From the NCBI GenBank assembly GCA_973895155.1, contig OZ316897.1, positions 17,890,457-17,954,456 on the forward strand: DNA of 64,000 nucleotides, written 5' to 3'. This stretch comes from Marsupella aquatica. Its lineage: Eukaryota; Plantae; Marchantiophyta. Below are positions 1 to 64,000 of the stretch, piece after piece. Made by a program: the position numbers and the translations under genes. How positions within the stretch are numbered: the first letter of the stretch is position 1; every line of letters starts with the position of its first letter. A model generated the notes under the pieces. That model was not told the DNA's origin and made no database searches. It saw nothing but the letters and a program-made list of their open reading frames with translations.

Positions 1-866
1 GCCCTGACGACTGCTTCGCAGACTTTCATTTAATGTGATGCCAGATATGGGAGGCTATGCCTGGGATGCACAATGAAGACCGGGTCACATCCAATTATAT
101 GGTGGACAGTAAGTAACCCCACAGGCAGAGCTCAAATGTAATTTCAATCATCATACACTGCTAAATTAAAATTCATGATCGTGAGAGTCAGCATTTATTT
201 ATAAAGATAGATATGTGCTAGTTAGCTACTGCAAGCTAGTGCTGAAGTCCATCACTATATATACAGAATACAGAACAAAAAAACATCCTATATTTAATTT
301 GAGACTAACCATGGACTCCAGGAGGTTGAAATCATATATTCTACATTTGCCATCAAAGAGAAGCTAGTCAAGGTTGAAATGATCAATATAAGTTTTTTGG
401 AAGTCGATACAATGACCAAACTCTCAAACTTGGCACATATATGGGTTGCTAGTGGGCACTTGCTGGACAAGCTATCTATAAAGCTAGCATGGACACTCGA
501 GGTACGTATACTTTGCCCATGCTAGCTACAATTGAAGCCCTGCAGGTGCCCTCCATGTACAACCCTCAATGTACTTTTGCCAAGCAGGGCAGTGACTGTT
601 GATACCATACATAAATAGTTCCTGTCAAACACACACATGTAGTTCATGTCAGGAATACTTACTAGACATTCTCATTTCCTGCCGGATAATTATGCAGATC
701 GATGGCATATTGGATACTATACAGATTCTATTCTTGCAATATACTTAAATTGATAAAAACAAAGCACAAAGGCCTAAAGAGACAAAATTAATTCACTTAA
801 AAATAGCCACGGTGAGAAGATAGGTCCGTGCTAGCTAAGGTAAGTACTCACAGGAAAGATCAATTA

Positions 867-3800
867 TTAATTTCGAGAGGACCATCTTATTGGAATGCCT
901 CCTCGTGAATACACAATAACGTCTAATCCATCTTCCAAGCCTTCAATGTCAGCAATAGCCACCCGGGCTGTGACTTGTTCCACCGCTCTCCATTCCATAG
1001 TTGACCTTGTGGACCTGTAGCTTGAGCCTCGAGAAGAATGTGTTTTGTTAACCCAACTGATGTGAACATTGAGATCACTCAATTCTGGACAAGCCCTTGA
1101 AGGGACACCTGTTGCAAGAACCCTAGACTCTAAATTGCAAGTCATATCCTCCATGATTTCCACTCCGTTGCTACCTACACAGGTATGTGCCTCTCCATCC
1201 TCATCATCCAGGTCTACCAATGGCACATCTTCTTCTGTAGATGAAATGTCCACCTGCCGAACAACAGCAAGCTTTAAACCTGAAGTGGATCGAACCTTCA
1301 CGACGTCCTCTGTATGTGGATAGGTTGGGCAGATATGAAGAAAATTATCTTCTATATGATGACGATCCATTCGATCAGAAAGTTCCAAGCACACTATCTC
1401 AGCTAAATTCCTCGCATGCATTGGCACGGATACGTGGGACTGGCAAAAACTTGTGGAGCAACCGAGATACTGGCCGGCAATTGTTGTCCTGGTAAGACTC
1501 AGGAGTTGCCAACAACACCGGCATCCCATAATGATTATCTGTCAATATCTTTGGTGGATTATCGTTGGTTCTCTGTATGCCAAACCAATTTCCTTCAAAA
1601 AATATATCCTGACAGCCCATAAACTCATGGAGGAAGAATTTATTAATTACTGCCCTCCAATTCCAACAATAGCCTGCATCGTTCTCTTCATCAGTCAAGA
1701 CTACTACATGGTCCCTTGTTCTGAAAAGTGTTCCCCTCACTACCACAGATTTTATTGGGGTTACTTTTCTTTCCATTGTCACTTTGCTGTAATCTGTCAA
1801 CACACTGTGCTTAGCCCAATGCATCTCCAAAAAATTTACTGTATCAACGGACATGCCCACTTTCTTCACTCGCTTAGAGACCATGCCAATGCCAATTCCT
1901 CTTTGCAAGATTGAAACTCTGCAGTATGAATTTTCAGGTGAGAAGCTCAGATTCTTCCAAATGTAAAGAGCCTTCACTTGCGAGGACACTACAACAATAC
2001 ATCTCTCATGCCACTGTGGACATGACAAGTCACGTTTATCTCTCACTGCATGCTCATCTTGGTGGGTTCCTGTAGGTCTCAGGTGAATGTGTGCTGTGAC
2101 TAATGCACATTGATGAGGAAGAAAGCCATCATCATCTTCCCAAGTTCGAATTGAGGTTTTGGTGAAAAATAGCCTAGCATGATGACTGGTGTACGTCTGC
2201 TCCTTCTCTTTGTTGTTTGTGGTTGTCCTTCCATAGCCTGAGACCATTCGTTCAAACCTATAGCACCAATAACCCCAATGCGGGCCATGACGTTCAATAT
2301 CATCCAGAAGCTCCCCACTGCCTACAAAGAACACAGAATGCTGTCAGTCAAGTATATATTTGAGCATGCCTTTATCAACCTGGACTGTGAGAAAAGACTT
2401 CAACTCACCACAATACTAATCTAATTAACCAAAATATTAAACTAAAAACAATAAATTGTGGGTACAGGTTTTTGAACTAACAAATCTATATCAACAAACT
2501 TCCCAAAATTCAATCTGATAAGTACTTAGCGTGAACCTGTTATAGGTATGAACGTAGTCATGTACCTGCCACATGTTCCAAGATGGAACCATTACTGCCA
2601 AAAGCTTCTTCACTCCTCACTCGCCAGGAAGCCAGCAATTTCCGTGCTTTCTCTATGGTGGATTTGTGCCACCCTTCTTCCCTACTCTGTATGTAAAACA
2701 GTCTACCAATCTCACACAACAGCATGCCGATGGAACCCAGACTTGTATCACTTCCTATTCCTAGCCTTTGCAATATGTGAGGCAAACAATATATTACAAA
2801 TCTTACATATTCTTCTGCCTTAAAAAAGCCCAGCCTACTTGAAGGGTCTATAGGCCACCTCCCGTCAAGAGATTTAGGCTTATTGGCAGTCACTTATGCC
2901 AAAGCCTCTTCTAAAATCTTTTTATCTGACGTTGATAGTTGTTGCATCAAATTCTCAACATAGGATTTGAACAAATTAAGGGCCATCACATGCATGACAT
3001 CATAGACCAAATCATTTATCAAGCAGAAACCAAAAGTGCTATGTAATCTCCAAGCCTTGGTTTTCTTGCTAATCCCCGACTCCTGGGAGATGGTGACTTG
3101 TTGGGCCCTAGATGTGCAATGCACAATGTCCTCTGCAGCATTTTGTGCATCAGCTAAATTTCTTTTTGCTGGCGGATGTCGAAGTAGGTAACGATTACCA
3201 CAGTAGACCACTGTGCCTCCTGCTCCACGAGTAGATCTATTGGGATGCTTTCTCCAAGTCCCTTTCATGCAGCACCTCCTACAAGCAGAATAGCCCTTAA
3301 CACACCATCCACCAAATTTACATTGGGCTGGATGATCCCCTGTGAATATGCACAATTGACATCTACATCTAAATGTACTAGTTCGGATCATGGGATGTAT
3401 TATCTCAGGTTGGTAGGAAAAAGTGCAAATGAACCCATCAACAAATAGCTTTTGGAGATCTCTAATTAGTGGCTCCAAGAAAGCATCTAAATTATTAAAC
3501 TTGCGTTTGGTCAATTTCTCTGTCTGACTGTGCGGTATAAACAATACAGGAATTGGCTGCATGTCAGATCTGATGCCCATATTTAGTATACTGATTTCCA
3601 TAGTCCAGGTGCTTCGGTAACTAGACCTAGCAGACTGAAATCCGTCCCAATGAGCCATCAACGCCAGATTTCGAGGATCCCCCTGGTCACATGCAACAGA
3701 AGAATATATCCAAGAAAATAAGAACAAGCATTGCAAAACCAGTGGTAAAAAACATGAATGTGTATATGGAAACCAACCGTGAAGCAAAAAATTGGCCAAC

Positions 3801-5237
3801 AAACATATATATGAGATCTTGATTATTTAACATGATTCCTACCTGTGAATGCATTTGCTGTGTCTTGATATGGGCCCCGCATGCACAATCAAACTCATAG
3901 AAAATAATTCCATCGTCTACAACCGTTTTCTCCTTCAGCAGGTCACATTTTTGAGGATACGTCTGGTAGGCAGTGTAACATGACCGACATAGAACGGGAA
4001 GCTCAAATGTTTGAGTTGGATCCCAAAACCAGGACTTTGCTTTGGCTGCAGATCCATCCCACCATTCCCGGATGACATTTTCTGGAGGAGTATTACCACT
4101 GTGAAGCCACCTGCCTCGATCTCGCCACATAGTGAGGATCTCATGACAAATACTTCGAGACAAGCACAATTTGCGGATCAATGGTGCTATGGGGATGTAA
4201 TCAAACTTTAGCATATCTTTCCGTTTCTGACCACATCCAGGAAATGTGCACCGCTCAGTACAGGTTTCACAGTCTCTTTGAAGGACCCGTGACAAGTTTG
4301 TCCCAATGCCAGCTTGGCAAGAACACTTAAGAGAAGTTGAAAAATTCAAATCCTCTTGCTTGCTTGGACCAAAGACAAGAGCTTCATGATGGTTGCCTAG
4401 GGATCCAAGGCACATTCGCCACCGCTCAGGTTGTGGCGCCCCCATGGTCTGATAGGAAGCTTCCAAACCCTTGAAGGTTCCCAATGATGATAAGCCAAAA
4501 GGTCCACCAGCCCAAGCAAGGCCAGCGTGTCTAAGTAGTGGGCCTATTTTCATACCTCTATAATCATCATTGATAACACACCTATCAGTTCCTTCAAACA
4601 AACACCTCAGAATTTTGTCTTGCAGATCTACTGGAACTTTTGCCTCGTCAAGCAATGAGTTCAGTCTAATTGTTTCTCTGTGGATGGCCTCATGGAGGGA
4701 TAATGATGTTTCTTGCGAAACATGCACTGAATAGTTCGCAGACTGTGGAGGGTCCTCTGAGAGTGGAGGAACATTGGTAGACTGCGGAAAGTCTTCTGAG
4801 AGTGAAGGAACATTGGCAGACTGTGGAGGGTCTTCTGAGAGTGGAGGAACATTACTATTGTCATGGCGACTCTCATTAGAGTCCAAGAATTCATTGGGGG
4901 TTGACTCGCTTGGTAAGCCTGAGGTGCCAAGAAATGCTCTTTGTAAAGAGTTTTGGTTACGGAACCACCGCTGGGACCTATTCATATGGTCCACACAAAT
5001 TTGTGCAGAGCCAATGAGAGATGACTGGCCAACAGGTTGGCCTTCAAGGCCAAATGCACTGTTAGAGAGGCGCCGAACATCAATGAAGGCTCCGGCATCA
5101 TCTTTCTTTGCATGGTATTGCCTTGACCGGATACTTATAAAATCAAATCCTTGTGGGAGACGTGAACAACGATATTTGCATTCACATCTAACTAGGTTGG
5201 GGTTGCTAGGGGGATGCATGGAAGACATTTCAACCAA
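867..5237 (-). pseudogene. CACTA/EnSpm (Tnp2-type) DDE transposase, spliced, disrupted
   Basis: Motifs FDYIPIAPLIRKL, WWDGS, RNLALMAHWDGFQ, LDAFLEPLIRDLQKL, FTGDHPAQCKFGG..GYSACRRC, YDVMHVMALNLFK, FKAEEY, HGPHWGYWCYRFERMV. GT-AG introns 3683-3842 (SQ|GDPRN) and 2322-2565 (VAG|SGEL) join the ORFs in frame. In-frame TAA at 2896-2894 and an apparent frameshift near 1420. Confidence 0.85.
4740..4853 (-). repeat. 39-bp tandem repeat x3 inside the transposase CDS (NVPPLSEDPPQSA)
   Basis: GACTGTGGAGGGTCCTCTGAGAGTGGAGGAACATT-like units repeated. Confidence 0.85.
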
Positions 5238-5699
5238 TTAATACAAGGAACTTAATTAATCGATCGTAGTTAACTAGGATAGCCCGAAGGCCCCTCCAGA
5301 TCTGATCTGATGATGTACATAAATATGGGAGTACTTTCCCACGTTAATAACATGGACCACCACTTATCGGATGTTTTGTCACAATTAGCAGGTAGATCAA
5401 CCTGAATGCTCAAGGTCTGCATTGAGTAAACTGTCATCTCTCTAGCATAATAGTAATATATCTCTGAGAAAAATGAGGCTAAGACTTAAGCCTTAGCAGC
5501 CCACCTATATATACAGACACTCTAGTTGACAAATTGGATATATCCAATTTGTACGTATGATGTCCGGCCAATGCCATTCGGGAGATATGTACTGTACGTA
5601 CAAAGACATCAGCCCATGCACTGTTACTCCTGTGATAAATTGCCAGTCATGGATAAATCGATCAACGCACAGCTTCTTGAGGGTTCACAGCACTTGCAT

Positions 5700-8620
5700 G
5701 TATCAAGTTCGCACAAAAGCAATCTTGTCATTTGCAGATCTATGACGATCAAAGCTAATACATCCAGCATAAATTGAGCATGCATCAGCAAATCAAATTT
5801 TGGAGCAACAGTGGCAGCAATCGATGAACATATTCAGGATTGGAATCCACTAGCACGCTAGCTAGCTTGCTGGCAAACAATGGCTCCAGCGCAAACCTGC
5901 AGGAAGGACTAAGGATTTGTAAAACCGGGTGTGAAGATGTACGTCATGGACGACCAAAATCCAAGGCTGCACAACAGAAGGCCAAGTAGAGATCAAGAAA
6001 GAATCTTTTAGCAGAACTGCTTGTCCTTCAAAACCAAAATGTATTATTCAAAAAAGCAGCACCATGCCAGAACTGTTCAATTCACTCCTCTAGCTCAGAT
6101 CGAACAAACATCATCATTGAAAAGCTAGCGCCGCCAATTATGAATACGTACAAAACCTTGACGTGAATCCACCCTCATTTTCTTTTGGCGCCTATCACAT
6201 TGCCTAAAAGTTCAGACATTGCATCCTAGTCCTGAATTTATCTTTTGACAGGCCTGTACGTACGTGCATGCAGCTAGCTACTCCTCTTCTACCAGGTGGA
6301 GCAGGTACACTTCCTTGCGCGTGCAGTAGAGTGGGCCGGCCTGCGCAATGGGAAAAACCACGTACATGCAATCAATTCAAATTGTCTGTAAGACAAGGAT
6401 CAAACAGAAGGAGCAAGTCCTTCAAATGAAGTCTACAGTGTTTACTACACGCCACTACAATACCTCTCCGGCACTTCAAGACCTAGGAATAAAATTAGAT
6501 GCACTTGCTAAACTGGGAACCAAAAATGCCAGACGTATTTTGATTTGAATAGGTGTTTTAAGACTTTGTTCTCGATCTCTGAATCAAAATCTTTTCGGGA
6601 CATAAAATTCATCGGCTACTAACTAACAGCGCAATTTCTCCATGTCACAAGATTGCATATCAGATGAGTATATCAATGTACGGACTACGATTCTCTCTGA
6701 GTGCGTCTGTAGGAGCAGTATTGCATCGCCATCCTTGACAGAGAGCAGTGACGCTACTGCACAGAAGCTAGTTTCATGCATGGATTGCAGACAGACCCGG
6801 AGCAGTCGGACAGAAGTTTCATGCATGGATTGCAGACAGACCCGGAGCAGTCGAACGACATATTCCACGGACTGCATCGCACCACGTACCAACCAACAAC
6901 GCTGACAAAGCAGCAATGGAAGAAACGAACCTAATCAGGACTGGTCCTAAACGCACGTCAACTCGAGTCTCCCATTGTTCAACAAACGATGGAGGAGGAG
7001 ACGTACAATTTGACTCAATTCCGACATTGTTCAACGAAGGATGGACGAGACAGCAATTATTTCTGCCAAAAACTCCACTTTGACTCAAATCCGCCATTGT
7101 TCGATCAAAGAGTGATGATCTGACATCATTCATTTCTACAAGAGAAGACAATGACAAATGGTTCAAATTTTCCCGCCCCGGTTTCTACCCAACTCTCCCT
7201 AACAAATCCATACGTACTATCACTGCCACAGTTGAAGAAGTTACACAGAAGCATTTCATAATTCAAAGAATTTTACTGACCTTGCATGGCCACCTGTAAA
7301 AGTCGTCCACAACCAACTTTGCACCTGTAAAACTTACAAGACCTTTCCATTCCAATAATAGCATACCTCAGTATATAAGGGCCAAAGAGAGTACATGCGT
7401 TGTCTAGACAATGCAGAGCTCGATCTAAAGGTCTTTGATTAATGACGAGTCCACCGATGGAGTGATAGATAGACGAGGAACACCGGGGGCGGCTCTGACC
7501 ATTCTGTACCTGGTATGAGATCCGCAAACAGATCAATTTTTTGCGAATTAACAAGCGTCATTCTGAGGGTTGATTTGTCTAGCAATATACCCGTAAGACA
7601 TAGATAGTATCCTTGCATTAGGAAGTTGAAATGGGAGCCAGTCCCTAGGCCAGATCAGCTGCCTTTCTCCCGGCCCATAGCCCCTGAACCACTCCAAAAC
7701 GCATCTTCTTAGTCACCGAGCTGAAGTCCAGGAAAAATATGATGTCGATCCATCTCAGGAATTGAACCCTGTTAGGAGAGTGTACCATTCCCAGAGGGAG
7801 TCGTCCATCTTCACATCGAAAGACCAAATGAAAGCATTGTCATAATTTTGATGGTCAATCAAGTTACATTGGATGCAAATTAACTCTGGCCCCCGTGTTA
7901 ACTCATCAAGAGAAAATATTCAAATGAGTAATATATTGTGCTGCTAGCTTACCAGGAGGAGGAAAACGTGCCGCTAGATCGAGCTAGGAATTGTGTTGCT
8001 TAGCAGGAAGGAAGAAACATATATGCCGCTAGCTAGCTTCCTGTACGTTCCACTTGAAACCAGGTACAAGCTAGGAGGGTTAATTCTGCACACAACATCC
8101 ATATAAAGTTAACAAGAGACCAATGTTAACATTTGCAGATCTACGACCATGGAGCCAATACATCCAACATAGATTCAACACGCATTTGCAATCCAATTTT
8201 GGAGCTAGCTAGCAACAGTACATTCAACATTCAGTTCAAATCGACTAGCTTGCTCGCAAGCAATTAATGAAGGGCAGCGCAAACCTGTAGGACGGACTAA
8301 GCATTCCTAAAACCAGAAAACGTGCAGCTAGCTTCCTGGTCCAGCTAAAACCAAGTAAAAGGAGAGTTCTGCACACAACATCCATATGAAGTTAGCACGA
8401 GAGCAATGTTAACACTTGCAGATCTAAGATGGAGGCAATACATCTAGTATACATTGAACACGCATCTGCAGATCTAATTTTTGAGCAACAGTGACACATT
8501 TAGTACTGAAATCCACGCATTGAAATCCTCATACCATTGAATCTACTAGCTCGTGGGCAAGCAATGGGGGGCAAACCTGTAGGACGGACTAAGGATTTGC
8601 ACAACCAGATGTAGATCAAA
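5700..8620. repeat. Three dispersed copies of a ~230-bp unit (about 5700-5930, 8090-8320, 8370-8620)
   Basis: Shared TTGCAGATCTA...AATACATC...TTTTGGAGC...GCAAACCTG(C/T)AGGA(A/C)GGACTAAG. Confidence 0.7.
6762..6853. repeat. 48-bp tandem duplication
   Basis: GTTTCATGCATGGATTGCAGACAGACCCGGAGCAGTCG occurs twice. Confidence 0.85.
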
Positions 8621-8984
8621 CGCAACATTGAGAATTTGTGTGGCTTACCAAGAGGAAGGAAACGTGCCGTTAACTAGAAACGTGCTGCTAGCTAGAAACT
8701 GTGTTGCTTAGCAGGAGGGAGGAAACGGGCCGCGAGGTTCCGATTCCAGCTAAAATAAACCAGGTACACGGAGGAATCTTGACTGATGCAGAACTTTACG
8801 AGTAGCTAGGCGGAGCTTTGACACTCCGATTGAGTAGGCGTAGCCCGGACTTACGTACAGGCTCAGCACGTACAATACTAACCAGTAATATAGCACATTT
8901 TAGGATCAAAGATGAACAGCCAACACAAACTTACGGGCTCAGGACAATTAGGGCTAGTATTTCAGCACTATTTACTTATCGCAA

Positions 8985-9200
8985 TAATATCTAAGCCAGT
9001 CCAAAATATTTCAGGAGCTAATTAAAAGCTGTTCTATATTGCTTCAAATGATGAGTTCAGCAGATCAATCCACCTAGCTAGGAAGCCGTAGCTAATATCT
9101 AAGCCAGTATGTCCAAAATATTACAAAAGCTAAGCTATTCTAGATTGCTTCAATGATGAGTTCAGCAGATCAACCCACCTAGCTAGGAAGGCTTAGCAGC
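8985..9200. repeat. ~108-bp tandem duplication
   Basis: TAATATCTAAGCCAGT...GATGAGTTCAGCAGATCAA..CACCTAGCTAGGAAG occurs twice. Confidence 0.8.
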
Positions 9201-10374
9201 GCCAAACTACACATTACTCAGAATTTATGAATCAGTTGAGGATCCTAAGCCTCAAAGATTCCGGGCACTAAGTTTCTTTATTGCTTTATATATACAGTAA
9301 TCAAGGGTTTTGTCTCATTCTGCACACTCAGTTTGAACACATTGATCGATAGCTAGATCCAATTCTACCCAATCTAACTATAGATAGTCTTTGGTACGTG
9401 AAAGTTAATTGTCAATAGAAATATCATTATATATTGATCAATTCTTGTTTTACATGATCCTTTAAATATGTGATCATCCCAACGCTATATTTGTTTCTTT
9501 CAGTTTCATTTTATATTGTACTTTTAGGTGGGGCTGGGCCCTCATGTACGTATTTGGTCTGTTATCTATAAGCTCCAAGAAGTTTCTTTTCGAGGACAAA
9601 GAAAGTAAATCTGTAGAGGTCAATTATGTTGCAAGTAATGAAGACCTTTGACACTATTCATGTTGCGGACCAACAAATAACATTAATGAATGGTGTTCGG
9701 TTCATCCTGCCTCGGGTTCCAGGTTCCACTTAGACTGTTACAGGAATATATGTCTAAAATATGCTACTTATTGTTACTAGACTCTGACTAGTTTAGTAGT
9801 GGCTTTGCAGTTGTTGTAGATGTGTCCACTGTCCAGCGCGCTGCTCCATCCCAGTTTGGCGTACATGGTTTGGGCTCTTTTAGTTCTATTGTCTTGTTGT
9901 TTTCTATGAGATCAATTAATTGGGAATTTGGGATCCTTGCTGCTTTATTCGGTGATTTACTAATTGGGACATCAGATACTATAATGTATCATTACGTACA
10001 CCGTTGCACCAAAAAGGACGCAGCTTTGACAGGAGGTGTTGACGGACTAAATTTACTTTTCTGGACTCAAATTTGAGCCGTTGGATCTCTAAAATGTTCC
10101 TGTCCACTGTGGATCATGCTTTCTCCCTGTCCCAAGGCACCTAAAAATTGGCTCAGCAGCCCTGGTCGGGCAAACAGCCATGCTCTGCCGTGCCGTGCAA
10201 ATTTTACTCCACACCTCATGACCCTGTGCAGTTTCTCGTGCAATTTTAGATGGGAGGGAAGGTGTGAGGTAATTAATTAACGAGGGCAGTAGGCCCAACC
10301 TTTCAGTCTCCCTCTGGGTTTTGTGGGAAGAAGAAAGGAAAGGGACGCCAAAGTGTCATGCTTTTGCTGACATC

Positions 10375-10612
10375 CGGGAAGGTTTGGCAGGCTCTTCGCC
10401 ACCTGGGGGCGGTAGTAGGTTCCAAGGTTGGATTGTTCGCCCATTAAAGCATGAGCTAGGTTCAGAATGTAGTGAGACAGTTTGCTCCATATCCGGCGCA
10501 GGCATTAGAGCATTGAGAGTACCTTTCCCTAGCAAGAGAGAACGAGGAATTAAGGACGCACCTCTGGTGTACCAGTTATTGTGCCAACAGTAAACGCTGG
10601 ATAGCCAAGTGC
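10375..10612 (+). pseudogene. rrn23: Plastid 23S rRNA fragment (NUPT), 3' part of domain V/VI
   Basis: GGGAAGGTTTGGCA..GGCTCTTCGCCACCTGGGG, TGTTCGCCCATTAAAGC, CCATATCCGG, TTAGAGCATTGAGA..ACCTTTCCCTAG and AAGGACGCACCTCTGGTGTACCAGTTAT match chloroplast 23S rRNA, with small deletions and substitutions. Confidence 0.9.
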
Positions 10613-12592
10613 ATAAATTTGAATTCAAATATAGTCCCCTACTCAAACAGAACTTGACCTGGTGTGCATATATGTGCTGAATTGACGTTGTATTTGAGTG
10701 AGAAACGCCAATTTCTAGTCTTGAAGCATATTTTTGCAATATTCAAACACAACACCACGGCATTTCCATTAGCCAAAAGAAGGTGGTAGTAGGACAAACT
10801 CCCTGGGCCATAAGCATTAATAATAATGGGTCTGACATGCAAATGGATGAAGGTAGCAATAAATCAATTTTTAAATTAATTTTTGTAATCAGGTATGAAA
10901 TAGCACCTTTTGGTTTTATTTTGTGAACCCATTATAAGTGCTTCAGGCTGGCCAAATTATTTTGCTTGAAAAGGTGGCTTGTAATGTTACATGCCATGCA
11001 TCATGACTGTCGTGGGTGGTCCATGTGGCCATTGTTTATTCCACACATGTACATTGCAGGGATATTGAGATATTAATATTTGGATAGAATAAACATGTTT
11101 ATGTAAATGTTTTGAAGGGGACACATTGCCGGTTTTAACATCCCCATAACAAAATGAAATGAGCAGGATTGAGAAGGCTCTTGGTAAAGGGATAAGACGT
11201 GGGAGGATTGGGGAGGGGGGGGTTGGGAGTCATATAGGGTCCTTCAACCCAAAACAATTTGAAATGAAGATCAAAGAGGGTTTAGATTAGCACATACAAA
11301 CCACAAATACAACCCCCATCATAGTGCTAGTTGGGGCTATGGTAGGGTATTGCTACTTTAGTGGTGCTTAATTTTGACTTGTTGGACTGTTTTAGTGGTG
11401 CTTAATTTCCTTTCTCAATTTAACCTTGATGTTGCAATGTTATCCATTCAAAGTCCATTTCAATTGGATTGAACTAGAGTGGAAGGAGGGGAACTATCGA
11501 AGCTATATAAACAAGAAGCATTTGCTGCTACCTCCCTTGCTTCCCTAGGAGTTTGTTCCTCCACAGTAAGAAAAGGTTTAGAATCTATATATAGATACAC
11601 TATCCTTTCAGGTATATATGGTATCCACTTGCACATGATGTGATGGACTTTGATAAGTGTTCAGGTGTTTATTGAAGGTGCAAGAGAGACATGTTAATAT
11701 TCCCAAGGGATAAATTTAGTATACGAAACCAAGTTTTTTTCAGGATAACAAGGGAAAATTTAAGCGCCTTTCAATTAAAATATAAAGGGTTACCAAGGGG
11801 GCCCTTCACACATGCTATATACGTAAGTACCCCTAGCTTAATTTACAAAGGTTGGGGGCCTTGGGGCCAAACTAAGAAGAGTTGATAATGAGGCCAGGTG
11901 AGTGCTGATTTGGGCCAAGAAGATTATGAACAACAACGTACATACATACTATTGGGTACATTTGCCCCAAAAATAGGTCCAACAAAAGGTTTAAGATATT
12001 CAAAACCCATGTCTCTTCTATACTTAGCAAATTAAGGAGATGACCAGCCAGAAAGATAATATTTGGGACATCTAGTGAATTGAACCTCAAATTGAACCTA
12101 CTAAATAACAACATAATTATATTCTGGATGTCCATCATAATCTTACTTTTCCAAAGACTTTTCACATTCAGTTGTTTGAACAAATAGCTAAGAGAATGAA
12201 AAATTACTTAGATAATATTTCAAGGGTCATTTAGCTGGCCTAAAATTTCATGCACATTCAACCCCATTTTACAGTAGGATGGTACAAGAAGCCAACAGAA
12301 AACCAGGCAAAAAACAAGGAGGTCATATTTGGGATGTTAGCCCTAATGAAGGTTCAAATAATTAAGTTTAATTATTTGGATTGGGTCAATAAGTCAAGGA
12401 AATGAGCAACAACATAATGTATAGGACATGCATTTAGCCAAGGAGTTTACATTGAACCAACCCTGGCCTTTTGGACAATAAGCCAAGGGAATGAGCACCA
12501 AGATGACATTTGAAACATTAATACTTTAGTGCATTCAAAGAGTCCACTCTGACATGTGTACATCCTTGATTCATTATATATACACCAGGAGA

Positions 12593-12657
12593 GGTTTAAG
12601 AGTTTAGGGTTTAGGGTTCAAGGGTTTAGACCCTTAACCCCTAAACCCAAAACCCCC
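12593..12657. repeat. Short interstitial telomere-like repeats in inverted arrangement
   Basis: GTTTAGGGTTTAGGGTTCAAGGGTTTAGA followed directly by CCCTTAACCCCTAAACCCAAAACCC. Confidence 0.7.
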
Positions 12658-15600
12658 CAGTACACTTCAGGGCAATAAGCCAATGAAATGGGCAAAGAAA
12701 TTGGGATTGAAATCAACCCTTTTATTTTTGACAATTATATGTATAAGCCAGCTGGAGCAATAATATAATATCCAGGACAAATATATAGTTAGCCAACTGA
12801 AGGATTTCACATTCAAACCCCAATCTTTAATCTGGGCACTAAGCAAAGGAAGTAAACAACAACTCTTTTGAAACCTATTTGGGACATTTTGTAAATTAAG
12901 AGTTCCAATTGACTGCCAGCAGATCATCAAGATTGAACAGTCGCCTAATGAAGACGTAGGGATATTGATTATTAATAAGCCAACAAAATGAACGACAAGA
13001 TAATATTCAATTGGAATTCTTTAGCCAGACTAAGACTGAGTAGTGTCAACGATGTAGCATGTTATTGTAGTTTTTCATATAAATGGTCAATCATGTTGAT
13101 CAATTAAACAGTAATTACTATGTGATCTCACCCAAACATATGTTTTGTGTTGTCCGTTTTAATTAGTTAATGATTGGGTTTTTAGCATGAGCCAAACCTC
13201 CCCTCACTTGGCTCTAAACTTATGTGCTCAAATATTCTTGACAACATGGTAAAGATGATGACACTGCCACAAGAACACTTGAGATGTCTGAACAGCTTCC
13301 TTGCCTCACCAGCATTACTTGCCTGGCCTTGACATCTCGCTTGACATTCTTCGTGCAAGGTATGGGTATTGGGCTAGTGATCACACTTATAATTGTGAAA
13401 CAATTTATTAGTTTACAACGGGCAAAGCACAGGTGCCAAGATGCAAAAACATGTGAAGGTAGAACATGGTATTGATATATTGAAAGATGTCAAGCTGTGA
13501 ACCTGAATGATGCTGGGTGTTTCAGAGGAGAGAGAGGCAGCGAGGCGCACTGAGGTGCTTGCAATGGGAGGGACACTGTCTTGTGGACGTGAGGGGAGGG
13601 TTTGGGGGGGGGGGGGGGTGAGGTTTGAGGCTCCCATGAAACCCCTGGCCCTCCCCTAGAGACCTTTCCCCTTTTCATTTCCTTGCCTTAGCTTCCCTCT
13701 TCCACCACTCCCTTCCCCTCCATCCCCTTTTCCCTCCTCCCTCTATGCTCCAATCCTCAACTCCCCCGCTCCGATGGCCCTGACCCCCTTCCCCCACACC
13801 CCATGTATGTCAGTTTACCACAAAAAATTTGCAAACAAATTAATTCTTTACTATAGTTTTTGATAAGCATTGAATTGGTCCTTTTCAAGTAAGTTAAGGA
13901 TTTGTCATTAGTAAATTAAAGATGTGCTCTGTTGTATGTTGGTGTCCCAAATTAAACATTCAAATGAAGTGACTTGTACAATATACCTTAAGTCTATAAT
14001 TGTTCTCTTTCGCATTGTTAGGGTGCATGCCTATTAGATTAGTTTTCTTTCTGGTGAGATATATGTGTAGGTCCTTGTTTAGTTATATATATACACCAGG
14101 AGATGTTGTTTCAAACTTGTTTCAGCAAGGCAACTTACTCACCTAGGTAATAACCATTGGATGTATATTGTGTCTGAGAGATGTCGGAGAGGCCCGTAGA
14201 GAGGCTCTGCCTTTAACGGATGTTTTCAACTACTATGTACACAAGAACAGAGTTTTAATTTCAGCTTGCTTCAAGGAGGAATTTGGACCAAATGACAACT
14301 GAAAGTGGAGTTCCCTTTGTTTCAAATTATGCAAATGCCTGGATGTTTCTGTCATTGCATGAAAATGACTTCTCTAGGAATTTAACCTATTTAGTAGGCT
14401 CAATCTGTCTTGTGTATGTAAGAAATGACATTGATCTGGTGAATGTCAAATTCATTATTTTCATTTCATTATTTTTCAAGCAAGCTAATACAAGCACTAC
14501 AGCAGCCAGGAGGATGAGAAAGGCCAAAATATAATGCCTTCAAAAAATAGCAGCGAAAAGCAGACTCAAGCATCGCAAGGACAATGCAACCAAAGTCGCC
14601 CCACCAAACCCACCAAAGAGTAAAAAAAATTAATCCTCCACAATCTTCACGTACAGGCTCCGACATGAGATGTCAGCAAGGGGTATACCCTCAATTATGT
14701 TGTGAAGAGGCCACAATGGGGTAGTAGGCTAGTGTTTCCAAAAAAGTCACTAAGAGACATCCAATATGGTAATATCTAACCTTTAGCGAGGGATGACACA
14801 AATGCAATAAATCAGAGCAATTATACTAGCATAAGTGACAAGCCAGATGCCATTTAATAATGAGCGCATTCAACGATGTGGGTATTTAGACCTTTCCTTA
14901 ATATATAGAAGGGATGAGTGATTTATACATATATGTTTCAGGTACCAATTTGACCTCAATGCTTGAGACAAGACACAACATAGATTTATGTTGAGATGTA
15001 TCCCGCTCATGGTACTATATATCTCTATCAAGGTCTGGAATTAATATCAAGTAGTTAATCTATGGTCAAACCAAATATGGTCCTTCACACAGTGACATAT
15101 TTGGCTTGATATTTCCATGTCATATTGAGATGAACCATTAACCAGAAAGTGCATGTGGCAAATGAATTACGGAACGTACTGATAAAACATTGGAAGAAGT
15201 TGGATGGAAAGTCATGGATATTTTTTGGAGGACAAAGAGGGCAATCAGGATGAATCTTCCTTCTCATTTGCTGCTTAATTCTGCAACAAGTGGCAACGGG
15301 TCCAATACAAGGGTATATCCTTGTTACAGTCCACGTTTCCCATTTATATTTTGTAGATCTGGATAATTTTCCCAATGAGTGCAACACGGTTGTTAAGTGC
15401 AGTTGGAGTCCTTCTTCAAGAGCTAGAGTCCACAACTTTGAAACACTGGACCTCGTTGAATTTGTGGTGGAGCTAGTACATCAGATCTACCTGAGGCTAT
15501 GGACTGTGAGAAGTTGATCATGCCTAGATAACGACAGTTTGGATGGATCCTAGCTGGATAAATCCAGGCGGAGCTATCGGGGGAACTAATGAAGTCACCT

Positions 15601-15769
15601 ACATAGGTGTGTGCTTTCGCATCAATAAGCCACCAACTAGATTTAACAGCAATCCCCACTTGGTTTGATAGCATTTTGGTTCGCCATTTGTGTCAACTAC
15701 CAGATTCCTAGCGAACCATGATGACTTTTTGTTTGTTTTGGCTTAATGACTTTTTGTTTTTTTCTGCTT

Positions 15770-15930
15770 AAGCCACCTGTTGTACTGACTTAATAAAGCA
15801 AAATTTCTGATTCCCAACTATGACGGCTTCTGTTTGTCTGTTGTGTAGTACGCCAGAGCCACCTGTTATACGGACTGAGTAAAGCTAAATTTCTGATTCC
15901 CCACTATGACGGCTACGCTAAAGCCACCTG
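15770..15930. repeat. ~87-bp tandem repeat
   Basis: AGCCACCTGTT...AAATTTCTGATTCCC.ACTATGACGGCT occurs twice, with the start of a third unit. Confidence 0.75.
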
Positions 15931-16279
15931 GACTTAATTAAATTAAACAATAATTTCAAGAGCATCTTAGCAATGCGCGGCGGCATTCTGACAAAACAGT
16001 CTACTAACTAGTAAAGCGCATCTGTACGTAGATTAGGCAGCTATACTCTCACACATATATATATGCTACGAAGCTAACAATTACTAAAGAGCATCTCTAG
16101 ATCAGGCTAATATACTAGCATACATATATACACGTAGTATGCAGTGTTCTATTGGTCAATTAATAGCCTTGTTCTCTATAGCTAGTTGTGCACTAGATTA
16201 ATTAGTCTTCATTACTAGAACTGTGTAGGACGTACATCCAGGAATCGAGCCTTGTACTTATTTGTCATTCAGAATTGAA

Positions 16280-16545
16280 ATTTAACTTACGCGCGAGATT
16301 AGTGTTTAATGAAAGATTTGAAATTTTAATTGCCTTGCTTCCTCCAGCCGGCCTTTATCAAAATAAAGTGATCTCAAATTGCAAGACGTCTACGTTTCAA
16401 CTTTGACCTTCTAATTACTTATTATTGAGAATTGTAATTTGCCTCACGCGCGAGATCGAAAATTAAAGAGATTTGAATGTGTAACTACCTTGCTCCTTCC
16501 AGCCGCACCTTGAACTAATTAACAAGAACTATTCAAATTCTAAGA
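16280..16545. repeat. ~157-bp tandem repeat upstream of the SAM-domain gene
   Basis: ACGCGCGAGAT...AGATTTGAA...CCTTGCT..TCCAGCCG occurs twice. Confidence 0.65.
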
Positions 16546-16708
16546 TTGCCTTAGCTAGGCGCGCGCAAAGATGATTCTCAGTTTGAGAAAGGATAGGACT
16601 GTCGGGTCAAGCCCATGTTTAACGCGTTCAGGGCCTGATTCAGTTTCATTGTCTATGATTCTCTTTCACATTTGAGAGCCATCTCAATCTTGCTCAATTC
16701 TAGAATCA

Positions 16709-19700
16709 TGAGTCTCCTAGCTAGCACTACTGTCGAAGTTGGTTCTGTTGTGACTAAACTCCTCAACAGTGATCGATATCTCCAAGGATTCCATGATCAG
16801 GCCATAGATGGTTCGATATTCATATGTTCTGAAGAGGAGGTGGATAGTTTACTAAAAGAAGCAGGAGTCCAAATTAATGGCTGGCCATAGGATCAAGATC
16901 AGAAAATGGGTCGCGCAGTGCAAGAGTAGTGGCCGCTTGCTTCAAGAATTGGAATTCTCACCACCAACAAATGTTCACTCTACCTGGCAAACAGACGCCT
17001 CCGGAGTGCACTTGAATCCTGTCTACAAGCAAGAGTCAATTGAGGGAAAAGTACTAAGACAGCCACCGGTTTGTTTTCCGGTCAATGAGTTGTCAAAAAT
17101 GGCAGCAGTTCGGGACAAGGTACGTACACAGAGGTAGTCATTTCAACTCTACTGCTACTGTCGCCATATATTTTTAATCACTGCTGAAATGTGCCAACTA
17201 TTTCTGAGTACTCAATCAACCTCTCATGTTGCCCTTGTGTAGTTCCCGACATATGAAGACATTTTCAAGGACAAAGCACATGGGCGGAAGATACTGAAGA
17301 GATTTCCAGGAGCCCACCATGCCTACAATGACAACATGGCGGCCATTAGGAGGTGGCTTACTGATATTCAAGCCGATGATAACCTACAAAGTATCATGAT
17401 GAAGGATTTCAAAAGATGTGAGAGCGTCAAGGAATCCTGCAAGGAGTATGCCAAAACAAGAATGAGTGAATTACGTCCTCTGATCTTCTGTGATGAGAAA
17501 ACTGGGGAGACAAAGATTCTGCACATGCAATTCAATGAGGTCTACCAAGCGATTAAGAACAGGAAGCATGAGCTCAAGAAATCTGAAAAGCGGAAGCATA
17601 ATTTATTGAGTAAGTTTTCATTTGCATGGATTCTTCATATGTCAAATTGCCATGCGCATGTTTTGCCATTAACATGTCATTTTCAAATGATGCGTACATG
17701 CAGGTACATTGATTAACTAGATCAACTTATCAGTACATGACATTGGATCCTTGCCCATTCTTATGCAGGTCTCCCTTCAAACGTCATTGATCTAGAAGAG
17801 TCTCAGATCAATGACATGTCACAAGAGAATTCAGACGAGGTGGAATTGCTACGATTGAGTCAAGATCCCCGTGTGGAGATGAAGCTCATTGCTGTGAGAA
17901 AGCAACTATCCATTGAAGAAATCTGTGAACGAGAGAACTTTGAGTCAAGCTTGTCATTTCACTCTGATGGTTGTGCAAGATTTGGCAGGGGGAAAGTTCT
18001 CAGCATTGCACAGAGAAATCCATTCAAGATGTACGAAGTCAAGGTAACTTTGCTGGAACCAGAAACCAGGAGTTATGGCGTTGACGGTATTGCTGGACAT
18101 TACATACCTTGTGGGCACTTCGGCAAATACTATGATACCACAATTTCTATGGTCAAGCTGGTAAAGTTCTACCCATGTGTTATTTAAATTAGATCAAATT
18201 CTAGGGTGTACGTAGAAAGTTCGGTCCGGTCAAATTCATTTAATTTTGAAATAGTTTTCATTTTGAACAATCAATTGTGGGCCGGGCTCATCAATAGATA
18301 TATTTATCGCAGATCATTCAATCATGCATCGATCTATGTGTACATACATACCATGCATGGGAGCTCTGAATTCTAATATACTGTACATGTCTGTGTTGTG
18401 CAGGGGGACACGATTGAAATAGCTTCTGTTTATACTCAGATGGATCCTACTCCGCCCACTAAGTGGCCCTGGGTTGATACAAAATACTTGACACCGGCAC
18501 AACAAAATATTGAAGAGCTTGATAAGTTGTTGGGTAGGCCGGAGTCTACGGAAGATGAAGGTGTATCACAATACACTAAGCCCGAATTACCTTCATTTGG
18601 TACCGGGTCCAATTCCAACAGGGCTACAGCACCTGGCCGAGAAAATTCATTTGGTAGTGGGTCCAATTCCAACCGGACTACAACACTTGGCCGGGGAAAC
18701 TGCAGGCAATATTGTGCCATCCCCAACTCCAACACCAAGGGCGGGCATATCATCTCATAGTGGAAGTGACCAGAGCCCTGCTAGGTTACAACACAATATT
18801 TCGCGTCGCAATACTCTTTCGCCAACTCCAGCATCAACTCAGACCATATCTTCCCACAATGGAAATCTGATCGGTCGGGCTACATCACACAATCTTTGTT
18901 CTAGCACATTGCCATCGCCAACACCAGCTCATCCCACTATCTCACACTCTTCAATGTCGCCCTCACCTTCTCACGGCATTGTGTCACAGTTGTGTCACAG
19001 TCTTCGATGACTCCTAATCACAGTTCGTGTAAGGATATCTTGAAATCCTCAATGGCGGATGATGTGCGAAGTCCTCCAAGGAAAAAGAGTCCACAGGTAA
19101 TTGCTTGATGACGTTTGTGCAGTCGTAACAGGTGATCAGGTTGGTTTAGTGTTAACATAGATAAATCAAATATTCGTTGTATACTAGCTAAACAGTATTA
19201 GTTATATATATACTGATTGAAGTCCATTAACTTGTGAAATCTTTTGTACAATTAGAAGTGCAGTTGACATTGAGAAGTGCAGTTGACATTGAGTCCGATG
19301 GAAGATGATATCAACAATGAAAATCGTCATCCAAATCTGGTGTTTGAGCGTCGCTCAAGTAAAGCAAAACAGATTAGTAACAAGGTATTGCAATTCAGTG
19401 CGATTTCAACCCAAGAAGAAGATCGACAACATTTTCAGCAACTACTGAATGGAAAATCTGCAGGCCAGGTTGTTATTAATCCCTTCAATTTGTGGATATT
19501 TCATCAGTCTTGTTGCAAGTACATACTGTTGTCTTGTGCAGGCTATATAGTCTGGCTGCTAGTCCTCCTAGCCTCGGTCCATACTCCATTGAGTTCGCAA
19601 ATTAACTCTCTTCCACAATGATCTGTTCTAAAGTCCAGTTGTATGACAGGACTAGGATAGGGACTAACTGGCCAATTAATTCAATTCAATATATATATGC

Positions 19701-20078
19701 ATTGTCTGATATTTTTGTGTTGTCATGTATGCCCAGGTAAAAGTGGCCAGCACAACTTCAGATCTCACTTCAGATATAATTTCCGTGGAGCGGCTTACAC
19801 ATAGCGCAGTTGTCAACATTTGCATCATGGTGATGAATGCAGTGAATGAGAAGGATATGGAAACCAACGTTGCTGCATGGATTGCTAAGAAGAATAGTAC
19901 CTGCAAAGGTCCTAAACCCTTTCATGGACACAAGGATTTCAGTATTCGACAGAAAATGCAGCTGGTTGCTTCATGGGCCCTAAGCAAGAGTGGTACATTA
20001 CAGGTTGTCAATCCACCTCCCTTGCAGCAAGGGACACAGCATTTGACACCAGATAACTTACGATTCATCACCACATAA
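16709..20078 (+). pseudogene. Multi-exon gene with N-terminal SAM domain; possible transposon accessory protein; frameshifted
   Basis: YLQGFHDQAIDGSIFICSEEEVDSLLKEAGVQ + MAGHRIKIRKWV resembles the SAM consensus (F...IDG..L....L..LG....GHR.KI) across a 1-nt frameshift at ~16872-16877. In-frame GT-AG exons 17243-17609, 17769-18160 and from 18404; last exon about 19737-20078. Further disruptions in the Ser/Pro-rich exon. Confidence 0.6.
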
Positions 20079-21666
20079 TCATTTTTGTTACGTACTCTTG
20101 TCATTCTGAGTTTAGTTAAAGAACGATATATACTATATCACTTTTTTTGCGAGCCAATCCAGGCAGAACTCAATCTCGATCATTTGTGGTAATAGCTAGG
20201 ATCGAGTCGACTTAAATTAGCATTTGTTCCACTAACGAAGGGTTAATATATACAATCGCGTTGGTAGATTAATACATTATTATAACGTACATGTACCTGA
20301 CCCCAGTTTTCAGGCTAGCTAGGTGCGCCATATATAGGCCATATATAAGTATTTATGGATTGATCAGGGCCCTAATGAACAGCCCGGCCTGAAAAACTAT
20401 TCAGTTATGTTAGCAAATATAGTCTTTTTGTGACCTGGAATCGATCCATAGCTAGCTCAGCAATATTAATGATTGTGTGTATACGGCTGATTGAAATTTC
20501 AAGTTACTGGACATAGAAGATCTTATATTAATGTGCCTCCTAATATACTAATGAATGCATAGAGGTTCCATTCTGCTTCTAGATATATAGATACCTTATG
20601 TTTGTGGTTGAGAATGTATAGCTTGAATGGTGCGTGACCAGATTTGATGAATGGAACGCAGTATGAATATAATGTATAGGTCTCTCCATTAACTTCTTCA
20701 GCTAGAATTTCTCAGTGCAGTTAAGCTGTGGATTGAGACATCCCTCTGCAGGTCGACTCCATGCCCGGCCCATCTGAGCTTAATTAAGGTCTAGCTCAGT
20801 TTGATGATCAATGCACATATATATAGTCTAGCTTCCATAAAATTGAGCAGGGCAGGCAGCTAGGCTGTTTATGTAGTTAGCATGTTCAATTACATATATA
20901 CAACAGATGACACTGAAGTTGTAGCTTGGTGACTGATCACTTATTTCTGATGAAGATTGATCGGGTCTCCATCTATCAATCAAATGTACCATTGATTGCC
21001 GATCAATTGAATAAATCAATGCATGTTTACTAATCTGGATTTTGATCATGTTGACGAATCATTTAGATGCATGTACATAAGTACAGATTTAGTGGGTTAC
21101 TTTACGCAAGGTGCAAACAGAGGAGATAAAGCACAATCATTACAAAAATCCCAGGAGATCGATACGTGTAAGACTTCTGTCAAAAAAATAAGTTATCCAC
21201 TTTCTCACACATGACTATTGTGGGAAAGAGCTTGAATACAAAAGAGGTTAAACGTCAAAACAAACTAGGAAAGAGCTAAAGTACATCTCTAATATTCTAG
21301 GGGACCTCGTAAGTCACACATCAAAGAAGGAGATTTCTCACTTTTTTATGCTTGAAATACAGAAGCACCTTGGATGATAAGTGTGAGAATTAAACACAGC
21401 CATAAACAAAACTGTGGCAATGCTGAATACCCAGGATAGAACCTCGGGAACAAAACTTGGAGGAGGACCAAAACACACCATTAACATTGAAGGAGATCCT
21501 TCAAGTCCCACGTAATTGGTGGGGGGGGGGGGGGGGGAGCTGGGGCGGAAACTTCAGGAAATGCAAAATTCATACAATTAAAGAAATAAAATCCCACAAA
21601 CAAACCATCTGTACGAATTCTAAACACGAATTCTAAACTCCGGCTTGGAGATCTTGATAATCACAT

Positions 21667-21832
21667 AGAATTGAGTCCTCTGCGTACATAGGAAAAACTT
21701 AAACCACCAAGTGAGATCATTGTTGGGACCCCTTAAAGCCCCCCAAAGACTTGAGAATTGAGTCCACTGCGAACGTAGGAAAAACTTAAACCATCAAGTG
21801 AGATCATTGTTGGGATTCCTTAAAGTCCCCAA
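21667..21832. repeat. ~88-bp tandem duplication
   Basis: AGAATTGAGTCC.CTGCG..C.TAGGAAAAACTTAAACCA.CAAGTGAGATCATTGTTGGGA occurs twice. Confidence 0.85.
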
Positions 21833-23629
21833 AGGCGATCTCCCGAGGAATCATACCTTGCACAGTGGGGGATTCTCCTACAATAAGCAACGTGGGTTCA
21901 TCTAAAAAATCCCTGAAAGCATCGAGGGCACTTGTGACATAGCATACAGGGGAAATTTACCCTGATGTCAGCAACATCAGTTCCCACTTTAACTCAAAAC
22001 TGGGAGAACCTCCTGTTTGCAAAAGTGGGAGTGTGTCCAATTCAACCACTTTGCGCGTTCTCCTACATCTTTGTTAAAATGATAGGAGAAACCTTAACAA
22101 AGCAGGAGTATGTCCCACATGGGAAGGCGGTAGATTTGCCTTGTGTACGTCCTGATATAAAATGGACGCATCTTAAAATTAATGTTGCCTGGTATGTGAC
22201 TTCCCTGATATATATGATCGAACAGTACGAGAGGGGTCTTGATTGTAGCATCTTGACATACCTTTAAATTCAAGGAAATTCAGCACTTCCCTTCAATTAT
22301 TTGGCAATTAGGGTAGCTTAAATAGAAGAAATATCAGATCCCTGAATCAGTGACATGCAAGAGAACAGTAAGCAATGGAAATGCTTACCTCTATCTCCTA
22401 AACCCTAAACTCCTCGGCTTGAATAAGCACGTACACCAAATCTCGACAGCAATCTTGTAAGCGTCAATGCTTAAGTCCAAGTGCACAAAAAAGCATCAGG
22501 CACCGGAACACTTTGCTGAATGATGCAGGCCAAATGGAGAAGCCAGGCTTAAATGAACATAGCACGGAGAAACGGCGCAATGATAGCCCCGGCTCAGTGA
22601 CTAAGGACAGGCATTGCGGACTTTGTTACGGACAGAGTGACCTTGCTTGCATGCTGACTTAGAGGGACAGTGCCTTTGATGTGTTACTGACTCTTGGAAC
22701 TGGCTTCACGAGTGAGGAAAGGTAGTTTCAATAATGTGTTACTGGTTACTGGGACTGGGCTCACGAGTAAGGACCGGTCCGATAATGTGTTACTGACTAT
22801 CGGCTCACGCGCAAAAGCTAGTGTGAGTAATATATTTGTTATCTGTAAATTTCACACTAAATTCCTTTAGTAAACCACTAAAGACTACGGACTTAATTTA
22901 GGTACATGGTGTAAAGTATGATAACTTCAGAATATATATGTGCAATAAAATTGTCCGGCTACTAATTGTAACCAAAGGCATTTTAAAAATTAACTTTTGA
23001 CAAAAATTTAGAATTTTTATATTTAATAAGGTATTTAAAAACTTTGCAAAGTTATATTATATAGGGTAGAAGGGTTTTTTAATTCAATTTCTTTTTAAAA
23101 ATATTTCTTTTAATCTTATTCTTTGTTCTCACATATAACACTAAGTGATGCCCAGGTTGTACATACAGTTGTTTGCTCCTGTATTAAAAAAGTTGCATAA
23201 TTTGGCTTTGATCAAGATTTTACACATAAAACAAAGGTTTTATTTATATTTTTGAATTCTTTGAGTTTAGTGGTACAATAGTTATAAGACTAAATTTAAA
23301 CTTCAGATGGTCAATTGGATATAAAGCAGCAGTAGGAATTAAAAACTTGCCTTAGGGTAGGGTTATTATGTGCAGCAGGTTGGTCTTTTGGTTTAGGTAA
23401 GCACCCTTACACTCAGGTTATTTTTCATAGAAAGGAGTAGGGGCCAAGTTGGACCTGCAGTGCAAAAGTACACAGTCAGCAAGACCCGTAAGTAAGGGAG
23501 GGAGTGCCAGGCTGGACCAACCAAGTCACCTAGATATAAAAAAACATGCTTTGACTTGTGAAAAATACCTTGCAAGAGAGTGAGACCAAGATGGGCCCAC
23601 CAAGCAGCCACGAAAGCGGGGTGTGTGGC

Positions 23630-23960
23630 ATGCTGGACCAACCAAGCCAGCTAGGCACACAAGCAGACTAAGACTAGGGCTAGTAAGAATGATCGGACGG
23701 GAGGCAGGGGAGGGATGGATGGTTGGGATTGAGGGGCCGGTCAGATGGGAGGGGCCAGTCGGATGGAAAGCGGAGCCTGCACCAACCAAGCCAGCTCGGC
23801 ACACAAGCACACTGAGACTAGGGCTAGTAAGGATGATCGGACGGGAGGCAGGACGGGGAGGGAGGGATGGATGGATCGGATGGAGGGGCCGGTCGGATGG
23901 GAGGGGCCAGTAGGATGGAAGGCCGAGTTTGAACCAACCAAGAAGCCTGGGCACAAAAGC
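23630..23960. repeat. ~144-bp GC/purine-rich tandem repeat
   Basis: ACCAACCAAGCCAGCT.GGCACACAAGCA.ACT.AGACTAGGGCTAGTAAG.ATGATCGGACGGGAGGCAGG occurs twice plus a partial third copy. Confidence 0.8.
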
Positions 23961-24024
23961 ACCTCACACCAAGCCGGGAAGGCACGGATCGAGGGAGAAA
24001 GGGAAGATACAGGAACTAGCTCCA

Positions 24025-24033
24025 CTATATAAA
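24025..24033 (+). promoter_or_regulatory. Candidate TATA box upstream of the AP2-like locus
   Basis: CTATATAAA just downstream of a GC-rich repeat block; position only. Confidence 0.35.
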
Positions 24034-26012
24034 GAGAAAGCCAAACAAGGCGACACTTACAATTGACGAAACGAAATTTAGGTCAAGTCAGCTCGCACTC
24101 GTGAACTAATCGCGGCGCAGACGGTTCGTTCACAGTACTTCAGAGAGGCAGGGTTCTTCTAACTCCCTCTTGTGTTATCTTTTTACTTGTTGAGGGGTCT
24201 TGATTGTAGCATCTTGTGAAGCTAGTTAGCTTAGATCGAGCACCAGATCGGAACACCCTGTACCCGAGTGACCTCGAGTCCCTTCTTCTAGTCAAAATAG
24301 CCACAGAAAATAACTGCTATGTCGCGGCTAACAATATGGCCTGTTAAGAATCCCTCCATAGGTTTTTTCAAAGTAACTGGCGGGGCAACGGGAGACTCCA
24401 GAACGGCTTCAGCCGTGACTACTGCACAAACATGTTGATTTCGAGATGTAGCGATGTGTTGCAGAGTGCAGTTCGCCTGTGGATTTGATTTGCATTTATG
24501 TTTCTAATCCATTCACTTTGCCCAACTTGTTCTTTACTAGGTCGCCTATGTACACAGGAAGAGAGATATATACAAGACCGCTCGTGCGCACTGCTTAAGA
24601 GAGGTAAGCTTCTTCTATTGATTCCTCCTTCGATATGTCTTAGCATTTTACTTGTTCAGGTGTCTAATATTACGTCATTTGAAGTCAGCTTAGAGCAGTC
24701 GAGTTCGAGCACTCCCACCACCCAGTACGTGACCTAAGTACACATCACTATGTACATCTCTTTTGTGCAGCCAGCTAATTAGTCATGCTTCCACTAAATA
24801 TGCAAGCTAGGTCATGGAGCACCGTAGATTCCATGTGGAGGACGCCACGACTACATTGAAGAACCTGTTGGAGGGTCTCTAGGGGCCACCCAGCAGCAAA
24901 GCAAATAGTCCGTATTTTCTGACTCTAATTTGACCACATCCCTGTGAGATTGATGCATGCAGGGGACTACCCGTAGCGCATAGTTAAAGGACGTACTCAC
25001 ATAGAAGCATCTCATCCACTGAGTCAGATAGTCGACTGCATTTGATAAAAATGAAGACAGAAATACCGAACTATATTGATAGTTTGCTGTCATTTGGCCC
25101 CCCTAGGGGATATATCCCTCTTAGGGTTCTTCAGTGTAGCTAGCTAGCTAGTAGGTGACATACTCCTACACATGTAGCGGTGTGTGTAGTGGAACTGCAC
25201 TAAGTGCCAATTTGATCTTTTGATGTGGTTTTCTGCTCCTAGGGTTTCTGATTGTGAGTTCACTTTTGTAAAACTTCCCTTTTTAAGTTCCGTTCGTTCA
25301 CGTACCCAACGGTTTTCATACATGTTGATTATTTTGTCCTGTGTCTTAGTTAGCACTATACTCGTTGAGGGATCGGAGCACCCCACTCAGTGAGCTAGAT
25401 AGTCGATTGCATCTCGTTCAAAATAATAGTAAGGAAGTACTGACTATGTAGTTCCGGATGTAGTTCCTGCTATGTGGCAACCAGAGGACCCCTTCACAGG
25501 CTCTTCCATGTACCCGCGCTATCCTACAAATAGAGTAGACAGTGCTCCTAGCCTTAAACTTGGATCGGTAGCTGCAGGCCCAAACGAAGTTCGAGTCATA
25601 TAAGTCTAATGCACAATAATGTTGATATCGAGATTTAGTGCCGTAGTGCAGAGTGCATGTAGTGCCCCTAGCTAAGGAGATGGTCTTAATTTCCAAATTG
25701 ACAATTATGCATATATTCTATCATGCTGTTATATAAGCACCGGGTAGTGATTTCATTTTCCTGGGTTTAGAAGACATCATAAAATGTTAATTATCTTCAA
25801 TCATTGTTTTTTAGAGAAATAATAGGAGTAGGCTAGAATGTAGCAAACCAATGGAGCTAAATTGGCATGTGGAGACAAAAACCTATCAAATGTTCTTTTC
25901 TGGAATTTTTGATAGTGAATTCTCTGTTCATCTATATTCAGAGGTTTGCGTATGTTTTTCAATGTTCATAGTCCCCAGCAAAATGACTTTTAAGACTATT
26001 GGGGCAGATTGA

Positions 26013-28667
26013 ATGGAGACAGTCGAAAACGCTGGAGGTGACTTGTCGGAGATATGCAGCGGTGTTCGAGTTCTTGATCCAACTGGGCTTGGCCACCGGC
26101 TTGGCCTTCATGGTATCGCAGTCTACAACAAAAGAAACGATTCTTGGACAGCTTACATATGGTATGAGAGTAATGCCGATCATTTATCAGAGGTTCTTTT
26201 TATCTGAATCTGAGCTTACGAAGTGCTGCTAACGTATACTCTCTTGGTCGTCCTTGTATCACAAGCTGGTTCATGCATGACCTTTACATTGAGCAGTATT
26301 TTCAGATGTTTTCGGTAAGTGGTGAATATTTTCAGTTGTTTTGGGTAAGTGGTGTATTGCAGCTGGTGAGCATTTTTACTAATTAACTCTAATAATCTTG
26401 CCCCTAAGTAGTGCATAGGTTGTTAAGGCCGGCCTATACTTTGGGCACGATGACTCAAACCATATGAATCCAAGAAACATGCACGTACTAGCTTGTAATC
26501 GAAATGGCCGGAGTAAAGCATCATGATGTTGAGATCATGATGTTACTAAAGTATAGTCTAAATTAAAGTACTCAAATGTAATACTAAACCAGTGTAATGT
26601 TACTCATTCTGCAGGGATGGAACAAATTTTTTCAGAGGTGAGTACTTACCTGAAGAGCCCATCATCATGTTTCTATACGCATCATGCAATTAATTGTTTT
26701 TAGTTCAATTCATTTTCTTTAATAAAATAAGATGTCATGCAATTGTTTTTTGTACAATACATTTCCTCTAGAAGCTATTTAAGAAGAGATCCTGTATGTT
26801 TCAATTCAAAAACATAAAATTCTTCTGTTAGATTTAGGTCAAACTGTAACGTATGTCCTTGACACTTAAGACAGTATTGTTGTTATACATTGCCAGATGA
26901 TTCCGTGAACACACCTGAAATTACTGGAGCTGATTTCTTGGAGATACGCAACGGTGTTTGTCTTCCTGATCCAACCAAACTTGGCCTTCGTGGTATCAAC
27001 TTCTACAAACCCATGGGTGGTTGGACAGCCCACATATGGTATGATCGAAAATCCAGTCAATCACAAAAGGACGTAGATTTGTTTTGAAACTCAACATAGT
27101 GCTGCTGACATATTCTCTCTGGGTTCTGCATCTTACCTGTGGTCCATGTATAGATTATTAGCGGGGCCTGGGGACTGAGTGTGATATTCAACAGCATTTT
27201 CAAGAGTTTTTCGGTGACTGGTTAATTTAGCTTATGACTAATTCTCACTCCTATACTATGTATGATCAGCTCCACAAATCTTCCTGCCCCGCCCTAGTGC
27301 ATACGTTGTTTAATTGAGCACGTTAATGTGGAAGGACGACGTGCCTACAAATAACATCCAAGATCGATCTATACAATCGGATCCATGCATTATAAGTATC
27401 AAATTAATGTAATACTAAATCAGTGTAATGTTACTCATTCGCAGGGACGGAAAGCAGTTTTACATAGGCGAGTACCTACCTTAAGAGTCCAGCGTGATTC
27501 AATTTCATGCAATTGATTTACTTTTAGTAGTATTTAATAAGAAGCTTTTACTTTCCAATATAGAAAACTTTAAGATTTGGATCAAGTGTTTTGCATGTCC
27601 TGAATACAGTCCTAAATTCTGCTTTGTTGATATATCCCAGGTTTATATGCATCTGCATCAGAGGCAGCCAAGTAAGGTCCAGTATTTTCTTCTGGTGTTG
27701 AAGACTAGAAGTATACATTGAACTGAGACTCTGAAATATTGAATAAGTAACGTACTCACACTTTAATTATATGCACAATACCCATCACGGCTAATCCGGG
27801 GCCGGGCTAATCTCCAGTTCTTCGTTTGGGTGAAATGGTCTGCAGAGCCTATGATAAAGCAAGTCTCAAACATTTGGATGCTGCAGCTGCTCTGCCCAAC
27901 TACAAAGGCATCTATGACTACAGTGGAGATATTATGGAGGTAGGTACTCTCGATATTTGTTTGAAATTAGTGATGTTCGGAGAAGGATCTTTTCATACAA
28001 ATTTTTCAGAAGTACCGGCAGTATTAGTTATTGATATATACTGTACATTTGAATCTATTGCAGATGGCTCCACTCACCAATGAAGAGTTCAGAGAACTTT
28101 TGAGAGAACGTGCCAGACTTTCCGAACATGTTCATGTAGAGGAAGGGGTGACTCGATGCCCTGAAGGCAGGTTTGAAGTACAAATCAAGCTCCAAGCTGA
28201 TGACAGGTGAGACATCAAAATCATCTTCTATCTAGCTGTATTCTCAAAGGTTTCCTCTGCTACGTAGTTCACTACGTGTGACCACAATATAAGCAAATCC
28301 ATATCCAAAAAAGAAAACATCGGGAATTCCTGTTTTTGTTATCTAGTTGGACTGCAATTTTAGTAGTTTAATTGAATCGGTGTTCATGTTTTTCAGCTGG
28401 AAATTCTTGGGGAGGTTTGACGATCTCGAAGATGCAAAAAGGTTTCTTTCATTTCCGTACCAGTACGACTTAACTCCTTTGACCTGGATATCAGCTAGCT
28501 TCCTTTCTTTCAGTACCTAGATGTGTTGCATGCACAGTTATTTAATTCGAAAAAGAAACGCCTGCATGCAGGCCGGAAGGTAAGCTAATTAATATAGTGG
28601 TACTCTTTTGTGCAGATGGTACCAGATGGTATCAAGATGGTATCAGAGACAAGCAAATTCAGCCTGA
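26013..28667 (+). CDS. Highly diverged euAP2-type double-AP2-domain gene with duplicated N-terminal exon pair
   Basis: Exons 26013-26161, 26615-26637, 26897-27038, 27445-27467 (GC donor), 27641-27671 (31 nt), 27846-27939, 28064-28206, 28397-28441 (45 nt) and 28616-28667 splice in frame. The product includes LRGINFYKPMGGWTAHIW-DGKQFYIG-LYASASEAAK-AYDKASLKH...MAPLTNEEFRELLR...GVTRCPEGRFEVQI...WKFLGRFDDLEDAKR, parallel to AP2 [43 protein letters not shown]...LTKEEFVHVLRR...YVYLGLFDTEVEAAR. Confidence 0.8.
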
Positions 28668-31600
28668 GCGGGAGCCAAGTTAGCCTCAAAGAACACCACA
28701 TGCACTCAGAGATTGAACCTACCAGTTGGCTCAGAGCCACCTATTTTGAGGACGATATTGAGCAGGATTATTTGAATTATTGACTCTCTATGAACCTGTT
28801 TATTTGAATTGAGTTACGTGATTGTAGCCTAGTGTGATTCGATTGCCTAAATCACAACATTTCGAATAATATCAGACAAGAAACTGAATGAAGGCTTTCT
28901 AGTCAGAGGTGGATTCAAGCACTATTGAGATTGCTTTTACCTCTGATTGGTCTTTGTTGAATATCAGAAAGTGCCGTTGAAATTATGTTTCAAAGCCAGG
29001 GATTAAGTGACACGTACTATAAAGTAGATCGAGCATTACCCTGGATATTTTGGGACCCTCCATTTGAGAACTTTTTGAACCACTAGCACTATATCGATCC
29101 ACTGAGTCAAATTAATATATTAGATCGAGCTTACATCTGCCTTAACGTACTTGATTCGGTTCTTAACAGTTTAGGTGCCTTACATAGTCTCGTATCCTAA
29201 GGTGTTGGTTAGGAGTCGTGTATACCAAAGGTACTGGTTCGGAGGGATCACTCCTAGCCAGTCGCATCAAGGTATGGTGTGTCTTCTTTCTACTACATCG
29301 GGCTCTTTAGAGACAGCATAATTCCAACAGACAGTGTTGAAGGGATACATTCTCCAAGTAATTTTTCCAGAATCTCAGATCTTTCACTCCCTAAACCCTA
29401 CAAGTGCTCCCTTATGACAATCTAAATTCTTGGATGAGTACACACAACCTAATACATGAAAAGCTCGCCAAAGGTGAAATTCACTAACGGAAACGAGTCT
29501 GGAAAGCATTGACGCATTGGGACTTCGATACTCTGCACTACTGCACCACGTCTCGAAATCTCCAGTTGCTTTTGCAGTAGCCACTTACAGCAGTTGACCA
29601 CCAAGATACGTGGGTGGGGGGTACGTTGGGAATGCTCCTATCTTGGTGCTCTTAGCTAGCTTCAAAAGATGCGACTCTTGAGCATTGAGCAATCTAATAA
29701 CCTTAATTACCTCTGGACAGCTAGCACTGTGGACTAAGTTAACAGTCCTGTATTTGTTCCTGTGCTCGAATTAGACTAGCTTCTCCTGTACCTTCGATCT
29801 CTTCCTTTCTTCCTCCCTTGCTCCCTTGCCTCCTGTCCCTCGATCTCTGCCTTACTTGCTAAATAAATGGCATTGTGTCAGAATTCTTTGGCTTAGGTGG
29901 CTTTGCTGGGTCTCTTGCCCTCCCTTCTGTGGCTTGGGGGCTGCTTGGTCAGTCTGGCTTGGCTCCAACTGTCACATATATGGGCTGGCGCTAAGAGAGA
30001 GAAGTTGACAGTGAGAGAGAATGACGAGAGTCCCTAGATAACTTGCTAGTGCACTTGTCTCCAACTGTCACATGTGCTTGGAAAAACGGTCACATGCGCC
30101 GGTAGGAAATAAAATTTGTCCTACCTTATGTGGGACTTTTATCTAGCTTGATGTTGGTGTTCTTAAATCATACTTACAAAAAAGGACAATCCTAGAAGAT
30201 TTGTATTCTCTTTTGGTAATAAGTGGGTTTTTGCCAATTGTCTTGAGTTCAGACGAGAAATTGTGAATTTACCTACACACTAAAACTGCCAATAATTCTT
30301 CAACCTGAGCATCAATTTGGGCTAAAACATTGAGTCAATCAATGAATTGTAAATTTGCCTAACAGTATACAGTAACAATACAAGTTTCTTGTTCCTCTTC
30401 GGTCCTTGGAATGATTTTTTAACTTTATAAATATGCCAGCGGGCAAAAAACCCCACAGCAAGGGCAAACAAGCACCCACAAGAAGCGCAGATGCGCCAGG
30501 CTTTAATCAGCATAAAAGAATTGTATCCCTTAGATAACCAAAGGCCATAAAAGAGACGCCATGACAATGATAAATGGGGGTAATGATAAATGACTGACAT
30601 GGATGCTTGCACTCTATCTACAAAATGAAATTGCACAGAAAAGAAATCAAAGTCTGAACCCTAGTAAAAAAATTATAATCCACATATATTAATCTTTTCT
30701 CCCTAGAGTATTTCTTACTTGTTAAATTCCTAGATTCAAAGTGGGGAATATTCCCTATCATGTAAAGTGGGGTTGTGTTCAATTTACACAGTTTGCGCTT
30801 TTCCCCACTTTAGTGTTAGCATGCTAGGGAAAAAGGCCCATAAGTGGGAGTTTTACCAACATGGGAGTGTGTCCATTCTGCCTTGTGTATATTGGGTACG
30901 TCTCTATTCCTCTATTGGTTACTAAATGTTAAAGTGTTTTAGGTGCAATAATTTTGTTGATGGTTTTTTGTCATCAATGCAGGTTTTTCCAAGTCAGTGT
31001 ATTTCTCTTACGTGTATGTTAGTCCTGTTACGTAGATTATTTGCCTTCACATTTTTCCAAATTCGATCTTGTCCAAGAAGAAACCTATTTGTTATTACAT
31101 AGTTGTCCACTCCTCTATGATCCAATAAAATCTCATACATCTTTCTCCAGTTAGAAATTGGTAGACCCTACTTTATGTTTAGAAGTAATTGTACAAAAAG
31201 GGGGAAAAAAAACAATGCAGACTTCCAGAAAGTAGTGCAGACACTTGATCGCAAACAAATAAAGATCTTGCTGCTTACACTGAAGGAATTTAGAGTTGTA
31301 GAGAGTAGGTGAAGTTGGCAAGTCTCACCTACATTAATTAGTCTCAATTTCTCATTTCTCCGGTGAATACTTGAGAAATTATCTACCAAATATTCTATTG
31401 AAGAATCTGCTAGTCCACTAGCAAATCTATAAACCAAAATTAAGCCATGCATCTGTGAATAGGATTCAACTATGCGCGCTTCGATCAGGTGGGGACAGTC
31501 ATCTTTAATTTTCCTACACCTTTTCAGGAGGAAGTCCGGCACCTTCTTGACATGAAGTTGTTCAGTTGGTCAGTAGGGATCAACTGCAGAACCTGATCAA

Positions 31601-32618
31601 GCAAGCTCATGCTATTTGAGTGTATGCGAACTCATAGACCACACACTCGATCTTCACTGTCTTCTCTCTTTCTCTTTCTAGAGCTATACCTATATTTTGC
31701 AATGTTCCTTGATACAAGAATCACACTCAAATTAATTAAACATCGATCTCCAGTCACTGAGGCATGATGACTGGCTTTAGGTACTTCTTGGCGCTTCCCA
31801 TCCATACCTTGCTTTGCACTTTTCTAATAGAAAACATTTCCATAGAAATGCATGTTAGAAATAAATCCAAAGCTCCAAATCCTTTTTCAATTTTCAGAAT
31901 ACTCTTAAGATGACCGGTAGCTACAACGCCCAAGGTCATCTCATGCCCTAATTCAAGCTTGTCATCTGAAGCAGCCTTCTGCCTTACAGGACCAGGAGGG
32001 AATCAAGGAATATAGATGTGAAAATCGGAAAATAAGCATTCCCCTAAGCATTAGACCTGAAATGTTGTTGTTAGGAGAGCAGCTACTGCAAAATTGAACA
32101 TGCATGTTCATAGTAACAAGAAACCATATATACGTAGATGTGTGGGGGAGGGTGATTAATTTGGAAGAGGAGGACGCAGTGTGGGAAGGACTAATGTTTA
32201 AACTAGTGCTAGGCCTGAGCTCTTCATAGTACTTTGTTTCAAATCTGTCATATGTATGGGTGACTGGACTGTGACTTGGTATGTTTCTGGAGATCCTATC
32301 AGCCTACACTCGTGATCCAGGCAGTTGATCAGTAAAAGCTGGAGGTAGGGTAAGTAGCTTGTTTGGGTAGGCGTGGCCAAATAAGCCACCAACCCAATAA
32401 GGGAATAAGATATTGCCTGAGTTGATGTTGCGTTAATTATTTTCCATTCAGTATGTAACTCGAACCCTAAATTATCCCTGAGTGTAGTTTAGTCGCACAT
32501 CACACTTTATTACCAATAGTACATAGTCAGTATACACCTTAGATTAATTAGCAACTGACGGCTGACAAGTTGGGTCTAGGTCTTACACTCAAGACGGGGC
32601 TGCAGTTTTCTCTGTTAG

Positions 32619-32627
32619 CTATAAAAG
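32619..32627 (+). promoter_or_regulatory. Candidate TATA box of the exonuclease gene
   Basis: CTATAAAAG, followed by a pyrimidine-rich leader and a strong donor CAG|GTAAG at ~32877. Confidence 0.4.
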
Positions 32628-33179
32628 GTTTCTCCGTGCCCAAGTTCTTTCTTACCTTCAGTATTATCTCTTCCTCCTTATTCACTCTGCAGCTTCAAGC
32701 AATCAGAGCTACGCAATCAGAGCGACTGCTGCGACAAAGTTAGCTAGCATCAAGATAACAGGACTCCGATTGGCAATCACAACTCCGATTTGGTTTTCTC
32801 TGGTGATTCCCTTAGCGGAGTGGGTTGGGCCAGAATCTTCACGCAAACAACGGGGCTACCTGGTTACCTTCAACAGGTAAGAGCCAATCACTTTCTTCCA
32901 ATTACACCATGCCTTCGAGATTTATTTTTATTGTATTTAATGGTCTCATCTCACTTTAATGAATCTTTGGCAAGAGAGAGGTCTATCTCTGGAAGGGTAC
33001 TTGCAAATGGTGTGTACAGATTTGGATCGATCCAAGCAACTAATTAATAGGGTTATCTCTTCACTAGCTAGTGAAAGTCAGCTGCCTAGTAAACCAGAGC
33101 TTGATAAGCTAAGAAGTTCCAAATAGACGGGTGGGTAGTTCCTCAGAATAATAAAGCTAATCAGCGCGCATTATCAAGG

Positions 33180-36100
33180 ATGCAGGAATCTCTCCCTCTT
33201 CAGGATCAAGCTATGAGTCTAACAAACTGGAAACTAGAGAGTCTTGAGAAGAACGTATTCTTGAATGGTGATCTTGGTCAGACTCATCGAGCATTATTCC
33301 GGCAAGATCGTGTTCAGATAGGAAAACCACAAGTGACAGCACTGAGCTACTCTCAATTAAAGATCAGGAATACGGTGGACCGAGAAGCACTTGAAGCCTT
33401 GCACTGCAGCCAGAGGCAGAAGCTCTTGAGTCCTGAGAAGCAAAAGAGTCTTGTGGACATCAGGGAAAAGTGTATGTACCTAGATAAATTTCTGCCATGC
33501 ATGTGACCTAAAATACTAATATATTAATTCAGCTTTATTGTTCCAGATAATTATGAAGATCATTGGAATGTTTTTCAAGCTTAATGCCAGGCCAGTGCTC
33601 AGTGTAATAAAATAGGCAGACCCATCACAATTACGTACTGTTACAGCCAGTAAATCAGTGTATTACTAAAATATGCCTCAACTCTGACTGCAGGGATGGC
33701 AAAAATGGAGGCTTCACAGAAGAAAGACTCATTTACAAGGTTGGTCCCACGTACATAAGTATACCATAAATGGAAATAAGTGCTCTGCAGTCCCTGATCA
33801 ATTTCTTGAACTCGATTACAAATCTACAGCATATTTTTAAAATAGAATCATGTTGGAAAACTAGACTCACTTTTGTCAAATACACATTATTTGGTACATA
33901 AAACTACATTTTAAGCTCACATGTTACACAATTTGATTCTACACATATAACACAGCTTGTGTAGGTACTCTAGGTTGTGCCTATTTCTAGACTCAGGTAT
34001 AGCGTGTTAATCTTGGGGTTAATCTATTTTCGATTCGTTTTTTGGCCTGCCCCTTGGCAACACGTACAGAGAGGTGCAGGAGCTGTTAACACCTGAGCAG
34101 CCAGGGGGGCCTATGAGACTCAAGGAGAAGTGTATGTACAGATAAACTCCTTGTTAGATATATGGATATCTGAATTGCTTGTTTTAATCACATATTCCTC
34201 TATACTGTTCTCTTATTTGCCGACTGAAATGACCTTATTTATCCCATAAGTTCTGCTTAGTATGTATTGAACAACAAGATCCTATTTCTTTGAAAGCGCT
34301 GTTGAGAGGAGGATTCAAGTTCACTGAGAGATTCAGTGTCCCATTTACTGTCTCTAGAATTTTCCAGGTAGGGTTGACCCCACCCATCTCACCAGTTTCG
34401 TCTATTAAGCGCGCGCCTTGATATATTCGTACTGCAGGGATGGCACAAATGGATGCTTTGAAGGCTTCAGTGAAAACAAAGGCATCCCTGAGGTTGGTTC
34501 CACTAATTTAAGTCCAGTGTAAATTTGTTAGAGACACGATGCATTTCTTGAGGTAGTTGGAAAAATTTCAATTCACCATAAAAGGACTCTATTAGATTAA
34601 TCTGATGAGCTAGTCTGACTTTTGGATTATGATAACTTTTGAATAGTGGAAAACAAGCTTTTTCCCTGGACTGCGAAATGGTTGGCGTGAGACTGCCAGG
34701 ATCCACCAAAACCACATATAAGGCAGGCAGCGTTTGTGTGGTACGTAACTTCTCCATGCCACTGTCTGTAAGTCTAAGTAAAATAATCCATATATGTGTA
34801 TGTTTGGCTCAGTAATTTGAATCATGGGTGAAGACTTCTGACCTTGGAGGACCCAAGCATCACATTTGTGTGTTTATTGAACAATTCTAGTAGTTAGATG
34901 GAATGAGCAAGTTCTGAAGTATCTTATTTTTTGCCACTATTACGCAAAGTCTCTCATGATTTCTTGTGTATGTGGTGTATATATACTCTTATGATAAATT
35001 GCAATTAACGAGGTACCTATTGAACCTTTGACCTCTTTTGTGCTTATTTATATTCAGGTGAATAGTGATGAGAATATAGTGTATCAGAGTTACATTTCTC
35101 AAAAGTACCTGATCTCCAATTACTTCACATGGATAAGTGGGATTACAAGACAGAATCTGAAGGGAGGTAGGACTTTTCAGATGCTCTTTTGATTTCTCTC
35201 GTAGTATGTGAAAGTTTTAGGCATGATAGCGTGTTATTAATCTAAGAGGATACTGAGAGAGGGACTGCATTGAGTCAGAAAGGGATACAGCAGGTGCCTC
35301 GATCGATCTTATCTTCTATCGTTCAATTCCATTTTTTGTAATTAATAATTTGCCTCAGGCTAGATAAGACCAGGATAAGACTTGGAATTGGAACGATCTT
35401 GTAGCAGGGACCCACACAACTATAGTTGTTATGACATGACTATATAGCCCTAATATCATTTAATTTGTCTTTGCAGCTCCTTCACTAGAAGTGGTTCAAG
35501 GAGAACTTTTTAGCATCTTAAGCGGCAACATCTTGGTGGGACATGACATCAAGAAAGACCTATTGGTTTGTGAAAAATCCTATTACTCAGCTGCCCTAAA
35601 AATTTTGTATAAGTTTTCAAGCTAAGTAAACTGATGGATGTTTCCTTCCATCTACCTGGTTTTCCCTGATCGAGTTTGGGCAGTGTCTTTAATTCCATTT
35701 AATGGTTTCCTTGAAGCACTCAAATTGTTAGAGGAAGCTTGTGAAGTGAATAAGGGTACGTGGAATAGGGTAGGTGCCAAATTGAGGCTAGCTTTAGAGC
35801 CTGTTTTAGAATCGTACTGGTCTTGAAGCAATAACTTATAGTTTTTCTCACCCAAAGAATTTAGTTTAAACTTGCATCTCCGGCCCGGTTTCTAAAATGG
35901 CAGGCACTTGAAATGAATCACCCAATGGTTGATCAAAGAGATACACAAAAGTTTTACATGTATGTACTTGTCCTTTATTCAGTTTTATAGTACGATGTAT
36001 TAGTTGTCCTTTTAATATCATGCATACACATATATATAAAGTGGTGTGGCCAAGGTTGGTTTTCTGTTAATGACAGATTACTCTAATTCAGGAAGTCAAT

Positions 36101-36510
36101 TAAGGTAGTTATATAATAGCTATTAATCCTAACCACCTATATTTTCAGGAAAAATTTGCCATTTGGTGAGAAAAAGACGAACCTCAAGCTTATGACACTT
36201 ATACATCTGGGTCAAAAAATCCAAGAAGCTTCCCACAGTCCGGTATGTGTGCTAAGATTTTGATCAGGTTAAACTAGTTAATTACATCACCGATATCTGG
36301 TACGTTGATTTTAAGTGAACCTACAACTCTTAATTAGTACTATATTATCCTACTTTATATGGAATGACTAGGAACTCGTGCTGAATAAGCTTAAATGATT
36401 GACTTTGAATGGGCTCATGCATTATGCAGGATGATGATGCAATTGCTACAATGCGTCTGTACCTGCTCTATGAGGATTGCATGAATGCTCAAGCTATATA
36501 TCAGCCTTGA
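33180..36510 (+). CDS. REX4/ISG20-like DEDDh 3'-5' exonuclease (N-terminus uncertain)
   Basis: Exons 34438-34492, 34647-34740 (AFSLDCEMVGV), 35058-35166 (NYFTWISGIT), 35477-35565 (ILVGHDIKKDL), 35904-35959 (HPMVDQRDT), 36149-36242 (LGQKIQEASHSP) and 36430-36510 (DDDAIATMRLY) splice in frame. All D-E-D-H-D catalytic residues are present. Confidence 0.88.
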
Positions 36511-36979
36511 TTGACTACAAGAAAAGACATCCATGATAGTCCCCATTTGGGCTTCCACGGTTGTGCCACTCCAGCCTGGGCGGATCCACCATCACCTGTG
36601 CCTAATCCACCCTTTGTGGCGGAGATTTTCCCATCTTTAACATGGCAATGGTATACATTCTACTAGATGGAGCTTAGGTGACCCGTTTGTAATGTAGGGA
36701 ATTGTGAGTGTCCTGCTGGGCTGTGCATAGGCTTTACCAGCTTTATTACTCCCACATTAACTAGAGTCTTTTAGAAAGTCTTCCTCTCCCATGCAAAGTG
36801 TGGCCGTACTATATATATACTGCATCCTGTGTAGATACAACATTTTTTCCAAGATGAAATTGCCGAAGACAACTGTGTGATGGGGACTACAATATTTGTT
36901 AGAATCCCGACAATATTTGTTAGAATCCGACATGTAGATATGATTTATAAATCTACCAGTCTGCACGCCTGTATGAGAA

Positions 36980-39260
36980 ACCGCTAGAGAGCCTCATATG
37001 TCATATTGTCCATGGTTTTGATGTCATTCCTAAAAATGAAGGCTCACGGCATTCCATAAATGACTTACACTTTTAGACATGTGCTCAAACGATACCAAAT
37101 TACTTTGCAAATGACCAAATGAGAGACTCTTGCACCCCTTTGGGAAAATCACTCCAAAATCATAGTTACAACTTGGGAGTGTTTTACCAAAAGTTGGGGA
37201 TGCTCTACTAAATGCCAAAAATGAGGCTCCAACAAAAGCGGAAAATCTAGTGGCCCAAGGTTCATGAGTTAGATATCCTGCTCTGTGTGGACTGGGTGGC
37301 AATAGCAATTTACAACACCCTACCCCTAGGTAGCAAATCATGTTTGGAAGGCCCAACACTGTCATTTTATGATGCGCACAAATGATGACTCTTTTGACCT
37401 AGAAATGACTTTTCCTGGAGTCATTTATGGATATGACATCTCTTGGCACTGAAAAAATGACGAGAAATTTCAGTCACATGCTTCTATGACACCAATAACC
37501 TAATTGACGCCACAAATGACAATAAAGTTTAGGGTTTGATTGAGGGGGTTAGGGTACTTGGTTATATGACACAAAGTTTTGCACAAATGGAAAAGTCTTT
37601 TGTTTTGTTGGCCTGCTTGGTTCCCTCCTCCGTGGAGTCCAGATGCGCGGGATACAAAGTTAACTGTTACCAAAAAATGGTCTGACTGCAAGCTCCAAGC
37701 CTGGATAACATATTGCACAAAGGCCTAGCCTTTGAAAATCAATACCACTTATGGATAGACAACACTTATTCCTTGGCATAGTAAAGAGGGAATAAATGGG
37801 TGTCAATTATGAAGCTGCTATATGTTGAATCCACCTTTCAGGTTTTGTCTTATTCAGATTTTATGTTCAATATTTTTATCTTAATGTGCCTAAACTAGGT
37901 GAATCATTTGAATTAATTTGATTTTAAATAAAATTTTGGACCCCTTTTAATTTTAGTGCACTTAGAATATTTTGAATGTATTCCCTTCATAATTGTTTAC
38001 TCTTTCCTTTTCAACCACTCCTTAGTGAATTATTAGTTTTCTCATGAGAGTGAGAGAAATGAGTTTGAACAATGCCCAGAACAATGTGCACATTTGGTGT
38101 ACTAAGTTCCCCTCCTAGTTTCTTATATAAACTTTGTACGGTTTTAATATATTGAGTTAATTGTCATTACCTAGAAGCAAGGGAAAATCTGTAGTGTATG
38201 TGCACAACTCTTTAGTACCTTTGTACTTTATTGGTCATAATGTATTTTTTATTGCATGTGTACTATGTCACTCACTCTTAATTAACATATATTAATTTCT
38301 TGGCATATACTTTACATGTACCTACTTTTTTATTAAAACATAAATGAATTACTACAAGGCAAAAACATCATCCTAGAACATGCCTCTGTTTTTGTCTTGT
38401 AGTGAATTATCTTGTAGACTTGATACACTTATTCTTTGGCATAGTAAAGAGAGAATAAATGGGTGTGAGTCACAACCCCCGTCACAACATAATCTATGTC
38501 TTACTTAAATGAAAGATAGGGCCACAATGAGCCACAATGAGTTTCCAACTGTAATTCCAAACTTGCATGTTATATGCCCACATGAAATATTTTACCTATT
38601 AGACACCATGTTGGATTGCTAGTGTTATTTCTATTGGGCTCCATACCACTATATGGTCATGTCAGGGCATTTGCTAGGGTTATTTCTATTGGGCTCCATA
38701 CCACAATATAGTCATGAGAAAAATACCAAAAAAACTATATAGTCATGTACGTCAGGGCATTTGCTAGTGTTATTTCTATTGGGCTCCATACCACTATATA
38801 GTCGATCATGTCAGGTCCCAAAACAGTCATATGTTGTTTTTGAGGTCATTTAGTATTGTTTCCAATATGACTAGTATGATCAAGTTTAAACACAGACTGA
38901 CATTTGTAGAGTTCTTACATAAGTCATTTGGCACCGTCGCCTGAAATGACTTCTTCAACTTAAAACACTGATACATATGACAAATCAAGTTTTTGCATTA
39001 TGTGTCATTCACGGTGACGGTTATAAATGACTATTATTTCAGAATCCTGTCATTTTGGCATTCCATGTCATTTGGGTCAGGTTTTTGAATAACTCCATTT
39101 TCAATGGTTACTAGTCATATCAGTTGTGCTGTTATTATAGACAGTCATTTGTATGACATTTTTGTGTTGTCATATATATATATATTTCTGTCAATCATTT
39201 ATATATATTCACATGTCATTTAATATGTCATGTCATAAAAGGCCCTATTTTCTATTAGTG
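36980..39260. mobile_element. CACTA-type terminal region (right end ...TTTCTATTAGTG) with dense ATGAC/GTCAT subterminal motifs
   Basis: TAGTG (reverse complement of CACTA) at 39256-39260, preceded by many GTCAT/ATGAC motifs at 38640-39240. A similar cluster lies at 36990-37530. Left end not securely identified. Confidence 0.6.
38350..38404. mobile_element. 55-bp minimal CACTA derivative
   Basis: TACTACAAGGCAAAAACA ... TGTTTTTGTCTTGTAGTG inverted repeats flanked by a 3-bp AAT direct repeat. Confidence 0.7.
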
Positions 39261-39945
39261 TGATTAATGCCCTCAAGAATTTGGCCAATGAGTAGAAATG
39301 TAATAATGGCTCCGTACCAAGTAGGCTCCCCCACTGCAACATGGAAGAAACTCGGGACCATAGAACTAGCTCATAATTTGTACACGAGTTTGGGGTATCC
39401 TTAGACCAGCAAGAAGCCAGTTTGAGAAAGTAAATGAAATGCTAACAAGCATTTCCAAAGGAGAACCCCTTCAAAATGTTCATATCAAAGGTTTTTTTAG
39501 GATGGAAACTCCGAATCTTCCTCCAATGGAATTCCTCGGTTTATTTTCAAGGTCTGAACTAGGTCAATTTCAAGAAGATGGGCACAATCTTGAGAAAGAT
39601 CAGCAAGCAAGGCTCATGGAAATGTATCGTGAAGCTTAGAGTTAGCTTGATTCCTGTACGTGCTTCCTAGTGTTTTGGTCTGGTCAAAGGCATGTCATAG
39701 TGGTCTTGTTTGTCGGCAAGGACGTTTGGCCAAGTGTGTTGAGCATAGACAACAACTGCAATAGCAAGCCCATAAACCATCCAATGCACAAGTATCAACA
39801 TCGAGAGATATACATGTGGTTCACCTTCGGGCCATGCTCAGGCGCTCTGTCCATGGGAATACACAATGGTCTAGAGTCTAGTGGTGTTGTTCCTAATGGC
39901 TATAATCTCCCGCAAAAAGTGTTTGGGATTTTCTCTATGCGGACC

Positions 39946-40914
39946 TCAATAGTCCCTTCCTACAAATGCTTTAGCAAGTGACGTGACAAGTGCATCGTCA
40001 AGTTCTGCCTCAGGACGTAAACTACATATACGATGCATCACGTTCCAAGGAATCTCATTGCTATTGAGGTCCAACACACTATGCGTAAACTGTGACTTCC
40101 AAATTTTTGTTGCACATCTCTTACTACGTTGATCATAAGTAATTTCATTTTTTACCTTGTCTCTCTTTATGTGCAATAGAGACCACAGTGGAGAGTTAAG
40201 AAGAAGATAACATCTAATGTCACTTGCATGGGATAGTTTCTCAAGACAAGGCCAAAGAATTGTTAGAAGAAAATTATCTCCACCATTGGCATGCGTGTAG
40301 GGCACTGGAAATAGTCTGGTCATGCTTGGGTTGGCAAATGCCTTAAGGGGGGAGTCATCCACAAGGAGGGTGTTGGCCCGGGTGTTGGTTTCATCATATA
40401 GATTTCCAAATCCACTCCATACCACCCGAAAATCCTTCAGTAGCACATTTGCCTTTCCGTTTGTAATGTCATGCCTTTGAATGCCTGTGTCAAAGGCTTC
40501 CACTTGTGTGAATACAAACTTAAGTTTCAACCGCTCCTCAGCAGTGAACATCATGTTCAGCATTTTCACTGTTCGATGTACCCCAGCACATGTCCAAATT
40601 GCAACGTCAAATCGGTCAAAAACCAACTTTAGAAACTCATGGAGCCCTGGCCTTTCTGTGTACATGCGACTAATTCCATTTTTTCTATCCCAATGCACTC
40701 CACTTGGGATCAAAAAATTTCTGGATTTGCCCTTGCTTTGGAATTCAACTGAATCCCAAAGTATTTTGTTAAGATCCAAAATCAACAATTTGCGCTTGAT
40801 GGAACAAGGTCTTGGTTTTGCAAGTGCAACAAATACCAATCTTAGAGATAAAACCACATTTGAAGTTTGGATAGAGATCATCTCTGTCAATCCAACACAA
40901 GTGGCCAACCACAA
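39946..40914 (-). CDS. FCP1/NIF-family HAD phosphatase-like protein
   Basis: RKLLILDLNKILWD (motif I variant), ERPGLHEFLKLVFDRFDVAIWTCA, LLKDFRVVW, NTLLVDDSPLKAFANP. Start uncertain; candidate acceptor at 40926. Confidence 0.85.
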   Translation of the reverse strand: MWLATCVGLTEMISIQTSNVVLSLRLVFVALAKPRPCSIKRKLLILDLNKILWDSVEFQSKGKSRNFLIPSGVHWDRKNGISRMYTERPGLHEFLKLVFDRFDVAIWTCAGVHRTVKMLNMMFTAEERLKLKFVFTQVEAFDTGIQRHDITNGKANVLLKDFRVVWSGFGNLYDETNTRANTLLVDDSPLKAFANPSMTRLFPVPYTHANGGDNFLLTILWPCLEKLSHASDIRCYLLLNSPLWSLLHIKRDKVKNEITYDQRSKRCATKIWKSQFTHSVLDLNSNEIPWNVMHRICSLRPEAELDDALVTSLAKAFVGRDY

Positions 40915-43515
40915 AGAAAATATATCTGCATACTGATCAGATTCATTGAGAAACCGTAAAGAGGAGATGGATATTGATACTGATGCTCTAATTGTTAAAC
41001 TTGAAGTATAATTATACAGACTATATTATATCAAATTGATAAGGTCACATCGCTCAATCTAGACCTTGGCTAACAATGCGATCCATATTCATCAATCAAG
41101 ATATCATCACCGAGTTCTTGTTGGATCTCATAATTGACATCGGAGGTACTCTCCTCTACCCAATAAGGTGCAGACCAAACCGGAGTTATCAATCCCAATT
41201 CTCCACTTCTATAAGTTGGATCTTTCTTGTGCTTTTTGTACGAGTCATTGTTCAAAATTGATTGAGCAGCATCCAACGCAACTTCAGTTCCTACATCGGG
41301 TCCACTTTTCCACACGTAACATTGACAATCATATTCAAGTGACTTATATCCAGTTGATCCTACTCTCTTCCCTTTCTTTTTTGAGAGTGGAAGGATAACA
41401 GGACTTCTTGATTGTGATCGAACAAACACCAATTTGTCATCAGAAGCGGAAAAGAGTGTATTGGGACAAATTGAAGCACCTGCCTGGTTGTCAGCAGTCG
41501 TGGATGCACTTGCTTCATTCACGGGAATGTCAGCTATTTGGATGGGCTGTGGTCTCAATCCCAATGTGTCGAGTTCATTGGACTCACCATGCCTCTCCGC
41601 ACCTTGATTGAGAAGGTTGTTTGAAGAAAGTTTTTCAAAAGTATCAACTTCCATCTCTTGTCCAGGCACTTGTGGATGGAGACCATCTCTATCCAAGTTA
41701 TCATCATATTGGCCCTCGTTGGGGCCCATGGGGGTAGCATCTATAATTGGTGAACTACAAGGTGCAGATCCAACAATCATATCGTCGTCCACAAGGTCAA
41801 TATTTTCACCCTCGCCAACTCGGTCATCCAAATTCTTCACGTATGCCTCTGATGGCCCATCGTCTTTGACTGATTGGTCAGCTCCATCTTCTTGATCACC
41901 ATCTGATTCATCCTCAATAGCAACAGTGGCAAAAGAGGGTTCCCAATGTCTAGAACTTCCACCGACATAGTGATCATAACGATCTTTGATGGTGGGAACC
42001 TTCTCACAAAGGAACGAAGCGTATGCTTCCACAAAATGTCTCTCATGTTGAGAGTCACAATAAACAAAACATTCACGTTGAGAAAAAAGGGATGCCTTCA
42101 TCACTTGACCGCCAGAGAAAAAGTCAAGAATCAAATCCCCCGGCTCGGACAGTGTTTGGATGATCTTTTGGATCATCCGTGTGGGTTTGGTGTGAGGATT
42201 CACCCACCCACCCCGAGCGCCGACAATCTCAAATCGAGGTGCCATGTGCAGAAGGATTGCCGCCTCTTCTAGGGTCATCATATTTTTTAGATCTTCATGC
42301 AATGACTCCTCCTCCGCGTCCTTGGCCTTTCCCTTTCCCTTGACCTTCTCAACCACGAAATCAGTATCCTTTTCACCGTACACCCATTTTGGCTTCATTT
42401 GGTTGGGCTTGAACACTTCATCCCAACTGACGTTCTCCTCGCGAGAAATTCCGGCAAAGATAACCTCTTCTATTCCTCCCTTCCAACATGAGTCCTGAGG
42501 GTGAGGTTGATCATCTCGGTAATAACTCCCATACTCAATGTGAATACTCAGAGTTTTTGAATGTCCTAATTTACGAAGAGCACTTAGGACATTCAGTACA
42601 AGATAACCCGGATGGACAGTTATCATCACAACAATGGTAGGATTCCGTGGTAGCTCTACTATATATTGGAAGAGGACCAAAATCTCTACTTCAGTCCACT
42701 CTTTTTGTTGAAGTCGGCTGAAATCAACAATTGCAAGAGGGCATGTTGGAGATTGTTCTTCCAACGACTCCGGATCCACAGTTTTCATTAGGTTGTTACT
42801 AAAAAATGTGACCCACGGCTGGGTCTGAGAACTTGTCCCACCGCCAAACTTTTGACAGTAAATATCATCTAGATGCATCACCAATGTCATTGGCAATATC
42901 TCACTCTCCTTTGTATGATTCGACTTCAACAAATTTGTCAACCATACATCGCCAGCTGCTCTTCGGCACCTGTTCAACTCCGAATCGGGACCCAATAATG
43001 GGAGGACTTCAATCACTTTAGCCCAATCAGTATCTGTTGGGAAGTGTTTTGGATCCTTCTTGAAGTAGTAATCTCCAATAAGAGACTTCAATTTGATCAA
43101 TATCTTCACCTCCTTTGCAAACTCCTCCATCGCTGGAACATCTGACTTATTAGTTGGATCTTTCTTCAATAAAATCTGACCCGACTTCACCTTGTTCAAA
43201 ATTCTGGTCAAATCTCTATTTGAGATTTCACCATCAAAACAACAAAACATGGCGACGGTTATCGGCTTTTCGGACCTTTTGTTTCCCTGTGTACTAGCCC
43301 CATCAGGAAGTTTTCCATCAATCCACATCTGGCACACTAACCGCCATAACTCGAAAAGATCATTCTCGGCAAAAAGTAACCAGTATACATTTTTCAAGTC
43401 TTTTCTCCCCATGGTCATCCTTGCCAATGCCAGATAATCCTACAGTCAAAAATTAGGGAGAATGTTGTAAGTTATCTACAATCAATGAGATTTGACAACA
43501 CACAATCGCTTGCTT

Positions 43516-43692
43516 GGACAGAGACCATCTCCGTCCAAGCCATAACCAAAAGTAGAATGAAGTAAAATCTACAGAATGGAAGGTCTCACTCTTGGACAGA
43601 GACCATCTCCATCCAAGTCATAACCAAAAACATATTGAACTAAAATCAATGTAACGGACGGTCACACTCTTGGACAGAGACCATCTCTGTCC
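43516..43692. repeat. Three 21-bp palindromes at 78-bp period in the ParB-MTase intron
   Basis: GGACAGAGACCATCTC(C/T)(G/A)TCC at 43516, 43594, 43672. Confidence 0.9.
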
Positions 43693-45398
43693 AAACAAGA
43701 AAAATGTTTCTCACCTGAAATTTTTTACTCTCTTGGGCGTTTGATTTGTTGTCCCCGTGCTTTGGCTTTCTTGGTCTTCCAGTTTCAAGGAATTGTTTTC
43801 TTGCATGAACAATTGTATCTTTGAAGCACGATTGAAACACCATCGAAGAATTGATGGCATTTGATCTCATTGAGTGCTCAACCAGTATAGCCGATGGCGT
43901 AAGGTCTGACAATAATCTAGCCTTCCTATATTTTAACTTTTTTGCCAAAACTGTGAGCTTGGCATCAGTTTTGGCCCACTCAAGAACCCATTTGGCCGCC
44001 CTAGCAGAATGTTGCCCACTGACGGCAAGGAAAACAATCTCGCCTCTCTTCACTCCTGCAAGAAGGTCTTTGCGGTCGTTCTCCGTGCTGTCAAAATGAA
44101 GCAGCTTTCTAAGTTTTGGATTGTAAGGAAGAAGGTCCGCAACGTGAGGTTCATGTCCAGGGTTTTTCACCATGGATTCGGCTATGTGCTTCACATGGGC
44201 ACTGTTGAGCATCCTGTAACATAACCTTGCCGGAGCTGGATAAATTTTCTCCACTGGAATAGAAAATATTTCATTTATCCCAAAAGTATAGTACTGCTCT
44301 AGTATTCTTTGGAGAACATCATTCCCTTCTAAGACCTTCTTCTCCTCCGGGGCATCAAGTTTGTCTCCCTCATCCTCTGGGAGCATCTGTACGTCCGTCG
44401 GAGTTGACCGCGCAATAGTCTTGTCAGTTTTATGGTTCTTCTTTACTGGCTTCTTCTCGGGTTCCTTCGACAGTGTCTCAGTTTTCTTGTGCTCCTTCTT
44501 CTCTCTTTGTCTTCGCTTCCCTACCACTTGTTTGGAGGCTGTCCCGGCCGTTGTTCCTGCAGTCCCGGTTGTTGTCTCCTGAGATATTTTTCTAGGCTTC
44601 GGAACTTCTTTGTCAACAACTACTGGAGGCTTGTTCACCACTACTGGTGCAACATTTGTAGGCTTGTTCACCACTACTGGTGCAACACTTGTAGGCTTGG
44701 GTAATGATTCTACCCACTTTTTTGCATTATCCATTGCAAACTCCTCCGCAAATATAATTTTCTTGTCAAGGAAAACACCTGATTCCGATGATAGGAATCC
44801 TGCCTTGTCAAGCAAATTATTTAAAATCCATGTCACCGGAAATGTATAATTCCCTTGGTGTTTATGCATATTAAGCTTCACATATTGAAACCCATACATG
44901 ATGTCAAGTGGAAGAATCCCCTTCACTCCAACAGTCACCTTTTGAGTTGAATACGACTTAGGGAAAAAGCCCATTGCCAACACGCCAAGTTCTCCAGCTG
45001 CAGACCACTCAACATTGAATTATGAAGAATACGCCTTTGATGGTAGATGTAGTTTAACCCATCATATCCTTTCATGGAGCTCAAGAATGACGGAAACAAA
45101 CACTCTTCCTTCAATTCCAATGAAGACTACAGGTCCGAGTACAAGAGTCTCCTGATCTGTAGTTCTGACCTTTATGCACAAAATGGGATCCCGTCTCGTT
45201 GACATGCTAAGGAAATCAAAATCAACTCTGGAGAACTCAAGGCCCCAACAAAAATCTTCTTTGCTCTGCTCCAACAAGACTCCCTCGGAGCAATCTGCGT
45301 CTGAAATCTGTGGTTTCAATGCATTTAGATAGCTCCCTGCAATAGTCCCATCTAGGCATATTAGTTTGGAAATCTTACTTTTGTAATTGACAAAAATT

Positions 45399-45733
45399 GG
45401 ACAGGGATCATCTCTATCCTCTATTTGGACAGCGATGATCTCTGTCCAATTTGTAATAAAGATCATCTCTGTTTGATGAGAGGATACTAACGATCGTTAT
45501 TATCATCTCTATCCTCTACTTGGACAGGGATCATCTCTATCCAATTCCTAATAAAGGTCCTCAGCATCGTCTGATAGGACATCCTCTATCATCAGTTTGG
45601 AAATAAATGATATCTATGCAATTGGACAGGGATGATCTCCATCCATTTGGATAGAGATCATCTCTGTCCAATTCCTAATAAAGATGGCTATCTTCTATTT
45701 GGACTCTACTTGGACAGGGATCATCTCTGTCCA
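45399..45733. repeat. Cluster of the 21-bp palindrome
   Basis: GGACAGGGATCATCTCTATCC-type copies at about 45399, 45427, 45522, 45623, 45649 and 45712, plus half sites. Confidence 0.85.
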
Positions 45734-47139
45734 CCACACAAATATTCAACTTGTTACTGGGATACTCACTTGGATTGAGCGATTGAAAGGCTCTGGAATC
45801 CTTGAGGGCCATCTCCACCACGTCCTCAATGGATGAGAGGTCTGTCTCCTCTGTTGGCTCACTGACGAGACACACTGGAATAGGTCTAGATGGCTCCATC
45901 GTGTGACACGTGGCCTTATGGACACGTGGAGGATTGCAGAGCGTTAGATCTAGGGCAATTAACGTGGCGGCTATGGGGATAAACTTTAGTGCGGAGGCAG
46001 AGCGAAGCAGTGCAGAGGCGTCGGAGCGAAGGAGATTGGAAGCGAATGAGGTGGAGGAGCGAGCAAAGGAGCGCAAGAGCAGGAGTGGAGAAGAGGAGGA
46101 GCGGACGGAGGAGGGAGGAGAGCGAGCGAGGAGCGAGGAGGGAATGAAGAATGAGGCCCAAGTGGGACCTCCTGCCTCCTTTACCCCCCCGAGGCGAGGC
46201 AAGGCACACTGAACACGTGGGAGGCCAAGGCGAGTGGAAAACCCTAAATGCATCAAAGTGCAGCGCCCGACCTAATCCACTCGCCGTTGCTTAAGGCTGG
46301 TCACGCATCGCCTTATCCATAAGGGTGATCTTCAACAACTGGTATAAGATACTTTGGGTTGTCCGGTTGGTCCTCATTTGGTATTTTCATTTCTAGATTT
46401 TTGTTCTGTTCCTCAACCAGGTCCGTTCATTACGGAGCCCCATTGAGACACTCTTGTTTTCCAGACAGAACATCTAGTTTTAATTTCTTCCACACCCCTG
46501 AAGCATTTAGTTTACCAGGTTACTGATAACTACCCCTTCAACACAGTATTTTAATCCTGGGTTTGACAACATAAACTAAATTGAGTTTTGGGTTCAAGAA
46601 TCATTTCCATTACAGGTAACTTTAAACCTAATTATAGAATTGTAGCATATTCCATTGATATCCACAAATTTAGGAATTGGTCAATTGCAAGCTTGAGGGG
46701 GGCGAAAAGGATATCCAATTTCTCCACCAAAAGGATTCTAGTCCTTCCCAATTTACAAGGGGTGGACAAGGTGTTACACCAAATGGCTAGGATTAGTTTG
46801 TTGAGATTGGATGGTGAGATCTTGCATGCCAAGTCTTTGGAAGTGTGTCCAGGATTTTAGGAAGTCCCAATCTTCTTGGAAGTGTGCACAACAATTTTGG
46901 AAGTGTGTCAAACCTTTATGGAAGTGGTGTTCAACTAAATCTTTATGATCTTTGAGTCCTTTTTCTCTCCTTTTTGAGCAAATCCTTTTTGCGTCCTTTT
47001 GCCCCCCTCAATCTTGCAATTGACCAATTACTATATCTAAGTTAAGGTTGAAGTGAAAAAATCCCAGCCCAACTCACGATTGGGATAATCTCAATCCAAC
47101 CGTTCTTTGCTCAAACATTAAATTAGTGTGTAGAGTCAA

Positions 47140-47790
47140 TTGTCCGTACAGGGGTCATCCCTGTTTGCTATCTGGATAGGGATCATCTCTATTTGCTGTT
47201 TGGATAGGGATGATCCTTGTCCAATATTTGGATAGGGATGATCCCTGTCCACCGTAGAGTACTGTAGAGGACCATATGAACTATAGCACTTTATTGGATC
47301 CTCTACAGTTTGGATCCTCTGGTTGGATAATGATCCGTATTCGCCGTTTGGATCCTCTGGTTGGATAATGATCCGTATTCGTTGTTTGGATGGGGATGAT
47401 CCCTGTCCGCCATTTGGATAGGGATGATCCCTGTCCACCATTTGGATAGGGATGGTCCCTGTCCGCCGTTTTGATAGGGATGATCCCTATCTACCCTTTC
47501 AATAGGGATCCGTGTCCGCGGTCGTTCTCCGGATGATCCCTGTCCGCCGTTTGAGGTATTTGCTTGATTGGACCCCAATATGAAAAGTTTCCTTGAATCA
47601 TCCCTGTCAGTTGTTTGGACAGGGAATAGACCCGATCCACCATTTGGACAGGGATCAGGCGTGTCCGCCTTTTGGACAGTGACAGACACTATTCGCCGTT
47701 TAGGCAGGGATGATCCTTGTTCGTCGTTTGGACACTGACAGACCCTATCCGTCGTTTGGACAGGGATCATCCCTATCCGACGTCTAAATT
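47140..47790. repeat. Array of the 21-bp palindrome GGAYAGGGATSATCCCTRTCC with ~7-bp spacers (28-bp period)
   Basis: For example TTGGATAGGGATGATCCCTGTCC-ACCAT-TTGGATAGGGATGGTCCCTGTCC-GCCGT; well over ten variably degenerate copies. Confidence 0.9.
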
Positions 47791-47970
47791 GGGATCAGGG
47801 ATCTTAGGGCTAGATAGGGACTTTTTGGGGACCTATTATTTTGCTTGATGGGGATAATCCCGATATGCGCACTGTCCTTGGAGAGCGTTGACACCTATGT
47901 GCTTCCTAGTTGGGACCATTCTTAACTAATACTTTACATTTAAAATTGTGCAGGTGAATACGTTATAGGA

Positions 47971-50900
47971 ATGACCGGAATATTTTTTAGAGGAGACAAT
48001 GTGATATTGACAAATGATGGTTACGATGTTGCAAGCGGGACAGTTCAAAAAGTCAACCCGCAAGATAGTGTTCAAAAGATATTGTTGAGAGAGAATCGAA
48101 TGGGAGTTCTCATTGAGAAAGTTTTTGACCGAAGCACAAAACTACCATTTCCGATGCCTCGGGCACAAAACCTTTTTGATGCCATTGATTCTTGCGTTAT
48201 TTGGGATTTGTCTTGCGCATATCTATCAACGACAACAAATTCTCAAAAATGCATTAGTGTAGGTAGTTGTTCAAATAGACCCGAGAGTAATTTGGAGAAA
48301 AATCCAATTGTAGAGGAGGACTCATCGACCACTCCGAGGCAAGGGGATGAGGTTGAAATGTTCATCTTTGGGTATTGTGTAGCCCTTGGAGTTGTTTTCA
48401 ATACAAATCCAATGGAAAGATGTCACAACATTTTACTTGGTGAATCACGGATCAGTGTGAGGGTCACTGATGTCATTCATGGGAGTAGGGTTTTACCTTA
48501 CAAACACAGTGGGGCTGAAACAATTGACAAGGCAAAAGACTCATGGGTTCTCTGGGACGTGGCAGATATCCAAAGTAGAAAGAGTTTCTCAAAGAAGGAT
48601 GCGGGTGATGATATCAACATAGAGCGGAGTTTTGTTGTGGAGTCTCCCTTAGCTGAAATTTCTAAAACTAATTGTGACTATTTCCAACGGTCAAATTGGA
48701 TGTCAGAGTTGGTCGAACTATACATCGGTTCAGATCGAACCAATAGGGTTGCCACGGGGACCATCACTGTGCCTCAAGAAATGGTGGCGGTTGACGATGA
48801 AATGCTTGGTGAGGACCATGTAGGGATTGCTGTGAAAGATGTGGTGAAATCACAATACTTTCCCAACTTCCATAGGGGAGTAATTACTTTGGTTCGGTGG
48901 CAAATTGATTCAACAAAACTACTTGCAAATGGGAAATTTTTGTCGGACATTTTGGTTGAAGGTTCAGAGAGGATGGAGTCGGTGGATAGGGATGATCTCT
49001 ATCCAAATGTAAATGATAGGGGAATGCTGCGCACAAGGCCATACAATTTCAACAAGAGGACTCATGTAGATCCGATTGAAAAGAAGAGAAGGCTATTGGA
49101 AACCAAGGCAGTTTCAAAAACAACGGAAGCTTTGATTGATGAAATTAAAAGAGAGAATTGTTGCAAGCAGAAATGTTGTCTGACTATGCCAAGAGAAGAC
49201 ATAGAAGATATTCGGATAGAATTTCACGGGATGTCTAGTGAGTCAAAAACATCACACATTTTCAACCTCTTCCACTACAGAGAAGATGATGTTCGTGATA
49301 AGGGGCACCATGTTCTCAAGGGTATGGTCGTATGTAGACATGCATTTGCAATCATCCATGGCTTTAGCCACACAAAATATTATGACTACAAAAGGAGATA
49401 TGTGGAGGGCTGCAAAATTGGGTTTCATGGAAACACGGGCTCCATGAAAACAAGGTCAAATACCTTGCATGCACGAGCTCTGTTGGAGGATTTTTTGACT
49501 CAAAATGCAGAGCCCATGCCTCATATACCTTATGCTGGGGCTCATGGGACAGACTCCACTGAATATCGTCTTCCAGCATGTTACAAGAAGCTGAAGATTT
49601 TGGAAGATGTGAGAACAAAGATGAAGGAAGAGGGGCTTCCTCCAGTTACAGAGAATACTCTGTACAAGATTTGGAGCAAATCATTTGCAAACTTCAGTTT
49701 CCATAAAGATGGTGCATTTGCCAAGTGTACTCTTTGTTGTGAATACAAAGATAGTTTGATGCAAGAAAGAAGGAAAAAAGAACGTGCTGAAATTGAAGAA
49801 AAACGAGCGCAACATCTTCGTGAGCAAATGTCATGTAGATATGTTTACTATGCTCATCGAGTGATGGCTAAGCAACATCCAAGGGAATATCTTTGCATCA
49901 TTCACGACAAGATGGATCAAGCAAAGACGTGGATTCCAAAAATGGTCAGTACTCCTAAATCGCTTTCGGGTCATGGGATGCCGCTACCTATTGCTCTCAT
50001 AGGGATGTTGACCCACGGAAGGGATCCAGGAGTCTATGCACACTTTAGTGTCACTGGCCTTTGGCCAGGAGATGCCGATTTCACGGTGACATCCTTGGCT
50101 AAGTGTCTTCGAGACCTTGAAGAGTACAATGGAGACAAGACAGGTGACATGTTGGATGGCCTTTATTTGGAACCTCATAGACCTTTCTTTCAAGCCCTTC
50201 TTGACTTTGATGCATTTTTTAAGGGATATTTGGAACCAAAGAGTATTCCAATGAATAGGTATATTGGTTATGAAGATGCAGCCGAGAGTCAGACGGAGAC
50301 GGTCTCCACCCAACTTGGTGAGGATCAAGGAGGGGACATGCATGGGGAACAAGGCAGTCCATCTTTCAAGCCCTTGCCAAGGCACCTAACATTGCAAATG
50401 GATAACTCAGCAAAGGATAACAAAAACCATACTGTCATGGCATTTTGTAGTGAGCTTGTGAGTAGAGGAGTATTTGAAACTGTTCAAATGTCTTTTCTTA
50501 TGGTTGGTCATACACACGAAGATGTTGATGCACTCTTTTTGAAGGTATCATATCAAGTTCAGCACAAGGAAGTTGCAACTCTCCTTGCTCTTATGGCAGA
50601 GGTTTGGGAATGTGAGAGCATTCATCCAGTTCCCAGATTGATACAAGAAGTTGCATCTTACAAAGAATATCTTCAAACTTTCAACGTTAAAGATATTCAA
50701 GGTCACTCAAAACCTGTATCATTTCTTTTCTCTATGAGAGATAATGTACCAATATTTCAGTATAAGTCCCATGTAAAGCAAGCTTGGGCTCCAATTGGTG
50801 GAAGGTGCATTTGGGCAACAGATCTGACAACAAATTCCCTTCTTTTACCTAGTGGAGAGCCCTTAGCTAAATCCATTGGAGAGATACACAAAAAATCTGA

Positions 50901-51714
50901 AGAGATTATCCCATTTCTTACCAAGTACTTTGATTTTTTGAGAAGGAGTTGCACTGATGAGACATCTATAGCATATAAGGAAAGATTTCCTCTTGTGAAA
51001 TATTGGGAGAGAATTGTGGAGTTGTTGACAAATGGGCTTGCACTAGAAGGGGAGGGAAGTACTCAATTTCCCTTGAAAAATGGATTTTGGCCTAAGACTA
51101 ACCATGGCACTGGTTACAAGGTCAACCAACCAGATCAAAGTGATCCTCCAAGTGAAGATGAGGAGAATGCGGAGATGACGGCTCTTCAAAATGAGGTCTT
51201 GGAAGAGACGGAAGATCAAGCGGCACCATTTGTTGGATCTCGAGCTGAGAGAGAACAAGGACGGTGGATTCCCCTACAGGATATTTGTCAAGGGAACTTT
51301 GTATTTCTTCGACCCGAGGATGATTGGGAGAATAAAAATGGTGGAGGTCATTTCTGGTTGGTGAGAGCTTTGGGTTCGGTTGACCCTAAGCATGAAGTCC
51401 CAACTACATCTCCAACAAACCCTCCTCTGCCTCAACAATATGCTCCAATGTTTCCAGTCGAATGGTGGAGGCCTAAACACTCTAAACTTGATGTGACTGA
51501 GAGTGCACGGTATCTAAACTGCTTCATGTCCACTAAGACATGGGAGTGAGATCCAGGGTTTGGTGAGAACGCTCAACATTGGCAGTATGCAAATTTTGCA
51601 ATGTATGGTTTTAAATCTGGCATGAAAGAAGAAAACATGGCGGGCAGAGGTTTGAAGATTCCTCAAAATATTCTACAAACTATCCAAAGTTATCTCCAAA
51701 GGATGGACAAGTAG
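47971..51714 (+). CDS. Sola-type DDD transposase with three N-terminal Tnp1/EnSpm-like repeats; TGA at 51547 probably premature (frame stays open to TAG 51714)
   Basis: CCKQKC..VCRHAFAIIHG, FAKCTLC..H, LCIIHDKMDQAK, LTLQMDNSAKDNKN and SFLMVGHTHEDVDALF are transposase core motifs. The frame continues 54 codons after the TGA (DPGFGENAQHW...QRMDK*). Confidence 0.75.
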
Positions 51715-51959
51715 ACTTAGTTGTTACTTGTAAAGCTATAATAATTATTAAATAGATAGTTACTTAGATAGTAACAAGTACCTACTAGTTATTTACTATT
51801 TTAATAGTTTTAATGTGAGACCATGCCATTGAGTGTTAGTTATACTATCTCCTCATTTTCTAAACTTTTGATTGTTATGAATATGAATGTTTGCTTTTTT
51901 TGCATAATTAAAAATATTTTTCTATTCATTCCTTTCTTTTAAATGATTATAATAAGAGT

Positions 51960-52317
51960 TGGTACACTTTTTAGGCCAAATGTACACTTTGTTGCACTCA
52001 AAGCTACACTTTCTAGACCAAATGCACTTAAATGTACACTTTTAAAGCCAAATGTATGTTTTTTTCACTCAAATGTACACTTTCTAGGCCAAATGTACTC
52101 AAATGTACACTTTTAAAGCCAAATGTACCTATTTTGATGTTCAAATATACACTTTTCATTGCCCAAATGTACACTCTTTAGGCCAATTGTACACTTTTCT
52201 ATCCCCAAATGTACACTTTTCATTGGCCAAATGTACACTTTTTCAAGCCCAAAAGTACACTTTTCATTGCCCAAATGTACATAAATAAAATAATAATACA
52301 CTTTTAATGAATAGGCT
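51960..52317. repeat. Subterminal tandem AAATGTACACTTT repeats and candidate right terminus
   Basis: More than 10 copies of (CC)AAATGTACACTTT. Ends ...ATACACTTTTAATGAATAGGCT, the reverse complement of 61154-61180. Confidence 0.75.
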
Positions 52318-52320
52318 GAT

Positions 52321-52440
52321 TCTTGTGTATTCCTATGGACGTAGCCTCATGTGGAGGTGAACCACGTATCTCTCTGTGTCGACTATTGTGCGTTGGATGG
52401 TTCATGGGCTTGCCGTTGCGAATGTCATCTTTGCTCAACA
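52321..52440 (+). repeat. 5' LTR (3' ~120 bp only)
   Basis: Matches ~60184-60305 (GGACGTAGCCTCATGT.GAGGTGAACCAC...TTTGCTCAACA). Confidence 0.9.
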
Positions 52441-52442
52441 AG

Positions 52443-52454
52443 TGGTATCAGAGC
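52443..52454 (+). promoter_or_regulatory. Primer-binding site for tRNA-iMet
   Basis: TGGTATCAGAGC two bases after the LTR end. Confidence 0.9.
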
Positions 52455-54110
52455 ATGCCTGGGAGGTGATGAGGTTTTTTCATGATGGGTTTTTTCCAGC
52501 ATTCATTATCGGTGATACATTCGGAGTTTTGTCGAATGAAACTCGAATGTGTGTGGCTGAGCGGATAGGTTAGTGAGAGGGCTTTCTAACGGTGGTTAGA
52601 ACTTGTTGATCGGTATCCGTGGTGCGGAGGAATTGAAGTTTGCATTGTTCAGGGTTTATTCATGTTCGACGGTATTTCGGGGGAGAGACCATAGATTGTT
52701 TTTTTAACGGTGTGAGCTGTGCGGTGCGGGAAATGTTGCATGTTATAGCTCAAGTTGAAGGTTGAAGCGAGCTGGTCGTTTTGGTACCTGGTTTGCTGGC
52801 GTTTGTGGAGCGAGTGCGTCGTGACGAGTGAAAGTTGAGCTCTAGTTTTTTTGACAAGTTATGGTGCATGTTTTTCCCTGAACTGGATTACTCGTCGTGA
52901 TGCTTGACTCGGAGGAAAAATACGAAGTGCTGAGGCTCAACGGAGAGATCGTGGTAAGGCGATCGTTTAGAGTCCGGGATTGGCTCTTGACGCAGAGAGA
53001 GTAAGACATAGCAGAGGTTTTTTCTTCTCTGGTGGAGTTGTAGATGTGCCGGTGCAATTTGGCAACATTTTCATGTCGGCGGTCATCACTTTTCTCATTG
53101 AAAACCAAAACGGAGGCGGTTGAGGTTTGTAACACGGCCTTTGTGTCATTTTTGGGCACATTTTAAGGTTAGTTTAGAGCATTTTTTGCCCCCATACGGC
53201 CTGTATACCTTCAAATCCTTACAAACCTACTTCACCATATGTCTCGGTGCGTTCCCCGGCCTTCCACACCCCTTTAAGCGCAAAAATGTGCTTTTTCTTG
53301 TGAAAATATGGCCCAAAATGCCATTATACGGCCCACATACGCGCGTTTTGACCCCTTTAAACCCCGTTTTTTCACATTTTTTGCAGTTTATACGCGAATA
53401 CATGCGCTTTTTTGAGGGGCTTTAAGACCCCTTTAAAGTGTTTTTTCTGATTTTTTTCTCTCCTCCTCATTGGTTGTGCCGCATCCCGGGCTCTGTGACC
53501 CTCCGTTTTAACCGCTTGGATAGGGGGAATGGCCCCCTGTGAGACCTGTTGGACTGTGCGGAAATATTCCCAAAAAATAGAGAGATGTTTTTTGGCCGTC
53601 CAACAAAGATTCCATCCACCGAAGGATAACTTTTTTGTTTCTTTTTTGGCGAGGACGTTGCCACTGGAGTTAGCAACGCGGCGCATCGATCACATCGCAA
53701 TTCCGACGAAGGGTTATTCTCCGAGGTGGTCAAAATGGGGGAGCTTTCCAAGGTTTTACCCACCTCGATCAAAATTTGAATAACTTTTCCGTCAAATTTT
53801 GATTTTGATTTTGGCTTTCAGTATTGGACTCCTAGCTTTGTGGGCTACGCGGCGGTGTTGAGTTTTGAGTTTTATGAGAAGTTTTGAAAAAGATGTTTTT
53901 TCGTGATTGTTTCATATGAGTGACTTGGAGGATACTGGAAGAATTGGCGTCGGTGGAGCTTCAAGATCGCGACAATCAGACGGAGAGTCTGAGGAGGAGC
54001 TGCTACCGTTTGAGGATGGACTAGTGTCACCGGTATGATCACCGGTGCGGCGTGCAGTGGAGGAAGCTGTACTACTACCAGAGCTATCGGTAGTGGGGAA
54101 GAAGAGGGAG

Positions 54111-57100
54111 ATGGCTAGATTTGGAAGAGTGAAGTTTGAGGTGGAAAAGTACGATGGTCGTACTGATTACTTGCTCAGGGAGAAGCAAGTGAAGGGTGTT
54201 CTGCGGGCCATGGGCTTAGCTCATCTGCTCTCTTTGCGAGAGTAGTATGATGGAGAGGAGGAGATCTCAAAGAAGCAGTCTGTGGAGATAGGAGCAGGTG
54301 ATTGTTGTCAATGTAGTGATGCTATATCTCAAGCCGCATATCATCAAGAAGCTAGATGATTATGATGACTGTGCATCACTATTCATGGCTCTAAGAGAAA
54401 AGTACTACCGAGAAGATGCGTCAGACCGGCTATACAAAAAATTTCTCTTGATGAGCCTTAGGCTCAAGGAAGGGAGCAAGATGCAAGATCACCTGGATGA
54501 GTTTGACAGTCTAGCGGTGGATCTGTCAAACCTGGGAAAAGGAGCTGAAGATGAGGGTAAGGCGGCCTTGCTTCTGCTAAGCTCCTTATCGCCGTCATAT
54601 CAGGGCTTGAAATAGATGCTCTTGTATAGAGATTTGAAGTCCATTTTGTATAATGAGGTGGTGAGCTTCTTACTGTCTGATGATGCTCAAAAGAAGCTGG
54701 ATCAATCACAGACAACATCTTCTTAGACCTGACACTGCGCTGAACGTAAATCGTGGGAGAGCTGCACAACGCTCAAGTGGACAGAACAGGTTTAGATCTA
54801 CATCACGGGGGAGATCTAAATCCAGAGTAAAATTGCAAGAGAAGAAGCCTCTTGCATGTTGGAAATGTGGCAAGTCAGGCCACATGAAGAAAGATTGTCG
54901 GGTAAAGGACTCTACCCCATCAGCTAATGCGGCATCTAGCGCACATGAGGTAGATTTACTCGATGATGATATTTTGTGATGCCATTACTTTGCCCTCAAC
55001 GTAATATCACATCAGGGGGAGATGATGGTTGGATACTAGATAGTATTTGTAAACAAGGAGCAAAAAAGGATGGATAACAAGCCCAAACTAAAAGAACTTT
55101 TGTTCCAAAAATGCAAAAAACTCAGAAATGCCCAAAAATGAACCTAAATACTATCTCTTTCTTTGCAAAATCTTCATGGATGGAAAAAATGCCCCAAAAT
55201 ATGTTATCATTTTGAGCCATTCAAAAGATAAAATGGACCATAACAAATTGTTAATCTTTGTATGATCTATTTTCAATCTTTACAATTTACACTTGCACAT
55301 GTTCAAGAGATCATTTGTCTAGTTTATCCTTAAAATACCATCTTAAAATTGATTGGAATCAAAAATATCTAATTAAAACACTTTCAAATATATACTAGAA
55401 ATTTCAATTGAGTCTCGTAATGAATTGTTTGTCTTTAACCTATCTCACACAAACCAATTACAATATTATTATTTTCAAAGTGTAACCCCTCCTTAGAAAT
55501 GATTCATGAATTCATGAGTTAATCATTTTAATATTTTTGAATCTCAACAAATTTAAGTAGCAATAGTTACTCCAACTTTCTCATTCCCAAATCTCTAATG
55601 TTCACATAAGTTTTAGTGGATTGGAATACTTATTTGCATTCACTTAGAAAGAAACTTCATTCTTAATTTTTAATTCAAACCTTGCATAGTAAAATACCAA
55701 AGTTTTCCTAGCATTTATAATACTCTTTGTCTTTATTGGAGTTGATGTTTTCTTGTACTTTATTCCAAAGTAATAATTCATTACTCTCTTTGTCTTTACT
55801 TGAGTTTGTGTTCCTTGTCAAATTCTTCATTCATAACTCTTTTTGTCTTAATTGAATCATTTTTTGTTTCTTTTTTTGTCATTTTCTTTGTCTTGATTAA
55901 TCTTTCTTTTAATTATTTTCTTTATGTTTGTATGCAATTTTTCTCTCTTTTCAAGATTTCCAAACTTGATGCCAGATTCCCTTCATGAATTCATGAAAAA
56001 GAATCTTGGATCAAGATTAAAAAATCTTGAAAACAGGGTTCATGAATTCATGAAGCTTTTGGATGCACAAGCTTCGTGAATACACTAAGCTTAGGTTTTT
56101 AAAAGGCAAAGGGCAAATTTGGGCAACAACAATCCATGATGGAAGATGAGTGAGCTATGATAGGCACATTGCAATGGGCAAGTTGCGACCAGCTGCGATG
56201 GACAAAATGACAACATGTAACCCGTAAAGGGTATAGGACCATGTGCAATTAGCAATTAAACATAGATTTCCAAGGGCATTTGAGTGTTGATTTGTGATGG
56301 GTGAAGGCTTATGATCTCTGATGTTGTTAGTGACTTTGTTCATAAAGATGATATTTTCTTGTAACATTTAATTTGTTGGTGATCTTTGAGCCCAAACTCC
56401 AATGTTGAGACTTATATTGAGGAGTTAAATTTGGAATTATTAATTATGAAAAAACTTGTGTCTGAAGTATTGTGTTAATTATGGTGTGAAAATCCAAGGT
56501 CAGGAAATATTAAATATATGATGATTTTTTGTGTTATTTTTTATGACATTTTGGAAAATCAGAATATTTTGAAAATGAGAATTAAGGCCTTGGACCCATC
56601 CTTTAAGGCTTCTTGTTTGTACCTTTCACATTTGCTATAGGAGAGAGTTTTTCAGTTCTTACACGATTTCCAACGGTTCAGTGTTGATGGGAAATGGAAT
56701 TCCATGCCAAGTAGTTGGACTTGGATCTGTGAGATTACAGATGTTTGATGGTGTTGTAAGAACAGTGCGAAATGTGAGACATATTCCTGACATGATGAAA
56801 AATCTTATTTCACTTGGAATGTTAGAAGCAAATGGTCATTAGTGGAGTTCTGCTAATGATGTTCTTCAGGTTTCAACCGATACCAAGGTTATGTTGAAGG
56901 GAAAGAGGCACAAAAATTTGTATGTTTTGGAGGGCAGAGTGGTATGTGATGAAGCCAATATAACCTTATCTCATGAGGAGACGGCCCGGCTGTGGCACTT
57001 CCGGCTAGGTCACATGAGTGAAAAAAGTTTGGCTGTACTTTTGAAAAGAGGTTTGATTTTTTAATTTGCAGTCTAGTAAGTTAGATTTTTGTGAGCATTG

Positions 57101-59743
57101 TGTGCTTGGGAAGCAGCACAGAAAACCCTCCGGCGTTGGAACTCATACCAGCAAGAAGGTACTTGAGTATGTACATAGTGATGTGTGGGGTCCAGCCCTT
57201 ACTCCCTCACATTCTGGATGGTAATACTATGTCACGTTCATAGACGATTACTCAAGGTATGTGTGGATATACTTTATACACAATAAGTCTGATTTTTTGC
57301 CACTTTTAAGGAGTGGAAAGCCCAAGTAGAGAATCAGACTGGTACTAAGGTGAGATATCTTTGATCGGATAACGGCGATGAATATAGTTCTGGGGAATTT
57401 GGAACGTATTGTAAGGAGTAGGAGATTACCCGCCATCTCACAACAAGTTATACTCCTCAACAGAATGGTGTTTTTGAGAGACTCAACCAAACACTATTGG
57501 ACCGCTCGAGAAGTATATTGAGTCAATCATGCTTACCACATGAGTTTTGGGCTTAAGCTATCAACACTGCAGCTTATTTGGTAAATTTTTCTTCATCCAG
57601 TTCTATTGGATTCAAGACGTCATTTGAAATGAGGTACGGGCGTCCAACAGATTATTCACATCTGAGGATTTTTGGATGTGATGCTTATGTGCTTGCACCT
57701 TCCCAGCTTCAATCCAAAATGGAGTCCAAGTTGAAGAAGTGCATTTTCCTTGGCTATCAAAAAGGTGTGAAGGGGTTATAGGTTATGGGATCCAGTAACC
57801 TGTAAGCTAATTGTCAGTAGAGATGTGTCCTTTAATGAATCTAGATCATCAAAGGAGGGGGAGAGTTCTCAGAACTCCCATACTAACAAGGAGAAATCTC
57901 TAATCCCTGACCGGATTGAGGGGAAGATTAGTCATGATGCTGTTCATGATAGGAGAGATGGAGAAGCTCCTGGCTTGGAGATGGTTCCTGTGATGGAACA
58001 AGAGGAGCATATTGTTGCTGGGATGCCTCAAATTCAACCAGCACCAACAGTAGATCAGCCTGAGTCATCTACTAGAAGAACTTCCAGTCGTTCTACTAGA
58101 GCTCCTACCAGGTATGGTCAATGGGCAGACTCATCTAAGCTAGATGATATTGATATTGCACCTGATGATGATGACATGGCTTTGATTTTGGAAGAAAGAG
58201 AGCCTTCTTCATACAGTGAGGCTTGTGCTTCCGAGCAGAAGCGTGAGTGGAATGCAGCAATGCAGAGGAAGTTGCAATCTTTGAGTGACAAAAAGACATG
58301 GGAGCTGATGGAGCTTCCAAGAGGTCAGCAAGTGGTGGACAGCAAGTGGATTTACAAGTTGAAAGACAGTCCTTCAAAGGGTGGAGATAAGATCTACAAG
58401 GCAAGGCTCGTTGCCAAGGGATTCACTCAGGAGAAATGAGTGGATTACAATAAAGTTTTTTCACCGATGGCTAAATATTCCACTATTCAGATCTTGTGTC
58501 AGCTTGTTATGTTTTTTGGTCTTGTGATGGATCAGATGGATGTTGTTACTGCTTTTCTCTATGGAAACTTGGAAGAGATGATCTTCATGAGACAGCCACT
58601 AGGCTTTATGAAGAAGGGCCAAGAGAACTTAGTTTGCAGATTGCTCAAGTCCTTGTATGGATTGAAGTAGTCTCCCAGACAGTGGAACAAGTGGTTTGAT
58701 AATTTCATGTTTGCTCAAGGTCTTACAAGGATGGTGTATGATCATTGTGTATACAAAATCAGTCAAGAATGATGTATTTGGTTTCATCATTCTGATGATC
58801 TATGTGGATCACATGCTAATTGTGGTTAAAGATCAATCTGAGGTTGACAGTCTCAAGGCAAAATTGAGTGTTGAATTCAGGATGAAGGATCTTAGGGATG
58901 GAGATTTTTAGGAACTCTGATACTGGACAGTTGTGCTTGAGTCAAGGCCAGCATGCAAGGAAAGTACTTGCACGATTTAACATTGAGAATTGTAAGCCAG
59001 TGAGTATTCCTTTAGCTTCACACTTCAAGTTATCATCGACTTTCTCTCCTACGGATGCTGTGGAGAAAGGTCTGATGGCTAAGATTGCTTATGAGAAGGC
59101 AGTAGGCAGTCTGATGTATTTGATGACTTGTACTAGGCCTGACTTGGCCCTAGCGATGGGCAAGGTTAGCAGATTCATGTCAAATCCAGGGACGGTACAT
59201 TGGGAAGCTGTGAAGTGGATTCTCAAGTATCTGAAGGGAACACAGGACTATGGATTACTATTTGATAACAGATCAGATAGAACATTAGTTGGCTATGTAG
59301 ATTCTGACTATGGAGTCTGTCTGGATACAAGGAGATCTACAACTAGGTTTGTATACACTCTTGGAGGAGGATGTATTAGTTAGAAATCTACCTTGCATAA
59401 GTGTATATCTTAGTCTACTACAGAAGTAGAGTATGTTGCAGCAATAGAAGCAGCAAATGAAGCAATTTGGTTGGACAAGTTGATCGCGGAGATGGGTTTA
59501 GAGCATGGCAAAATGACTCTAAATTGTGATAGTCAGAGTGCTCTTCACTTGGCTGCTAACCAGGTGATGGATAGCAGGGTGAAGCACATTGATATCTGAT
59601 ACCATTTTATCAAGCAAGCAGTGTTTGATAAAACTTTTGAGCTAGTCAAGATTGATGGAAAGCCCAATCCCGTTGATGCCTTTACCAAAGTGATTCCTTT
59701 GGAGAGTTTCTCAAGACACCGTGCTACTTTGCAGGTTTTGTAG
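54111..59743 (+). pseudogene. Copia gag-pol polyprotein with many stops and frameshifts
   Basis: KFEVEKYDG, zinc knuckle CWKCGKSGHMKKDC, WILDS, LWHFRLGHMSEK, YVHSDVWGP, TPQQNG, YKARLVAKGFTQ, QMDVVTAFLYG, LLKSLYGLK, GYVDSDY. Confidence 0.92.
55052..56617. mobile_element. Non-autonomous AT-rich TIR element with 4-bp TSD (TGTA) inserted in the copia protease motif
   Basis: TGTA|AACAAGGAGC..AAAGGATGG ... CCATCCTTTAAGGCTTCTTGTT|TGTA. Removing it restores WILDSICTFHIC. Confidence 0.85.
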
Positions 59744-59958
59744 TTGTAGTGCAAGTAGAGTTATTTAGCAATGTGTGATTATTTGTATATATGGATTACT
59801 CATTCCTGTTTGGCTACGGCTTAGTTCTAGTTAACCCTTAGTTAACCCTTGTGATTTTTAGGGGGAGACCTGGTTTGGTGATTGTCTAGAACTTCCCGCT
59901 GAGTATTCCATATGGTTGCATTTAGTCCAGTCCCCAAGACAAGAGTCAAGGGGGAGTT

Positions 59959-60305
59959 TGTTAGATATTGCTCTAGTCTTGTGACTCATGAGCTAACCAC
60001 AGTTAGTTTAACTCGGGTTAGGACTTAGCTAAAGTTAGCGGTAGTGCTATTGTGTATATAGCCAGGGCTGATGCCATACCCTGGTGAAACTTAGGCTCAT
60101 TGTTATGGAGCTAGTTGAGAGATAGGGAGAGCTTGTGCTGTGGATGCTTGATATGGCCGGTCGGCCTAGAGTGCAGTAAAGCTCTTGTGTGTTCCCGTGG
60201 ACGTAGCCTCATGTAGAGGTGAACCACCGTGTATCTCTCTGTGTCGACTATTGTGCGTTGGATGGTTCATGGGCTTCCCGTTGCGAATGTTGTCTTTGCT
60301 CAACA
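59959..60305 (+). repeat. 3' LTR (347 bp)
   Basis: Begins TGTTAG after the PPT and ends CAACA. Confidence 0.9.
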
Positions 60306-61153
60306 CAAGCTAGCATAAGGAGTACGCTACAAGTTTGGGATATTTTGTGATATACTTAGTGAGGTAATTAATGAGGTACGAGTGAGTATTTAGCTAGTGT
60401 ATGGTAAAATCCCCAACTATAAATGTATCTAGAGCCTAGAGGACCATTGAGCATAGTTTGATAGCAATGAGGTTTCCTGACCATTCTTTGATTCTCTACA
60501 TTGTGTGCATGACATCCAGTTGAGTCTGGAGTTAAAAACACTTAACATGTTTTGATGTGAAAAACTTGATCAAAACCAAAATATATGTTTTTTAAGTATA
60601 GAAGTCTACAACCAAACAAGCACTTGAGCATTTGAGTACTTTTGCTAAAATTTGATTAATCATTAAATCAAAATTGGACCCTAATTTGTTTTTGATCTTA
60701 TGTGAAAAAAGAAGAAATCTACTTTATATACAACTTATTTAGGAAATTTTTTAAGTGGAAAACCCAGGTTTATTCATATTCATGTTTTTATTATAGCCAA
60801 CATTTTAGTCTATATAACTAGAAATGTAGATCTGATTGTTGCTCTTTATTCAAATGTTGCATACCAGGGGCTTGGGTCACTGTATGGGGTCCACCACTAA
60901 ATCTGCAAGCACCTGTCTCTTTCCTACCTCCACACCCTAATATATTGTATGCAAACCAAATGAAAAACACTTACATGGATGGTGGACCACTCATGTGATG
61001 ACAAATGAACCCTACTTTTTGAATTGTTAAATTTTTAAACTGAAATTCCCCCAACTATATACAGTTGTTTGATAGAGGTTGGGAACAATTAGCATATATA
61101 AGGTATATATATACCTTTACTTACTAGTATCATGTACTCTTTGAAATATTAAT

Positions 61154-61260
61154 ACCCTATTCATTAAAAGAGTATATTATTTTGTTCACTTTTAGGCCTC
61201 TAAATGTTCACTTTTTGGTTTTTAAATGTACACTTTTTAAACCCAAAAGGTACACTATGA
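61154..61260. mobile_element. Terminal fragment related to the Sola-like element end
   Basis: ACCCTATTCATTAAAAGAGTATATTATT is an inverted match to 52290-52317 and is followed by AAATGT(A/T)CACTTT repeats. Confidence 0.6.
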
Positions 61261-63023
61261 TACAATACTCTACACCTAAATGATCAATTGTAAACCTGAG
61301 GGGACAAAAATGATCTAGGAGTCTCATCCTAGTTCATTTACAAAGGATGAACATGGTGGTACATTTGATGGTCATCAACTTTATTTCTTGCCCAATTGTA
61401 CACTGGATTTTTGTACAATGAATTTTTGTTAATGTGATAGAATGTCTAGTATCAATTGTCTTTAAGTTATATGAATATTTTTAAAGCTATTTAAAAAATA
61501 TTAAGAGCTTTTGGCCCCCAAATACAAAAATTGTCTTCGAACCAGGCCCCAGGTTTTCAGAAACACTTACTAATGTTCTTATTAGGTCCTTAATCCATTT
61601 TGGTGTCCACAATTTGGTATTGGTTATTGTGGACATAAACTTGAGGGTATCCACTGGTAGGGCTTGTCATCATGTACTTTTGGAGCTCAGCTTTGACTTG
61701 TCTTGGGGTAAGTCAGGTGTGAAGCACATTTCCGGAACTTCCTCCAAAGAAAGCATCTCAGAAATCTCGGTACAGTCACAGTTACAGTGGTGTAGGACAT
61801 CATTACATTTGATTTCTTAGCTCCGCCAGAACCTACTCTCCTGAATTGGACCAAATCCTCTCATTGTAGACCTTTGGACTTGGCTTGTTGCCAATTTGGG
61901 CTCACTAGCTAAATGCAGTTGATTGATAATGGAAAGTCTGTCCATGGCAACTTCCTGATAATGTGGGTCAAGATCAACTAGTTCAACTGGTATCCCTGGA
62001 AGAATATCTTCCATGAAACAAGATAATCCTTGTGTCCATGAAGAATATGTCTTTGAATCGGAAAACCTATGGACACATATTACGGCATTCAATCAGACTA
62101 ATTAAAGAAAAAGGTATAAAATTTTCATTAGCTAGACATTAAGTGTCATAGCTGCAGATTCGTTTCATCTTCCCTAGCCTTATAGCACGAACCTACATAT
62201 GAGAGTGATGTCATACCAAATTACAAGGACATGGGGAATTGAAAGAGCTTCTTGGCTATAGCAATGGAATTAGATATATGTATATCGGAACGAAGCTAGT
62301 GCAAGCTGTCTGCACACTAATAAACAGCAGAAACTCTGAAACTGTCCTACATTTGGCTAGAATGAAAGATATATGAATAACAAGCGGGGAGAGTGCAAAG
62401 TTTGTAAATCAGACACAACCCCATATTAAATGATAGTGAATTATGACTACACTTCAAATGTATAACAAATATTGTTATACACTTCAAATAATACCCACTT
62501 CAAATGTAATAATTTAACAAGTAGGATTCCGGAGACAAAAACTAATGAGTTTAATTATTTTTCTACTAAGATTCAGATTTTGATTTCTTTTGTGTTTCCA
62601 TTTTGTAAATAGAGTGCATGCACCCATGTCATGCATCATTACCCATTTAGAACTCATTGCCACTTTTTGGTAGCCCAAAAGTGATGTTTTGGTGAAAGCT
62701 TTATGGGCAGTTATCATTTTTGTAGGTAAGTCTACAAACTCCCATAATGAGTTTAGGGCGTGGCAGGAATTGAATATTACTTTGAGGAGCTCGTCATAGT
62801 ATATCAGCGGGAATTAGTCAATAGCTAAGTTAACCAATCACTGAAAATATGAATCTCTTTAAAATTCTGCTGAATATCACTCCCAGTCACCAGCCGGCCC
62901 CTCATGATGCAAGGACCACAGATAAGATTCAGAACGTACCCAGAAAGTATATGTCAGCAGCACTAAGCTAGCCCAGCTTCAAAAACAAATCCACGTCCCC
63001 TATAATTGACTGAATTTTCATAC

Positions 63024-63164
63024 CATATGCTGGCTGTCCAAACACCCATTCGTCTGTAGAACTTGATACCATGAAGGCCAAGTTTGGTTAGATCAGGAAG
63101 ACAAACACCGTCACGTATCTCCAGAAATCAGCTGCAGTATTTTCAGGTGCGTTCACAGAATTAT
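63024..63164 (-). pseudogene. Frameshifted paralog of AP2-like exon 26897-27038
   Basis: CAG|ATAATTCTGTGAACGCACCTGAAAATACT...CTTGGCCTTCATGGTATCAAGTTCTAC...TTGGACAGCCAGCATATG|GTATG on the minus strand; the flanking intron is also similar. Confidence 0.85.
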
Positions 63165-64000
63165 CTGCAATATTGTATAACAACAAAGCAGTCCTTTAAC
63201 TGTACGTCTAAAGGACATTCCAAACAGTTTGACCTAGTAAATCTAACTTAATAAGGGTTCTGACTGAAACAGACAAGACCTCAAGCTTATTAGTTAGATT
63301 TTACAATAGATGAATTGCACAAGAAACCTACAGTTGTATTACAGGAGCAAGGAGCTTATCATTGCTCCTAATTAAGTTCATCAAATTAAATTGGCACTTA
63401 GTGCAGTTCCACAGGGGGACTCCACAAACCACTACATCTTGGAATCAAAGTTATCTGCAGGAGTCACCACTGTAGCTTTCACAACTAGCTAGGTAAGTAC
63501 TCTGAAGAAACTGCGGAGGGATCTATAGGGGGCAAATGATAGCGATCTATAAATATAGCTAGGTGTTTCTGACTTCGACCCTCTCGATAGCCCGGGATGC
63601 TTCTATCTAAGTCAATTATGCAATCCACTACGTACATCTCGGTTTGTGCAGTAGTTATCTACCAGATGCAGTCGACTATCTAGCTCACTAGATGGGATGC
63701 TTCTATTTAATTGATCGAGTCCTCTAAGTTATGCAAAACATCACTACGTACATCTCTTTTGTGCAGTAGTCATGCTGCACCGTTTCAGAGGCTTTCTGCT
63801 AGATATCCAAGGTCATGAAGCACAGCCTATTCAATCTGGATCGAGGAAACCACTACTACATTGAAGAACTTGTGGAACGGTGTCTAGGGGCCACACAGCA
63901 GCAAAGCAAAACATCCCTGATAATTTTTCTAACTTACTCTGTTTTGGCAAGATCCTTGTGAGAATGATGCATGCAGTGTATTACCTAGCTCACTTACTGC

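Follow-up and report, generated by a model that had tools for sequence, protein, structure and literature searches.

A window of 64,000 nt from Marsupella aquatica, which is the whole stretch of DNA analysed here, contains one copy of a repeated element at 39,880–52,316, as delimited by contig depth, with a left end that is probably truncated and a putative right end. Three genes lie within it. A NIF/FCP1-like gene and a predicted three-exon gene joining a ParB-like domain to a beta-class amino-methyltransferase fold are located on the minus strand, head-to-head with a DDE-type transposase gene on the plus strand; this layout confirms the original prediction. One palindrome is common to all three genes.

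Genes of the element

The transposase (47,971–51,715, plus strand) was identified by its Pfam domain, DUF7869 (E=8e-41 for the ORF at 47,944–51,549), and is broken by a stop at 51,547–49, about 55 codons early. The motifs H-D-K-M-D, D-N-x4-N-K-N and G-H-T-H-E-D-x-D, with an acidic triad, were conserved over 30 aligned relatives. A profile search of the transposase against solved structures gave no match, and the label Sola-type, assigned from motifs, is provisional.

The fusion gene is predicted to encode 1,373 aa. Its predicted first coding exon (45,770–45,899, ATG at 45,899), placed by splice signals and frame only, is followed by a predicted 433-bp intron (45,337–45,769), a middle exon (43,715–45,336), a predicted 275-bp intron (43,440–43,714) and a last exon (41,070–43,439), all on the minus strand, and both introns are GT-AG and keep the frame. 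The middle exon encodes a conserved N-terminal domain, interrupted by nonsense stops at 45,064–62 and 45,022–20, a basic linker and a ParB/Srx-fold domain with the motif SGQHS. The last exon encodes a predicted helix-turn-helix, a helical domain, the methyltransferase fold, an acidic linker and a conserved C-terminal domain. The junction at intron 2 agrees with naturally fused relatives (P0002, P0008 and P0022), and ParB-like and N4C/N6A-methyltransferase domains occur within single natural proteins in P0008 and P0247. The folds, the frame-keeping intron and these fused relatives bear out the earlier claim of a spliced ParB-like plus methyltransferase-like gene on this strand.

The methyltransferase-like exon matched Pfam N6_N4_Mtase (E=4e-6) and its methyltransferase region matched M.RsrI (E=1e-5), while structure comparison of the predicted model matched CcrM (Z 17.5, rmsd 3.4, 217 aligned). 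The fold is complete for the beta class, with the motif order IV ... X-I, as in CcrM, M.RsrI, M.MboII, M.PvuII and bdelloid N4CMT. Active beta-class N6A/N4C methyltransferases have (D/N/S)PP(Y/F/W) as catalytic motif IV. In contrast, the Marsupella copy has DFSR at this position, which was located by the order of strands in the predicted model, and PP[YFW] was present in 0/36 aligned sequences, with the Asp retained in 36/36. Motif I, the SAM site, is DFFSGG and one residue shorter than that of M.RsrI; it was exact in 24 of the 33 rows with letters there and variant in the others. Both the SAM-site motif and the motif-IV Asp are kept down to about 20% identity, and a SAM-site motif so strictly conserved could reflect a real, unusual catalytic activity. 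The proposal that the fusion protein marks DNA with 4mC or 6mA is not supported, since catalytic motif IV is absent throughout the alignment.

The ParB-like domain resembles ParB, Noc, PadC, KorB and fungal DUF3723-like proteins in fold. The best eight rows of the fold search were all ParB/Srx-fold, headed by PadC and KorB (Z 7.4, in the range that the tool calls common; rmsd 3.0–3.2, 93–98 aligned), with KorB tying for best. Unlike these ParB/Srx-fold proteins, the family aligned here has SGQHS or variants with no Arg at the fifth place (46/46 aligned, assuming positional equivalence). The CTPase clamp motif of ParB is the arginine-rich GxxRxxA, and a CTP clamp function is not supported by the motif seen here. 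Protein atlas look-alikes of this part fell in eukaryotic clusters, some with DUF3723. The domain was not detected in Pfam or PHROGs, its profile search against solved structures returned low-complexity matches only, and the same type of search with the junction alignment returned M.RsrI with no ParB match. The helix-turn-helix after the ParB fold was read from two short AlphaFold helices at the start of the last exon together with a conserved sequence pattern.

The NIF/FCP1-like gene, of HAD fold (39,946–40,878, minus strand; start codon and 3' end uncertain), has a NIF domain at 40,212–40,790 (Pfam E=8e-14). NIF was found in 30/30 protein atlas matches, and the gene is 37% identical to the NIF part of the Riccia sorocarpa model R1sor_016354. 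FCP1/SCP CTD phosphatases share the motif DxDx(T/V); here motif I is the non-canonical DLNKI and motif IV is DDSP, and two Riccia models (P0140 and P0155) have DVEGL as motif I. The prediction of an FCP1-like phosphatase gene therefore holds for the NIF domain and strand, and not for activity as a Pol II CTD phosphatase, as DLNKI and DVEGL replace the phosphatase motif.

Palindrome arrays

A repeat discovered de novo and followed by mismatch searches is a 25-bp palindrome, TTGGAYAGRGATNATCYCTRTCCAA (12+1+12, with GAT-N-ATC at its centre), present in 24 copies with ≤6 mismatches at 40,867–49,006. Its consensus was derived from the 19 copies with ≤3 mismatches, a level at which 0 were found in 100 shuffles. 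The recurrence of a palindrome had been predicted, with a length of 21 bp and a start at 41.7 kb, which become 25 bp and 40,867. Its confinement to the cassette was borne out, with no copy at ≤6 mismatches elsewhere in the window.

Predicted introns and the sequence upstream of the transposase account for most copies (21/24). Seven are in predicted intron 1, three are in predicted intron 2 within a 78-bp tandem repeat, and 11 form an array of 28-bp period at 47,075–47,780, upstream of the transposase ATG; this array is possibly within a transposase 5' intron ending at 47,953. Many copies come from local tandem duplication with periods of 28 bp and 78 bp. Dispersed single copies at 40,867, 41,672 and 48,982 keep 9–10 of 12 pairs; two are in coding sequence, that at 48,982 within the transposase, and one site extends over the predicted start of the NIF gene. 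Between the divergent genes is a presumed shared promoter region, assigned by position (45,900–47,050), with an inverted 44-bp pair at 46,668–46,711 and 46,994–47,036.

Extent, copies and relatives

Mapping of contigs from public runs placed the left start of the shared, multi-copy sequence near 39,880. In runs X2 and X4 alike, single-copy contigs continue as far as 39,910 and stop there, which refutes the earlier left limit of 39,261 as the element end; 39,244–39,260 looks like a CACTA element end and 39,737–39,866 is an LTR piece. Summed contig depth was at least 421 (X2) and at least 2,047 (X4) in 28/28 bins from 39,842 to 52,320, against 17 (X2) and 34–38 (X4) for unique contigs. The right end (51,957–52,316) consists of 22-bp tandem repeats (AAATGTACACTTTT core) and a terminal 15-mer, which recurs exactly, inverted, at 61,156–61,170. 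These repeats were considered as a separate MITE and rejected; they are counted within the element because the depth of an X2 contig at 51,814–52,179 (363) equals that of the rest.

The searches detected neither a left TIR nor a TSD in the Marsupella copy. Neither a search with the right-end 15-mer nor a comparison of inverted 16-mers between 38.9–40.8 kb and 51.5–52.3 kb gave a terminal pair, and no element end was present among the contig loose ends listed. A 74-bp inverted pair at 39,737/52,367 was rejected as a TIR, as each arm is part of an LTR: the right arm is followed by a primer-binding site and is 92% like a Copia 3' LTR, and the region of the left arm is covered by single-copy contigs. 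The surrounding region is full of nested elements. Three nonsense stops, two in the fusion gene and one in the transposase, indicate that this copy is dead, a broken state that the original prediction did not include. Observed/expected CpG was 0.26–0.69 within the element, 0 in its 3' repeats and 0.24–0.51 in the flanks; being not clearly above the flanks, it gives no sequence sign of protection.

The evidence supports a single repeated cassette made up of the three genes together with the palindromes. An X2 contig (40,759–41,109) bridges the NIF and methyltransferase sequences at a depth of 359 versus 17, and the corresponding X4 joint (40,882–41,069) has a depth of 2,114; no public-run contig was found that spans the whole element or bridges the fusion gene and transposase. 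In Riccia sorocarpa, model R1sor_025532 has the same order, ParB-MTase-NIF, and NIF sequence follows the methyltransferase in 4/23 models (one subfamily, predicted models). With 56 transposase models listed, 4/23 Riccia ParB/MTase models are ≤5 locus tags from one (expected 0.5), including the adjacent pair 018197/018196, and 19/23 have none of the listed models within 5 tags, the model lists being incomplete. The predicted co-occurrence of the genes is upheld by the single multi-copy block, the Riccia gene order and a DUF7869 transposase proximity above chance. A metagenome scan gave one locus of 1.8 kb that carries the methyltransferase alone and lacks the palindrome (the closest match had 9 mismatches). 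In a short-pattern search, which is weak evidence, the matches in viral and prokaryote contigs (29 and 68) included no relatives, and the exact palindrome was present in 0 viral contigs.

Known systems and interpretation

The giant Sola-type DNA transposon Sola1-1_Ec32 of Ectocarpus has an opposite-strand gene for a 1,104-aa ParB-like plus N4C/N6A methyltransferase; its transposase best matches Physcomitrella Sola1-1, and its authors propose self-binding and self-modification, predicting 4mC or 6mA (PMC12477816). By described domains and layout, the Marsupella accessory gene is similar in lying opposite the transposase strand and in its fusion. Unlike Sola1-1_Ec32, the Marsupella element is in a land plant, has a third, NIF gene and has 25-bp internal palindrome arrays, neither palindromes nor a phosphatase being in the main text of PMC12477816. 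Catalytic motif IV is absent across the plant group, in a comparison covering plant sequences only, and the Marsupella copy has a candidate right end alone, the searches having given neither a TIR pair nor a 4-bp TSD. In Bostrychia, the Plavaka accessory genes PAG2/PAG3 comprise a ParB-domain gene beside tandem inverted-repeat arrays and, in the same cassette, an N6 methylase-domain gene, with self-binding proposed and a comparison with VANDAL made (bioRxiv 10.1101/2025.02.11.637652). PAG3 and the Marsupella element share the pairing of a ParB-like gene with inverted-repeat arrays. However, the Bostrychia transposase is EnSpm/Plavaka, ParB is fused to a 2OG oxygenase, a separate gene encodes the methylase joined to SET, and no NIF gene is reported in that account. 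The combination of Sola with ParB-methyltransferase and the idea of self-binding have been published before, for Ectocarpus and Bostrychia. Literature searches found no report of the land-plant lineage, NIF gene, disarmed active sites or intronic site.

In Arabidopsis, VANC of VANDAL elements is an element-encoded protein with demonstrated anti-silencing activity that targets noncoding tandem repeats (PMC5735166). The likeness to Marsupella, where 21/24 palindromes are so placed, is one of anatomy only; the transposon superfamily and protein differ, the candidate targets are long palindromes, the function is predicted, and a Pfam search of the Marsupella proteins gave no family shared with VANC. 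The state of the methyltransferase motifs resembles that of DIRS1-borne methyltransferases, judged likely inactive by Iyer et al. (PMC4738411).

The locus holds a decayed copy of a plant DNA transposon that is present in many copies. On a tentative reading, its accessory protein likely binds the element's own palindromes as an element-specific regulator and not as an active methylase; this role would probably be anti-silencing. Sites within noncoding parts of the element's own genes provide the layout that a self-targeting regulator needs, so this part of the predicted self-targeting module stands, while DNA marking does not, with motif IV missing in every aligned sequence. A dimer would read the palindrome through the helix-turn-helix, and the arrays located within the two introns and before the transposase would load several dimers near the shared promoter. 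The methylase fold, with its SAM-site motif kept and DPPY base-binding motif lost, may act as a dimerising or DNA/cofactor-binding module and the NIF protein as a co-factor whose phosphatase activity is weak or absent, with intact copies elsewhere supplying the proteins in trans.

The same binding could instead serve transposition or repression, by bridging or bending the 12-kb element or repressing the shared promoter. KorB is a ParB-family repressor acting at palindromic operators. This alternative is possible though unlikely: it is consistent with the KorB fold match, with arrays on both sides of the promoter and a site over the predicted NIF start, and with three accessory domains that lack canonical catalytic residues, but at the right end there are separate 22-bp repeats that suit the transposase, and simple repression would not need a methyltransferase fold and NIF gene kept over liverwort-scale divergence. 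It is improbable that the fusion protein has non-canonical amino-methyltransferase activity, marking the palindromes or element with 6mA/4mC, or modifying another substrate, with NIF as an active phosphatase on the Pol II CTD or chromatin. The complete fold, the conserved SAM-site motif and motif-IV Asp, the GAT-N-ATC centre and the expectation of the Ectocarpus authors (PMC12477816) argue for such activity; the loss of PP[YFW], the shortened motif I and a NIF motif I of DLN or DVE rather than DxD argue against it.

That the palindromes serve as binding sites for the transposase or are functionless amplified repeats, the accessory genes acting elsewhere, would fit their spread by tandem duplication and is nevertheless quite doubtful, given the pairing kept in the dispersed singles, the internal and not subterminal positions and the similar pairing of a ParB gene with inverted repeats in red-algal elements (bioRxiv 10.1101/2025.02.11.637652). 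Chance nesting of unrelated mobile pieces, for which the missing TIR pair and TSD and the crowded surroundings might speak, is already largely refuted by uniform multi-copy cover, bridging contigs, the Riccia gene order and the shared palindrome, and is scarcely credible.

Returning to the regulator reading, the algal ParB-methylase elements may constitute a second anti-silencing system. The Marsupella element extends this candidate group to land plants, with a defined candidate site of 25 bp, with relatives in the annotated liverwort genome of Riccia sorocarpa and with a NIF gene in the cassette. It gives a sharp prediction, binding without methylation, and corrects the published expectation of 4mC/6mA writing by such accessory proteins, at least for the plant branch. 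More speculatively, and with low confidence, an old land-plant lineage may have kept the three-part cassette, with its prokaryote-style folds all catalytically disarmed, as a second, VANC-independent anti-silencing machine that reads an intronic 25-bp palindrome, possibly senses SAM and decoys host CTD phosphatase partners. If the protein is an anti-silencing factor, it would offer a sequence-specific tool for epigenetics, its target being long and rare.

Anatomy, ends and decay of the element

The element is real, repeated and dead at the window locus. Its anatomy of three genes (39.9–51.7 kb), with their strands and domains, was largely as the original prediction had described it. The transposase ORF (47,944–51,549, plus strand) carries Pfam DUF7869 (E=8e-41), and the minus strand carries a NIF ORF (Pfam NIF, E=8e-14) and the ParB-like and MTase-like exons of the fusion gene, the MTase-like exon matching Pfam N6_N4_Mtase (E=4e-6). 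A search with transposase residues 380–1000 gave 51 relatives, among which 24 are named gene models of Riccia sorocarpa, and the best relatives were 44–51 % identical. Among 30 aligned sequences D-N-x4-N-K-N and G-H-T-H-x-D-x-D were invariant and the upstream H-D-x-M-D was near invariant; by sequence, these conserved acidic motifs are the predicted DDE-type core. From these motifs and the literature, the transposase is putatively of Sola type. The N-terminal domain is repeated threefold (47,971–48,980, tblastn self-similarity), PF26133 is present in relatives, and a DNA- or chromatin-binding module is possible. One Riccia DUF7869 transposase model (P0241, R1sor_024984) extends into another, different stretch that is N6_N4_Mtase-like (E=6e-4) and matched the window MTase family weakly (profile probability 31 %), and a second methylase-like cargo may travel with these transposases.

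Unique contigs of two public sequencing runs (X2 and X4) both end at 39,910, so the shared sequence begins near 39,880, as judged from 31-letter words. The right end consists of 22-bp repeats finishing in a 15-mer at 52,301–52,315, which recurs exactly, inverted, at 61,156 before similar repeats; this second end (61,156–61,450) may belong, as a left end, to an element that is related or non-autonomous. To the right of 52,315 comes a Copia 5′ LTR that has lost its first part and keeps its final 120 bp, and our reading is that the element inserted into the LTR and later lost its left end. The Copia-type retrotransposon (52,321–60,305; gag, zinc knuckle, RT and a full 3′ LTR) has very high contig depth and interrupted coding frames. 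LTR 3′ parts on both sides (39,737–39,866 and 52,321–52,440) are related and oppositely oriented, and their truncation points in the LTR almost coincide. A target preference combined with recombination of two insertions could explain this, as could chance. A repeated stretch at 37,000–39,260 (CpG 0.24, short subterminal repeats) ends in a CACTA-type terminus read by eye (39,244–39,260); its left end was looked for and not found. A broken CACTA-type transposase lies at 867–5,237 (minus strand, Transposase_21, E=5e-11). Short spliced plus-strand exons at 27,700–36,600, at single-copy depth at their 3′ end, look by eye like a putative DEDD exonuclease gene of the host (REX4-like).

In this copy the fusion gene is interrupted by two stops, and one stop shortens the transposase by about 55 codons. 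At 45,022 every X2 and X4 contig covering the site differs from the window. Residue-changing differences made up 33 of 45 coding differences between contigs and window, counted in rows that the tool had selected and that hold a small share of all differences, and this is about the neutral-decay expectation. CpG observed/expected was 0.26–0.69 in internal parts of the element, with its maximum in the array that precedes the transposase, versus 0.24–0.51 in the flanks, and there is therefore no clear sign of CpG protection.

Folds and motifs of the accessory proteins

The fusion gene is predicted, from splice signals and frame, to have 1,373 codons. Predicted intron 1 (45,769–45,337, minus strand, GT-AG) links a short first exon to the middle one with the frame kept, and the upstream match of relatives extends to about 45,300. 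Predicted intron 2 (43,714–43,440, minus strand, GT-AG) keeps the frame, and three naturally fused relatives (P0002, P0008 and P0022) cross the junction of the ParB and MTase exons at the same place.

AlphaFold models of both parts bore out the proposed folds, matching ParB/Srx-fold proteins and beta-class amino-methyltransferases. The ParB part (pLDDT 89) gave Z 7.3–7.4 with PadC, KorB and pNOB8 ParB, and the top eight rows of the structure comparison were all ParB/Srx-fold. In Foldseek it matched Noc and ParB in the PDB at E 1e-3 to 1e-2 and phage ParB proteins at E down to 3e-5, so that the assignment of the model has modest scores and a consistent family. The last exon (41,070–43,439, pLDDT 85) gave Z 17.5 with CcrM (rmsd 3.4, 217 aligned) against Z 5 for unrelated folds, and its model clearly has a beta-class amino-methyltransferase fold. 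Atlas look-alikes of the ParB part (43,700–44,401) are fungal clusters, some with DUF3723, which points to this family as a ParB-like relative in eukaryotes. For the NIF protein (40,150–40,878), two of three listed atlas look-alikes are mostly giant-virus (Nucleocytoviricota) clusters, a lead only as to its origin.

The motifs were read against the canonical MTase, ParB and NIF motifs. The MTase alignment has 50 rows, with motif IV letters in 36 and motif I in 33. The motif IV Asp is kept in all 36, as DFSR (10), DFGR (4), DFTR (4), DLTH (3), DFAR (3) and others; motif I is DFFSGG in 24 of 33 rows and one residue shorter than in M.RsrI. PP[YFW] occurs at motif IV in 0 of 36 rows, and the proposal that the fusion protein marks DNA is not supported by the motifs. 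The ParB motif is SGQHS in 33 of 46 rows, with Arg at its fifth place in none of the 46. A CTD-type phosphatase is likewise unsupported, since NIF motif I reads DLNKI in the window and DVEGL in two Riccia models. By these motif states, all three accessory domains retain their fold and have no canonical set of catalytic residues.

Association of the parts

Contigs of four public runs from two studies were compared with the element region. Summed depth was at least 421 (X2) and at least 2,047 (X4) in all 28 bins of 39,842–52,320, versus 17 (X2) and 34–38 (X4) for exact unique contigs just to the left. Single contigs on the MTase, ParB exon, transposase and 3′ repeats had similar depths (248–455 in X2, 1,100–2,570 in X4); such similar high depths mark one repeated block, depth not being equal to copy number. 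NIF and MTase are bridged by one X2 contig (40,759–41,109, depth 359, three differences), and one X4 contig connects 40,882 with 41,069. In none of the four runs does a contig cover the whole element or link the fusion gene with the transposase. In Riccia sorocarpa, R1sor_025532 has ParB, MTase and NIF in the window order, R1sor_016354 has MTase and NIF, and two further models have NIF motif I behind the MTase. The expected co-occurrence of the genes was thus upheld in one repeated block and, for ParB, MTase and NIF, in the Riccia gene order, but the window copy showed neither a TIR pair nor a TSD.

From approximately 160 ParB/MTase matches, 25 picked as likely Riccia-type were looked up; four of 23 models bear NIF, all in one subfamily. 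Riccia transposase locus tags numbered at least 56, one cluster being represented by 15 of 21. A transposase lay within 1, 3, 5, 7 and 12 tags of 1, 2, 4, 5 and 6 of the 23 ParB/MTase models (0.14, 0.32, 0.51, 0.68 and 1.1 expected; P=0.13, 0.04, 0.0016, 0.0005 and 0.0005), and a circular-shift control agreed. The adjacent pair is R1sor_018197 and R1sor_018196, the latter the highest-scoring Riccia relative of the window transposase. For the other 17, none of the at least 56 listed transposases lay within 12 tags; the lists may be incomplete, fragments may be involved, or other elements may carry these genes.

Palindromes, candidate functions and known systems

De novo repeat finding in the window recovered a palindrome family. 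Its recurrence agrees with the original prediction of a 21-bp palindrome at 41.7–49.0 kb, but the unit is 25 bp (TTGGAYAGRGATNATCYCTRTCCAA) and the first copy lies at 40,867. With up to three mismatches there were 19 copies and none in 100 shuffles, the consensus being drawn from the same copies; with up to six there were 24, all within 40,867–49,006. Eleven lie upstream of the transposase ATG, seven in predicted intron 1, three in predicted intron 2 and one each over the predicted NIF start, in the MTase exon and in the transposase.

The reading we favour, tentatively, is that a dimer of the accessory (fusion) protein binds the palindromes and keeps the genes of the element active. The DNA contact would be made by a helix-turn-helix that is predicted where the last exon begins and that had no database match; dimers would load on both sides of the promoter shared by fusion gene and transposase, and the methylase fold would serve as a non-catalytic module. 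The protein might instead aid transposition or act as a KorB-like repressor, KorB being among the structural matches of the ParB part, and this we consider rather unlikely. An active non-canonical methylase, as originally proposed, would accord with the invariant motif IV Asp and sits poorly with the missing PP[YFW]; it seems less likely again. Palindromes unrelated to the accessory protein are improbable, and chance nesting of genes that form one repeated block is very improbable.

Related systems have been described. Sola1-1_Ec32 of Ectocarpus (21.5 kb, 282-bp TIR, 4-bp TSD; PMC12477816) carries an opposite-strand gene for a 1,104 aa protein with ParB-like and N4C/N6A MTase domains. The authors of that study suggest that it acts by self-binding and self-modification, and they refer to similar proteins of red algae and of green algae, for the latter after Iyer et al. 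2011. In Bostrychia, a ParB-domain gene (PAG3) lies beside tandem inverted repeats, with an N6-methylase (PAG2), and the preprint compares these elements with VANDAL (bioRxiv 10.1101/2025.02.11.637652). The VANDAL elements of Arabidopsis encode the anti-silencing proteins VANC, whose targets are tandem repeats in non-coding element sequence (PMC5735166). ParB-linked MTases and inactive transposon-borne MTases are listed by Iyer et al. 2016 (PMC4738411). Sola is unmentioned in the available text of the Riccia genome paper (27,626 genes), and no land-plant member or NIF gene was found in a literature search outside which lay most subscription journals and Repbase entries. The self-targeting idea for ParB-MTase elements is already published, as a proposal, and the window element is a variant of this already described kind of transposon.

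Follow-up and report, generated by a model that had tools for sequence, protein, structure and literature searches.

The ParB-methylase gene of the liverwort Marsupella aquatica, located on the minus strand of the window analysed here (a stretch of 64 kb from contig OZ316897.1), raises the question of what a fusion of two prokaryote-like domains does in a land plant. As the best reading we propose, with an even chance of being right, that intact copies encode a non-catalytic accessory protein by which a transposon recognizes itself.

Gene model and state of this copy

The gene model comprises three exons:

45770–45899, minus strand: predicted exon 1 with the ATG at 45899 (from splice signals and reading frame only)
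45337–45769, minus strand: predicted intron 1, 433 nt, GTGAGT..TTGCAG, with seven palindromes inside (from splice signals only)
43715–45336, minus strand: exon 2, encoding an N-terminal domain of unassigned fold, a lysine-rich linker and the ParB-fold domain (homolog alignment A2)
45020–45064, minus strand: two premature stops, at 45062–45064 and 45020–45022, private to this copy
43440–43714, minus strand: intron 2, 275 nt, phase 0, with three palindromes in 78-bp tandem units
41070–43439, minus strand: exon 3, encoding a helical region, the methylase-fold domain, an acidic linker and a conserved C-terminal domain

An earlier note, made from the sequence alone, had claimed that splicing out 43440–43714 yields one long reading frame, and this claim held. 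On the minus strand the intron starts with GTGAGA and ends with CTGTAG, and its excision fuses ORFs of 457 and 789 aa without a stop, compared with 54–66 stops for three shifted joins. The junction is conserved, since L001 contains a GT..AG phase-0 intron at the matching position (99–207) and four homologous first-exon ORFs (P0006–P0009) reach a GT-encoded Val and then stop, all at one place. It is extremely improbable that the intron remains unspliced and the two ORFs are separate products. Several database records do contain only one half, but in addition to the conserved splice position a single record (P0162, 1009 aa) unites the ParB-type and methylase-like parts, and in P0002 and P0027 the reading frame continues across the exon junction. 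SGQHS-type and DFFSG-type motifs occur together in five records (P0093, P0097, P0124, P0148 and P0162); a search of 433 candidates for longer fusion proteins related to the ParB part found none.

The N-terminal part of exon 2 shares 29–30% identity with P0007–P0009 (E 5e-21 to 5e-28). A start at 45899 is compatible with an extra GT..AG intron (45337–45769), leading to a predicted three-exon model of 1373 codons. The premature stops correspond to codons 135 and 149 of this model, and other copies have sense codons at both positions (4/4 runs). Because of the two stops this copy cannot produce the long protein; it is a pseudogene.

Predicted domains and their altered motifs

Both named domains were identified by structure prediction:

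43847–44308, minus strand: ParB/Srx-fold domain (predicted structure), with SGQHS at 44006–44020 in place of the ParB GxxR
41979–42827, minus strand: beta-class amino-methyltransferase fold (predicted structure)
42714–42737, minus strand: LAIVDFSR
42714–42725, minus strand: DFSR, in place of DPPY
42183–42197, minus strand: PHTKP
42108–42125, minus strand: DFFSGG loop

The model of the ParB-type domain has a pLDDT of 81. In a structure comparison against 48,161 chains all eight with Z ≥ 5 were of the ParB/Srx type, the best being PadC (7.6) and KorB (7.5). Foldseek gave a best E of 7e-3, and DndB was matched with E 0.089. The predicted fold thus agrees with the ParB/Srx-like core described in the earlier note, the scores of the superfamily match being moderate. 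The Ser of SGQHS is a family trait: the ParB Arg position is occupied by Ser in 12/12 covering proteins, so that the Arg is restored neither in other copies nor in homologs, an option the note had raised for intact copies, and the GxxR arginine of ParB CTPase clamps is missing. For BisD, nucleotide binding is reported to require this Arg (PMC12409273), and a ParB-style CTP clamp without it is doubtful. An NCBIfam search with 12 proteins gave neither a DGQHR nor a ParB match. In the ESM Atlas the ParB part lies near fungal clusters, in one of which 31% of the members carry DUF3723, a conserved cargo gene of Starship elements. This connection is a lead only, and Pfam did not confirm DUF3723 in the ParB part.

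The methylase-fold model (pLDDT 82.5) is Rossmann-like, with motif IV ahead of the SAM-binding motifs X and I. CcrM was matched by Foldseek with E 4.7e-9 and in structure comparison with Z 18.0 (rmsd 3.4, 216 aligned), and all top 20 rows of that comparison were amino-methyltransferases. PF01555 covers ORF residues 415–456 (42 residues) with 27.3 bits against a cut-off of 26.7. The C-terminal resemblance to N6_N4_Mtase proposed in the note is supported. The PHTKP motif aligned in the note is present as well, but in the structure-guided register NPHTKP stands opposite HPTQKP.

Motif IV Asp, Pro and Tyr reportedly place the target base (PMC10406627). Motifs were counted in 153 aligned rows, 43 of them spanning motif IV. 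Here Asp is found in 40/43 rows, Pro at +1 or +2 in 0/43 and an aromatic residue at +3 in 1/43, and the residues following Asp vary by subfamily (FSR, LTH, TTS). The altered catalytic motif is therefore family-wide, and DPPY, whose restoration in intact paralogs had been suggested, does not reappear in the other copies or in homologs. Compared with GSGT, the glycine loop is shorter by one residue and has no Ser/Thr, and the acid following the next strand is present in 18/58, displaced by one position. The motif X Lys is conserved in 60/61 and the DFFSGG loop in 54/58 at most positions; a live active site would fit this strong conservation too. Strand order and spacing in the model favour the motif IV register at LAIVD. 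In a low-confidence profile alignment to six phage methylases DPPY stands opposite TVDPE, 17 residues upstream of LAIVD; this alternative is also not DPPY.

The multi-copy element, its palindromes and its origin

The gene lies between two other genes, within a series of short palindromes:

39946–41025, minus strand: NIF/FCP1-type HAD phosphatase ORF (PF03031, E 8.4e-14), directly downstream of the ParB-methylase gene
47944–51549, plus strand: DUF7869 ORF of 1201 codons (PF25273, E 7.8e-41) with CxxC and the acidic motifs HDKMD, QMDNS and GHTHEDVD
51962–52305, plus strand: 22-bp tandem array, core AAATGTACAC, possibly subterminal, interrupted by an LTR fragment at 52321
40867–49006, no strand: 24 palindromes (scan at ≤6 mismatches), located as follows
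40867: single copy
41672: single copy in a coding linker
43440–43714: three copies in intron 2
45337–45769: seven copies in predicted intron 1
47075–47780: 11 copies
48982: single copy in a coding linker

The ParB-methylase gene is arranged head-to-head with the DUF7869 ORF, which by its sequence is probably a DDE transposase, possibly a Sola-like one; among solved structures it had zero matches. NIF also follows a methylase-like domain in the gene models P0069 (Riccia sorocarpa), P0103 and P0132. Summed contig depth (run X1), which does not represent copy number, is 2,318–40,653 in all bins of 39670–52342 compared with 61–65 in 35001–36334, and high repeat depth is common to the ParB-methylase and transposase-like genes. 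The ParB-methylase gene is likely carried as cargo by an element with many copies, probably a DDE-type DNA transposon. Scans for terminal inverted repeats gave at best 18–19/24 matches, which is chance-like. Since neither such repeats nor the 4-bp target-site duplication of Sola transposons were found, the element ends and co-mobility are putative; both ends border on LTR fragments and could have lost sequence. The long inverted pairs located at 30.6 kb and 62.5 kb are apparently two copies of another repeat. Rfam gave no match within 36000–64000.

The palindromes have the 25-bp consensus TTGGAYAGRGA-TSA-TCYCTRTCCAA, mostly with GATC or GATG at the centre. Outside 40867–49006 the 64-kb window contains none at ≤6 mismatches, and 20 shuffled sequences gave 0–1 matches each. 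Most copies are located in the introns and in the leader of the transposase-like gene, in repeat units of differing length (28 bp, 78 bp and others). Between clusters the core is 0.75 identical and the flanks 0.28, the core value being inflated because the core was chosen by pattern. The degenerate positions form symmetric pairs (position 6 with 20 and position 9 with 17), resembling protein-bound operators. In the transposase-leader cluster the sense-strand mismatches are biased (G-U 21, A-C 3), which is compatible with an RNA hairpin, compared with seven each in the other cluster; the G-U excess stems from one tandem array of units with common ancestry. ParB CTPase clamp systems use palindromic sites in cis, and the 24 copies are candidates for such sites. 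The association of gene and palindromes is seen in this window only, since the intron of L001 (34% identity), the sole homologous locus with DNA, contains no comparable palindrome.

Homologs at E ≤ 0.001 numbered 218 among representatives, and those with names are liverwort proteins (Calypogeia, Riccia). Each genome has many divergent, often fragmentary paralogs, in Riccia from at least three deep subfamilies. No relatives were confirmed among 176 pattern matches in viral contigs and 71 in prokaryote genome contigs, and tblastn against phages returned weak methylase matches only (best E 1e-2). A tree of six phage methylases and 24 family sequences, selected from 59 rows of A3, places the family apart from the former, and a donor is not identifiable from it. 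The earlier note had inferred a horizontally acquired enzyme. Its description of the domains as prokaryote-like is supported. A horizontal origin is plausible, although the phage, viral and prokaryote searches found no donor. The analogy with host 4mC enzymes is not supported, the gene being likely transposon cargo, this copy a pseudogene and SPPY absent; the gene does not encode a Marchantia-type 4mC enzyme. That a horizontally acquired gene was domesticated to serve the host, either as an enzyme or as a regulator, in the manner of Marchantia DN4MT1 or rotifer N4CMT, is very improbable. The introns and the age of the family, which occurs in two distantly related liverwort lineages, would suit such a domestication. 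Against it stand the high repeat depth that the gene has in common with its transposase-like neighbour, the private stops, the numerous divergent and often fragmentary paralogs and the lack of SPPY.

Proposed function and comparison with known systems

Intact copies would encode a protein of about 1370 residues with ParB and methylase folds, which is unlikely to methylate DNA and would probably bind the 25-bp palindromes of its own element. The three genes (transposase-like, ParB-methylase and phosphatase) presumably move as one element. A protein dimer may bind the palindromes; a homodimer prediction for P0162 residues 60–470 scored 0.00 and gave no answer. Bound to the introns and to the leader that separates the two divergent genes, the protein could sustain transcription of the element or assemble it for transposition, in a mode comparable to VANC on VANDAL or to the ParB-family proteins VirB and BisD on bacterial mobile DNA. 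The methylase fold may be a module for binding DNA, SAM or a partner, comparable to METTL14 or inactive DIRS1 methylases. The loss of motif IV across the family supports the dead, DNA- or SAM-binding methylase that the earlier note had offered as an option. That both catalytic motifs are rebuilt family-wide in this lineage argues for reading over writing. More tentatively, the palindromes could be parS-like sites through which self-recognition and anti-silencing keep the element active, a version we regard as possible but not probable.

It is quite unlikely that intact copies encode working enzymes whose active site has been rebuilt, with the ParB part directing the protein to the palindromes and the methylase part marking the element with 6mA, 4mC or some other modification. 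The complete beta-class fold, the retained Asp, motif X Lys and DFFSGG loop and the usual GATC or GATG centre point in this direction, but they are opposed by the missing Pro-Pro, the nearly absent aromatic residue at +3, the shortened glycine loop without Ser/Thr, the displaced and infrequent acid and the divergence of the post-Asp residues among subfamilies. It is rather unlikely as well that the palindromes function differently, by binding the transposase, by folding into RNA hairpins or as a micro-repeat that spreads by itself; the protein would then have another helper role, contacting for example chromatin or RNA polymerase together with the NIF phosphatase. The G-U bias of one cluster, the two copies within coding linkers, the absence of such repeats from L001 and the lost ParB Arg are in line with this, as is the adjacency of methylase-like and NIF domains in several gene models. 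However, the sites are internal rather than terminal, their degenerate positions are symmetric as in protein-bound operators, the G-U excess is limited to one array of related units and red algae likewise pair a ParB gene with inverted repeats.

If self-recognition with anti-silencing is true, sequence-specific anti-silencing of the VANC type would have been invented a second time and independently, from bacterial parts, in land-plant transposons. Sequence-specific escape of DNA transposons from silencing is reported as shown only for VANDAL/VANC (10.1101/2025.02.11.637652). Since a 25-bp candidate site is defined, the question can be reduced to a simple binding assay, and a transformable liverwort model exists for in vivo work. 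Literature searches for a liverwort transposon ParB-methyltransferase, for DUF7869 or DUF3723 with ParB and for relevant work on plants returned nothing pertinent, which is weak evidence of absence as they also missed both algal papers discussed below.

The fold and motif order of CcrM, M.BceJIV, MboIIA, PvuII and RsrI are common to the family, which differs from these beta-class enzymes by DFSR and its variants for DPPY, the shortened glycine loop, 9–16% identity and introns. Phages also possess ParB-plus-methylase fusions (PhiCh1, L007 ORFs). Rotifer N4CMT has the eukaryotic beta-class fold too (Z 15.3). Marchantia DN4MT1 (TSPPY) and rotifer N4CMT (SPPY) are described as active host enzymes, in contrast to the family without SPPY; the Marchantia 4mC preprint mentions ParB zero times. 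VirB, BisD and KorB are likewise ParB folds on mobile elements that use palindromic sites for regulation instead of partition, but they depend on CTP and on the GxxR arginine, replaced by Ser here. In VANC/VANDAL elements, too, short motifs have accumulated through tandem repetition, both within introns and between genes of the element that encodes the binding protein; their motifs are 9-bp, non-palindromic and in the same orientation (PMC5735166), unlike the 25-bp palindromes. VANC function is proven and palindrome binding is a candidate role, homology being neither shown nor expected.

Closest in architecture is the accessory protein of Sola1-1_Ec32 from the brown alga Ectocarpus, which combines ParB-like and N4/N6 methylase domains and is encoded on the strand opposite the transposase. 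Its methylase is predicted to be active and to write marks on the element, in contrast to the family-wide loss of motif IV in our land-plant family, and palindromes and a NIF gene are not mentioned in the accessible text (PMC12477816). Red-algal Plavaka elements, with an EnSpm-type transposase, carry the accessory genes PAG2/PAG3, likewise with a ParB-like domain, a PF01555 methylase and inverted-repeat arrays beside the ParB gene, but there one gene combines ParB with a 2OG oxygenase and another the methylase with a SET domain; Bostrychia PAG3 is a precedent for ParB with inverted repeats (10.1101/2025.02.11.637652). These brown- and red-algal genes were reported in 2025 as predictions (PMC12477816, 10.1101/2025.02.11.637652), and the Marsupella locus extends ParB-plus-methylase transposon accessory genes from algae to land plants.

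Gene structure and the state of the window's copy

The ParB-methylase feature is real. Its two halves lie in separate minus-strand ORFs, which are given here together with the neighbouring ORFs of the element.

Features of the gene and its neighbourhood
43646-45019, minus strand: ORF of 457 aa, upstream half of the ParB-methylase gene
41070-43439, minus strand: ORF of 789 aa, downstream half of the ParB-methylase gene
Directly after the ParB-methylase gene: NIF phosphatase ORF (PF03031, E 8.4e-14)
Head-to-head with the ParB-methylase gene: DUF7869 ORF of 1201 codons (E 7.8e-41)

The earlier note proposed that splicing out 43440-43714 joins one long frame, and this is borne out. The intron starts with GTGAGA and ends with CTGTAG, and its removal leaves an open phase-0 join, compared with 54-66 stops for three shifted joins. 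Homologs share the splice position: four homologous upstream ORFs (P0006-P0009) each meet a Val and a stop soon past the same F/Y-Q/N, a phase-0 GT..AG intron interrupts this junction in L001, a metagenome locus with 34% identity, and two gene models of Calypogeia fissa (P0002, P0027) continue through the junction. Judging from these sequences, the position is conserved. Both halves occur together in P0162, one ENA record of 1009 aa, which could be a transcript or an intronless copy. If the start is placed at the ATG of 45899 and a further intron, 45337-45769 (GT..AG), is removed, the model reaches 1373 codons; its first exon is predicted from signals alone.

The window's copy of the gene is broken. 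Premature stops occur at codons 135 and 149, both within the N-terminal domain, which is 29-30% identical to P0007-P0009. Other copies, checked over 44960-45120 in contigs of four sequencing runs from two studies (X1-X4), have sense codons at both places. At 45022 a different base accounts for 100%, 100%, 97% and 98% of the depth. At 45062/45064 the depth in X1 and X2 comes entirely from two alternative bases, which together also supply most of it in X3 and X4.

Predicted folds and altered motifs

Structure searches recovered both proposed folds. The model of the methylase part (ORF residues 181-520, 59-row alignment, pLDDT 82.5) matched CcrM (E 4.7e-9; Z 18.0, rmsd 3.4, 216 residues), with other beta-class enzymes ranking next. 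The ParB model (212 residues, pLDDT 81, from 14 aligned rows) had no Foldseek match at E<=0.001; the top rows were nonetheless ParB, Noc and sulfiredoxin, and in a wider search of 48,161 chains all eight with Z of at least 5 were ParB/Srx-type. Pfam returned DndB alone (E 0.089). Language-model neighbours of the ParB part (43715-44350, minus strand) were fungal clusters, one carrying DUF3723 on 31% of its members; this uncharacterised cargo gene of Starships may be related to ParB-fold proteins.

Residue 25 of the methylase model aligned with residue 3 of CcrM, whose catalytic Asp is residue 31 according to PMC10406627. By this offset, motif IV would lie on the strand ending in LAIVD (model 55-59) rather than at TVDPE (model 42). 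Since a profile alignment with six phage methylases picked TVDPE, with low confidence, the modelled LAIVD register is likely but not certain.

At E<=0.001 the profile search yielded 218 proteins, and 153 rows were aligned, many of which may be pseudogene fragments. Motif IV is covered by 43 rows, after 110 with at least 30% gaps there were dropped: 40 have the Asp, none has Pro at +1 or +2, and one has an aromatic residue at +3. By comparison, D, F, S and G of motif I each occur in 54 of 58 covering rows (the following G in 53), and the motif X Lys in 60 of 61. The ParB Arg is replaced by Ser in all 12 motif-covering proteins, drawn from 17 matched by the ParB profile, with exactly SGQHS in 10. 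By these counts, the departures from DPPY and GxxR described earlier (LAIVDFSR and SGQHS in the window's copy) extend across the family, and neither DPPY nor the Arg is restored in relatives. Consequently, the changes are ancestral to the family and do not reflect decay of the window's copy. Named members are from Calypogeia fissa and Riccia sorocarpa (one of these names on 17 of 30 clusters looked up); in the tree the window's sequence is closest to P0001, P0002 and P0005, without starred support. On this basis the host is probably a bryophyte.

The element and its surroundings

The DUF7869 ORF contains a CxxC and three acidic motifs, which we take to resemble those of Sola-type DDE transposases. 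Its N-terminal part (47960-48950) has three like blocks, VASGTV, VALGVV and VATGTI, each leading into a short, apparently beta-rich stretch. Beyond the stop at 51547-51549, about 55 further codons of the frame are open (51547-51716), so the transposase of the window's copy may be truncated as well. Three gene models from databases, one of them named Riccia, likewise have NIF after a methylase-like domain, and the neighbourhood is thus conserved. The HAD motif is DxDxT; the NIF domain (39946-41025, minus strand) reads DLNKIL at the expected place and Riccia-type models DVEGLL, so that this motif is possibly altered too.

Summed contig depth in X1, which is not a copy number, was 61-65 at 35001-36334, 612-1,066 at 38336-39669 and 2,318-40,653 in all bins of 39670-52342, a unit spanned by no contig; X3 gave a matching pattern. 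The NIF and DUF7869 ORFs both fall within the deep stretch. A search for element ends in the window found none. One single-copy X1 contig is exact over 39586-39877 and continues with 30 non-fitting letters, making 39877 a candidate left junction. A decayed LTR retrotransposon, presumably copia-like by its motifs, occupies 52321-60305 (ORF fragments 57771-59383); its 5' LTR is reduced to the final 120 bp, followed by a primer-binding-site-like TGGTATCAGAGC. A similar LTR fragment (74-80%, inverted) is present at 39735-39866, and the element therefore abuts LTR fragments at both ends (39735-39866 and 52321). Past the retrotransposon, three further AAATGTACAC-type units (61182-61256), oriented as at 51962-52305, may continue the right end. 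Elsewhere, fragmented minus-strand ORFs at 867-5237 have motifs like those of EnSpm/Plavaka-type transposases, and another repeat has left two old copies, 70-85% alike and for the most part inverted: 24742-27296 plus 30571-30805, and 62386-63985.

Palindromes, possible function and known systems

A 25-bp inverted repeat occurs in 24 copies at up to 6 mismatches, every one inside 40867-49006; 20 shuffled controls gave 0-1 each. Two introns and the transposase leader hold 21 copies, coding linkers two, and one lies upstream of the NIF domain. They are carried in 28-bp and 78-bp tandem units plus irregular ones, and the contig of another copy has one additional unit within intron 2. Degenerate palindrome positions are symmetric. 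One cluster is G-U biased, which would fit RNA hairpins.

Closely packed palindromes beside a ParB-fold protein, carried by a mobile element, suggest self-recognition, in which the protein would act as binder or scaffold. We give this role about an even chance; every step from fold to function is one that we infer. A CTP clamp is doubtful because the ParB Arg is lost. A rebuilt enzyme is improbable, since loss of PPY makes amino-methylation doubtful. That the palindromes are unrelated to the protein is also rather unlikely; the short intron of L001 has no comparable repeat, and this and the G-U bias of one cluster count against a general link between gene and palindromes. Together, the Arg and PPY losses favour a binding or scaffold role over both alternatives.

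The ParB relatives VirB and BisD are an anti-silencer and an activator at palindromic sites, VANC binds motifs piled up in introns of VANDAL, and DIRS1 elements carry inactive methylases (PMC4738411). The literature searches returned no case from land plants that combines family-wide loss of the motifs with palindromes in introns and a NIF gene, a weak negative because they also missed both of the following algal papers. Ectocarpus Sola1-1_Ec32 encodes a 1104-aa protein, opposite in strand to its transposase, that combines ParB and N4/N6 methylase as in the window's gene (PMC12477816). In a Bostrychia preprint, PAG2 is a PF01555 gene and ParB-like PAG3 adjoins inverted-repeat arrays, a placement similar to that of the window's palindromes. 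Given these two descriptions, ParB/methylase accessory genes of transposons are already in print.
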